Below are positions 1 to 40,159 of a stretch of DNA of 40,159 nt, piece by piece. The notes beneath the pieces are model-generated. The model saw nothing but the letters and a program-made list of their open reading frames with translations. It did no database searches and was not told the origin of the DNA. The translations under genes and the position numbers were made by a program. The first letter of the stretch is position 1; every line of letters starts with the position of its first letter. The stretch comes from Anaerolineae bacterium (GTDB lineage Bacteria; Chloroflexota; Anaerolineae; S140-20), in contig JALUTT010000081.1 of NCBI GenBank assembly GCA_027021705.1, forward strand, positions 1 to 40,159. Direction: 5' to 3'.

Positions 1-116
1 GCCCGCTGGAGTTGGCCGGCTACGACATCAGCCAGGTGCCGATGGCTTCCCTTTGCGCCGGCCTGAGCGTTGTCTGGCCTTTGGAGGCAACTCAGAATGA
101 TGTCCCAAACTCGTGA
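1..116 (+). CDS. 3' end of an upstream gene (partial, product unknown)
   Basis: Frame 3 reads PLELAGYDISQVPMASLCAGLSVVWPLEATQNDVPNS* with GC3-rich codons and ends at TGA 114-116. Too short to assign a function. Confidence 0.4.
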   Translation, partial: PLELAGYDISQVPMASLCAGLSVVWPLEATQNDVPNS

Positions 117-133
117 CGGTCGCTCCCCTTGGT

Positions 134-162
134 TTGTTCTAATCTGCATATTGTGCTATAAT
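134..162 (+). promoter_or_regulatory. sigma70-type promoter for the LysM gene pair
   Basis: TTGTTC (134-139), a 17-bp spacer, then TATAAT (157-162) with an extended -10 TG. Confidence 0.65.
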
Positions 163-215
163 TCGCGCGCTCTGGCAAGGCGGGCGCGGTGACAAACGCA
201 AGGAGTGGAACGGCG

Positions 216-1736
216 ATGAAGAACCTGCGTGGGTGGGGCCTGATCATGCTGTTGGCCCTGGTGGCGTTGGGGACCGCTTCCCCGATGCCCCTGCAAGCTC
301 AACAGCCGGGGCAGAACCTCCTCACCAACCCCGGCTTTGAGGCCCCTTACAACAACGGCGTGGCCAGCGGCTGGGCCCCCTGGCACCAGGAGAACAGCGA
401 GAAGTGCAAGACCAAGCCACCGGACTGGGACTTCTCCTGTCGGCCCGTCTGGTCTCAGGAACTGGACGCCAACGGCTTCGGCCTCGTCCGCAGCGGTTCC
501 TCCCAGCACATCGGCGTTCAGTATATGCCCTGGCACGGTGGCGTGATGCAGACGGTCAACGTGGCCCCCGGGACCCGACTTCGCTTCAGCGTCTGGGGCT
601 TCTCCCGGGCCAGTAACGAGCAGCCCCCGGCCGGGTCGGTGATGGACCGGATCCCTCGGATGCAGGTGGGCATTGACCCGGAGGGCAACGGGCTGTGGAG
701 CCATCCCGGCGTCGTCTGGTCGGCCGAGGTCAACGTGCTGGACCGGTGGCAGCAGCTCTCCGTCGAGGCCACGGCCGGGGCCAGCGGTAAGGTAACGGTC
801 TTCGTCTCGACCAATTACCGGAAGATTCTGCCGTTGGCCCATATGGACAGTTGGTGGGACGATGCGGTGCTGGAGGTCGTTGCGCCGGTTGCCTCGCCTA
901 CACCGACATCACCGCCTCAGCCGCCCACCAACACGCCAGGCCCTCCCCCGCCCCCACCGGCAACCTCCACGCCCCGTCCTGACGGGTCTATCGTGCACAC
1001 GGTGCGGCCGGGGGACACCCTGTGGAGCATCGCCGCTGCCTACGGGGTCTCGGTGGACCAGATCCGCCGCCTGAACGCTGGATCCATCGGCCCCAACGAT
1101 ACGATTGTGGTAGGACAGGAGTTGGTTATCTCCGTGCCTTCCGCGACGCCCACGCCTCCCCCGCCTCCCACCGAGGCTCCTGCGGCCTCGCCTACCCCAC
1201 CGGAGGCTCCCGCGCCTTCGCCCACGCCTGGCGGAGGTGCTGCTGGGGAAGCAACTCCCGTAGCGGAGGCGGGCACGACCACCAACAGCCTCTGCCTTCA
1301 AGCCTATGACGATCGAAACAACAACGGCATCCAGGAGGTGGGGCAGGAGGACTTGTTGCCCGGGGTCACCTTCACCCTCTTGACGAACGAGGGGGTGAAG
1401 CTAGGCGATTACACCTCCGATGGGGTCAGCGAACCCTACTGCTTCTCCGGCCTGCCCGACGGCAACTACTTCGTGACCGTCCAGCCGCCGCAGGGTTATG
1501 GGACGACGACGGCGGACCGCTGGGCGGTGCCGCTCTCCGGTGGAGCGACGGTCCGACTCGCCTTCGGCGTTCGGAAGATCCCAGGGGAGCCGTTGCAAAC
1601 TCAGCCATCGGCCCCCGCTGCGTCAGCAACAGGTGGCTCCAGCCTGCTCAACTGGATCATCGGGGGACTGGGCATCCTGGTGCTGGTTGCGGCCGGCTCG
1701 GTCGCTGTCCTCTTCGCCCTCGGGCGGCGCCGCTGA
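216..1736 (+). CDS. Secreted, C-terminally membrane-anchored LysM protein: signal peptide, CBM-like N-domain, Pro/Thr linker, LysM, SdrD-B-like domain, TM+RRR
   Basis: AGGAG at 201-205 precedes ATG 216. Signal peptide, then an 'NLLTNPGFE' CBM-like start, LysM '[27 protein letters not shown]', an EF-hand-like '[10 protein letters not shown]', and a C-terminal hydrophobic helix ending GRRR. Confidence 0.85.
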
Positions 1737-1761
1737 GACCTGAAACTGGAGGAGATTGTCT

Positions 1762-3381
1762 ATGAGCAACCGCAGGATCACCCGTGGACTGCTGATAGGG
1801 GCTCTCTTGCTGCTCTTCCTCGTCCCCCTCTATCAGGTCCACGCCCGACCCTCAGTCCAAGAGGTAGGACAGGAACTGCTGGTCAACCCAGGCTTTGAAG
1901 GGGTCACCCGCCCCGGCGGCTGGACCCGGGATACCTTTGACGGCATTCCCCGGGGAGAGATCTTCACGCCGGAGGGGTGGGTGACCTTCTGGCGCACGGG
2001 GCTGCCTGCCCATGATCCCGGGAACCAGGTCGGCTACGTGCAGCCGGAAGCGCAGGTGATCGAACGTCGCCACCCCTTCCTGGATCCGTTGCGGATCCGC
2101 AGCGGGAACTGGGCCCTGAAGCTCTTCACCTTCTACAAGATCCACGACGCCGGCTACTACCAGGTGGTCTCTAACCTGCCGCCGGGGGCCACCGTCCAGT
2201 TGAGCGCCTGGGCCCAGGGATGGAGTGGCCAGCGGGACAGTCCACCTCTGAGCGATGGGGATCCTCAGAACTTGACCTTCCAGGTCTGCATTGACCCCAA
2301 CGGCGGAACGGACCCCTGGAGCCCGAACCTGGTCTGTAGCGCTGCCACTCCCTCACCGGATGAGTACCGCCTGATCGGGCCGGTGACGGCTCAGGTTGGT
2401 CCTGAGGGACGGGTGACCGCATTCCTGCGGTCTAAAGTGCTTTGGCCCTACAAGCACAACGACGCTTACTGGGATGATGCCAGCATGGTGTTGTTGGACA
2501 GCGGCACACCGCCCACTCCCACCCCCCTGCCGCCACCACCGACCTGGACACCGGGGCCCCCACCGACGCCGTTGCCCACGCCGACCCCCCGCCCCGACGG
2601 GGCCATCGTCCACGTCGTCCAGGCGGGCGACACCCTCTTTGGCATCGCCTTCCGCTACAACGTGACCGTGGATCAGATCAAGGCGCTGAACAATATCGGC
2701 CAGTTCATCTACCCAGGGCAGGAACTGGTCATCGCCCTCCCCACCGTCTCGCCGACGCCGTCACCGCCTCCACCACCCACGGCGACGGTGGCACCGCCGG
2801 CAGCCGGGGGAGGGGAGGGGGCAGAGGCCGCGCCCCCTGCTCAGCCGCAACCGACGGCTGTTGCTGAGGCAAGCGGTGGAGGAGGACCGAACCCCGCTGC
2901 CGGCACGAGCAACACCCTCTGCGTCTCGGCCTACAACGACCGGAACGGCGATGGCCGGCGGGAGCCCGAGGCTGAGAACCTGCTCCCCCAGGCAACGTTC
3001 ACGCTCTCCAACGAGGGAGGAGTGGTCGCCACCTACACCACCGACGGGGTCAGTGAGCCTCACTGTTTCTCCAACCTCTCGCCGGGGAACTATTTCGTCC
3101 AAATGCAGCAGCCGGCGGGCTACGCGATGACGACGTCGGACCGGTGGGCGTTGGCACTTCTCGGAGGGACGACCATCAACATCGAGTTCGGCGCTCGGGC
3201 TGCTGGTGGCGAGGCTGCGGTGACGCCGGGCAGCACGGGGGCGTCGCCGGCCGGCTCTCCCAAGCCCTCAACCAGCCTGCTCACCCGGCTGCGGGATCTG
3301 ATCATCGGTGCGAGCGGGGTCTTCGTGCTGGCGCTGGCCGTGGCCGTGGGCGTCGCCTTCGTCAGCTCTCGCCGGCGGTAG
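1762..3381 (+). CDS. Paralogous secreted, membrane-anchored LysM protein with the same architecture
   Basis: GGAGGA RBS before ATG 1762. Contains 'ELLVNPGFE', LysM 'HVVQAGDTLFGIAFRYNVTVDQIKALN', 'NDRNGDGRRE' and a C-terminal TM ending SSRRR. Confidence 0.85.
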   Translation: MSNRRITRGLLIGALLLLFLVPLYQVHARPSVQEVGQELLVNPGFEGVTRPGGWTRDTFDGIPRGEIFTPEGWVTFWRTGLPAHDPGNQVGYVQPEAQVIERRHPFLDPLRIRSGNWALKLFTFYKIHDAGYYQVVSNLPPGATVQLSAWAQGWSGQRDSPPLSDGDPQNLTFQVCIDPNGGTDPWSPNLVCSAATPSPDEYRLIGPVTAQVGPEGRVTAFLRSKVLWPYKHNDAYWDDASMVLLDSGTPPTPTPLPPPPTWTPGPPPTPLPTPTPRPDGAIVHVVQAGDTLFGIAFRYNVTVDQIKALNNIGQFIYPGQELVIALPTVSPTPSPPPPPTATVAPPAAGGGEGAEAAPPAQPQPTAVAEASGGGGPNPAAGTSNTLCVSAYNDRNGDGRREPEAENLLPQATFTLSNEGGVVATYTTDGVSEPHCFSNLSPGNYFVQMQQPAGYAMTTSDRWALALLGGTTINIEFGARAAGGEAAVTPGSTGASPAGSPKPSTSLLTRLRDLIIGASGVFVLALAVAVGVAFVSSRRR

Positions 3382-3433
3382 GGGAGAGACCCCCAAGCAG
3401 CCTCACCGTGGTCCAACGGATGAAAGCGAGAAG

Positions 3434-3474
3434 GGCCTGCTCCCTGCCCCCGGCGGGGAGCAGGCCGTTTGTTT
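3434..3474 (+). terminator. Intrinsic terminator after the LysM pair
   Basis: GGCCTGCTCCCTGCC-ccc-GGCGGGGAGCAGGCC hairpin followed by GTTTGTTT. Confidence 0.75.
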
Positions 3475-3529
3475 CCTGGGAGTAGGAAGCGGCCCTGGTG
3501 GCCGCCCTGGGAGCGGCTTGCCTGTTACG

Positions 3530-3694
3530 CGGTGATTACCCATAAGTGAGCGAGAGAGTGGTCCGTCGCAGGCCGTCCACGGATTTCTCACCAATGCACG
3601 AATGAGGCGGTCCTTCATTCGTGTATTCGCGTGTATTCGTGCCCCATTCGTGGACGGCTGGTCTCCCTATCTCCAAAGATGTGGGTAGTCACCG
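3530..3694. mobile_element. MITE-like element family A, complete copy (~165 bp)
   Basis: Terminal inverted repeats CGGTGATTACCCATA / TGTGGGTAGTCACCG. Internal palindrome with CACGAAT...ATTCGTG motifs. A near-identical second copy lies at 26357-26470. Confidence 0.7.
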
Positions 3695-3705
3695 TCTGTT
3701 CCCGG

Positions 3706-3734
3706 TGGACGGCCCGCCCGCTTTGTGGTATCAT
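3706..3734 (+). promoter_or_regulatory. Putative extended -10 promoter for the GT-C genes
   Basis: TGGACG, 17 bp, then TATCAT preceded by TGn, upstream of ATG 3786. Confidence 0.45.
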
Positions 3735-3785
3735 CATCCCGTTCACGCCGGCTTTCACGAAGACTCCAGGGGCCTGCGAGTTCCT

Positions 3786-6700
3786 ATGCACGCCTACGAA
3801 CTTTCCGAACCTCCCACAAGTACCACCTCCCTTTCGGCCACGCTTCGGGAAGCCCTGCGCTCCCTGCGCCCCCTGCTCCTGCTGGGCGTTCTTCTGCTGG
3901 GCGCCCACTTCCGCCTGCTCCACGTGGATTGGGACGAAGGACAGCACCAGCACCCCGACGAGCGATTCCTGACCATCGTCGAGTCCAACATCCGCACCCC
4001 CTGGTACAGGCCCGAGGCCGACCGTCGCCCCCCACCGCCCGGCTGCCAGGAGTGGGGCGGCTACTTCGACTCCCAATGCTCCCCCCTCAACCCCTTCAAC
4101 CGAGGACACGGGGGGCGGGGGGGCTTCGTCTACGGCACGCTGCCCATCATCCTGACCCGGGCCGTGGCCGAGGGGCTGAACGCCGCTTGTGCAGACCCGG
4201 CACAGCCGGAGAGCCGGCCGGCCCTGCTCCCCCGCCTGGTCGCCCGTGCCCTCTTCGGCCTCCCCGCCAAGGGCTGCGTCGGTGAGCGGTTCACCGGCTA
4301 CGGCGGCGTCTACCTGGTGGGGCGGATCCTGGCCGCCCTGGCCGACCTGGGAGCCGTCCTCCTGCTCTTCTTCATCGGACGACGGCTCTACGGTCCCTGG
4401 GTGGGCCTTTTGGCCTCGGCCTTCAGCGCCCTGGCCGTCCTCCAGATCCAGCAGGCCCACTTCTTCACCGTGGACGCCTTCGCCAACTTCTTCGTCATCC
4501 TCTCCTTCTACTTCGCCGTGCGGCTGGCCCAGGAAGGCCGGCTGCGCGATGCGGCCCTGAGCGGGCTGGCCCTGGGGCTGGCCGTCGCCTGCAAGATCAA
4601 CGTCGCCCCGCTGGCCCTCATCATCAGCCTGGCCGTGGGGCTCTGGGGGTGGCGGGCCGCCCGGCCCACGACGGCCCGCATCCTGCTCCTGCTGGTGGTG
4701 GCCGGCCTCTTCGCCTTCCTGGGCTTCCGCGTCGGCCAACCCTACGCCTTCGCCGGCCCCGACTTCTCCCTCATCCAGATGACCGGCCCCGACTGGGACT
4801 GGGTGCGCCCTTACCTGCCCGACTGGTGGGACACCCTCTTCAACCTGCTCCCCGGCCCGGTGCGCACCCTGCTCCTGCCCGATCCCCGCTTCGTCGGCAA
4901 CTTGGTCTACATCCGGGAGCTGATCAGCGGGGAGATTGACGTGCCCTACGGCCACCAGTGGACGGCCCGCACGCCCCTCATCTTCCCCTGGAAGAACATC
5001 GTCTTCTGGGGGCTGGGCCTCCCCCTAGGGCTGGCCGCCTGGATCGCCTGGGGATGGGCCGGGTGGCAGCTCTGGCGGGGCCTGCGCCGAGAAGGGCTCA
5101 CGTCGCGCACCGATGTGGCCGCTCCCTGGGTCGCCCACCTCCTCCCTTGGACCTGGGTCACCCTCTACTTCGGCTACATGGGGGTCCAGTGGGTCAAGTC
5201 TATGCGCTACATGCTGCCCATCTACCCCTTCCTAGCCCTTCTGGCCGCCTGGCTCTTGGTGGGCCGCCGGGGGACGGCAGGGCCACAGGCTCCGAGGTTG
5301 CGGCTCCCCACCCTCCGACTTCCGCACCTGCGCCCGCTCTTCCTCGCCCTCGTCCTGCTGGGCACCTTCCTGTGGGCCTTCGCCTTCACCCGCATCTACG
5401 CCCGACCTCTCTCCCGCAACACCGCCTCCCGCTGGATCTACCGGAACATCCCCACGGCCATCACCCTCCTCTACACACCCGAGGGGGGCGATGCCCAAGA
5501 GCTGGCCGCCCTCCAACTGGAGGTGCCCGTCGTGCCCAAGGGCTACACCTTCAACGACGCCTCGGTGGTCCAGACGGTCCGGCTGAAGCTCCCCACCGGC
5601 GGGCGCGTCCAGGCCGTCCGCTACAACCGGCTCTCCGACCCGATGGCCGACCCGGAGCCGGAGCGAATCCGGGCGGTCCTGGCCCTGGACCCGGAGGGGA
5701 AGCAGCCCCTGGCCACGGTCGAGGCGGCGTTGCACCTGGAGCCCCAAGAGGTCCAGGAGACGCCTTTCTCCTATGGCCGGCCCTACACCCTCACCTTCCC
5801 CTCGCCGGTGACGCTGGAGGCGGGGCGGGAGTACTGGCTCCTCACCCGCGTTCCTCAGGGCGCACCCGTCCTGATGCGCAGCCTGGTCATCGCCAACGAG
5901 CGCTGGGACGACGGTCTCCCTCTGCCCGTGGATGGGAAGGACGCCTTCGGAGCCCTCTACCACAACCTCTCCAGCGAGCCCGACGGCAAGATGGGGCCTT
6001 ACGACGAGGACACGCCCGACAAGCTCCAGAAGTTCCTGACCTGGCTGGACGAGGCGGACGTGATCCTGCTGACCAGCAACCGGGTCTACGCCTCGGTGGT
6101 GCGGCTGCCCACCCGCTACCCGCTGACCATCGCCTACTACCGGGCCCTCTTCGCCGGTGAGCTGGGCTTCGAGCCGGTGGCCGAGTTCACCTCCTACCCC
6201 AACCTGGGGCCGATCCAGTTCCCCGACCAAGAGGACCCCTTCCCGCTGAAGGAGCCCCGCTACCGCGAGCAGGCGGGGACGATCTCGGTCCGGCTGCCCC
6301 CGGCCGAGGAGGTCTTCTCCGTCTACGACCACCAGCGGATCATCGTCTTCCAGAAGACGCCGGCCTACAGCCGCGAGCGGGTGGCCGAGATCTTGGGCCG
6401 GGTGGACCTGGACCGGGTGATCTGGATGTCGCCCAAGGACGCGACCCGCGCCCCCAACGCGCTCCTGATGGACGAGGCGACCTGGCGGGAGCGCCGCCAC
6501 TGGGGCACCTGGGCCGCCCTCTTCGACCCCGCCGGCTTGCTGAACCGCTTCCCGCTCCTGGGGCTGGTCGTCTGGCTGCTGCTGATCCAGCTTCTGGGCT
6601 GGCTGGCCTGGCCTCTCCTCTACGTCGCCCTGCCCGGCCTGCCCGACCGGGGGTACCCCTTGGCCCGGACGCTGGGGCTGCTCCTCTTCGCCTACCTGGC

Positions 6701-9101
6701 CTGGATCGGGGCCAGCCTCCGCCTCTGGCCCTACACCCGGCCCGTGCTCTGGCTGCTCCTGCTGCTCCTGCTCCTGGCGGGGGGCGGCGTCGGCTGGTGG
6801 CAGCGCCGGGAACTCCGGGCCTTCCTCCGGGCTCATCGGCGGACCCTCCTGGCCTCCGAAGCGGTCTACGGGCTGATCTTCCTGATCTTCCTGCTCATCC
6901 GCTACGGCAACCCCGACCTCTGGCACCCGGTGATGGGGGGGGAGAAGCCGATGGACTTCGCCTACCTCAACGCGGTGCTCAAGAGCGAGCGCTTCCCGCC
7001 CTACGACCCCTGGTTCGCCCAGGGCTACCTCAACTACTACTACTTCGGCTTCGTCCTGGTCGGCACCCCCATCAAGCTGCTGGGCATCCTGCCGGAGATC
7101 GCCTACAACCTGGTGATCCCCACGCTGGCGGCGCTGACGGGGGTCGGCGCCTTCAGCGCGGCGGCAAACCTGGTCACCCTCGCCTCCCGGCGTGCCCCGG
7201 CCACCGAGCCTTCGGACGCCGCGCCGACCGCTCCCGCGCCCATCACCGCCCTCGTCGCCGGCCTGCTGGCCGCCCTCTTCGTCGTCCTGCTGGGCAACCT
7301 GGGGGAGCTGAAGCTATGGCTGGAGAAGCTGGCCGAGGTGGGACAGGTCACCTTCCCCAGCACCATCCCGGGGTTCCCGGAGGCCGTCTCGGTGCTGCGG
7401 GGGCTCTGGCGGGCGCTGATCGGCGGGGTGCCGGTGCCCCTCCGCCCCGAGGACCCCTACTGGGCCCCGACGCGGCTCATCCCCCATCCCCAGAGCGAGG
7501 CAGCGCCCATCACCGAGTTCCCCTTCTTCACCTTCCTCTACGGCGACCTGCACGCCCATATGATCTCGTTGCCGCTGATGCTCCTGGCCCTGGGGCTGGC
7601 GATGGGGGAGGTCTGGCGGCGGAGGGAGCGTTCGCGCGGGCCGGCCCTCCTCGCCCTCCTCCTGGCCGCCCTGGCGGTGGGGGCCTTGCGGGCGACGAAC
7701 ACCTGGGACTACCCTACCTTCCTGGGGCTGATGGGGGCGGCGATGCTCCTGGGCTATTGGGCCTCCCCTCGGCCGGACGATTCGCCGGTCCACCCCTTCT
7801 GGACGCTGCTGGAGCGGGTGGGGGGCCGGTTTCTCCTCTTCGCCTTCCTCACCTGGCTCCTCTTCCAGCCCTACGTGGCTCACTACGCCACCGCCTACGC
7901 CAGCATCCAGCTTTGGAAGGGGAGCAAGACGCCCCTGTGGGCCTACCTGGCCATCCACGGCCTCTTCCTCTTTCCCATCGTCACCTGGCTGGTGGTGCGG
8001 GTGCGGAAAGGAGGGGAGGCGAGAGGGCGCCGGAATGATGGAGGCGTGCCAGAGCAGGGCAGCAGTGTGGCGGAACCCCGAGACGAGGAGGCCCCGGCGC
8101 AACGGGAGCGAGAGGCCGCCGGCGGACGGGGAGGGCTGGTGGCCTGGCTGGTCCTACTGGGGGTGCTGGCCCTGGCGATGGCGGTGCTGGGGTACAGCGC
8201 CGCCCTGATCGTGCTGCCCGTCGGTGGGCTGGCGGCCTGGGTGCTTCTGGCCGCCGAGGACCGGCGGGCGACGGTGGGGGAGGCCCTCGCGCCCACCCTG
8301 CCCGAGCGCTTCCTGGCCCTCCTCGTCGGCCTGGCCCTGGCCATCACACTGGGGGTCGAGGTGATCGTCCTCAAGGGGGACATCAGCCGGATGAACACCG
8401 TCTTCAAGTTCTACCTCCAGGTCTGGGTGCTGCTGGGGGTCGGCGCGGCGGTGGCCCTGGTCTGGGTGATCCCCCGGACCTTCCGCTGGTCCCCCACCGC
8501 CCAGCGCTGGTGGTGGGGGTTGCTTCTGGCCCTCCTCTTCGCAGCCGCCCTCTACCCGCTCCTGGCTACCCGGGCGCGGGTGCGCGACCGCTACGTGCGG
8601 GAGATCGGCCCCACGCTGGACGGGATGGCCTTCCTGAGCCGGGCGACCACCTTCCAGGAGGGGCAGGAGTACGCGCTGAAGTGGGACCTGGAGGCGCTGC
8701 GCTGGATGCGGGCCCACATCGCCGGATCGCCTGTGGTGGCCGAGGCGGCGGCAGGGATGCCCTACCGCTCGCTGCGGGCCCGGGTCGCCACCTACACCGG
8801 GTTGCCCATCATCCTGGGCTACCCCTGGCACCAGCAGCAGCAGCGCTCCGCCGTGCCCCACATTGATGCCATCATCCGCAAGCGGGAGCAGGATGTGGCG
8901 ACCCTCTACAACACGCTGGACGTTGCTCAGGCGCTGGAGGTGCTGGACCGCTACGACGTGGACTACATCTACGTGGGCCACCTGGAGCGGGCCTACTACG
9001 CTCCGGCCGGCCTGGAGAAGTTTCAGCGTATGGCCCAGATGGGGCTGCTCCAGCAGGTCTACGCCAACCCCGACGTGGTGCTCTACCGCGTCGTGCGCTA
9101 G
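3786..9101 (+). CDS. Giant polytopic GT-C protein: N-terminal GT39/PMT-like glycosyltransferase fused to a C-terminal DUF2298 (Chlor_Arch_YYY) domain
   Basis: 'HPDERF' after TM1, 'QQAHFFTVD', many TM helices, then DUF2298 hallmarks 'GGEKPMDFAYLNA...PPYDPWFA..LNYYYFG', 'EFPFFTFLYGDLHAH', 'NTWDYP' and 'RMNTVFKFY'. The start codon is uncertain: the ORF is open from 3621, but that stretch runs through the MITE. Confidence 0.85.
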   Translation: MHAYELSEPPTSTTSLSATLREALRSLRPLLLLGVLLLGAHFRLLHVDWDEGQHQHPDERFLTIVESNIRTPWYRPEADRRPPPPGCQEWGGYFDSQCSPLNPFNRGHGGRGGFVYGTLPIILTRAVAEGLNAACADPAQPESRPALLPRLVARALFGLPAKGCVGERFTGYGGVYLVGRILAALADLGAVLLLFFIGRRLYGPWVGLLASAFSALAVLQIQQAHFFTVDAFANFFVILSFYFAVRLAQEGRLRDAALSGLALGLAVACKINVAPLALIISLAVGLWGWRAARPTTARILLLLVVAGLFAFLGFRVGQPYAFAGPDFSLIQMTGPDWDWVRPYLPDWWDTLFNLLPGPVRTLLLPDPRFVGNLVYIRELISGEIDVPYGHQWTARTPLIFPWKNIVFWGLGLPLGLAAWIAWGWAGWQLWRGLRREGLTSRTDVAAPWVAHLLPWTWVTLYFGYMGVQWVKSMRYMLPIYPFLALLAAWLLVGRRGTAGPQAPRLRLPTLRLPHLRPLFLALVLLGTFLWAFAFTRIYARPLSRNTASRWIYRNIPTAITLLYTPEGGDAQELAALQLEVPVVPKGYTFNDASVVQTVRLKLPTGGRVQAVRYNRLSDPMADPEPERIRAVLALDPEGKQPLATVEAALHLEPQEVQETPFSYGRPYTLTFPSPVTLEAGREYWLLTRVPQGAPVLMRSLVIANERWDDGLPLPVDGKDAFGALYHNLSSEPDGKMGPYDEDTPDKLQKFLTWLDEADVILLTSNRVYASVVRLPTRYPLTIAYYRALFAGELGFEPVAEFTSYPNLGPIQFPDQEDPFPLKEPRYREQAGTISVRLPPAEEVFSVYDHQRIIVFQKTPAYSRERVAEILGRVDLDRVIWMSPKDATRAPNALLMDEATWRERRHWGTWAALFDPAGLLNRFPLLGLVVWLLLIQLLGWLAWPLLYVALPGLPDRGYPLARTLGLLLFAYLAWIGASLRLWPYTRPVLWLLLLLLLLAGGGVGWWQRRELRAFLRAHRRTLLASEAVYGLIFLIFLLIRYGNPDLWHPVMGGEKPMDFAYLNAVLKSERFPPYDPWFAQGYLNYYYFGFVLVGTPIKLLGILPEIAYNLVIPTLAALTGVGAFSAAANLVTLASRRAPATEPSDAAPTAPAPITALVAGLLAALFVVLLGNLGELKLWLEKLAEVGQVTFPSTIPGFPEAVSVLRGLWRALIGGVPVPLRPEDPYWAPTRLIPHPQSEAAPITEFPFFTFLYGDLHAHMISLPLMLLALGLAMGEVWRRRERSRGPALLALLLAALAVGALRATNTWDYPTFLGLMGAAMLLGYWASPRPDDSPVHPFWTLLERVGGRFLLFAFLTWLLFQPYVAHYATAYASIQLWKGSKTPLWAYLAIHGLFLFPIVTWLVVRVRKGGEARGRRNDGGVPEQGSSVAEPRDEEAPAQREREAAGGRGGLVAWLVLLGVLALAMAVLGYSAALIVLPVGGLAAWVLLAAEDRRATVGEALAPTLPERFLALLVGLALAITLGVEVIVLKGDISRMNTVFKFYLQVWVLLGVGAAVALVWVIPRTFRWSPTAQRWWWGLLLALLFAAALYPLLATRARVRDRYVREIGPTLDGMAFLSRATTFQEGQEYALKWDLEALRWMRAHIAGSPVVAEAAAGMPYRSLRARVATYTGLPIILGYPWHQQQQRSAVPHIDAIIRKREQDVATLYNTLDVAQALEVLDRYDVDYIYVGHLERAYYAPAGLEKFQRMAQMGLLQQVYANPDVVLYRVVR

Positions 9102-9113
9102 CGTGCACCTGGG

Positions 9114-9172
9114 GTAACTGTTCACCCTCCCGCAGGTTAGGCGCGTTTCGACCTGCGGGAGGGTAGGCTGAA
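9114..9172. repeat. MITE/REP-like family B, short (internally deleted) copy
   Basis: GTAACTGTTCACCCTCCCGCAGGT...ACCTGCGGGAGGGTAGGCTGAA. It is the reverse complement of the ends of the element at 18422-18543. Confidence 0.75.
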
Positions 9173-9194
9173 GGGAATGCCGGAACTCTGAACG

Positions 9195-11618
9195 ATGCTC
9201 CCTCTTCTGCTCTGGTGGCTCCTGATCCAGATCATCGGGCTGGCGGCCTGGCCGCTGGCCTTTCGCCTCTTCCGCCGGCTGCCCGACCGGGGGTACGGCA
9301 TCAGCAAGCCGCTGGGGTTGCTGCTGACAGGCTACTTCTTCTGGATGGGCGGCATCCTGGGCTTCCTGGGCAACGACGGGGGCGGGATGCTGTTGGCCCT
9401 GCTGCTCACCGTCGGGCTCTCCCTCTGGTTCTACCGGCAGGCCGACGAGGGGGAGCCGGGGCTGCCCGCCTGGATGCGGGCCAACGGGCGGCTCATCCTC
9501 GCCACGGAGGCCCTCTTCGCCGTTGCCCTGGCCGCGTGGACCCTCTACCGGGCCTACGTGCCCGACATCGAGACGGCGGGCGGCGAGAAGTTTATGGAAA
9601 TCGCCTTCCTGAACGCTATCCGGCGCAGCAGCGGGATGCCCCCCCACGATCCCTGGCTCTCCGGCTTCGCCATCAGCTACTACTACTTCGGCTACGTGCT
9701 GATGAGCCTGATGATCCGGCTCAGCGGCGTCCCCACGGCGGTGGGCTTCAACCTGGGCATCGCCCTCCTCTTCGCCCTCACCGGCACGGCGGCCTTCGGC
9801 CTGGTCTACAACCTGGTCACCGGTCGGCTGAACGTCCGCCTGCATCCCACGGCCCTCCGCTACGCGCTGCTGGGGGCCCTCTTCGTGCTGGTGCTCAGCA
9901 ATTGGGAGGGATCGCTGGAAGTGGCCCGCCAGGCCGGCCTGGGGCCTCCCGCCTTCTGGAAGGCGCTGGACATCCCGGAGCTGGACAAGCCTCCGTCCGC
10001 TGCCGAGGCAGCAGGGGGCTGGCGGCCCGCCCGTTTCCGCTGGTGGTGGCGGGCCTCGCGGGTCGTCACCGACCGGACGCCGACGGGGGATCGGCACGAG
10101 AACATTGACGAGTTCCCCTTCTTCAGCTTCTTGCTGGGGGATATGCACCCCCACGTCCTGGCCCTCCCCTTCGACCTGCTGGCGCTGACCATCGCGCTGA
10201 ACCTGTTGTGGGGAGGCAGGGAGGAAGGGGCACAGCAGGACAACAGGCCGGCCCGAGCCGCCGAGTGGGGGGTGATGGCACTGGCACTGGGGGGGTTGGG
10301 CTTCCTGAACACCTGGGACTTTCCCATCCACAGCCTCATCGTCGTGGCTGCGGTGGGGCTCCGGCGCATCCGCACCCAGGGCCTGGACCGGGGCATCAGG
10401 GCGGCTTTGCGCTTCGCCCTGACCTTGGGAGGGCTGGGTGTGCTCCTCTACCTGCCCTTCTACGTGGGCTTCCAGTCCCAGGCCTCGGGCCTACTGGTCC
10501 ACATCTTCAGCCCTACCCGGCTCCACCAGTTCCTGGTGATGTTCGGGCCGCTTCTGGCCGTCAACGGCGGCTTTCTGCTGATGCTGCTCCGGCGGGCGGA
10601 GGGCCAGACCCGGCTGCTGGCCTTCTGGACGGCCCTCTTGATCGCCCTACTGCTCCTCTTCTTCATCGGGCTGGTGCTCTTGACGCTCCAGGCGGTGCCG
10701 GCCGTCAGCCAGCGCATCGCGCCCTACCTGGGTGGGGTTGATGCGTTGCCCCAGGCCCTGGCCTGGATCGCCCGCGTCCGCCTCACCATGCCGTGGACGC
10801 TCCTCCTGCTGGCTGCCGGGCTGGGGGCGGCCTACGCGCTGGTCTGGCGGGAGTGGATGGGATCGGGGAATGCAAAAGCTTCCTGGCTCAGCGACGAGGA
10901 CGCCTTCGCCCTGCTCCTCATCGGCGCGGGGGCTGCCCTGACGCTGCTCCCTGATTTCGTCTACCTGCGGGACCTCTTCGGCGTTCGGCTCAACACCGTC
11001 TTCAAGTTCTACTACCAGGCCTGGCTCCTCTGGGCGGTGGCCGGGGCCTACGGTGTCCATCGCCTCCTGGAGCGGGGCTGGGGGGCTGCCGGCTGGAAGG
11101 TCCTCCTGCTGGCGGCGGCCCTAGGGCCGGGCTTCGTCTACCCGCCTCTGGCGATCTCCACCCGGACAGGTGAGTTCCAGGACACCCCCCGTCTGGACGG
11201 GACGCGCCAGTTCGCCCGAGCGCCCTATCCCGAGGACTACGCGGCGATCCAGTGGCTCAACGAGCACGTGGCGGATGCTCCCGTCATCCTGGAAAAGCCG
11301 GGGGGAGGCTACGAGTACGCGGGCCGTGTCTCCGCCCTCACGGGGCTGCCGACGGTGCTGGGCTGGGCCGGCCACGAGTATCAGTGGCGGGGTTCTTACG
11401 ACGAACAAGCCCGTCGTGAACGGGCGATCGAGACGATCTATGCCGGGACGGATCCCCAGGAGACGTGGGCACTCTTGGAGCAGTACGACGTCGCCTACGT
11501 CTATGTCGGACCGCTGGAGCGGGAGGCGTACCCGGCCGAGGGCCTGGCCAAGTTCGATCGGATGCTGAAGGTCGTCTACCAAAACCCCGGCGTGACCATC
11601 TACGCGGTCCGCCGGTGA
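9195..11618 (+). CDS. DUF2298 / Chlor_Arch_YYY family membrane protein (putative GT-C glycosyltransferase)
   Basis: 'GGEKFMEIAFLNA...PPHDPWLSGFAISYYYFGY', 'EFPFFSFLLGDMHPH', 'NTWDFP' and 'RLNTVFKFYYQ'. Paralog of the C-terminal half of the upstream gene. Confidence 0.88.
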   Translation: MLPLLLWWLLIQIIGLAAWPLAFRLFRRLPDRGYGISKPLGLLLTGYFFWMGGILGFLGNDGGGMLLALLLTVGLSLWFYRQADEGEPGLPAWMRANGRLILATEALFAVALAAWTLYRAYVPDIETAGGEKFMEIAFLNAIRRSSGMPPHDPWLSGFAISYYYFGYVLMSLMIRLSGVPTAVGFNLGIALLFALTGTAAFGLVYNLVTGRLNVRLHPTALRYALLGALFVLVLSNWEGSLEVARQAGLGPPAFWKALDIPELDKPPSAAEAAGGWRPARFRWWWRASRVVTDRTPTGDRHENIDEFPFFSFLLGDMHPHVLALPFDLLALTIALNLLWGGREEGAQQDNRPARAAEWGVMALALGGLGFLNTWDFPIHSLIVVAAVGLRRIRTQGLDRGIRAALRFALTLGGLGVLLYLPFYVGFQSQASGLLVHIFSPTRLHQFLVMFGPLLAVNGGFLLMLLRRAEGQTRLLAFWTALLIALLLLFFIGLVLLTLQAVPAVSQRIAPYLGGVDALPQALAWIARVRLTMPWTLLLLAAGLGAAYALVWREWMGSGNAKASWLSDEDAFALLLIGAGAALTLLPDFVYLRDLFGVRLNTVFKFYYQAWLLWAVAGAYGVHRLLERGWGAAGWKVLLLAAALGPGFVYPPLAISTRTGEFQDTPRLDGTRQFARAPYPEDYAAIQWLNEHVADAPVILEKPGGGYEYAGRVSALTGLPTVLGWAGHEYQWRGSYDEQARRERAIETIYAGTDPQETWALLEQYDVAYVYVGPLEREAYPAEGLAKFDRMLKVVYQNPGVTIYAVRR

Positions 11619-11654
11619 GGGAAGCTGCCGTTGCTGGTCGGCTGTTCCCCTTCG

Positions 11655-11663
11655 TGGTATAAT
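11655..11663 (+). promoter_or_regulatory. Extended -10 promoter
   Basis: TGGTATAAT in the intergenic region. No properly spaced -35 was found. Confidence 0.55.
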
Positions 11664-11705
11664 CTCCTCGGTCCTGCCATCTTTGTAAGCTGTGGCGGAC
11701 CCGGC

Positions 11706-11740
11706 AACCGTCGGGGCGGTTCCCCGACGGTTCCCCTTTG
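11706..11740 (+). terminator. Hairpin (terminator/attenuator-like) in the leader of the 11768 gene
   Basis: AACCGTCGGGG-cggtt-CCCCGACGGTT followed by CCCCTTTG. Confidence 0.45.
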
Positions 11741-11767
11741 TTCCCTGATCTTCATCAGGAGCCGAGG

Positions 11768-13660
11768 ATGAGTCGGCAGAACAGCCCGTCCAACACCCGC
11801 TGGGGCTGGTTGCTGTGGATTCTGGTGGCCCTGGTGGCGGCCGGCCTCCGCCTCTACCGCCTGAACGCTGCCCCGCTGACCGCCCAGGAGGCCACCCGTG
11901 CCCTGACGGCCCTTCATCTGGCAGATAGCCCCGCCCTCGCCTCCCCGACGACGGCCCCGAAGCTGCTGGAGCGGGCCTGGCGCACCCCTGACCTGCGGAC
12001 AGGGAGCCCCTCGCTGGTCGGAGGGGAGGCCCTGCTCTTCTTCCTCTTCGGGCCGGGGGATGGCACGGCCCGTCTCCTGTCGGCCCTCCTGGGAGTGGCC
12101 TTGGCCCTGGCCCCCTGGCTCTGGCACAGGCGGTTGGGGGAGGGGCGAGCCCTGATGATGGGGGCGTTGCTGGCCCTCTCGCCCACCGCCACGTTCCTCT
12201 CGCGTCAACTGGATGGTGCCGTTGCGGCTGCCCTGGGAACCCTGCTCCTGGTGATAGGGCTGGACCAGGCCCTAGCTGGCGCGTCCGATGGTGGAGCACA
12301 GGAGTTCCGGGTCCGAGGGCAGGGCCTGTCCCTGGCCACCGTTGGGGCCGTCCTGAGCCTTACCGCCAGCCCCCTGGCCTATACGGGGCTCCTGGCCGCA
12401 GGCGCAGCCCTGACCCTTGTCACCTCCCTCCGGTGGACATGGTCTGACGGGGCGCTCCCCGACCTAGCGGTCTGGGTGCGCCCTTATGCGCTGGCCTTCG
12501 GCGTGGGATTCCTGCTCCTGACGACAGCCTTCCTCTGGTGGCCGGCCGGGCTGGGGGAGGGGGCCAACCTGCCCTTGCTGTGGTTGCGCGGCTTTCTCTC
12601 CTCCGATCCGGAGGGCCTCTCCCTGGGCCGGGCCATGGCCTTGCTCGTCGTCTACGAGCCGCTGATCCTCTTCCTGGCCCTGGTCGCCGTCGAGGTCGCC
12701 CTGGTGCGGTGGGCGATGGCGATGCCTTTGGACGAGGACCGCCCCTTCGCCCTGCTGGCCTTGTGGGCCGGTGGGGCTCTCCTGCTCGCTTTGCTGCGCA
12801 CCGGACGGACGGCCGGCGACCTGCTGATGGCGCTGGTTCCCCTGGCCGGTCTGGGGAGCGGCGTGGCGATCCGCCCCATCAACGCCCTGGTCCAGAAGCG
12901 CGACTGGGAGGTGCAGGGACTCTACCTGGCCGTTGCCCTGGTGGGTTGGCTCTACTTCTGGTTCACCCTCTCCTCCTACGCCGCCTATCCTCAGCAGACG
13001 GTGCGGCTCGTCTTCGCCTTGCTGGCCCTGATCCTGCTCTTCTCCCTCATCGGCGCTTTCGCTTTCGTCGTAGGATGGCTGGCTGCACTGCGAGGGGCGT
13101 TGCTCTCCATCACCGTGGCTCTGGCTTTCTACACCTTCTTCACCGGCTGGGGCGCGGCCCAGCGGCGGCCCGCCGACCCGGCGGAGCTGCTCTACGTCGC
13201 ACCTACAGCACCTGAGGTCAGGGACCTGGTCGTAACCCTCTACCAGTTGGCCGATGAGGAAGGGCAGGAGCTGACCTGGTGGCCCATCACCGTGCTGGAC
13301 GAAGCACCGGGCAGCCCGGAGGAGGCCCGTCTGAGGGCACAACTTCCCCTGCTGGCCTGGTATCTGCGGCCTTTTCCTGAGGCTCGCCTTGAAGGGCCTT
13401 CCCCCGCCTTGACCCCCTCGGTGGTCATCACGGTGAACCCGGAGCCACCGCTGGGCGAGCGCTACGTGGGACGCGATTTCCCCCTGCAGCGCCGCTGGAC
13501 GGCTCCGAACCTAGGGTGCGTCCCGGTATCGTGGCAGGGGTGCGATCGGTTGGTCCGTTGGCTCACCTTCCGGCGGCTGAGGGGCGATTCTGGCCTGCAG
13601 GAGAGCCCTGTCTACCTGTGGCGCTTGAAGGAGACGCGCAGCCGAGGAAACCCAAAATGA
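11768..13660 (+). CDS. Polytopic membrane protein, divergent GT39/TIGR03663-like GT-C
   Basis: AGGAG RBS. 'LRLYRL', 'FGPGDGTARL', 'ALSPTATFLSR', 'VVYEPL' and 'ELLYV' align with motifs of the downstream TIGR03663 protein. Confidence 0.7.
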   Translation: MSRQNSPSNTRWGWLLWILVALVAAGLRLYRLNAAPLTAQEATRALTALHLADSPALASPTTAPKLLERAWRTPDLRTGSPSLVGGEALLFFLFGPGDGTARLLSALLGVALALAPWLWHRRLGEGRALMMGALLALSPTATFLSRQLDGAVAAALGTLLLVIGLDQALAGASDGGAQEFRVRGQGLSLATVGAVLSLTASPLAYTGLLAAGAALTLVTSLRWTWSDGALPDLAVWVRPYALAFGVGFLLLTTAFLWWPAGLGEGANLPLLWLRGFLSSDPEGLSLGRAMALLVVYEPLILFLALVAVEVALVRWAMAMPLDEDRPFALLALWAGGALLLALLRTGRTAGDLLMALVPLAGLGSGVAIRPINALVQKRDWEVQGLYLAVALVGWLYFWFTLSSYAAYPQQTVRLVFALLALILLFSLIGAFAFVVGWLAALRGALLSITVALAFYTFFTGWGAAQRRPADPAELLYVAPTAPEVRDLVVTLYQLADEEGQELTWWPITVLDEAPGSPEEARLRAQLPLLAWYLRPFPEARLEGPSPALTPSVVITVNPEPPLGERYVGRDFPLQRRWTAPNLGCVPVSWQGCDRLVRWLTFRRLRGDSGLQESPVYLWRLKETRSRGNPK

Positions 13661-13677
13661 GCAAATGAGGAACGAGG

Positions 13678-16600
13678 ATGCGTAAACGCAGACAGAACCC
13701 CCTAGCGCGAGAGATGACGCTGGTCCAACCCGAGGCCCTGGATCTCGAAATGCCCGAGGAGAGCGTCGAAGCTCCCCTGCCTGGGGCGGTGTGGACATTA
13801 CACCTGGACCGAGAGAAGCTGCTCTACGCTCTCTTCATCGCCCTCGCTTTGGTTATGCGGCTGTGGGACCTGGGGGTGCGGGTGATGAGCCACGACGAGA
13901 GCCTGCACACCCAATTCTCCTGGCACCTCTACCGCGATCTGGGCTACCAGCACACCCCGCTGATGCACGGTCCCTTCCTCTTCCACGCCACGGCCCTCTC
14001 CTACCTGCTCTTCGGCGACAACGACTTCACAGCCCGATTGCCCGTAGCCCTCCTAGGGGTCGCCCTGGTTGCCCTCCCCTACTTCCTGCGTCGCTGGCTG
14101 GGGCGGGTGGGGGCTCTGGCGACCTCCCTGGGGCTCCTCATCTCGCCGGCCATTCTCTACTACTCCCGCTACATCCGCCACGACATCCCCGTCATCCTCT
14201 GGTCTCTCATCGTTATCACGCTCACCTTTAGCTATTTGGAGTCTCCCCGCGAACGCAAGCTTTACGGAATAGCGGCCGCTCTCTCGCTGATGTATGCCAC
14301 CAAGGAGGTCGCTTTCATCTACACGGCTATCCTGGGGCTCTTCCTGGTGGGGCTCTTCCTGGAGCGCTGGTTGCGCTCCGACCGGCAGGTGGCTCTGATG
14401 CGCTTTTTCCAGACAGCCGGCATCCTCCTGGTGGGCTTCGTCGCCGTCGTCCTGGTGCTGCGGGTGCTCTACCGCCTCTTCCTGATGGACATCACAGAGC
14501 CGGGCACCGTGATTACCATCCAGGGGGGTGCCCTTGCTATGCGCCTTCTGGTTCTGCTCATCGTGGCCGCCGTCTTCGGCCTGCTCGCCCATCGGGCTCT
14601 GGCCACCTGGATGCCCCAAGCCCTGAAAGAGGATCCCGCTTTCGACCTCATCATCCTGATCGGCACCTTGATCCTGCCCTGGCTCTCCCCCCTGGTCTCC
14701 AAGCTCATCTTCGACTTCAATCCTCTGGACTACAGCGAGATGGGGGTGCTCCGCTCGGCAGGCATCCTCTTCCCCTTCGTTGCCCTGGCCATCGCCATCG
14801 GGGTCTGGTGGAACCCGCAGCGCTGGATGACGGCGGCGGCCATCTTCTACGCCATCTTCGCCGTCCTCTTCACCACCCTCTTCACCAACAGCGCCGGCAT
14901 CGCCAGCGGCCTGGTGGGGTCGCTGGGCTACTGGCTGGAGCAGCAGGGGGTGCAGCGGGGCAGCCAGCCCCCCTACTACTACCTGATGCTCGTTCCCCTC
15001 TACGAGTACCTCCCCATCGTGGGGACGCTGAGCGCCTGGTTCGTCTGGAACGGGCGACGACGGCGGTGGGACCTGGTTTACTGGACGGCGGCCCTGCTGA
15101 TCATCGCCCTCCTCTGGCTGGTTGCTGCCTTCGCCCTCCAGCCGAGCTTTATGTTCACCCGACCGGAACCGAACCCGCTGGTGGACAGGCTTCTGGTCGT
15201 GCTGCCGGCCCTCCTGCTCTTCGCGGCCTACCTGCTCTGGCTGAACCGAAGGCGCTTCTGGCCAGAACGGGAGACCGCCGCTCCCCAACCATCTATGCGC
15301 CCGGAGGAGAGCCGCTTCGTCGCCTTCGTCCTCTTCTGGACAGCCCTCACCTGGGTGGGGTACACCTACGCCGGTGAGAAGATGCCCTGGCTGACCACCC
15401 ACTTCGCCGTGCCGATGATCCTTCTCACCGGCTGGACGGTCGGCTCGGTGCTGCAGGGGGTGAACTGGCGGCGGGCCTGGCGCGAGGGGCTGTGGGGCGT
15501 TGTCCTGGCCGCCCTCCTCCTGGTGCCGGCCCTCGTCCAGATCCTCCGCCCTTTCTTCCTGGCCCCCGCCCAAAAGGAGCCCTTCCTGGGCCGCTCGCTG
15601 GAAGCGCTGCGGGTTACCGGCCAGTGGCTGACCGCGTTGGCCGTCGCCGTGGGAATGATCGTCTGGCTCTATCGCCTCTGGCGCAGGCTGGGGGGAACGG
15701 TCATCCGACGGACCCTCTACCTGACCGGGATGGGCCTGCTGGCGCTGTTGACGCTGCGCACCGCCTGGATGTTCGCTTACATCAACTATGACTACCCCAC
15801 CGAGTACATGGTCTACGCCCACGGCGGGGCCGACGTCAAGCTCGCCCTCCGGCGCATCGAGCAGATCTCGAAGATGACCGTCGGAGACCGGCTCATCAAG
15901 GTCGCCTACGGGGAGGATGGCTCCTGGCCCTTCCACTGGTACTTCCGGGAGAGCCAGTACCCCAACGCCGTCTTCTACGGCAAGACCCCCAGCCGGGAGC
16001 AGATGGAAGCGCCCATCATCATCGCCGGCCAGAAGGAGTGGAACGTCGTCGAGCCCTACCTGGGGGACAAGTATATCAGCTTCACCTACACCTACCTCTG
16101 GTGGCCCAACGAGGGCTACCGGGGGATGACGTGGGACCGAATCCGCAACGCCATCGTAGACCCGGTGATGCGGGCGGCGGTGTGGGACATCATCTTCAAC
16201 CGGGATTACCGGAAGTACGCTGCGGCCATCGGCAAAGAGGACCTGGTGCTCAGCAACTGGGACCCCCACAACGCCTTCAAGCTGTACATACGCAAGGACC
16301 TGGCGGCCAAGGTATGGGACCTGGGGCCGGGTGTGGTCACGGCACCGCCTACAGAGGAGGAGGAGAATCCTTACGCCGGCCTGGAGCGCATCGCCACCGC
16401 CATCTGGGTGCGGGGGAGCGAGGGCAGCGGTCCCGGTCAGTTCCGAGGTCCCCGGGGCCTGGCCCTGGGCGATGACGGCACCCTCTACGTGGCCGATGCC
16501 AACAACCACCGCATCGTGGCGTTGAACCAGGATGGGGAGTTCCTCTTCGCCTTCGGCTCTCGCTGCGCCCTCCAGGAGGAGGGCACTCCCGGCTGCGTGG

Positions 16601-17349
16601 ACCCCGACGGGGACGGGCCGCTCGCCGTGGGCGACGGTCAGTTCAACGAGCCCTGGGGGGTGGGCGTCGGCCCGGAGGGCCACCTCTACGTCGCCGACAC
16701 TTGGAACCACCGCATTCAGGTCTTCACCAGCCAGGGGGAGTTCCTGACCAAGTGGGGTGTGTTGGGGCAGGTGACCACGGGCGTCGGTGGCGAGGGCCTC
16801 TTCTACGGCCCCCGGGACGTGGTCGTTAGCAGCGCCCGTGAGGTCTTCGTCAGCGACACGGGCAACAAGCGGATCCAGGTCTTCACCACCGAGGGGATGT
16901 TCCTGCGCCAGTGGGGCGGCGGCGGTGTCATCGAGGGGAGGATGGACGAGCCGGTGGGGATCGCCTTCAACGCCGATCAGACCGCCCTCTACGTCGCCGA
17001 TACCTGGAACCGACGGGTACAGGTCTTCCTGCCGACGACGGGGGACTACCTGCGCCAGTGGTCCGTCGCCGGCTGGTACGGGCAGTCCATCGTCAACAAG
17101 CCCTACATCGCCGTGGACGCCCAGGAGCGGGTCTACGTCACCGACCCCGAACGCTACCGCATCCTGGTCTTCGACCGGGAGGGAAAGCCCCTGGCCGTCC
17201 TGGGGCGCTACGGTTTCGATGAAACCTCCTTCGCCCTCCCCACCGGCATCGCCGTGGACGCCGAGGGGAACATCTACGTCAGCGACGCCGTGGGCAACCG
17301 TATCCTGAAGTTCCCGCCGTTGGAAGCCTGGCAGCCGTCTGGTGAGTGA
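13678..17349 (+). CDS. TIGR03663-like (Agl23-like) GT-C membrane protein with a C-terminal NHL-repeat beta-propeller
   Basis: 'RLWDLG.RVMSHDESLH', 'PLMHGPFLFH', 'YYSRYIRHD', 'TKE' and 'AGEKMPWL'. About six NHL repeats follow (e.g. 'QFNEPWGVGVGPEGHLYVADTWNHRIQVF'). Confidence 0.85.
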   Translation: MRKRRQNPLAREMTLVQPEALDLEMPEESVEAPLPGAVWTLHLDREKLLYALFIALALVMRLWDLGVRVMSHDESLHTQFSWHLYRDLGYQHTPLMHGPFLFHATALSYLLFGDNDFTARLPVALLGVALVALPYFLRRWLGRVGALATSLGLLISPAILYYSRYIRHDIPVILWSLIVITLTFSYLESPRERKLYGIAAALSLMYATKEVAFIYTAILGLFLVGLFLERWLRSDRQVALMRFFQTAGILLVGFVAVVLVLRVLYRLFLMDITEPGTVITIQGGALAMRLLVLLIVAAVFGLLAHRALATWMPQALKEDPAFDLIILIGTLILPWLSPLVSKLIFDFNPLDYSEMGVLRSAGILFPFVALAIAIGVWWNPQRWMTAAAIFYAIFAVLFTTLFTNSAGIASGLVGSLGYWLEQQGVQRGSQPPYYYLMLVPLYEYLPIVGTLSAWFVWNGRRRRWDLVYWTAALLIIALLWLVAAFALQPSFMFTRPEPNPLVDRLLVVLPALLLFAAYLLWLNRRRFWPERETAAPQPSMRPEESRFVAFVLFWTALTWVGYTYAGEKMPWLTTHFAVPMILLTGWTVGSVLQGVNWRRAWREGLWGVVLAALLLVPALVQILRPFFLAPAQKEPFLGRSLEALRVTGQWLTALAVAVGMIVWLYRLWRRLGGTVIRRTLYLTGMGLLALLTLRTAWMFAYINYDYPTEYMVYAHGGADVKLALRRIEQISKMTVGDRLIKVAYGEDGSWPFHWYFRESQYPNAVFYGKTPSREQMEAPIIIAGQKEWNVVEPYLGDKYISFTYTYLWWPNEGYRGMTWDRIRNAIVDPVMRAAVWDIIFNRDYRKYAAAIGKEDLVLSNWDPHNAFKLYIRKDLAAKVWDLGPGVVTAPPTEEEENPYAGLERIATAIWVRGSEGSGPGQFRGPRGLALGDDGTLYVADANNHRIVALNQDGEFLFAFGSRCALQEEGTPGCVDPDGDGPLAVGDGQFNEPWGVGVGPEGHLYVADTWNHRIQVFTSQGEFLTKWGVLGQVTTGVGGEGLFYGPRDVVVSSAREVFVSDTGNKRIQVFTTEGMFLRQWGGGGVIEGRMDEPVGIAFNADQTALYVADTWNRRVQVFLPTTGDYLRQWSVAGWYGQSIVNKPYIAVDAQERVYVTDPERYRILVFDREGKPLAVLGRYGFDETSFALPTGIAVDAEGNIYVSDAVGNRILKFPPLEAWQPSGE

Positions 17350-17364
17350 ACGGAGAGCGAGCTC

Positions 17365-18414
17365 GTGGAGGAATGGGACGAGCAGGTCAGTGGGGAGTTG
17401 CCTCACCCCTATGACCGAGTGCTGAAGGTCCTGGTGCGGAACTACCCGGAGGGCTTCCTCCAGATCGCCCTGCCGGGGGTATCTGTGCGGCTGGTGGGGA
17501 CGCTGGAGAACGTGGAGCTGGCGCTCCCGGAGCGGCGGGTAGACTTTGTGCACCGGGTGGTGTACAATGAGGACGAGGAGCGGTTGCTCCACATCGAGTT
17601 TCAACTGGGGCATCGGGCGGAAGTTCCCCGTCGGCTCTTCGTCTACTCCGCAGCGCTGACAGAGCAGTTCGACCTGCCCGTCGTCTCGCTGGTCTTCTAC
17701 CTGACCCGTCGGCAAGCGCCGCTGCCCTCGGCCTATGAAGTCCGGGTCGGCGAGGTCGTCACCAACCGGTTCGAGTACACGGTGGTGAAGCTGTGGGAGT
17801 ACGAGGAGGAGATCCGGGCGGGGCGCTGGCCGGAGCTGGCCCCGCTCTTGCTGCTCTTCACCGAACGACCGGACGCGACCGTCCTGGCCGAGGAGCGGGC
17901 GCTGATCCTCCAGGAGGCCGATGCCCGCAAGCGGGCGGACTTGCTGGCCTGTGCCGTGACCATCGGGAGTCGCTACTTCGACCGGGATTTTCTGTGGCGG
18001 TTCTTCCGCGAGGAGGTGGAGATGCTGAGGGAGGCAAGCTTCATCGAGGAATGGCTGAAGGAGAAGCTGGAGGAGGGACGTATGCAGGGGCTTCAGCAAG
18101 GGCTCCAGCAGGGGCTTCAGCAAGGGCTCCAGCAAGGGCTTCAGCAGGGGCTTCAGCAGGGGATCCGGCAGGGGCTCCAGCAGGGCATCCGGGTCGGTCG
18201 GGAGGAGGGCAAGCGGCTGGAGCGGCAGCGGATCCTGCGGCGCATCCTGGAACACCGCTTCGAGCGCCTTCCCGCCCACCTGGATGATCGGCTGGACCCG
18301 CTGTCGCTGGAGCAACTGGACCGCCTGGTGGACGTAGCCCTGAGCGTCGCCACCCTGGACGACTTCGAGGCTGCCCTGACCGAAGTCTCTCACTCTGATA
18401 AGCGCAACACGTAA
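17365..18414 (+). CDS. Rpn/YhgA-like recombination-promoting nuclease (PD-(D/E)XK fold) with a DUF4351-like C-terminus
   Basis: 'HPYDRVLK', 'RVDFV', 'LLHIEFQ', '(QGLQ)n' repeats and a C-terminal 'ILEHRF...LSLEQLDRL'. Confidence 0.8.
18022..18414 (+). CDS. Predicted nested in-frame small protein (RpnS-like, 130 aa)
   Basis: An internal AGGAGG (18011-18016) lies 5 nt before the in-frame ATG 18022, just ahead of the repeat/C-terminal domain. Confidence 0.55.
18085..18192 (+). repeat. 12-bp coding tandem repeat, 9 units (QGLQ/QGIR)
   Basis: CAGGGGCTTCAG / CAAGGGCTCCAG variants in tandem. Confidence 0.9.
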
Positions 18415-18421
18415 CGCGCAA

Positions 18422-18543
18422 GTATCTATTCAGCCTACCCTCCCGCAGGTCACCGGTCGAGGGCGCTTTCAGCCCCGATGGGCTATTGGAAGCACGGTTT
18501 CGCGTCGGAAACGCGCCTAACCTGCGGGAGGGTGAACAGTTAC
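18422..18543. mobile_element. MITE/REP-like family B, long copy (~122 bp)
   Basis: Inverted ends GTATCTATTCAGCCTACCCTCCCGCAGGT ... ACCTGCGGGAGGGTGAACAGTTAC. It has about 55 bp more internal sequence than the 9114 copy. Confidence 0.7.
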
Positions 18544-18581
18544 ACGCACAACACGTCAAACATCCTGTCAGGAGGCTTTCT

Positions 18582-19727
18582 GTGAAACTGCACGAGTACC
18601 AATCCAAACGGCTCTTCGCCCGATACGGCATCCCCATTCCCGACGGCGACGTCGCCACGACGCCGGCCGAGGCTCGGCAGATCGCCAAGCGGCTGGGCGG
18701 ACCGGTGGTCGTCAAGTCCCAGGTCCTGGTTGGAGGGCGGGGCAAGGCCGGCGGCATCAAGCTGGCCCGCACGCCCGACGAGGCCGAGGCCCTGGCCGAG
18801 CAGATCCTGGGGATGGAGATCAAGGGGCTTCCCGTCCGCAAGGTGTTGGTAGACCAGGCTGCCGACATCCAGCAGGAGATCTACCTGGGGATCACCGTGG
18901 ACCGGGCTGCCCGCCGGCCGGTGATGATGGCCTCCTCCGAAGGGGGTGTGGAGATCGAGGAGGTCGCCAAAGCCACCCCGGAGAAGATCGTCAAGGTGCA
19001 CGTGGACCCCTTCCTGGGACTGCGGGACTATCAGGCCCGCCAGCTTGCCCTGGGCATCGGCCTGGGCCGGGAGCAGTTCCGCCCCTTCTCCGCCATCGCC
19101 TCCGGTCTCTACCGGACTTTCGTGGAGACCGATGCTTCCTTGGCCGAGATCAATCCCCTGGTGGTGCAGGGGGACGGCTCACTTCTGGCCGTGGATGGCA
19201 AGATCGTCCTGGACGATAACGCCCTCTTCCGCCACCCCGACCTGGCGGAGATGCGGGACCTGGACGAGGAGACGGAGGCGGAACGGGAGGCCCGACAGGC
19301 CGGTCTCAGCTACGTCAGCCTGGATGGGGAGATCGGCTGTATGGTGAACGGCGCGGGGCTGGCGATGGCCACGATGGACCTGACCAAGTACTACGGCGGA
19401 TCGCCGGCCAACTTCCTGGACATCGGTGGCGGGGCCAAGGCGGACAAGGTCGCAGCGGCCCTGCGCATCATCCTCAGCGACCCCAAGGTCAAGGCCGTTC
19501 TCTTCAACATCTTCGGCGGCATCACCCGCTGCGACGAGGTGGCCCGGGGCATCCTGACCGCCCTTGAGGAGGTCAAGCCCGACGTCCCGATGGTCGCCCG
19601 GCTGGTGGGAACCAACGAAGAGGAAGGACGGGCGCTGCTGGAGGCTTCCCCCTACCAACTCATCACCGCCAGCACCCTCTCCGAGGCGGCCCAGAAGGCC
19701 GTCGCCGCCGCCCGGGGTGAGGTGTGA
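18582..19727 (+). CDS. sucC: Succinyl-CoA synthetase (ADP-forming) beta subunit
   Basis: AGGAGG RBS and GTG start. 'KLHEYQSK', 'GGRGKAGG', 'EINPL', '[16 protein letters not shown]', 'NFLDIGGG' and '[10 protein letters not shown]'. Confidence 0.97.
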
Positions 19728-19810
19728 AACACGCAACGTGAGACACAAAACGTAAGGCGTGAGAACAAAACGTAAGGCGTAAAAATAAAACGTAAGGCGT
19801 GAAACGTGAG
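19726..19810. repeat. Short tandem repeats: 3 x 20-bp units with core AAAACGTAAGGCGT
   Basis: Cores at 19747, 19767 and 19787, flanked by degenerate ACGTGA/ACGCAA units. Confidence 0.85.
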
Positions 19811-19819
19811 GATGGAACG

Positions 19820-20692
19820 ATGAGCATTTTGGTGGACAAGAACACCCGGCTTCTGGTTCAAGGCATTACCGGACGGGAGGGGGAGTTCCACGCCCGGCAA
19901 ATGCTGGCCTACGGCACCCAGGTGGTGGCCGGCGTGACGCCGGGGAAGGGCGGACAGTGGGCTGTGGACGGCCAGGTGCCCGTCTTCGACACCGTCGCCG
20001 AAGCCGTGGAAGCGACGGGAGCCAACACCTCGGTGATCTACGTGCCGGCCCGCTTCGCCCCCGACGCCATCTACGAGGCCGCCGACGCCGGCATCTCCCT
20101 CATCGTCTGCATCACCGAGGGCATCCCCGTCCAGGATATGATCCGGGTGCGGGCCTACCTGGACCAGCGGGATGTCCGGCTGGTCGGCCCCAACTGTCCG
20201 GGGCTGCTGACCCCCGGCGAGGCCAAGGTGGGGATCATGCCCGGCCACATCGCGATGCCCGGCAACGTCGGCGTCGTCTCCCGCAGCGGCACCCTCACCT
20301 ACGAGGTGGTCTACGCGATGACGATGCGGGGGATCGGCCAAAGCACCTGCATCGGCATCGGCGGCGACCCCATCATCGGCACCACCTTCCTGGACGTGCT
20401 GGAGATGTTCGAGGGGGACCCGCTGACCGACCAGGTCGTCCTCATCGGCGAGATCGGCGGGACCGATGAGGAACGGGCCGCCGACTTCATCGCCACGCGG
20501 ATGAGCAAGCCGGTGGTTGCCTTCATCGCCGGCCGGACCGCCCCGCCGGGGAAGCGGATGGGCCACGCCGGGGCCATCATCGAGGGGGGCACCGGCACCG
20601 CCGCCGAGAAGATCAAGGCGCTGGAGGCGGTCGGCGTCCCCGTCGCCGAGTACCCCGAGCAGATCCCCGACCTACTGCTGGCAGCCCGGTAA
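19820..20692 (+). CDS. sucD: Succinyl-CoA synthetase alpha subunit
   Basis: '[18 protein letters not shown]', 'GPNCPG', 'SRSGTLTYE' and the phospho-His motif 'RMGHAGA'. Confidence 0.97.
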
Positions 20693-20696
20693 GACC

Positions 20697-20726
20697 ATCG
20701 GGGGCGCAGCCGGCTGCGCCCCCGAT
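20697..20726. repeat. Perfect 30-bp palindrome (REP-like or terminator-like)
   Basis: ATCGGGGGCGCAGCCGGCTGCGCCCCCGAT is its own reverse complement. Confidence 0.75.
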
Positions 20727-20741
20727 CTCTGTTCCCGTGCG

Positions 20742-23519
20742 ATGCACCGACCCATCCACCGTGCCCTGAACTCCGGCCTTCCCGTCGTCCTGCTCCTGGT
20801 GCTCATCGCGGCAGCCCCTTTCCTGACCCGGCCCGGCCTGCCTCGCGGCACCGACGCCGAACTCCACGTCTTCCGGGCCGCCGAGCTGGGCTACAGCCTG
20901 CGGGCCGGTGTCCTCTACCCCCGCTGGGCCCCCGACTTCTACTACGGCTACGGCTACCCCATCTTCAACTACTACGCGCCGCTCACCTACTACCTGGCCA
21001 ACGGCCTCGCCCTGCTGCCCGGCCTGGGGATCGTGGCCGGCGTCAAGGCGGTCTTCGTCCTGGGCTTCTTCCTGGCCGGCCTGGGCAGTTACCTGGCCGG
21101 ACGCGACCTGACCGCCCGTCCGTCGCCCCTGGCCGGCATCCTGGCCGCCGCCCTCTACCTCTTCTCCCCCTACATCCTGTTCATTGACCCCCACGCCCGG
21201 GGGGACCTGGCCGAGTTCTTCGCCTTGGGCCTCTTCCCCCTCGTCTTCTGGGCCTTCTGGCGGCTGCTCCCACCCCATCTCCCCTCAGCCCCTTCCAGGA
21301 GGCCCGGCTGGGGAGGCGTCGTCCTGGCCGCCCTGCTCCTGGCCGCCCTCATCCTCTCCCACAACCTGATGGCCCTCGTGGGAGCCGCCGTGCTCCTGGT
21401 CAGCCTCGCCTGGACCTGGATTGCCCGGAGATGTCCGCCGGCCTGGGGAGGACGTCTTCTTGCGGCGTTCCTCCTGGGCCTTGCCCTCTCGGCCTTCTTC
21501 TGGCTGCCCGTCCTCTTGGAGAAGGATGCCGTCCACCTCTCCCTCGTGGGGCCGGGCCACTTCGACTTCCGCAACCACTTTCGGACGCTGGCGGAGCTGC
21601 TGGCCCCTTCGGCCATCCTCGACTTCGGGGCGACGGCCCCCCACTACCGCTACAACCTGGGCTTGGCCCCGTGGATGCTGGCCTTGGGTGGGGTCCTGCT
21701 CTTCCTGCGGAACCCCCGCACCCGAGGCCAGGTCGCCCTGGCTCAGTTCCCCGTGGGCGCGGTGCTCCTGATCTTCCTGATGCTGCCGGCCTCCACGCCC
21801 ATCTGGGAGCGGGTACCCGGCATGGCCTACCTCCAGTTCCCCTGGCGGCTGCTGGGGATGGCCGCCTTCGCCCTGGCCCTCACGGCCGCCATCGGCCTGA
21901 CGGCGCTGACGGAGCAGCGCCGGGCCTTCTTCCTCACCGGGCTGGCCCTCGTCTTCATCCTGGTGGCTGCCCTGCCCACGATGTTCCCTCCGCTGTGGGA
22001 CCCTGACTTCGGCCCCACCGACCCCCAGGCGATGCTCGACTTCGAGTTGGCCGGCATCGCCCTGGGAACCACCTCCACGGGCGACTTCCTGCCCTCGACG
22101 GTGGAGGTGCCGCCGGGGCCCCAGGAGAGCCTCATCGCCTCCTACCGGCGGGGCGGGCCGGTGGACAAGGTCAATCGGGCCACCCTCCCCCGGGGCACGA
22201 CGGTGGAGATCGTCGCCCACGGCCCAACCTACGACCGCTTCCGCGTCCGCAGCGCCAAGAAGTTCATCCTCCGGCTCTACACCTTCTACTTCCCCGGCTG
22301 GCGGGCGCTGGTGGACGGCGAGGAGGTGCCCATCGAACTGGGCCGGCCCGAGGGCTTCATCACCATCCCCATCCCCCCCGGCGAGCACGAGGTCCTAGTG
22401 GTGCTGGGAACGACGCCGGTCCGCCGAGCCGCCACCTTCATCTCGGCCCTGGCCCTGGCCGTCCTCATCTTCTTGTCGCTCCTGGGCCGTCTGCCGTGGC
22501 GCTCCGCCGGGAGGCCCACGGTGGGTGAAGCGGTGGACAGGGAGCGTCGGCCCCGGTCAGGACGGCCGGCTCCGGCCCTCCTGCTCCTCGTGCCCCTCCT
22601 CTTCTGGGGCTTCAAGGTGGGGGTCGTGGACCCCCGCGATAACTGGTTCCGCATCACCTCGCCGCCGGGAGAGGTGGTGGTGGCCCAACACCGGGTGGAG
22701 GCCACCTTCGGGGGGGAGATCGCGCTGCTGGGCTACGACCTGCCCGTCACCTCGGTGCGGGCCGGTGAGAGCTTCCCCATCACCCTCTACTGGCGGGCCG
22801 TGCGCCCGCCCTCGGCCAACTACCAGGTCTTCGTCCACCTGGTCCGGCCCGTCTACCGGCTGTGGGGCCAGTCGGATAAGCTGAACCCCGGCGACTTCCC
22901 CACCACCCGCTGGCCCACCGACCGCTACGTCTGGGACGACCACCGGGTGCCGGTGCTGCCGGGCACCCCGCCGGGCACCTACCGCATCGCCGTGGGGCTC
23001 TACCTGCTGGCCGAGGGGACCCGGTTGCCGCTGCTGGATGAGGCCGGCCGGCCGGTGGCCGACCTCTTCCTCCTGCCCACGCCGGTGCAGGTGGAGCGAG
23101 GCCGCCCGCCCGACCCGGCCCGGCTGGAGCCGGAGATGGAGGAGCGGCTGGAGACGACCTACGGGGGGCAGATCACGCTGCTGGGCTACCGGGTGCCCTA
23201 CCGCCAACTCCGTCCCGGGGACCGGCTCTACGTCACCCTCTTCTGGCGGGCGGAGGTGGACGGCCCGGCTCCCTTCAAGATGCGCCTTCAGGTCACCGAC
23301 GCCGGGGGGAAGGTCCTTCAGGAAATGGAGCGAGAGCCGACGGAGGGTTCCTATCCGCCGGATCGGTGGCGGCGGGGCGAGATCGTCCGGGACCAGCCCA
23401 TCTCCCCGGTGGGGGACGACCTGCCGCCGGGCCGCTATGGGTTGCGGCTGGTCGTCGAGGCCGGCGGCCTCCCCTCCGAGCCCATCCCGCTGGGAGCGCT
23501 GGAGATCGGGGGCAGGTAG
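20742..23519 (+). CDS. Polytopic GT-C-like membrane protein (PTPS-related/YfhO-like) with two C-terminal Ig-like extracellular repeats
   Basis: 'TDAELH', '[26 protein letters not shown]', 'RGDLAE', 'LQFPWR', 'FYFPGW' and two '[10 protein letters not shown]...TLYWRA...W' type repeats. Confidence 0.8.
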
Positions 23520-23542
23520 GCGGCGTAGCGGCGCAGCGAAGT

Positions 23543-24139
23543 TCACCGACGAGGATAGCCCACGGGGATGAGGTAGAGGGGCGTTTCCTCGGCCGGCAGC
23601 CCCAGCAGGTCCCGCACCGCGTCATCGTGGAAGGCCCCCACAACGACGCCTCCCAGCCCCAGCGCCGTGGCCTGGAGGAGCAGGTTCTGGGCGGCGTGGC
23701 CTGCATCCATCGGGACGTAGCGCTCGGCCCCCCGCCGGCCGTATTTGCGGGTGGTGCGGGCGTAGACGGCGGTGACAACGAAGACGGCCGGCGCGTGGGC
23801 AACGCTCTCCTGCCCCAGCGCGGCCTGGCTCAAGGGCAGGCGCAGGTCGCCCGTGTGCCGTTGGTGGCAGCGGTGGCCCTGGGGCTCGTAGTGAAAGACC
23901 CCCTCCGGCATGACGACGTAGAACTCGAGGGGGTAGAGGGCACCGGCCGAGGGGGCCGTGTGCAGGGCGTAGCCCCACCGCTGCCCGGTGATGCCATAGG
24001 CGGCCCAGAGGAGCTGACCGATCTGCTCCCAGGTGAGGGGCCGGTCGGCGTACTCCCGGAGCGAGCGGCGCCGGGCCAGGACCTCTTCCAGGCTCAGTTC
24101 CCCCTTGGTGCGCGGGGGTGGGAGTGTGAGAGTGGACAT
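23543..24139 (-). CDS. SagB/ThcOx-like nitroreductase-family flavoprotein
   Basis: 'RRSLREY', 'QLLWAAYG', 'APSAGALYPLE' and 'DAGHAAQNLLLQATALGLG'. RBS before ATG 24139. Confidence 0.88.
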   Translation of the reverse strand: MSTLTLPPPRTKGELSLEEVLARRRSLREYADRPLTWEQIGQLLWAAYGITGQRWGYALHTAPSAGALYPLEFYVVMPEGVFHYEPQGHRCHQRHTGDLRLPLSQAALGQESVAHAPAVFVVTAVYARTTRKYGRRGAERYVPMDAGHAAQNLLLQATALGLGGVVVGAFHDDAVRDLLGLPAEETPLYLIPVGYPRR

Positions 24140-24156
24140 CGCTGGTCTCCTCCCGC

Positions 24157-25371
24157 CTACCAAACCGTCAGCTCTCCCTCCGCCAGCCGGCGGGTGAAGG
24201 TGCCGATGCCGGCCAGCTCCCGGTCCATCACCGCCATTACCGCCTCCTGCACGTCCTCCAGAGTGACGTCTGGCTCCAGGATGAGCTGGGAAGCGGCGAT
24301 GAGGGGCTGGTCAATGGGCTTGCCGATCTGGCTGCAGAGCCAGACCGTCACCTCGCGGATACCCTCCACTTCCTCGTAGATCTTGCGGGCCAGCTCGTGG
24401 CTGAGGAGGTTGTAGATCTTCCCCACGTGGCTGGCCGGGTTCTTGCCCGCTGCGGCCTCGCTGGTCGCCGGCCGGTTGAAGGCGATGACACCGTTCACCC
24501 GGTTCCCCCGCCCCACCTGGCCACAGTCGGCCCCCTCGGCCGAGGTCCCCAGCACCGTCAGGTACATCCCCCCCTCGCCCCGCTCCGGGTCGTCCAGGGT
24601 GTTGATGTCCACCGTCACCTGGTCCAGCGTCTGCTGCTGGCGCTCCACAAACTGCTGGAGGGTCTCCTGGATGGCCGCCTTCCGCTCGAAATAGGTCCTG
24701 GCGTCAGGGATGAAGCGGTCCACGAAGGCGAGGGCGACGGTGAGCGTCAGGTGGCGACCGAAGCGGTAGCCCATCACCTTGATGTCCTCGCCGGCCTCGG
24801 GGTGAGCCGCCTTGAAGGCGGTGGAGTTGAGGTAGCGCTCCGTCGCCAGGACCAGCCGCTCCGTCTCCGTCAAGGGGTAATAGCCGACGCCGGCCGAGGT
24901 GTCGTTGGCCCCCACCACCTCCCGCTCGAAGATGTCCACCAGTTCGGGCGAGCCCGGCTTGATCTCGTTCTGGAAGAGGACGTGGACTTCGGGGTCCACG
25001 AAGCGCAGATGGCCGCGAATCCAGGCTTTCGCCGTGGCCTCGGCGATCTCGCCGACGGGGATGCGCACTCCCCGGTACTCGTAGGTGGCGCGGTCGCCGA
25101 AGACCAGGCGCATCGGCTCGATCACCGTCCCGCCACCCAGCCGGGGGGCGGTCTGGCCGGCCACCAGCAGCCCCTTGTCCAGGTTGTGGTGCAGGATGCG
25201 ACCAAAGGTGTCCAGGTAGGCACGGGAGAGTTCGACGCTGACCGCTTCCATAATGGCGTCGCAGATGGAGTCGGGGTGGCCGACCCCTTTGCGCTCGACC
25301 AGTTCGACCGGCTGCTCTTCCACCGGCAGGTTGGGAACCTCTTCAACGAAGATGTTCCGGGATGGGGCCAT
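24157..25371 (-). CDS. mat: S-adenosylmethionine synthetase, archaeal type
   Basis: 'ELVERKGVGHPDSICD', 'HHNLDK', 'GANDTS', 'GEDIKVMG', 'GTSAE..D.GQVGRGNR' and 'EAAAGKNP..HVGKIYN'. AGGAGG RBS before ATG 25371. Confidence 0.92.
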   Translation of the reverse strand: MAPSRNIFVEEVPNLPVEEQPVELVERKGVGHPDSICDAIMEAVSVELSRAYLDTFGRILHHNLDKGLLVAGQTAPRLGGGTVIEPMRLVFGDRATYEYRGVRIPVGEIAEATAKAWIRGHLRFVDPEVHVLFQNEIKPGSPELVDIFEREVVGANDTSAGVGYYPLTETERLVLATERYLNSTAFKAAHPEAGEDIKVMGYRFGRHLTLTVALAFVDRFIPDARTYFERKAAIQETLQQFVERQQQTLDQVTVDINTLDDPERGEGGMYLTVLGTSAEGADCGQVGRGNRVNGVIAFNRPATSEAAAGKNPASHVGKIYNLLSHELARKIYEEVEGIREVTVWLCSQIGKPIDQPLIAASQLILEPDVTLEDVQEAVMAVMDRELAGIGTFTRRLAEGELTVW

Positions 25372-25398
25372 CGCACACCTCCTGCTTGCTCGCAGCTT

Positions 25399-25540
25399 CT
25401 GTTCTCCGGGGCTTACGGAGAACTCCTGCCCGGTTCCTGCTTCGTCGAGGCTGCCGGCGTCGTGGCCGGCCTTACCGCCTCTCCACAGGCGTTCGGGGCC
25501 GCGCCCCCGGTTCCGGCGGAACCCGCCGTACCGCTGAGGT
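25399..25540 (-). ncRNA. Predicted TnpB omega-RNA scaffold / IS right end (approximate bounds)
   Basis: Overlaps the tnpB 3' end. Contains GAAGCAGGAA and the terminal hairpin GTTCTCCG-taagccc-CGGAGAAC. TnpB omegaRNAs are known to derive from this position. Confidence 0.5.
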
Positions 25541-26356
25541 TTCTGAGGTTGATGGCAGCATTGAGGTCTCGGTCCAACACCGCCCCGCAATGGGGACAAG
25601 TCCACTCCCGGTCGGACGGCCTCAACCCTTCGTGGATCGCTCCGCAGCGATGGCAGGTCTTGCTGGAGGGGAAGAAGCGGTCGGCGACGCGGAGTTGGCT
25701 GCCCGACCAGGCGGCCTTGTACGTCAACTGTCGGCGGAACTCGTAGAAGCCCACGTCGGAGATGGCCCGGGCCAGGCGGCGGTTCTTCAACATCCCGCCC
25801 ACGTTCAGGTCCTCGATGACGATCTCGCGCGGCCTCTCGCCATCGGGCTTGGTTCTCGCCACGATGGCGGCGGTGGCCTTGTGGAGGGCGTCCTGTCGGA
25901 CATTATACAGGCGATGGTACAAACGGGCAAGCTTCCGGCGGGTCTTCTCGTAGTTCCTGCCGCCGCGCTTGCGCCGGGCCAGTTGGCGCTGGAGCCGGCG
26001 CAGCTTCCTCCGGGCCTTCTCCAGGGGGCGGGGGGCCTCGAAGCGCCGGCCGTCGCTCAACACGGCCATCGCCCGGACACCCAGGTCAACGCCGAGGGGC
26101 TCGCCGGTGGCCGGCCTAACCTCCACCTCTTCGCGCACCTGGACGCTGACGAACCAGCGCCCTGCCCGCTCCGACACGGTGGCCGAGAGGATGTGGGCGT
26201 CGGTCGGGATGTAGCCGCGCTCCTTGAGGCGGAGCCAGCCGATGCGCGGCAGCCGGATGCGGTCGTGCTCCACGCGGATGGCCCCATCAACGCGGAAGCG
26301 GAGCGGGCTGCGCTTGCGGGATTTGAACCGGGGGAAGCCCGGCTTCTCCCCGCTCG
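25413..26356 (-). pseudogene. tnpB: 5'-truncated IS200/IS605/IS607-type RNA-guided endonuclease TnpB
   Basis: RuvC motifs 'GVDLG', 'IVIEDL' and 'DRDLNAAINL', Zn finger CHRC..CPHC, and 'PGFPRFKS'. The N-terminal HTH region is missing and replaced by MITE A sequence. No tnpA is present. Confidence 0.85.
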
Positions 26357-26470
26357 CGGTGATTACCCACAAGTGAGCGAGAGAGTGGTCCGTAGCAGGC
26401 CGTCCACGAATTTCTCACCAATGCACGAATGAGGCGGTCCTTAATTCGTGTATTCGTGCCCCATTCGTGG
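26357..26470. mobile_element. MITE-like family A, right-truncated copy abutting tnpB
   Basis: Near-identical to 3530-3653. It lacks the 10-bp internal duplication and the right TIR. Confidence 0.75.
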
Positions 26471-26528
26471 GAGGAAGCACGGGCCGAGTTTTACCGCTTA
26501 CAGAGCCGTCAGGCCGATGTCCATTGAC

Positions 26529-26573
26529 GAAAACAGAAGTGCCCCTTGGGAAGCGCGGCTTCCCAAGGGGCAC
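26529..26573 (-). terminator. Intrinsic terminator of the minus-strand catabolic operon
   Basis: 16-bp stem GTGCCCCTTGGGAAGC/GCTTCCCAAGGGGCAC followed on the minus strand by TTCTGTTTTC. Confidence 0.8.
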
Positions 26574-26596
26574 CCGCGATCCAAAACCGGCTCCCC

Positions 26597-27706
26597 TCAC
26601 GCGCCGAAGAACTCCCGGATCACCTGGACGGCCATCCGGTTCTCCTCCTCGGTCCCAATGGTGACGCGGAAGAAGCCGTCGCTGCCGTACATCTCCGGCT
26701 GAGGCCGGAAGATCAGCCCCCGCTCCTGGGCGAAGGCCACCATATCCTTCCCTTTCTTCCCGGCCCCACCCCCGTCGAAGAGGATGTAGTTGCCATAAGA
26801 GTGGAAGACGGTCAGCCCCGGCACATCCTTCAGCGATTCCTCAATGTAGCGGACCTGCTGGTTGTTGAACTCGACCCGCTTCCGCAACGCCTCGGTGTCC
26901 TCCAGGGCCGCCAGGGCCGCCCAGAGGGAGATCGTCCCCACGTTCCAAGGCAGCAGGGTGGCGGCGATCTGGCCCACCACCTCCTTGTCCCCCAGCAGGT
27001 AGCCGAAGCGGAGGCCGGCCAGCCCGTAGGCCTTGGAGAGGGTGCGGGTGATGATGACGTTGGGGTACTGCTTCGTCAGCTTCACCTGGGACCGCTCCAG
27101 GCCGGCGAACTCCACGTAGGCCTCGTCCACGACGAAGGGGATCCCCGTCTCGGCAATGCGGACGAAGTCGGCGCTGTCCATAAAGTTGCCGGTGGGGTTG
27201 TTGGGGTTGGCGATGACGATGATCTTCGTGCGAGGGGTGATGGCATCGAGGATGGCGTCGGGGTCGAAGCGGAACTCCCCCCCCTCGCGGTCGTAGATCA
27301 TCGGCACGGAGACGAGCTTGCCACCCAGGACGGCGCACCGCAGCTTGTAGATGCCGAAACAGGGGGTGTGCTGGATCACCTCATCGCCCGGCTGAAGGAA
27401 GCTGCGGAAGATGAGGTCGAAGATCTCGCTCGACCCGTTGCCGATGACCACGTTCTCGGGGCCGTCCAGCCCGTTGATCTCGGCGATCTTGGCGCGGACG
27501 ATGCCCCCCCGGTCGGGATAGCGGTTGGCCATCTTCGCGTACTTGTAGATGGTCTCCAGGACCTTGGGGGAGGGCTCGAAGGGGTTCTCGTTGGACATCA
27601 TCCGGTGGAGGTCCGGATTCTGCCAGGCCAACTCGATGTGGGGCGAGATGTACATCTTCTGCCCCCGGAGCCAAGGCACGAAGTAGTCTTCGATTCGCTT
27701 TTTCAT
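26597..27706 (-). CDS. PLP-dependent aminotransferase class I/II, HisC/CobD-like
   Basis: 'SNENPF', 'NRYPD', 'GNGSSE', 'NPNNPTG', 'VDEAY' and the PLP-Lys motif 'RTLSKAYGLAGLRFGY'. The gene is not in a his operon. Confidence 0.88.
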   Translation of the reverse strand: MKKRIEDYFVPWLRGQKMYISPHIELAWQNPDLHRMMSNENPFEPSPKVLETIYKYAKMANRYPDRGGIVRAKIAEINGLDGPENVVIGNGSSEIFDLIFRSFLQPGDEVIQHTPCFGIYKLRCAVLGGKLVSVPMIYDREGGEFRFDPDAILDAITPRTKIIVIANPNNPTGNFMDSADFVRIAETGIPFVVDEAYVEFAGLERSQVKLTKQYPNVIITRTLSKAYGLAGLRFGYLLGDKEVVGQIAATLLPWNVGTISLWAALAALEDTEALRKRVEFNNQQVRYIEESLKDVPGLTVFHSYGNYILFDGGGAGKKGKDMVAFAQERGLIFRPQPEMYGSDGFFRVTIGTEEENRMAVQVIREFFGA

Positions 27707-27739
27707 CGCTGTATCTCCTGCGTGATGCTGGCGCGCCAC

Positions 27740-28948
27740 CTAGCCGGTGGGGACGGCCTCCCGCACCAGGGCGATGCGCTCGGCGACGAAGGCTTCCAGG
27801 CCGTTGGCCGCCTTAGAGAACTGCTCGATGGTGTAGAGGGTCGCCGGATGCGTGTTGAACTGCTCCAGGGCCATCCCGTTGGGATCGTAGGCCTGGATGG
27901 CGTAGGGGATGCGCATCAGCTTGTCCATTACCTCCTCGGGCACCTCCTCCTCGATCTGGGGCCGGAAGTGGAGGCCGTCGCCGATGGCGAAGAGGGGCTC
28001 CAGGACGTAGGGTGGGAAGGTGAAGACGATCTCCCCGCCGGCCAGCTTCTCGATGTCCCAGAAGCGAGGCTTCCCCGCCACCACCGGGCCGTGGCGCAGC
28101 GAGCAGGCCAGCAGCTTGCTGACCGCGCCCCGGTCCTGGAGGATGCGGTAGGCCCGCCGGAAGACGGCGATGCCGAACCAGTGCTTGTCCTGCCAGGTGA
28201 GCTCGATCCCCCGCCGTCGGGCCTGCTCCACCAGCGCCTTGCGCTCGGTCAGCCGACCGATCATCATCGTGATGACGGAGCGCCAGCGGGTGAGGTCCAC
28301 GCCCTTCTCCTGGGCCTGGGCCACCCCCCGCTCGACCGCCTGGGAGGCGGCCAGGATCTGGGGCAGGGTGAAGCAGGTGGTCACGTTGGTGGAGATGCCC
28401 CGCGAGGTCAGGACCTCCAGCACTTCGATGCCCTCCTGGCTGGCCGGCACTTTGATCATCACGTTGGGCTGCAAGGCGGACAGCTCCTCGGCCTGCTGGA
28501 TCATAATCTCCTTCTCGGTGAAGAGCCGGGGGTCGAGCTGGCCGGAGATCCAGCCGTACCGACCGTTGGAGGCCTCGAACATAGGCAGGAACATCTCCGC
28601 CCCCCGCTTCACCACCTCCTTGTAGGTGGCCCAGAAGACCGCCTTCTGGTCCAGGTCGGGATGGGCGCGGATGAAGTCGTCCACCCACCGGCTCCAGAAC
28701 TCGGGGTCGGCCTGCACCGCCTTCAGGGAGAGGGGCGGGTTGGTCGTGCAGCCTCGGAAGACGCTCCGGGCCGGGTCCTCGACGACGAAGAGCCGGCGGA
28801 GCTGCTCCTCCAGCACCGGTCGCCGCTCCGGGGAAGCCGCATCCAACATCTTCTGGGTCCACTGCTCATAGACCAGCGGCGACGAGTCCCACCAGACTTC
28901 CATATCGGGGTTTGTCTTCAGCAGCCGTTCGACGGGGCTCTCGATCAT
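27740..28948 (-). CDS. Transaldolase/fructose-6-phosphate aldolase family protein (divergent)
   Basis: 'WWDS', 'GCTTNPPL', the Schiff-base Lys in 'NVMIKVPA', 'NVT', 'IGRL' and 'CSLR'. AGGAGG RBS. Confidence 0.85.
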   Translation of the reverse strand: MIESPVERLLKTNPDMEVWWDSSPLVYEQWTQKMLDAASPERRPVLEEQLRRLFVVEDPARSVFRGCTTNPPLSLKAVQADPEFWSRWVDDFIRAHPDLDQKAVFWATYKEVVKRGAEMFLPMFEASNGRYGWISGQLDPRLFTEKEIMIQQAEELSALQPNVMIKVPASQEGIEVLEVLTSRGISTNVTTCFTLPQILAASQAVERGVAQAQEKGVDLTRWRSVITMMIGRLTERKALVEQARRRGIELTWQDKHWFGIAVFRRAYRILQDRGAVSKLLACSLRHGPVVAGKPRFWDIEKLAGGEIVFTFPPYVLEPLFAIGDGLHFRPQIEEEVPEEVMDKLMRIPYAIQAYDPNGMALEQFNTHPATLYTIEQFSKAANGLEAFVAERIALVREAVPTG

Positions 28949-28969
28949 TGGGGTCCTCCTGTGGTTGCG

Positions 28970-29012
28970 TAGTGCGTGTAACGTGTAACGGGATGTGTGT
29001 AACGTGTTCTGC
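28970..29012. repeat. Degenerate heptamer tandem repeat (TGTAACG-like)
   Basis: gtgcgtgtaacgtgtaacgggatgtgtgtaacgtgt lies between the oxidoreductase and transaldolase genes. Confidence 0.55.
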
Positions 29013-29015
29013 GTC

Positions 29016-31454
29016 TCAAGCGCGGATGCGCTCACCTTGGGGGTCCCAGAGGGGCTCGCGCACCACGACGGCGTCAATCCGCTCGCCCAAAATCTCCACG
29101 TCCAGCCGGGTTCCCACGGCGGCGTGCTCGACGGGCAGGTAGCCGTAGGCGATGCTCTTACCCACCGTGTAGCCGTAGCCGCCGGAGGTCACCCAGCCGA
29201 TGACCTGGTCGCTGCCCCGAAGGCGGATGGGCTCCTTGCCGATCACCACCGCCGTGGGGTCGGCCAGGGTCAGGCAACACAGCTTTCGGCGTATCCCCTC
29301 GGCCTTCTGCCGCACCAGCGCCTCCCGACCGATGAACTCCCCCTTGTCCAGCCGGACGGCGAAGCCCAGGCCCGCCTCGAAGGGGGTATCGTCGGGGGTG
29401 ACGTCGGCGCTCCAGTAGCGGTAGCCCTTCTCCAGCCGGAGGGAGTCGAGGGCCCGGTAGCCGGCCGGCACCATCCCCTCCGGCTCCCCCGCCTCCCACA
29501 GCGTGTCCCACAGCCCTTGGCCGTACTCCATCGGGCAGTAGAGCTCCCAGCCCAACTCCCCCACGTAAGTGACCCGCAGGGCCAGGACCGGCACGTAGCC
29601 GACGGTGATCCACCGGGCCGTCATGTAAGGGAAGCCCTCGTTGGAGAGGTCGTCCCGGCTGACCCGCTGCAGGATCACCCGAGCCCGAGGCCCCCAGAGC
29701 CCCAAGCAGGCATAGACGGAGGTAACGTCCTCGACCAGGACCGAGCCATCCTCGGGCATGTGCAGCCGCAGCCAGGAGAGGTCGTGCTGGCCGAAAGCGG
29801 TGCCGGTGATGAGCAGGAAGCGGTCGTCCGCCAGCCGTGTCACCGTGAGGTCGCACTCTATGCCGCCCCGGCGGTTGAGCATCTGGGTGTAGACAACGCT
29901 GCCGATGGGCCGGTCCACGTTGTTGGCACACAGCCGTTGCAGGAAGGCGAGGGCACCGGGGCCCCGCACCTCGATCTTGCTGAAGGAGGTCTCGTCGAAG
30001 AGGCCGGCCCGCTGGCGAGTGGCTTGGTGCTCCACGCCGATGGCCGGTGACCAGTGGCGGCGGACCCAGCCCCGGGGCTCGTAGCCGTGGTCGGCCACCT
30101 CCTCGTGGGGGGCGTACCAGTTGGGGCGCTCCCAGCCGGCCTTCTCGCCGAAGACGGCCCCCAGGGCCTTCTGCCGGTGGTAGGCCGGGGAGAGGCGCAA
30201 CCCTCGGGCCGACGTGCGCTCCTCGTAGGGGTAATGGATGTCGTAGTGGCGGGAGGCGGACTCCAGGGTCCGGGCCAGGATATAGTCCCGGCTGGCGTAG
30301 TTCGGCCCGAAACGGCGCACGTCCAGTCGCCAGACGTTCCACTCCGGCTCCCCCTCGACGATCCACTCGGCCATCACCTTGCCGATGCCGCCGGCGCCGG
30401 CCAGCCCGTGGGCGCAGAAGGCGGCGGCGACCCAGAACCCCTTGACCGGCGTGGGGCCCAGCAGGAACTCACCGTCCGGCGTGAACCCCTCCGGCCCGTT
30501 GAGCAGCTTGATGATCTGGGCCGTCTCCAGCACCGGCACGCGCCGGATGGCGTTCTCCATCAGGGGGGCGAAGCGGTCCCAGTCGGGGGGCAGCAAGCGG
30601 TAGTGGAAGTCGGGCGGGATGCCGTCCACCCCCCATGGGGCGGGATCGCGCTCGTAGCCGCCGACGATCAGCCCTCCCACCTCCTCGCGGAAGTAGACCA
30701 GCAGGTCTGGGTCGCGCATGCTGGGGAGGTCCCGGTGGACCCCTTCGATGGGGCGGGTGATCAGGTACTGGTGGGCCAGGGGGATGACGGGGAGGCTCAG
30801 GCCGACCATCCGGGCGATCTCGTCGGCCCACTGTCCGGCGGCGTTCACCACCACCTCGGTCTCGATGGTCCCCCGGTTCGTCACGACCTGGTGGACCCGT
30901 CCCTTTTTGAGGCGGATCGCCTGCACGCTGGTCTGGGTGTAGAAGCGAGCGCCCTGGGCCTTGGCACCGGCGGCTAGGGCCATCGTCAGGCCGCTGGGGT
31001 CCACCCGCCCGTCGGTGGGCAGGTAGACGGCGCCCAGCACGCCGTCGAGGCTCATCAGGGGGAAGAGCTCCTGGGCTTCGCGGGGGCCGATCAGCTCGAG
31101 GGGCATCCCGAAGGAGCGGGCCAGGCCGACCAGCCGTTTCAGCTCCTCCATTCGCTCCGGTGACGAGGCCAGCCGCAGGCTGCCGGTCTGATACCAGCCG
31201 GGGTCGTGGCCGGTCTCGTCCTTGAGCCGTCGGTAGAGGTCGGTGCTGTAGGCCATCATCCGGGTGAGGTTGACGTCGGAGCGGAGCTGCCCGACCAGGC
31301 CGGCTGAGTGCCAGGTCGAGCCGCTGGTCAGTTCGTGGCGTTCGACGACGACGACGTCGGTCCACCCCATCCGGGTGAGATGGTAGGCGATGCTGCACCC
31401 GCCGACGCCGCCACCGACGATGACGACTTGCGCGTGGGAGGGGAAGTCGGTCAT
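29016..31454 (-). CDS. GcvT-family FAD-dependent oxidoreductase (dimethylglycine/sarcosine dehydrogenase-like)
   Basis: Rossmann 'VIVGGGVGG', the covalent-FAD His motif 'SGSTWHSAG', 'FTPDG', 'GWERPNW', GcvT 'RVTYVGELGWEL' and 'LDSLRLEKGY'. Confidence 0.92.
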   Translation of the reverse strand: MTDFPSHAQVVIVGGGVGGCSIAYHLTRMGWTDVVVVERHELTSGSTWHSAGLVGQLRSDVNLTRMMAYSTDLYRRLKDETGHDPGWYQTGSLRLASSPERMEELKRLVGLARSFGMPLELIGPREAQELFPLMSLDGVLGAVYLPTDGRVDPSGLTMALAAGAKAQGARFYTQTSVQAIRLKKGRVHQVVTNRGTIETEVVVNAAGQWADEIARMVGLSLPVIPLAHQYLITRPIEGVHRDLPSMRDPDLLVYFREEVGGLIVGGYERDPAPWGVDGIPPDFHYRLLPPDWDRFAPLMENAIRRVPVLETAQIIKLLNGPEGFTPDGEFLLGPTPVKGFWVAAAFCAHGLAGAGGIGKVMAEWIVEGEPEWNVWRLDVRRFGPNYASRDYILARTLESASRHYDIHYPYEERTSARGLRLSPAYHRQKALGAVFGEKAGWERPNWYAPHEEVADHGYEPRGWVRRHWSPAIGVEHQATRQRAGLFDETSFSKIEVRGPGALAFLQRLCANNVDRPIGSVVYTQMLNRRGGIECDLTVTRLADDRFLLITGTAFGQHDLSWLRLHMPEDGSVLVEDVTSVYACLGLWGPRARVILQRVSRDDLSNEGFPYMTARWITVGYVPVLALRVTYVGELGWELYCPMEYGQGLWDTLWEAGEPEGMVPAGYRALDSLRLEKGYRYWSADVTPDDTPFEAGLGFAVRLDKGEFIGREALVRQKAEGIRRKLCCLTLADPTAVVIGKEPIRLRGSDQVIGWVTSGGYGYTVGKSIAYGYLPVEHAAVGTRLDVEILGERIDAVVVREPLWDPQGERIRA

Positions 31455-31494
31455 CAAGTCACCTCGTTTTCTGCTGGGGCTCACGCCGGAGTCC

Positions 31495-31546
31495 ATTATA
31501 CATCAGCCGGTTCAAACTTGCAAATTTGTCCAAAAACTGCTATAAT
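31495..31546. promoter_or_regulatory. Bidirectional sigma70 promoter sharing one palindromic -35
   Basis: ATTATA (31495-500), 17 bp, TTGCAA (31518-23), 17 bp, TATAAT (31541-46). Confidence 0.75.
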
Positions 31547-31591
31547 AGAAAAGAAATCACTCAATCTCGATCATTTATCCCGGTGCTAAGG

Positions 31592-32410
31592 ATGAGCAAA
31601 TCCCTCATTCCTGCTCAGCGGCGTGAGCGAATACGGGAGTACTTGCAGGTCCACCGTGTGGCCCGCAACGCCGACCTGAGCCAGATGCTGGGGGTCTCGG
31701 AAGCCACCATCCGTCGGGACCTAGAGTGGCTGGAGGGTCAGGGATTTGTAGAGCGCACCCACGGGGGGGCCATTCTCAGCCAACGGATGCGCTTTGAACC
31801 GGCCTACGCTCAGCGAGCCTGTGTCCATCCTGAGGAGAAGCGGTGGATTGGTGCCGCTGCGGCTGCCCTGATCGAAGATGGGGACATCGTCTTCCTCAGC
31901 AGCGGTACGACGACGACCCAGATGATCCCCTACATCCGTCCAGGGGCAGACATCACGGTCGTCACCAACAACGTGAGCGTCGTGTTGGAGGCTCGCGACC
32001 CTGGCTTTGAACTGATCTTGCTGGGGGGAACGTTCCGCCCTCAGTCCAACTCCGTCGTCGGTCGCTTCGCCACCGCCGCCCTGCGGCAGATCTACGCCAG
32101 CAAGTGCTTCATCGGCGTGGACGGTATCAGCCCCAAGTATGGTTGCACGGTTCCCACCGGTGTTGAGGCCGAGATCATCCGCCTGATGATCGAGCGCACG
32201 CGGGGGATGGTCATCGTGCTTGCCGATCATAGCAAGTGGGGGGTAGTCTCCAATTTTGAGGTCGCTTCCCTCGATCAAGTGCACAAACTGGTCACCGACA
32301 AGAAGTTGAACCCCAACGCCTTCACTGAGTTGGCGGCCCGCTCCGTCGAGGTTGTTATCGCTGGCGACGACCAGGAATCAGGAGGTTCCGGCCAGCCTGA
32401 CAGAGCGTAG
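31592..32410 (+). CDS. DeoR/GlpR-family transcriptional regulator
   Basis: HTH 'LSQMLGVSEATIRRDL', 'RTHGGA', 'EKRWIG', 'SGTTT' and 'LADHSKW'. Confidence 0.95.
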   Translation: MSKSLIPAQRRERIREYLQVHRVARNADLSQMLGVSEATIRRDLEWLEGQGFVERTHGGAILSQRMRFEPAYAQRACVHPEEKRWIGAAAAALIEDGDIVFLSSGTTTTQMIPYIRPGADITVVTNNVSVVLEARDPGFELILLGGTFRPQSNSVVGRFATAALRQIYASKCFIGVDGISPKYGCTVPTGVEAEIIRLMIERTRGMVIVLADHSKWGVVSNFEVASLDQVHKLVTDKKLNPNAFTELAARSVEVVIAGDDQESGGSGQPDRA

Positions 32411-32433
32411 GGTTGATCCGCGTTGAACCCTGG

Positions 32434-32462
32434 TTGACACCCCTAATTTCGCATGTTATAAT
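32434..32462 (+). promoter_or_regulatory. Consensus sigma70 promoter of the ABC transporter operon
   Basis: TTGACA, 17 bp, then TATAAT with an extended -10 TG. Confidence 0.85.
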
Positions 32463-32740
32463 CAGATAACCCAAGGAGATTGCTCCCCCCACCTCTGAGG
32501 CTCTAGGCAGATCAGAGGGGAGAAGGGCACAGACCCCTCATGTCCATACCCCCGACGTCCCACGATACCCCCTATAGGAGCCTGTACGCGAGTCGGATGG
32601 GCCAACCTTGCGTTCCCGGCAAGGTTGTGGATTTAGACCGCCGTTGTGTCTAAATCGTGGTCGTATGGGCTAGCCTCGCGGCCCCCGTCAGCGAGGTCGG
32701 AGCGCCGCTCCGAGTCTGCACACCGAGAGGAGGTCTAACG

Positions 32741-33784
32741 ATGTCGTCCTTTCGAGCCCACCGCCGTCTCGCCGTAGTGATCGCCCTCACGTTGATCCTG
32801 GCCATCGTGCTCGGGGCATGCGGGGGGGCAAAGAAGAAGACCAAGGTCGTCATCTATACAGCAAAGGAGAACGAGGAGATCGCCGAGTACATCCCGGTGG
32901 CGGAGAAGGCGCTGCCGGACCTCGATCTGGAGGTCCTGCGTCTCTCCACAGGCGACCTCACCGCCCGGCTGTTGGCCGAGAAGGACAACCCGCAGGCCGA
33001 CGTGATCTGGGGCGTTGCGGCGACCAGCATGCTGATCTTCGAGAAAGAGGGGATGCTGGAGCCCTACGCGCCGAAAGGGGTGGAGAAGATCCTCCCGCAG
33101 TTCAAGTCGCCGAAGGACCCTCCCACCTGGGTCGGCGTGGATGCCTATCTGACCGCCTTCTGCGTCAACAAGGAGGTCGCCAAGAAGAACAACCTGCCCA
33201 CGCCTACTTCGTGGAAGGACCTGCTCGATCCTGTCTACAAGGGGCATATCGTGATGCCCAATCCGGCCTCCTCAGGCACCGGCTTTATGTTCGTCTCCAG
33301 CGTGCTGCAGGGCCTGGGTGAGGAGGAAGGGTGGAACTACCTGGACAAGCTGGATGACAACATCGCCATCTACACCAAGTCGGGCTCCAAGCCGTGCAAG
33401 CTGGCGGCCGCCGGCGAGTACGGCATCGGCATCTCCTTCGCTTTCGTCGCTGCCCGTCTCATCAAGGACGGCGCCCCGCTGGAGATGGTCTTGCCGGCCG
33501 AAGGTTCCGGCTACGAGGTGGAGGCCAATGCCCTGGTCAAGGGCACCGATGTGCCTGAGGCGGCCAAGCGCTTCCTGGACTGGGCCATCAGTGACGAGGC
33601 GATGGCTCTGTACGCCAAGTACTTCGCCGTCGTCGCCAAGCCCGGCTTCCCCGTGCCGGAAGGTATGCCGCCGGACACCCCTGATCGGCTCTTCCCGATG
33701 GACTTCAAGTGGTCGTCCGACAACCGGGATGCGATCCTGAAGCAGTGGACCGAGCGGTTCGCTGCCAAGACCGAGAAAGACTAA
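32741..33784 (+). CDS. ABC transporter substrate-binding lipoprotein, putative 2-aminoethylphosphonate/Fe(III)-type family
   Basis: Lipobox LGAC, 'IYTA', 'STGDLTARLLAEKDNPQADVIWG', 'MPNPASSGTG' and 'YTKSGSKPCK'. These resemble the putative 2-AEP ABC substrate-binding family (PhnS2/AepS-like). Confidence 0.85.
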   Translation: MSSFRAHRRLAVVIALTLILAIVLGACGGAKKKTKVVIYTAKENEEIAEYIPVAEKALPDLDLEVLRLSTGDLTARLLAEKDNPQADVIWGVAATSMLIFEKEGMLEPYAPKGVEKILPQFKSPKDPPTWVGVDAYLTAFCVNKEVAKKNNLPTPTSWKDLLDPVYKGHIVMPNPASSGTGFMFVSSVLQGLGEEEGWNYLDKLDDNIAIYTKSGSKPCKLAAAGEYGIGISFAFVAARLIKDGAPLEMVLPAEGSGYEVEANALVKGTDVPEAAKRFLDWAISDEAMALYAKYFAVVAKPGFPVPEGMPPDTPDRLFPMDFKWSSDNRDAILKQWTERFAAKTEKD

Positions 33785-33923
33785 CCCTTGCGTGGATCAT
33801 CCCAAGGAGGGTGGAGGGCCTGCCCCGAAGGCCCATCCCCCTCCCGCCGGGGCCGGTCTCTCAGAGCCCCTTGGCCGGGATGGTCGGGTGCCAGGAGGCC
33901 GGCCCCCTAGCAGGAAATCCAAG

Positions 33924-35051
33924 ATGGAACGCTCCAAAGGAACCTCTCCTGAACCCTATCTCCGTATCATCGGTGTGACCAAGACCTTCGGCAACCTGGT
34001 GGCTGTGGACGATTTCTCGCTGGACGTGATGGAGGGGGAGTTCATCTGCCTCCTGGGTCCCAGCGGGTGCGGGAAGACGACGCTGCTGCGGATCATCGCC
34101 GGGCTGGAGGAGCCCAACACCGGGAAAATCTACCAGGCCGGTCGGGAAATCACCCATCTTCCCCCTCGGGAACGGGACTTCGGCATCGTCTTTCAGTCCT
34201 ACGCCCTCTTCCCCAACCTGACGGCTGCCCAGAATATCGCCTACGGGTTGCAGAGCCGCAAGCTTCCCAAGGAGCAGATCGCCAAGCGGGTGGCGGAGTT
34301 GCTGGAGATGGTGGGCCTGCCCGACGTGGGGCACAAGTACCCTTCCCAGCTCTCGGGCGGGCAGCAGCAACGGATCGCCCTGGCCCGCGCCTTGGCCACT
34401 TCGCCGGGCCTGTTGCTGCTGGATGAGCCGCTGTCGGCCTTGGACGCCCGCGTGCGGGTCTCCCTCCGTCTGGAGATCAAGCGGTTGCAGCGCCGGGTAG
34501 GGGTGACCACCATCTTCGTCACCCACGATCAGGAAGAGGCCCTGGTGATGGCCGACCGCATCGTGGTGATGCGGGCCGGTCGGATTGAGCAGGTAGGCAC
34601 GCCGGAGGAGATCTACCGCCATCCGGCCACCCCCTTCGTGGCCGACTTCGTCGGCGTGATGAACTTCCTGCCCGGATACGCCGGGCCGACGCCCAATCGG
34701 GTGCGGTGTGGCTCCCTGGAGTTCCAGTGTGCCAACCCCCACGACCTGGCTCCGGACACGCCGGTGATGCTAACCATCCGGCCCGAGGACATCCGGCTGG
34801 GCGTTGACGACCTCTCTGCCCCCAACACCACCACCACCCGAGTCGAAGAGATCGAGTTCTTGGGCTCCTTCTACCGCCTGATGCTCCGGCTGGACGCTCT
34901 GGGTGACACAACCCGCCTGGTGGCCGAGGTCTCCAGTAACCGGATGCGAGACCTAAAGATCGAATATAAGAGCACCCTCTCGATTCACCTGCCGCCCTCA
35001 CTGCTCCACGTCTATCCCGCTGAGATGAGCGGGATAGAGGCCAGAGCGTGA
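33924..35051 (+). CDS. ABC transporter ATP-binding subunit (putative 2-AEP type, TOBE domain)
   Basis: Walker A GPSGCGKT, 'FQSYALFPNL', LSGGQQQR, LLLDEP and VTHDQ. Confidence 0.93.
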   Translation: MERSKGTSPEPYLRIIGVTKTFGNLVAVDDFSLDVMEGEFICLLGPSGCGKTTLLRIIAGLEEPNTGKIYQAGREITHLPPRERDFGIVFQSYALFPNLTAAQNIAYGLQSRKLPKEQIAKRVAELLEMVGLPDVGHKYPSQLSGGQQQRIALARALATSPGLLLLDEPLSALDARVRVSLRLEIKRLQRRVGVTTIFVTHDQEEALVMADRIVVMRAGRIEQVGTPEEIYRHPATPFVADFVGVMNFLPGYAGPTPNRVRCGSLEFQCANPHDLAPDTPVMLTIRPEDIRLGVDDLSAPNTTTTRVEEIEFLGSFYRLMLRLDALGDTTRLVAEVSSNRMRDLKIEYKSTLSIHLPPSLLHVYPAEMSGIEARA

Positions 35052-35139
35052 GGTCTTGGAGATCGGGTGAAGCCCTATCCCCCGTCGCCTGGACGGCGTC
35101 CTAGGGCGCTGGCCGGCGGTGGGAAGGAAGGTCGATCCT

Positions 35140-36897
35140 ATGACGACTCCAGCCATCAGCCCTACTATCCCCAGGCCGGTCGTGGACCGGCGCATCCGTC
35201 GGCAGCGGGTCCGCCAGCGATTGGGCAGGGATGAGATCCTGCGCCGTGCCCTTTTCGTCCTGATGGGAGTGTGGCTCTACCTCTTCTTGATCTACCCCCT
35301 GTTCCGGCTGCTGATCCGCAGCCTGCAGAACAAGGAGGGAGCCTTCGTCGGCCTGGCCAACTACGCGGCCTACTTCTCCTCGGCGACCACCTCGGCCTCC
35401 CTTCGCCACAGCCTCAACATTTCCATCCTCAGTATGGTGATCACGGTCTCGCTGGCCTTCATATACGCCTACGGCCTGACCCGGATGACGTTGCCGGGGA
35501 AGCGGTTTTTCCGCATTGTGGCGATGCTCCCCATCTTCGTCCCCTCGCTGGTCCAGGCCCTGGCTTTCATCTACATGTTTGGCAACAATGGCCTCTTCAC
35601 CCGCATCTTTGGCCTGAACATCGGGTTGTACGGTCCGGTGGGCATCGTGATGTCGGAGGTCTTTTACGCCTTCCCCCACGCCTTGATCATCCTGATGACG
35701 GCCCTGGCCCTGGCCGATGCCCGCCTTTATGAAGCGGCGGAGTCGCTGGGAGCCTCGGGCCTGCGCATCTTCTTCACCGTCACCCTGCCGGCCATCAAGT
35801 ACGGCCTGATGAGCGCTGCCTTTGTTGTCTTCACACTGGCCATCACCGACTTCGGTGCTCCCAAGGTGGTGGGGGGCAACTACGACGTGCTGGCCACGGA
35901 CATCTACAACAAGGTGATCGGACAGCAAAACTTCGAGATGGGGGCCACCATCAGCACGCTGCTTCTGGTGCCGGCGATGATCGCTTTCATCCTGGACCGG
36001 CTGGTCCAGCGACGGCAGGTGGCCCAGATCACAGCCGAGGTCAAGCCCCTCGCCCCCAGGAAGTACCACCCCTTGGTCCAAGGGACGGTCCTCACTTTCT
36101 GTATCCTGATCGTCATCTTCATCCTCAGCATCTACGGGATCGTGATCGTGGGAGCCTTCACCAAGTATTGGCCCTACGACCTCTCCCTGACGCTGAAGAA
36201 CTTCAAGACCTTCTACGTGGCCGGCGCTCAACACAAGAGCGGTGCCCTCCACGTCTTGGGGAACAGCATCCAGATGGCGACGGGCACGGCCATCTTCGGG
36301 ACCGCGATCGTCTTCATCAGCGCCTACCTGATCGAGAAGGGCCGGGGGCTGCGGTGGGTCCGTTCCGTCCTCTACCTGCTCTCCATTATGCCCCTCTCCA
36401 TTCCGGGGATGGTGCTGGGCCTGGCCTACGTCTTCACCTTCAACGATCCCTCCAGCCCGCTCAACAGGCTGTATGGGACGATGGCCATCCTGGTCATCTC
36501 CACCATCTTCCATTACTACACCGTCCCCTTCCTCACGGCGACGACGGCCTTGAAGCAGTTGGATCCCGAGTTCGAGGCCATCGGGGAGTCGCTGAACGTG
36601 CCCTTCTACCGCACCTTCTGGCGGGTCACGGTGCCGATGACGCTGCCGGCCATCATCTCCATCGCGATGTACTTCTTCCTCAACGCGATGGTCACCCTCT
36701 CGGCCATCGTCTTCCTCTTCGTCCCCGGCAGGGAGCTGGCCTCGCTGGCGGTGATGCTGCTGGATGATGCGGGGGAGAGTGCCCAGGCGATGGCGATGTC
36801 CCTGCTGATCCTGGTGACGGGGCTGGCAGCCCGAGGGTTCTTCTATCTGCTGACCCGAGGGGTCGAGCGCCGCACACAGGCCTGGACTCAGGGCTAA
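35140..36897 (+). CDS. ABC transporter fused double permease (putative 2-AEP type)
   Basis: Two EAA-type loops ('LYEAAESLGA', 'EFEAIGESLNV') and 'TDFGAPKVVGGNYDVLATDIY'. Confidence 0.92.
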   Translation: MTTPAISPTIPRPVVDRRIRRQRVRQRLGRDEILRRALFVLMGVWLYLFLIYPLFRLLIRSLQNKEGAFVGLANYAAYFSSATTSASLRHSLNISILSMVITVSLAFIYAYGLTRMTLPGKRFFRIVAMLPIFVPSLVQALAFIYMFGNNGLFTRIFGLNIGLYGPVGIVMSEVFYAFPHALIILMTALALADARLYEAAESLGASGLRIFFTVTLPAIKYGLMSAAFVVFTLAITDFGAPKVVGGNYDVLATDIYNKVIGQQNFEMGATISTLLLVPAMIAFILDRLVQRRQVAQITAEVKPLAPRKYHPLVQGTVLTFCILIVIFILSIYGIVIVGAFTKYWPYDLSLTLKNFKTFYVAGAQHKSGALHVLGNSIQMATGTAIFGTAIVFISAYLIEKGRGLRWVRSVLYLLSIMPLSIPGMVLGLAYVFTFNDPSSPLNRLYGTMAILVISTIFHYYTVPFLTATTALKQLDPEFEAIGESLNVPFYRTFWRVTVPMTLPAIISIAMYFFLNAMVTLSAIVFLFVPGRELASLAVMLLDDAGESAQAMAMSLLILVTGLAARGFFYLLTRGVERRTQAWTQG

Positions 36898-36940
36898 AAT
36901 CCCCTCAGAGCTTTTCAAAGAAGATTTCTTCCCTTGCCCC

Positions 36941-36969
36941 TTGACATCCAAAACGTTTTGGAATATAAT
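36941..36969 (+). promoter_or_regulatory. Consensus sigma70 promoter of the LacI/sugar ABC operon
   Basis: TTGACA (36941-46), 17 bp, TATAAT (36964-69). Confidence 0.88.
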
Positions 36970-36994
36970 AGAGTCACTTCCAAAACGTTTCGGT
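36947..36994. promoter_or_regulatory. Two LacI-family operators
   Basis: The perfect palindrome TCCAAAACGTTTTGGA sits in the promoter spacer (36947-62). TCCAAAACGTTTCGGT follows at 36979-94. Both have the central CG typical of LacI operators. Confidence 0.8.
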
Positions 36995-37154
36995 TGGGCG
37001 GCTTCCCTTCCCCTGAAGTCCCCGGAGCGCCGTAGATGTAAAAAGGCTGCCCCCGAAACGTGGTGAGCTCGGTAGACGGAGAGCGCCTCAAGGACCATCC
37101 TGAGGGTTGTGGGCCGTGCCGTCTACGGGCGCCCGTCATCATTTGTGACGCTTT

Positions 37155-38174
37155 ATGCCCGTTACCCTCCGCGACATTGCCGAAAAGGTCGGTTATTCCA
37201 TCACGACGGTCTCCCGGGCCCTGGCCGGCTACGACGACGTGGCCGAAGAAACGCGCCGGCTCATCCTGCAGACGGCCCAGGAGATGGGGTACCATCCCAA
37301 CATCCCGGCTCGGCAGCTCCAGCGCCGACGGACCGACACCCTCGGGTTCGTCATCGCCACCTTCGGGCCACGCTTTTCTGACCCTTTCCTTAGTGAGTTG
37401 CTGGCCGGCATCGGCAACGAGGCGGCCCGTCACGAATTCGACCTGCTGGTCGCCACCCACCCGCCTCGCTCGGCCAACGAACTGCACGCTTACCGACGGC
37501 TGGTACGGGGACGCCGGGTAGATGGCCTCATCATCACCCGAACCCGGGTCCACGATGAACGGATCGCCTACCTGCTGGAGCAGAAGGTCCCTTTCGCCAC
37601 CTTCGGCCGTAGCGAGGTCGAAGGCGACTTCCCTTGGGTGGACGTGGATGGGGAGGCTGGACTGGTGCAGGTGACCCGTCACCTCATCCAGCAAGGCCAT
37701 CGGCGCATCGCCATCATCTTGCCTCCGGCCGATCTGATGTTCTCCCGTTTTCGGGAGGCCGGCTTCCGCCGGGCTATGGCTGAGAGCGAGTTGCCCGTCC
37801 AAGAGGCTTGGGTAACCTGGGGGGACCTGACGGAGCAGGGAGGATACCAGGCCGCCCGTCGCCTACTGGGCCAGCATCCCGCGCCCACGGCGATCATCGC
37901 CGGCAACGACGTGATGGCCATCGGGGCGATCCGGGCCGCCCGAGAGCACGGCCTGACGGTGGGACGAGAGATCGCCATCGCCGGCTTTGACGACATCCCG
38001 ATGGCCGAGCACACCACGCCGCCCCTGACCACCCTACGTCAGCCCATCTACGAGATCGGGCGACGGCTCTGTCGTATGCTCATCGCCCTCCTGCGCGGTG
38101 AGACTTTGGAGCACCCCCACGTGCTCCTGCAACCGGAACTGGTCATCCGGCAGTCCACGGTCCCCGAAGCGTGA
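37155..38174 (+). CDS. LacI-family transcriptional regulator
   Basis: 'TLRDIAEKVGYSITTVSRAL', 'MGYHPN', 'GFDD' and 'PPLTT'. Confidence 0.96.
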   Translation: MPVTLRDIAEKVGYSITTVSRALAGYDDVAEETRRLILQTAQEMGYHPNIPARQLQRRRTDTLGFVIATFGPRFSDPFLSELLAGIGNEAARHEFDLLVATHPPRSANELHAYRRLVRGRRVDGLIITRTRVHDERIAYLLEQKVPFATFGRSEVEGDFPWVDVDGEAGLVQVTRHLIQQGHRRIAIILPPADLMFSRFREAGFRRAMAESELPVQEAWVTWGDLTEQGGYQAARRLLGQHPAPTAIIAGNDVMAIGAIRAAREHGLTVGREIAIAGFDDIPMAEHTTPPLTTLRQPIYEIGRRLCRMLIALLRGETLEHPHVLLQPELVIRQSTVPEA

Positions 38175-38322
38175 AGAACTAGGGAAAGGAGGTGGTGCCC
38201 TCGTCTCCTGCTGCTGAAGTGCCTCACACCCCGATCTGTCGGTGAACTTGCAGTGCTTGTTTGAGTTCACCGCCGACTGGGGACGCCCCACGACTCGCAA
38301 TCTTGGGTAAAGGAGGTTTCCC

Positions 38323-39837
38323 ATGGAGAAAAGACTCGCCTTGCTGTTGGCCTCGCTGATCATCCTGAGCCTGGTGTTGGGGGCCTGCGCCCAGCCAACC
38401 CCGGAGAAGGAGATCGTCGAGAAGACCGTCGTTGTCACCAAAGTCGTCGAGAAGCCCGGTGAGAAGATCGTTGAGACCAAGATCGTTGAGAAGACGGTCG
38501 AGGTCGAGAAGCAGGTCGAGGTGGTCAAGCCGGGCGAAACCATCGTCTTCTGGAGCACCGAGAACCAGCCCGCCCGCGCCGAGCGCACCCAGCAGATCAT
38601 CAATCGCTTCACCGAGCAGACGGGCATCGGCGTCGAGTTGGTGCTGGTGGACGAGAACGCCATTGACAGCTTGATGGCTGCCAACCAGGCCGCCGGCACT
38701 ATGCCCGATGTGGTCTTCTTCCCGCTGGACTTCGCCGCCACCTGGTACGCCCAGGGCGTCCTGGATGCCGATGCGGCCACCGCCGTCGTCCAGGACCTGG
38801 ACCCGGCCACCTTCTCCGAGGGCGCGCTGACGATGGTCACGACCGATGACGGCAAGTACATGGCGGTGCCGTCGGACGGCTGGGGCCAGTTGCTCATCTA
38901 CCGCAAGGACTGGTTCGATGAGCTGGGCCTGGAGCCGCCCACGGACTTCGATAAGATCATGGAAGCGGCCAAGACCATCCAGGAGAAGAAGGGCGTTACC
39001 GGCATTATGGCAGGCACCGACCCCGGCCAGGTCTTCACCCAGCAGTGCTTCGAGCACTTCGCCCTGGCCAACGGTGTGCAGCTCACCGACGCCGAGGGGA
39101 ACGTGACCCTGAACACGCCGCAGATGGTGGAGGCGCTGAAGTTCTACACCGACCTGATGCGGGACTACGGCCCCGGCGACACGGCCACCTACTGGCTCCA
39201 GGCTCGGGCCAGCTACTTCGCCGGCGAGGCCGGTATGGTCGTCTGGTCCCCCTTCATCCTAGACGAGATGGCCGGCCTGCGCGACTCGGTGCTGCCCAAC
39301 TGCCCCGAGTGTGCCGATGATCCCGCCTATCTGGCCAAGAACAGCGGCGTCGTTCCCGCCTTCGCCGGCCCCAGCGGCAGCCCCGCTCAGTACGGCCAGG
39401 TCAGCTACATGGGCATCACCACCAACGCCAACACCGAGGCGGCCAAGCAGTTCGTTGAGTTCTGGCTCAACGACGGCTACCTGGACTGGCTGGGCGTCGC
39501 GGCCGAGGGCAAGTTCCCCATGCGGCGCGGCACGCCGGATGAGCCCAACAAGTTCCTGGAGGGCTGGGGCAACTTGAAGGTGGGCGTGGACCGCAAGGCC
39601 CCGTTGAGCGACTTCTACAGCGCCGAGGTTTTGGCCACCATCGTCGAGGGGGCCAACAACTTCGACCGCTGGGGCTTCGCCCAGGGGCAGGGTGAGCTGG
39701 TCGGCGCCATCTACTCCGAGCTGCCTATCCCTCAGGCCATCGCTGACATCATCGAAGGGGTAATGACGCCGGAGGAGGCAGCGGCCGAGCTCCAGGCCAC
39801 CGTCGAAGAGATCCAGGCCGCCTTGGCCGAGGAGTAG
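38323..39837 (+). CDS. Carbohydrate ABC transporter substrate-binding lipoprotein
   Basis: AGGAGG RBS, lipobox LGAC, a V/E/K/T-rich linker and CUT1-type motifs 'LLIYRKDWF' and 'ALKFY'. Confidence 0.9.
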   Translation: MEKRLALLLASLIILSLVLGACAQPTPEKEIVEKTVVVTKVVEKPGEKIVETKIVEKTVEVEKQVEVVKPGETIVFWSTENQPARAERTQQIINRFTEQTGIGVELVLVDENAIDSLMAANQAAGTMPDVVFFPLDFAATWYAQGVLDADAATAVVQDLDPATFSEGALTMVTTDDGKYMAVPSDGWGQLLIYRKDWFDELGLEPPTDFDKIMEAAKTIQEKKGVTGIMAGTDPGQVFTQQCFEHFALANGVQLTDAEGNVTLNTPQMVEALKFYTDLMRDYGPGDTATYWLQARASYFAGEAGMVVWSPFILDEMAGLRDSVLPNCPECADDPAYLAKNSGVVPAFAGPSGSPAQYGQVSYMGITTNANTEAAKQFVEFWLNDGYLDWLGVAAEGKFPMRRGTPDEPNKFLEGWGNLKVGVDRKAPLSDFYSAEVLATIVEGANNFDRWGFAQGQGELVGAIYSELPIPQAIADIIEGVMTPEEAAAELQATVEEIQAALAEE

Positions 39838-39954
39838 GAGGTGGCCCTGGTCGAGGGATGAGATCTCGCGTGACCAACATGGGTCGGCGTGGAGGCGATC
39901 GGTTGATCGTCCTGCGCCCCCAACGGGTTTTGGTCACCCTCAATGAGCTCAGCG

Positions 39955-39987
39955 GGTAGGGGCGACCAGCAACCGGTCGCCCCTACC
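39955..39987. repeat. GTAG-type REP palindrome
   Basis: GGTAGGGGCGACC-agcaacc-GGTCGCCCCTACC. Confidence 0.75.
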
Positions 39988-40019
39988 TCATCACCCTATT
40001 TCAGCAAGGAGGTTCGCCG

Positions 40020-40159
40020 ATGGCCGCACAACCGGGAGCAATCCGGCGTCGAGCTCCTAGTTTGAAGGCGCGGGAAGCCCGGCTGGCTTACACGCTGGTC
40101 ACGCCGACGCTCATCATCGTCCTCCTCATCGTCGTCTTCCCAATGATCTGGAACGTCGT
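40020..40159 (+). CDS. Carbohydrate ABC transporter permease (5' part, runs off the window)
   Basis: AAGGAGG RBS. Reads MAAQPGAIRRRAPSLKAREARLAYTLVTPTLIIVLLIVVFPMIWNV, a MalF-like N-terminus. Confidence 0.8.
   Translation, partial: MAAQPGAIRRRAPSLKAREARLAYTLVTPTLIIVLLIVVFPMIWNV

Follow-up and report, generated by a model that had tools for sequence, protein, structure and literature searches.

A conserved gene cluster of an Anaerolineae bacterium with a possible role in phosphoethanolamine degradation

What does a bacterium degrade with a dimethylglycine-dehydrogenase-like flavoenzyme, a transaldolase-like protein and a HisC-like aminotransferase, encoded divergently from a DeoR-family regulator and next to an ABC importer? 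These genes lie on the 40,159-nt contig JALUTT010000081.1 (the window) of an Anaerolineae bacterium (Chloroflexota; assembly GCA_027021705.1, genome 94.9% complete). Inferring both substrate and reactions from gene context and conserved residues, we propose at about even odds (roughly 0.5) that the cluster serves to break down phosphoethanolamine, including its N-methyl and N,N-dimethyl forms, and feeds xylulose 5-phosphate (Xu5P) to the pentose phosphate pathway. Intact open reading frames (ORFs) are present for 7/7 genes described in a first-pass annotation, at or near where it had placed them:

26,537 to 26,575, minus strand: terminator-like hairpin closing the three-gene operon (18-pair stem with 11 GC pairs, 3-nt loop, T-rich tail)
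26,597 to 27,739, minus strand: HisC-like class I/II PLP aminotransferase (PF00155, 1.3e-50; TIGR01141, 278.2 bits vs. a cut-off of 276.55)
27,740 to 28,948, minus strand: atypical transaldolase/FSA-family (TAL_FSA) protein, 402 aa, the signature gene of the cluster (PF00923, 110.6 bits)
29,016 to 31,496, minus strand: dimethylglycine-dehydrogenase-like fusion of the Pfam domains DAO, FAO_M, GCV_T and GCV_T_C, 826 aa
31,495 to 31,546, both strands: divergent promoter-like sites in the operon/deoR gap, TTGCAA-17-TATAAT (plus 31,518-31,546; minus 31,523-31,495), consensus matches only
31,593 to 32,410, plus strand: DeoR-family regulator (HTH_DeoR and DeoRC)
32,434 to 32,462, plus strand: consensus sigma-70-type promoter-like site ahead of phnS2 (12/12 hexamer matches, extended TG)
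32,657 to 33,784, plus strand: PhnS2-type substrate-binding protein (TIGR03261, 447.9 bits vs. 392.75)
33,792 to 35,051, plus strand: PhnT2-type ABC ATPase with a TOBE_2 domain (TIGR03265, 509 bits vs. 457.7)
35,119 to 36,897, plus strand: PhnU2-type fused double permease with two BPD_transp_1 stretches (TIGR03262, 684.8 bits vs. 593.25)

The layout claimed at first pass is confirmed, i.e., a minus-strand operon of DAO-GcvT oxidoreductase, atypical transaldolase-like (TAL-like) protein and HisC-like aminotransferase, with its own hairpin and divergent from deoR, and beyond deoR a PhnS2T2U2-type importer with 3/3 parts above their NCBIfam equivalog cut-offs. The TAL-like stop abuts the aminotransferase start (27,740/27,739); the TAL-like ORF spans 27,740-29,077 on the minus strand, with its likely start at the ATG at 28,948 behind AGGAGG. 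The hairpin (26,575-26,537, minus strand) begins 22 nt past the aminotransferase stop and is by far the longest of the region's terminator-like sites, which as a class are not enriched (7 found vs. 6.2 expected).

The association of these genes was examined in 41 TAL-like neighbourhoods, the window among them, which were made non-redundant by clustering at 85% TAL identity and each have 6 kb or more of flanking sequence; neighbourhood families were defined by tblastn seeds taken from the same loci. The aminotransferase lies within 9 kb of the TAL-like gene in 21/41 loci, the PhnS2T2U2 system (at least two of its three parts) is found in 10/41, and a choline/ethanolamine-family kinase in 7/41, L075 alone having both kinase and importer. 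All 16 loci with importer or kinase carry the aminotransferase, whereas 0/20 loci lacking the aminotransferase have either. Neither is seen in 5/21 aminotransferase loci, in three of which (L030, L047, L084) no more than 3 kb separates the TAL-like gene from a contig end on one side. Many divergent lineages share the combination, and identity to the window's proteins is only 38-53% at the transporter-linked loci, suggesting that the association is old. The co-occurrence across genomes that the first-pass annotation had suggested looking for is thus present, with importer and kinase confined to the 21 aminotransferase loci, and bears out its view of the genes as a functional unit.

Such recurrence, and the restriction of importer and kinase to aminotransferase loci, speak against the absence of any dedicated pathway, in which case a standard dimethylglycine/sarcosine dehydrogenase and surplus copies of transaldolase and HisC would merely sit beside an unrelated transporter. 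The families of all these proteins are indeed well known, the aminotransferase score barely exceeds the hisC cut-off, DAO-GcvT matches dimethylglycine dehydrogenase (DMGDH) at E about 1e-178, and the two promoter regions, when compared, have no operator-like motif in common. However, the genome separately encodes a canonical transaldolase, an FSA-type enzyme and, in a his operon, hisC, and the TAL-like family is conserved at 56-79% in 13/14 other aligned members (45% for L019), yet scores under the NCBIfam transaldolase cut-offs. We regard a chance assembly of this kind as highly improbable.

The term "atypical transaldolase" proved apt for the signature protein. Its best NCBIfam transaldolase model reaches 105.8 bits vs. 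a cut-off of 367, and its family stays far below every such cut-off, whereas its AF2 model (pLDDT 93.3) has transaldolases as top Foldseek matches. K166 (TalB K132), D21, N70 and T190 are invariant in 15/15 family members, as is the phosphate site R232, S283 and R285. The Schiff-base lysine of TalB is therefore kept, but Gln137 stands where TalB has the catalytic Glu96, and Met229 where FSA has Tyr131. Without both known acid–base catalysts, the chemistry of the TAL-like enzyme may differ from that of a plain transaldolase or aldolase. The analogy with sulfo-TAL drawn at first pass is weak, with a match to BmSF-TAL at only E 1.8e-5. In 20/41 loci the TAL-like gene occurs without the aminotransferase, accompanied by DhaKL, by an FGGY kinase and a DHDPS-type aldolase, or by nothing recognised, showing that the enzyme is not confined to amine catabolism.

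Among proteins of solved structure, histidinol-phosphate aminotransferases match the aminotransferase best. It is not the housekeeping HisC, as a hisC with a better score (332 bits) lies on a different contig within a hisD-hisC-hisB-hisH-hisA cluster. HisC-family enzymes (HisC, CobD) act on amines next to CH2-O-phosphate. An alanine dehydrogenase gene is adjacent in 9/41 loci, suggesting that the enzyme is a true transaminase; we propose a phosphoethanolamine:2-oxoacid transaminase, probably with pyruvate as the acceptor.

The nearest solved relatives of PhnS2, AfuA (ligands G6P, F6P and S7P) and P5PA (ligand PLP), both bind phosphate monoesters. Both phosphate-binding residues of AfuA (S37 and T150) correspond to T in PhnS2, and E229 is unchanged, whereas the sugar-binding H205 and D206 have given way to F and V. 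Of the 11 cluster-linked copies aligned, 10 share the ligand-site motifs, the exception being a divergent second copy in L080. PhnS2 is proposed to bind phosphoethanolamine-type ligands. In relatives, the input may instead be an amino-acid/choline-type permease with a Choline_kinase/APH kinase; neither a choline/ethanolamine-type kinase nor such a permease was found by tblastn in the window's genome, which relies on the ABC importer instead. This alternation of importer with permease and kinase across loci favours a phosphate ester as the substrate.

The substrate could also be another amino-alcohol or amino-sugar phosphate (e.g., serinol phosphate, an aminopropanediol phosphate or an aminodeoxy-polyol phosphate). 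Its transamination would give a ketose phosphate or an aldose phosphate for the TAL-like enzyme to rearrange or cleave, which is near the earlier idea. HisC-family enzymes accept substituted 2-amino-1-phosphates, the presence of a DeoR regulator and of an enzyme from the TAL family hints at sugar-phosphate intermediates, and AfuA, the closest solved PhnS2 relative, binds hexose and heptose phosphates. However, the AfuA sugar-ring ligands are Phe and Val in 10/11 PhnS2 copies (the second L080 copy differs), the alternative uptake genes encode choline/ethanolamine-type kinases and amino-acid/choline-type permeases, and the enzymes for methyl removal indicate bases derived from choline. Moreover, DHAP or GAP would result directly from serinol phosphate or 3-amino-1,2-propanediol phosphate, leaving a dedicated TAL unneeded, and the CbbY-type phosphatase of relatives fits xylulose-1,5-bisphosphate (XuBP), the adduct of a C2 phosphate and DHAP. 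This alternative seems unlikely to us.

The NCBIfam families of all three importer parts are named "putative 2-aminoethylphosphonate ABC transporter", and 2-aminoethylphosphonate (2-AEP), isosteric with phosphoethanolamine, is a possible ligand of PhnS2T2U2. A corresponding route would import 2-AEP or N-methyl-2-AEP, demethylate it by DAO-GcvT and transaminate it to phosphonoacetaldehyde, with the TAL-like enzyme either replacing PhnX (C–P cleavage on a lysine imine) or building a phosphono-sugar. The importer parts do exceed the cut-offs of these families. Across the whole genome, PhnX, PhnW and PhnA have no match above cut-off and PhnJ has no match at all, so that any use of 2-AEP would need a non-canonical route; a Pfam scan of 22 further long window ORFs found no phosphonate-catabolic family either, in line with the first-pass statement for the window. 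The PhnX mechanism involves a lysine Schiff base and an aspartate, and the TAL-like enzyme has an invariant Lys and Asp; in addition, phosphate exporter genes (PHO4/PhoU_div) flank the cluster in L004, L005, L075 and L083. On the other hand, the kinase of 7 loci, mostly found with the permease, makes a phosphate ester rather than a C–P compound, the nearest solved PhnS2 relatives bind phosphate esters, the sugar-phosphate binding residues of the TAL-like enzyme are invariant, and its partners (transketolase, class-II aldolase, CbbY-type phosphatase, DhaKL, FGGY kinases) all belong to sugar-phosphate chemistry. We thus consider the phosphonate route quite improbable.

Phosphoethanolamine forms, rather than an amino-polyol phosphate or 2-AEP, are favoured by the importer/kinase alternation, the alanine dehydrogenase, the phosphate exporters, methylamine methyltransferases, transketolase, and the class-II aldolase with CbbY-type phosphatase. 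Besides the phosphonate genes named above, the genome lacks EutB. DAO-GcvT, which among solved structures is closest to DMGDH (E 3e-178) and DMG oxidase, is present in 9/41 loci, 8 of which have the aminotransferase. In relatives, ETF alpha/beta genes adjoin it, and there are corrinoid proteins and MttB-, MtbB- and MtmB-like methyltransferases; together with the demethylation of phosphocholine at the phosphobase level in Eubacterium limosum (PMC12155760), this suggests N-methylated substrates. We propose DAO-GcvT as a tetrahydrofolate-linked N-demethylase of N-methyl- and N,N-dimethyl-phosphoethanolamine, although, being close in sequence to bona fide dimethylglycine dehydrogenases, it could act on sarcosine or dimethylglycine. 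The methyltransferase genes of L019 and L092 contain an in-frame TAG, as in the pyrrolysine enzymes. Pyrrolysine methyltransferases act on free di- and trimethylamine, and methyl removal in relatives may thus not occur at the phosphobase level.

In the proposed phosphoethanolamine pathway, PhnS2T2U2 would take up the phosphate ester, proposed to come from phospholipid or phosphocholine head groups; DAO-GcvT would strip the N-methyl groups and pass the C1 unit to tetrahydrofolate; and the aminotransferase would convert phosphoethanolamine to glycolaldehyde 2-phosphate. The TAL-like enzyme would then join glycolaldehyde phosphate to a dihydroxyacetone unit (from fructose 6-phosphate or free DHA), giving Xu5P for the pentose phosphate pathway. 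The import, N-dealkylation, transamination and transaldolase-type step of the earlier logic fit the conserved contexts, but substrate and aldol direction had to be revised. From the neighbour genes, a C2 amino-alcohol phosphate is more likely than the amino-polyol phosphate or phosphonate suggested before, its transamination product would be an aldehyde rather than a ketose, and the TAL-like enzyme would form a C–C bond instead of cleaving one.

In relatives, the partner genes encode either transketolase or the pair of a class-II ketose-bisphosphate aldolase and a HAD hydrolase, which suggests that a C2 aldehyde phosphate is converted to Xu5P. The best solved relatives of the hydrolase are the XuBP phosphatases CbbY (4UAV, E 2e-64; 4UAR/4UAT, E 1e-40), the next match scoring 81 bits. 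XuBP arises enzymatically from DHAP and glycolaldehyde phosphate and is turned into Xu5P by CbbY (PMC10212915). Where present, the aldolase and CbbY-like genes could thus convert glycolaldehyde phosphate to Xu5P without the TAL-like enzyme, making its role less clear in those loci. No description of a phosphoethanolamine-to-pentose-phosphate route was found in the literature searched.

Finally, DeoR, a regulator of the sugar-phosphate type, would control the operon. Its reading frame extends upstream to a TTG at 31,526, with the ATG at 31,593 as the likely start from the surrounding sequence. Promoter-like sites are enriched in the region (6 found vs. 1.6 expected), and the leader of about 190 nt between the 32,434-32,462 site and phnS2 has no Rfam match. 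In L004, L005, L030 and L043, the cluster likewise has a DeoR orthologue (55-71% identity) as a neighbour.

The region 26537-36897 comprises seven intact genes, i.e., a three-gene operon on the minus strand, a divergent deoR and a PhnS2T2U2 ABC importer, and the account of them in the first-pass annotation proved accurate. Its features are as follows.

Features of the putative catabolic cluster
29016-31496 (-): DAO + FAO_M + GCV_T + GCV_T_C fusion of 826 aa (DAO-GcvT), first of the operon in transcription order
27740-29077 (-): ORF of a TAL_FSA-family protein (TAL-like); the ATG at 28948, behind AGGAGG, gives 402 aa and an end-to-end match with homologues
26597-27739 (-): class I/II aminotransferase, 380 aa, whose start abuts the TAL-like stop
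26575-26537 (-): hairpin of 18 pairs with a T-rich tail, 22 nt past the aminotransferase stop
31526 (+), opening of the ORF, likely ATG 31593: DeoR regulator (PF08220 3e-15, PF00455 3e-43)
32434-32462 (+): consensus promoter-like site, 12/12, ahead of PhnS2, PhnT2 and PhnU2

The TAL-like protein, the signature of this cluster, matches PF00923 with 110.6 bits. Its AF2 model (pLDDT 93.3) retrieves exclusively transaldolases or transaldolase-fold aldolases at Foldseek PDB ranks 1-40 of at least 500, with a best TM (target) of 0.78, and the best structural matches among those listed are transaldolases at TM 0.69-0.78 and 16-22% identity. In a multiple alignment the identity to E. coli TalB is 25%, and 13 of the 14 other aligned family members are 56-79% identical to the window protein (the member from locus L019, 45%). 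All nine residues mapped onto TalB and FSA are invariant in 15 of 15 aligned members.

Residues of the TAL-like protein and their equivalents
K166: TalB K132, FSA K85; Schiff-base lysine
D21: TalB D17, FSA D6
N70: TalB N35, FSA N28
T190: TalB T156, FSA T109
R232: TalB R181, FSA R134; sugar-phosphate site
S283: TalB S226, FSA S166; sugar-phosphate site
R285: TalB R228, FSA –; sugar-phosphate site
Q137: TalB E96, FSA Q59
M229: TalB F178, FSA Y131

The protein thus shares with TalB and FSA the fold, the Schiff-base lysine, the Asp, Asn and Thr, and the phosphate-binding Arg/Ser/Arg, and like FSA it has Gln at the position of TalB Glu96. Unlike both, it has Met at the position of TalB Phe178 and FSA Tyr131, and carries neither known acid-base residue; it measures about 400 aa and has insertions both at the N-terminus and internally, besides an extended C-terminus. 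The Glu of classical transaldolases is replaced by Gln137 in 15/15 members, whereas the canonical transaldolase of the same genome retains it, and all NCBIfam transaldolase models score far under cut-off (best 105.8 bits vs 367). Nor does the protein classify as FSA, in that Gln137 is present but Met229 takes the place of Tyr131, and TIGR00875 gives 45 bits vs 245.95. TalB E96Q/F178Y variants reportedly gain FSA-like aldolase activity. PDB entry titles confirm E96 and F178 as the positions altered in these variants. On its sequence, the TAL-like family is a member of the superfamily but neither classical transaldolase nor FSA, since the Schiff-base and phosphate-binding residues are kept and both known acid-base residues are absent; it would define a new mechanistic class of the superfamily, without a Glu or Tyr catalyst. 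The E93Q variant of N. gonorrhoeae (7oey) was considered as an equivalent of the TalB E96 exchange and rejected, because the alignment places E93 at a different residue.

The first-pass annotation had also drawn an analogy with sulfo-TAL sulfoglycolysis, where likewise a dedicated transaldolase-family enzyme sits in a catabolic cluster. As close kinship this did not hold, given that the solved sulfofructose transaldolase BmSF-TAL matches only at E 1.8e-5 over 110 residues. There are no sulfoquinovose genes.

Neither the TAL-like protein nor the aminotransferase is a housekeeping enzyme. The window's genome, an assembly of 183 contigs that is 94.9% complete, encodes a canonical transaldolase on contig C3 (299.6 bits to PF00923), which rules out that role for the TAL-like gene, and a short enzyme on C49 bearing the FSA-type Gln and Tyr. 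The window aminotransferase passes the HisC equivalog TIGR01141 marginally (278.2 bits, cut-off 276.55); however, a second hisC lies on C92 between hisD and hisB-hisH-hisA, scores 332 bits vs 278 for the window copy, and is 31% identical to it. This better hisC in a his cluster rules out a housekeeping role for the window aminotransferase, which is neither in a his operon nor the only copy and which travels with the TAL-like gene rather than with his genes.

Relatives of the TAL-like protein are abundant in metagenomes (at least 593 stretches; 3079 proteins at E ≤0.001 among 8000 candidates scored), including clusters labelled Pseudomonadota and Thermodesulfobacteriota, and patchy in reference genomes, where a single one of 400 further genomes sampled from the phylum was positive, as was one among 30 relatives. 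Loci were gathered via the TAL-like protein, 17 from species-representative genomes and 80 from metagenomes (the best 80 of at least 593; 593 of 598 metagenome pattern matches encoded a TAL-like relative). Partner families were defined by Pfam and NCBIfam on picked ORFs in 22 loci and scored by tblastn (E ≤1e-20, coverage ≥50%) with seeds drawn from the same loci. The 96 loci with a TAL-like gene were reduced to 53 with at least 6 kb of flank and then to 41 at 85% TAL identity, the window counted, leaving out 43 short loci and 12 near-duplicates; among the latter, L009, L010, L011 and L038 carry DAO-GcvT and ETF, which their representative L012 does not.

The co-occurrence that the first-pass annotation had proposed to look for was found across these 41 loci, with importer and kinase confined to aminotransferase-bearing loci. 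The aminotransferase lies within 9 kb of the TAL-like gene in 21 of the 41, at least two of the three PhnS2T2U2 parts stand beside the aminotransferase/TAL-like pair in 10, and a choline/ethanolamine-family kinase is present in 7, with kinase and importer together in L075. All 16 loci with importer or kinase have the aminotransferase (16/16), as compared to 0/20 with importer or kinase among loci without it. DAO-GcvT occurs in 9 loci, 8 of them with the aminotransferase; in the ninth, L043, the contig ends 246 bp past the TAL-like gene. Alanine dehydrogenase was found in 9/41, class-II aldolase in 8/41 and a HAD hydrolase in 8/41. The typical transporter-linked order is PhnS2-T2-U2, GntR, aminotransferase, TAL-like, often alanine dehydrogenase, and because the proteins of these loci are only 38-53% identical to those of the window, the linkage spans deep divergence. 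In 7 of the 41 loci the tblastn seeds recognised no partner. Set against the 16/16 and 0/20 counts, a chance juxtaposition of genes is very improbable, and the cluster genes are, with high confidence, functionally linked.

What enters the pathway is suggested by an alternation at its input, where the clusters have either the binding-protein importer or an amino-acid/choline-type permease with a Choline_kinase/APH-family kinase; no homologues of these kinases and permeases were found in the window's genome, which carries the importer. Since the kinase yields an O-phosphate ester, the simplest reading is that the importer would bring in the same ester that the kinase makes. HisC-family enzymes are known to use primary amines beside CH2-O-phosphate, e.g., histidinol phosphate and, for CobD, threonine phosphate. 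Catabolic transaminases that depend on pyruvate usually have alanine dehydrogenase at their side, and the presence of this dehydrogenase next to the core genes in relatives indicates genuine transamination. In L004, L005, L075 and L083 the cluster is flanked by PHO4/PhoU_div phosphate transporter genes, which are expected if an organophosphate is used as carbon and nitrogen source.

The nearest solved relatives of PhnS2 are AfuA (4R72-75) and P5PA. The ligands of AfuA are G6P, F6P and S7P (PMC4546632), and that of P5PA is pyridoxal phosphate (PMC8427247; PDB molecule name). The AfuA PDB chain numbering is the paper numbering +2, an offset with which all five named residues agree. The phosphate ligands S37 and T150 of AfuA correspond to Thr and Thr in PhnS2 (motifs RLSTG and SSGT), the sugar ligands H205 and D206 to Phe and Val, and E229 is retained; these ligand-site motifs are kept in 10 of 11 aligned cluster-linked copies, the exception being a divergent second copy in L080. 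Judged by these residues, the site fits a small phosphate ester bearing an ammonium group, although the isosteric 2-aminoethylphosphonate (2-AEP) may be accommodated too. That the substrate is some other amino-alcohol or amino-sugar phosphate accords with the sugar phosphates bound by AfuA and with the substrate range of the HisC family; with the two sugar ligands of AfuA replaced by Phe and Val, we regard it as unlikely.

One argument for 2-AEP itself is the name of the transporter families. PhnS2, PhnT2 and PhnU2 score above the equivalog cut-offs (TIGR03261, 447.9/392.75; TIGR03265, 509/457.7; TIGR03262, 684.8/593.25 bits), and the 'putative 2-AEP' name of these models is, we assume, based on genomic association with 2-AEP catabolic genes. 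This association is not seen in the window's genome, where, at 94.9% completeness, PhnX, PhnW and PhnA gave no match above cut-off and PhnJ and EutB no match whatsoever, which leaves the 'putative 2-AEP' transporter without a recognisable 2-AEP pathway behind it. The genome is also without the classical ethanolamine lyase, as there is no EutB. The known PhnW/PhnX (or PhnW/PhnY/PhnA) routes with PhnSTUV, AepXVW or AepSTU follow the same import-then-transaminate logic, in which an ABC system with a family-6 binding protein imports the 2-aminoethyl-phosph(on)ate and a pyruvate-type transamination then yields the aldehyde; in the published example, use of the compound as nitrogen source is accompanied by phosphate export (PMC8316502). 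In contrast, the cluster has a HisC-like aminotransferase rather than one of the PhnW family, its next enzyme belongs to the transaldolase family, and its kinase-fed variants imply an O-phosphate ester rather than a C-P substrate. We thus consider 2-AEP, which the binding site and the transporter name would both allow, a rather improbable substrate.

DAO-GcvT would extend the range of inputs to methylated amines. All four domains (DAO, FAO_M, GCV_T, GCV_T_C) were detected, and the DMGDH match spans residues 17-820 with E 3e-178; the position of eight of nine occurrences beside the aminotransferase/TAL-like pair argues for an N-methyl amine other than dimethylglycine or sarcosine as the candidate substrate. 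The methyl-removing genes near the core vary, from DAO-GcvT with ETF to a non-Pyl MttB-family gene in L005 and MtbB-, MtmB- and corrinoid proteins in L019. Taken together, the importer/kinase alternation, the HisC family, alanine dehydrogenase, methyl removal, the PhnS2 site and the phosphate transporters suggest a phosphoethanolamine-type substrate, which we rate at somewhat better than an even chance, and point to its N-methyl and N,N-dimethyl forms as extra inputs where DAO-GcvT is present, the window included.

Several observations on these accessory genes were made in passing. Some clusters (seen in L030, L043, L053 and L093) have two DAO-GcvT paralogues, 43-58% and 71-73% identical to that of the window, a pairing that is reminiscent of the dimethylglycine/sarcosine dehydrogenase pair and, by analogy, might mean one enzyme per methyl. 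Beside the aminotransferase/TAL-like pair, a dimethylamine-methyltransferase-like gene of a Thermoleophilia MAG (L019:2363-4174, -) and a trimethylamine-methyltransferase-like gene (L092:14921-16480, +) each contain one in-frame TAG, located at the split of the Pfam match (profile positions 353/355 and ~341); we take these to resemble bacterial pyrrolysine-type enzymes. A 313-357-aa protein with a faint N-terminal metallophosphoesterase match (NF006988; L004:2866-3939, L005:2051-2992, L019:5727-6674 and 16349-17401) is always paired with a ~600-aa AA_permease_2-like membrane protein adjoining the cluster, and the two may serve glycerophosphodiester-type head-group release with its own transporter. 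An ORF of 300 aa in L005 (5467-6369) has no family match and occupies the position that holds the kinase in L004.

Transamination of phosphoethanolamine would give glycolaldehyde 2-phosphate, and the TAL-like enzyme would then convert F6P + glycolaldehyde phosphate to xylulose 5-phosphate (Xu5P) + GAP or, alternatively, add free dihydroxyacetone to glycolaldehyde phosphate in an FSA-like manner. The downstream partners are sugar-phosphate enzymes, namely the TAL-like protein (always), a transketolase (typical or divergent), or a class-II ketose-bisphosphate aldolase with the HAD hydrolase. The latter is a close homologue of xylulose-1,5-bisphosphate (XuBP) phosphatase, matching AtCbbYA (4UAV) at E 2e-64 and 5e-66 and R. 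sphaeroides CbbY at E ~1e-40, with the next solved relative at only 81 or 46 bits. An FBP-type aldolase joins DHAP with glycolaldehyde phosphate to form XuBP, which CbbY turns into Xu5P (PMC10212915); L004, L005, L006, L008, L013 and L034 pair the class-II aldolase with the close CbbY homologue. Because this pair would make and process XuBP, the glycolaldehyde phosphate intermediate and the Xu5P product are independently supported. The task of CbbY in plants and autotrophs is the repair of a Rubisco by-product, whereas in these relatives it would be a catabolic step.

Neither class-II aldolase nor CbbY-type phosphatase was found in the window or in the compact transporter-GntR-aminotransferase-TAL-like loci, and there the TAL-like enzyme must, on the proposed scheme, take the aldehyde phosphate itself. 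Where both systems occur together, the two might operate side by side; alternatively, the donor might be replenished by the aldolase and phosphatase. The step from glycolaldehyde phosphate to Xu5P by the TAL-like enzyme, which is deduced from sequence and gene context, we judge to fall just short of even odds. For the whole route as proposed we estimate a probability of roughly 0.5.

Other TAL-like loci have different partners. The full set of GntR, class-II aldolase, HAD, DhaL, TAL-like and DhaK is present in three (L006, L008, L013), while L042 has HAD, DhaL, DhaK and TAL-like with aldolase and GntR missing. In Acidobacteriota-type loci (L015, L016, L020) the TAL-like gene was observed after enolase-superfamily dehydratases, a DHDPS-type aldolase and an FGGY kinase, with all three scored in L015 and L016, and DHDPS and FGGY in L020; two further loci, L058 and L082, scored for DHDPS alone. 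The L016 neighbourhood (2549-4429) includes an apiosidase-like glycosidase, a malectin-domain protein and a TonB-type receptor. These Acidobacteriota-type loci suggest a plant-sugar-acid pathway likewise ending at the TAL-like enzyme, and one may speculate that the DhaKL contexts, or the pentonate-type dehydratase and aldolase (predicted to release glycolaldehyde) with kinase, converge on the same C2 unit. If the proposed route is true, both contexts would meet at that intermediate.

Known ethanolamine routes are the EutBC ammonia-lyase and ethanolamine kinase with phosphoethanolamine phospho-lyase. Both address the same presumed substrate family, and the phospho-lyase also begins at phosphoethanolamine; however, they yield acetaldehyde, whereas the carbon of the cluster would enter as sugar phosphate rather than acetyl-CoA. 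A closer parallel in handling the base as phosphate ester is the MthK/MthB/MthC/MthA pathway of E. limosum, which phosphorylates choline and in which the substrate of MthB is phosphocholine rather than choline, its demethylation giving N,N-dimethylaminoethanol phosphate (PMC12155760). Demethylation takes place on the phosphobase with transfer of the methyl to tetrahydrofolate, as proposed for the cluster, and relatives with the non-Pyl MttB-family gene (L005) and a kinase beside the same core genes resemble it further. There are differences as well. First, the E. limosum pathway uses cobalamin methyltransferases and a serine-kinase-like MthK, whereas the window has the flavin/THF-type DAO-GcvT. 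Second, the window has no kinase. Third, the E. limosum pathway, as there described, ends at N,N-dimethylaminoethanol, whereas the cluster would assimilate the whole C2 skeleton via the aminotransferase and the TAL-like enzyme.

A search of literature largely outside the subscription journals returned no description of a phosphoethanolamine transaminase or aminotransferase, no natural glycolaldehyde-phosphate pathway and no such gene combination; among the matches listed, 'glycolaldehyde phosphate' appeared only in prebiotic chemistry and in a note on XuBP synthesis. We rate the cluster as made up of known superfamilies, the new elements being the predicted route and the transaldolase subtype. 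Tentatively, and at less than even odds, we propose a widespread undescribed route in which ethanolamine/choline head-group phosphates are demethylated and transaminated and the C2-phosphate is fixed onto C3 to give Xu5P by a Gln/Met-type transaldolase, in some lineages with class-II aldolase and a catabolic CbbY.

Few organic N and P compounds freed from membranes are as abundant as the head groups ethanolamine and choline. Bacteria are known to process them by the B12-dependent Eut lyase, by the phospho-lyase, via betaine or with formation of TMA, and to our knowledge each of these fates ends at acetaldehyde, glycine or trimethylamine. By retaining the phosphate and channelling the C2 unit into the pentose phosphate pathway, the proposed route would open a new way into central metabolism. 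It would amount to a cycle for the assimilation of glycolaldehyde phosphate, analogous to the sugar-phosphate cycles that fix formaldehyde. It would supply a natural enzyme condensing C2-phosphate to C5-phosphate, of use in synthetic glycolaldehyde or ethylene-glycol assimilation. The PhnS2T2U2 'putative 2-AEP' transporters beside the aminotransferase/TAL-like pair would be phosphoethanolamine-type importers, correcting a family-wide annotation used by phosphorus-cycle gene surveys.

As to regulation, the DeoR protein has both the N-terminal HTH_DeoR and the C-terminal DeoRC sensor domain; DeoR orthologues accompany Anaerolineae-type clusters, and GntR/UTRA regulators most others. A shared DeoR operator was sought between 31470-31600 and 32400-32660, and the two stretches proved to share no 8-mer, whichever strand is read, nor any 14-mer at ≤3 mismatches, so that co-regulation of transporter and operon has no sequence support. 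Promoter-like sites are over-represented in the region (6 seen vs 1.6 expected). The phnS2 leader (32463-32656) spans ~190 nt between consensus promoter and start and contains a short ORF (ATG 32541 to TAA 32650); it is no known riboswitch, since Rfam, run over the entire window with gathering thresholds, returned 0 matches.

Directly past the operon terminator lies a TnpB/IS605 OrfB-type gene (PF01385 + PF07282; 25413-26372, -). The closest related locus, L005, has the kinase-position ORF, class-II aldolase, HAD, PHO4 and PhoU, which the window does not; because of these absences and the adjoining TnpB gene, the compact form of the window may stem from a rearrangement. Also past the terminator is an archaeal-type S-adenosylmethionine synthetase (24157-25605, -; PF01941 E 4e-165) in a bacterial genome of 62-72% GC; its true start is probably near 25359, as the Pfam match begins at ORF residue 83. 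A second 12/12 consensus promoter-like site (36941-36969, +) stands right after phnU2 and ahead of a lacI-type gene, which together with the family-1 sugar-binding gene has the look of an independent unit for sugar uptake. The stretch 189-17349 (+) is occupied by a series of large genes of envelope type.

Flanking genes of the window
189-1736 and 1756-3381 (+): two LysM + SdrD_B proteins in tandem
3621-9101 and 9195-11618 (+): a pair of DUF2298 membrane proteins, of which one (1826 aa) has a PMT_2 domain
13678-17349 (+): PMT_2 + NHL-repeat protein, 1223 aa
37155-38174: LacI-family regulator, downstream of phnU2
38323-39837: family-1 sugar-binding protein, downstream of the LacI-family gene

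Finally, in the E. coli K-12 comparison stretch (L110, 860000-867000) fsaA adjoins a PFL-like glycyl-radical enzyme and its activase (ybiW, ybiY) and the sugar phosphatase ybiV, and in L004 (17327-20607) a PFL-like enzyme and activase lie ~6 kb from the TAL-like gene, which may be coincidence.
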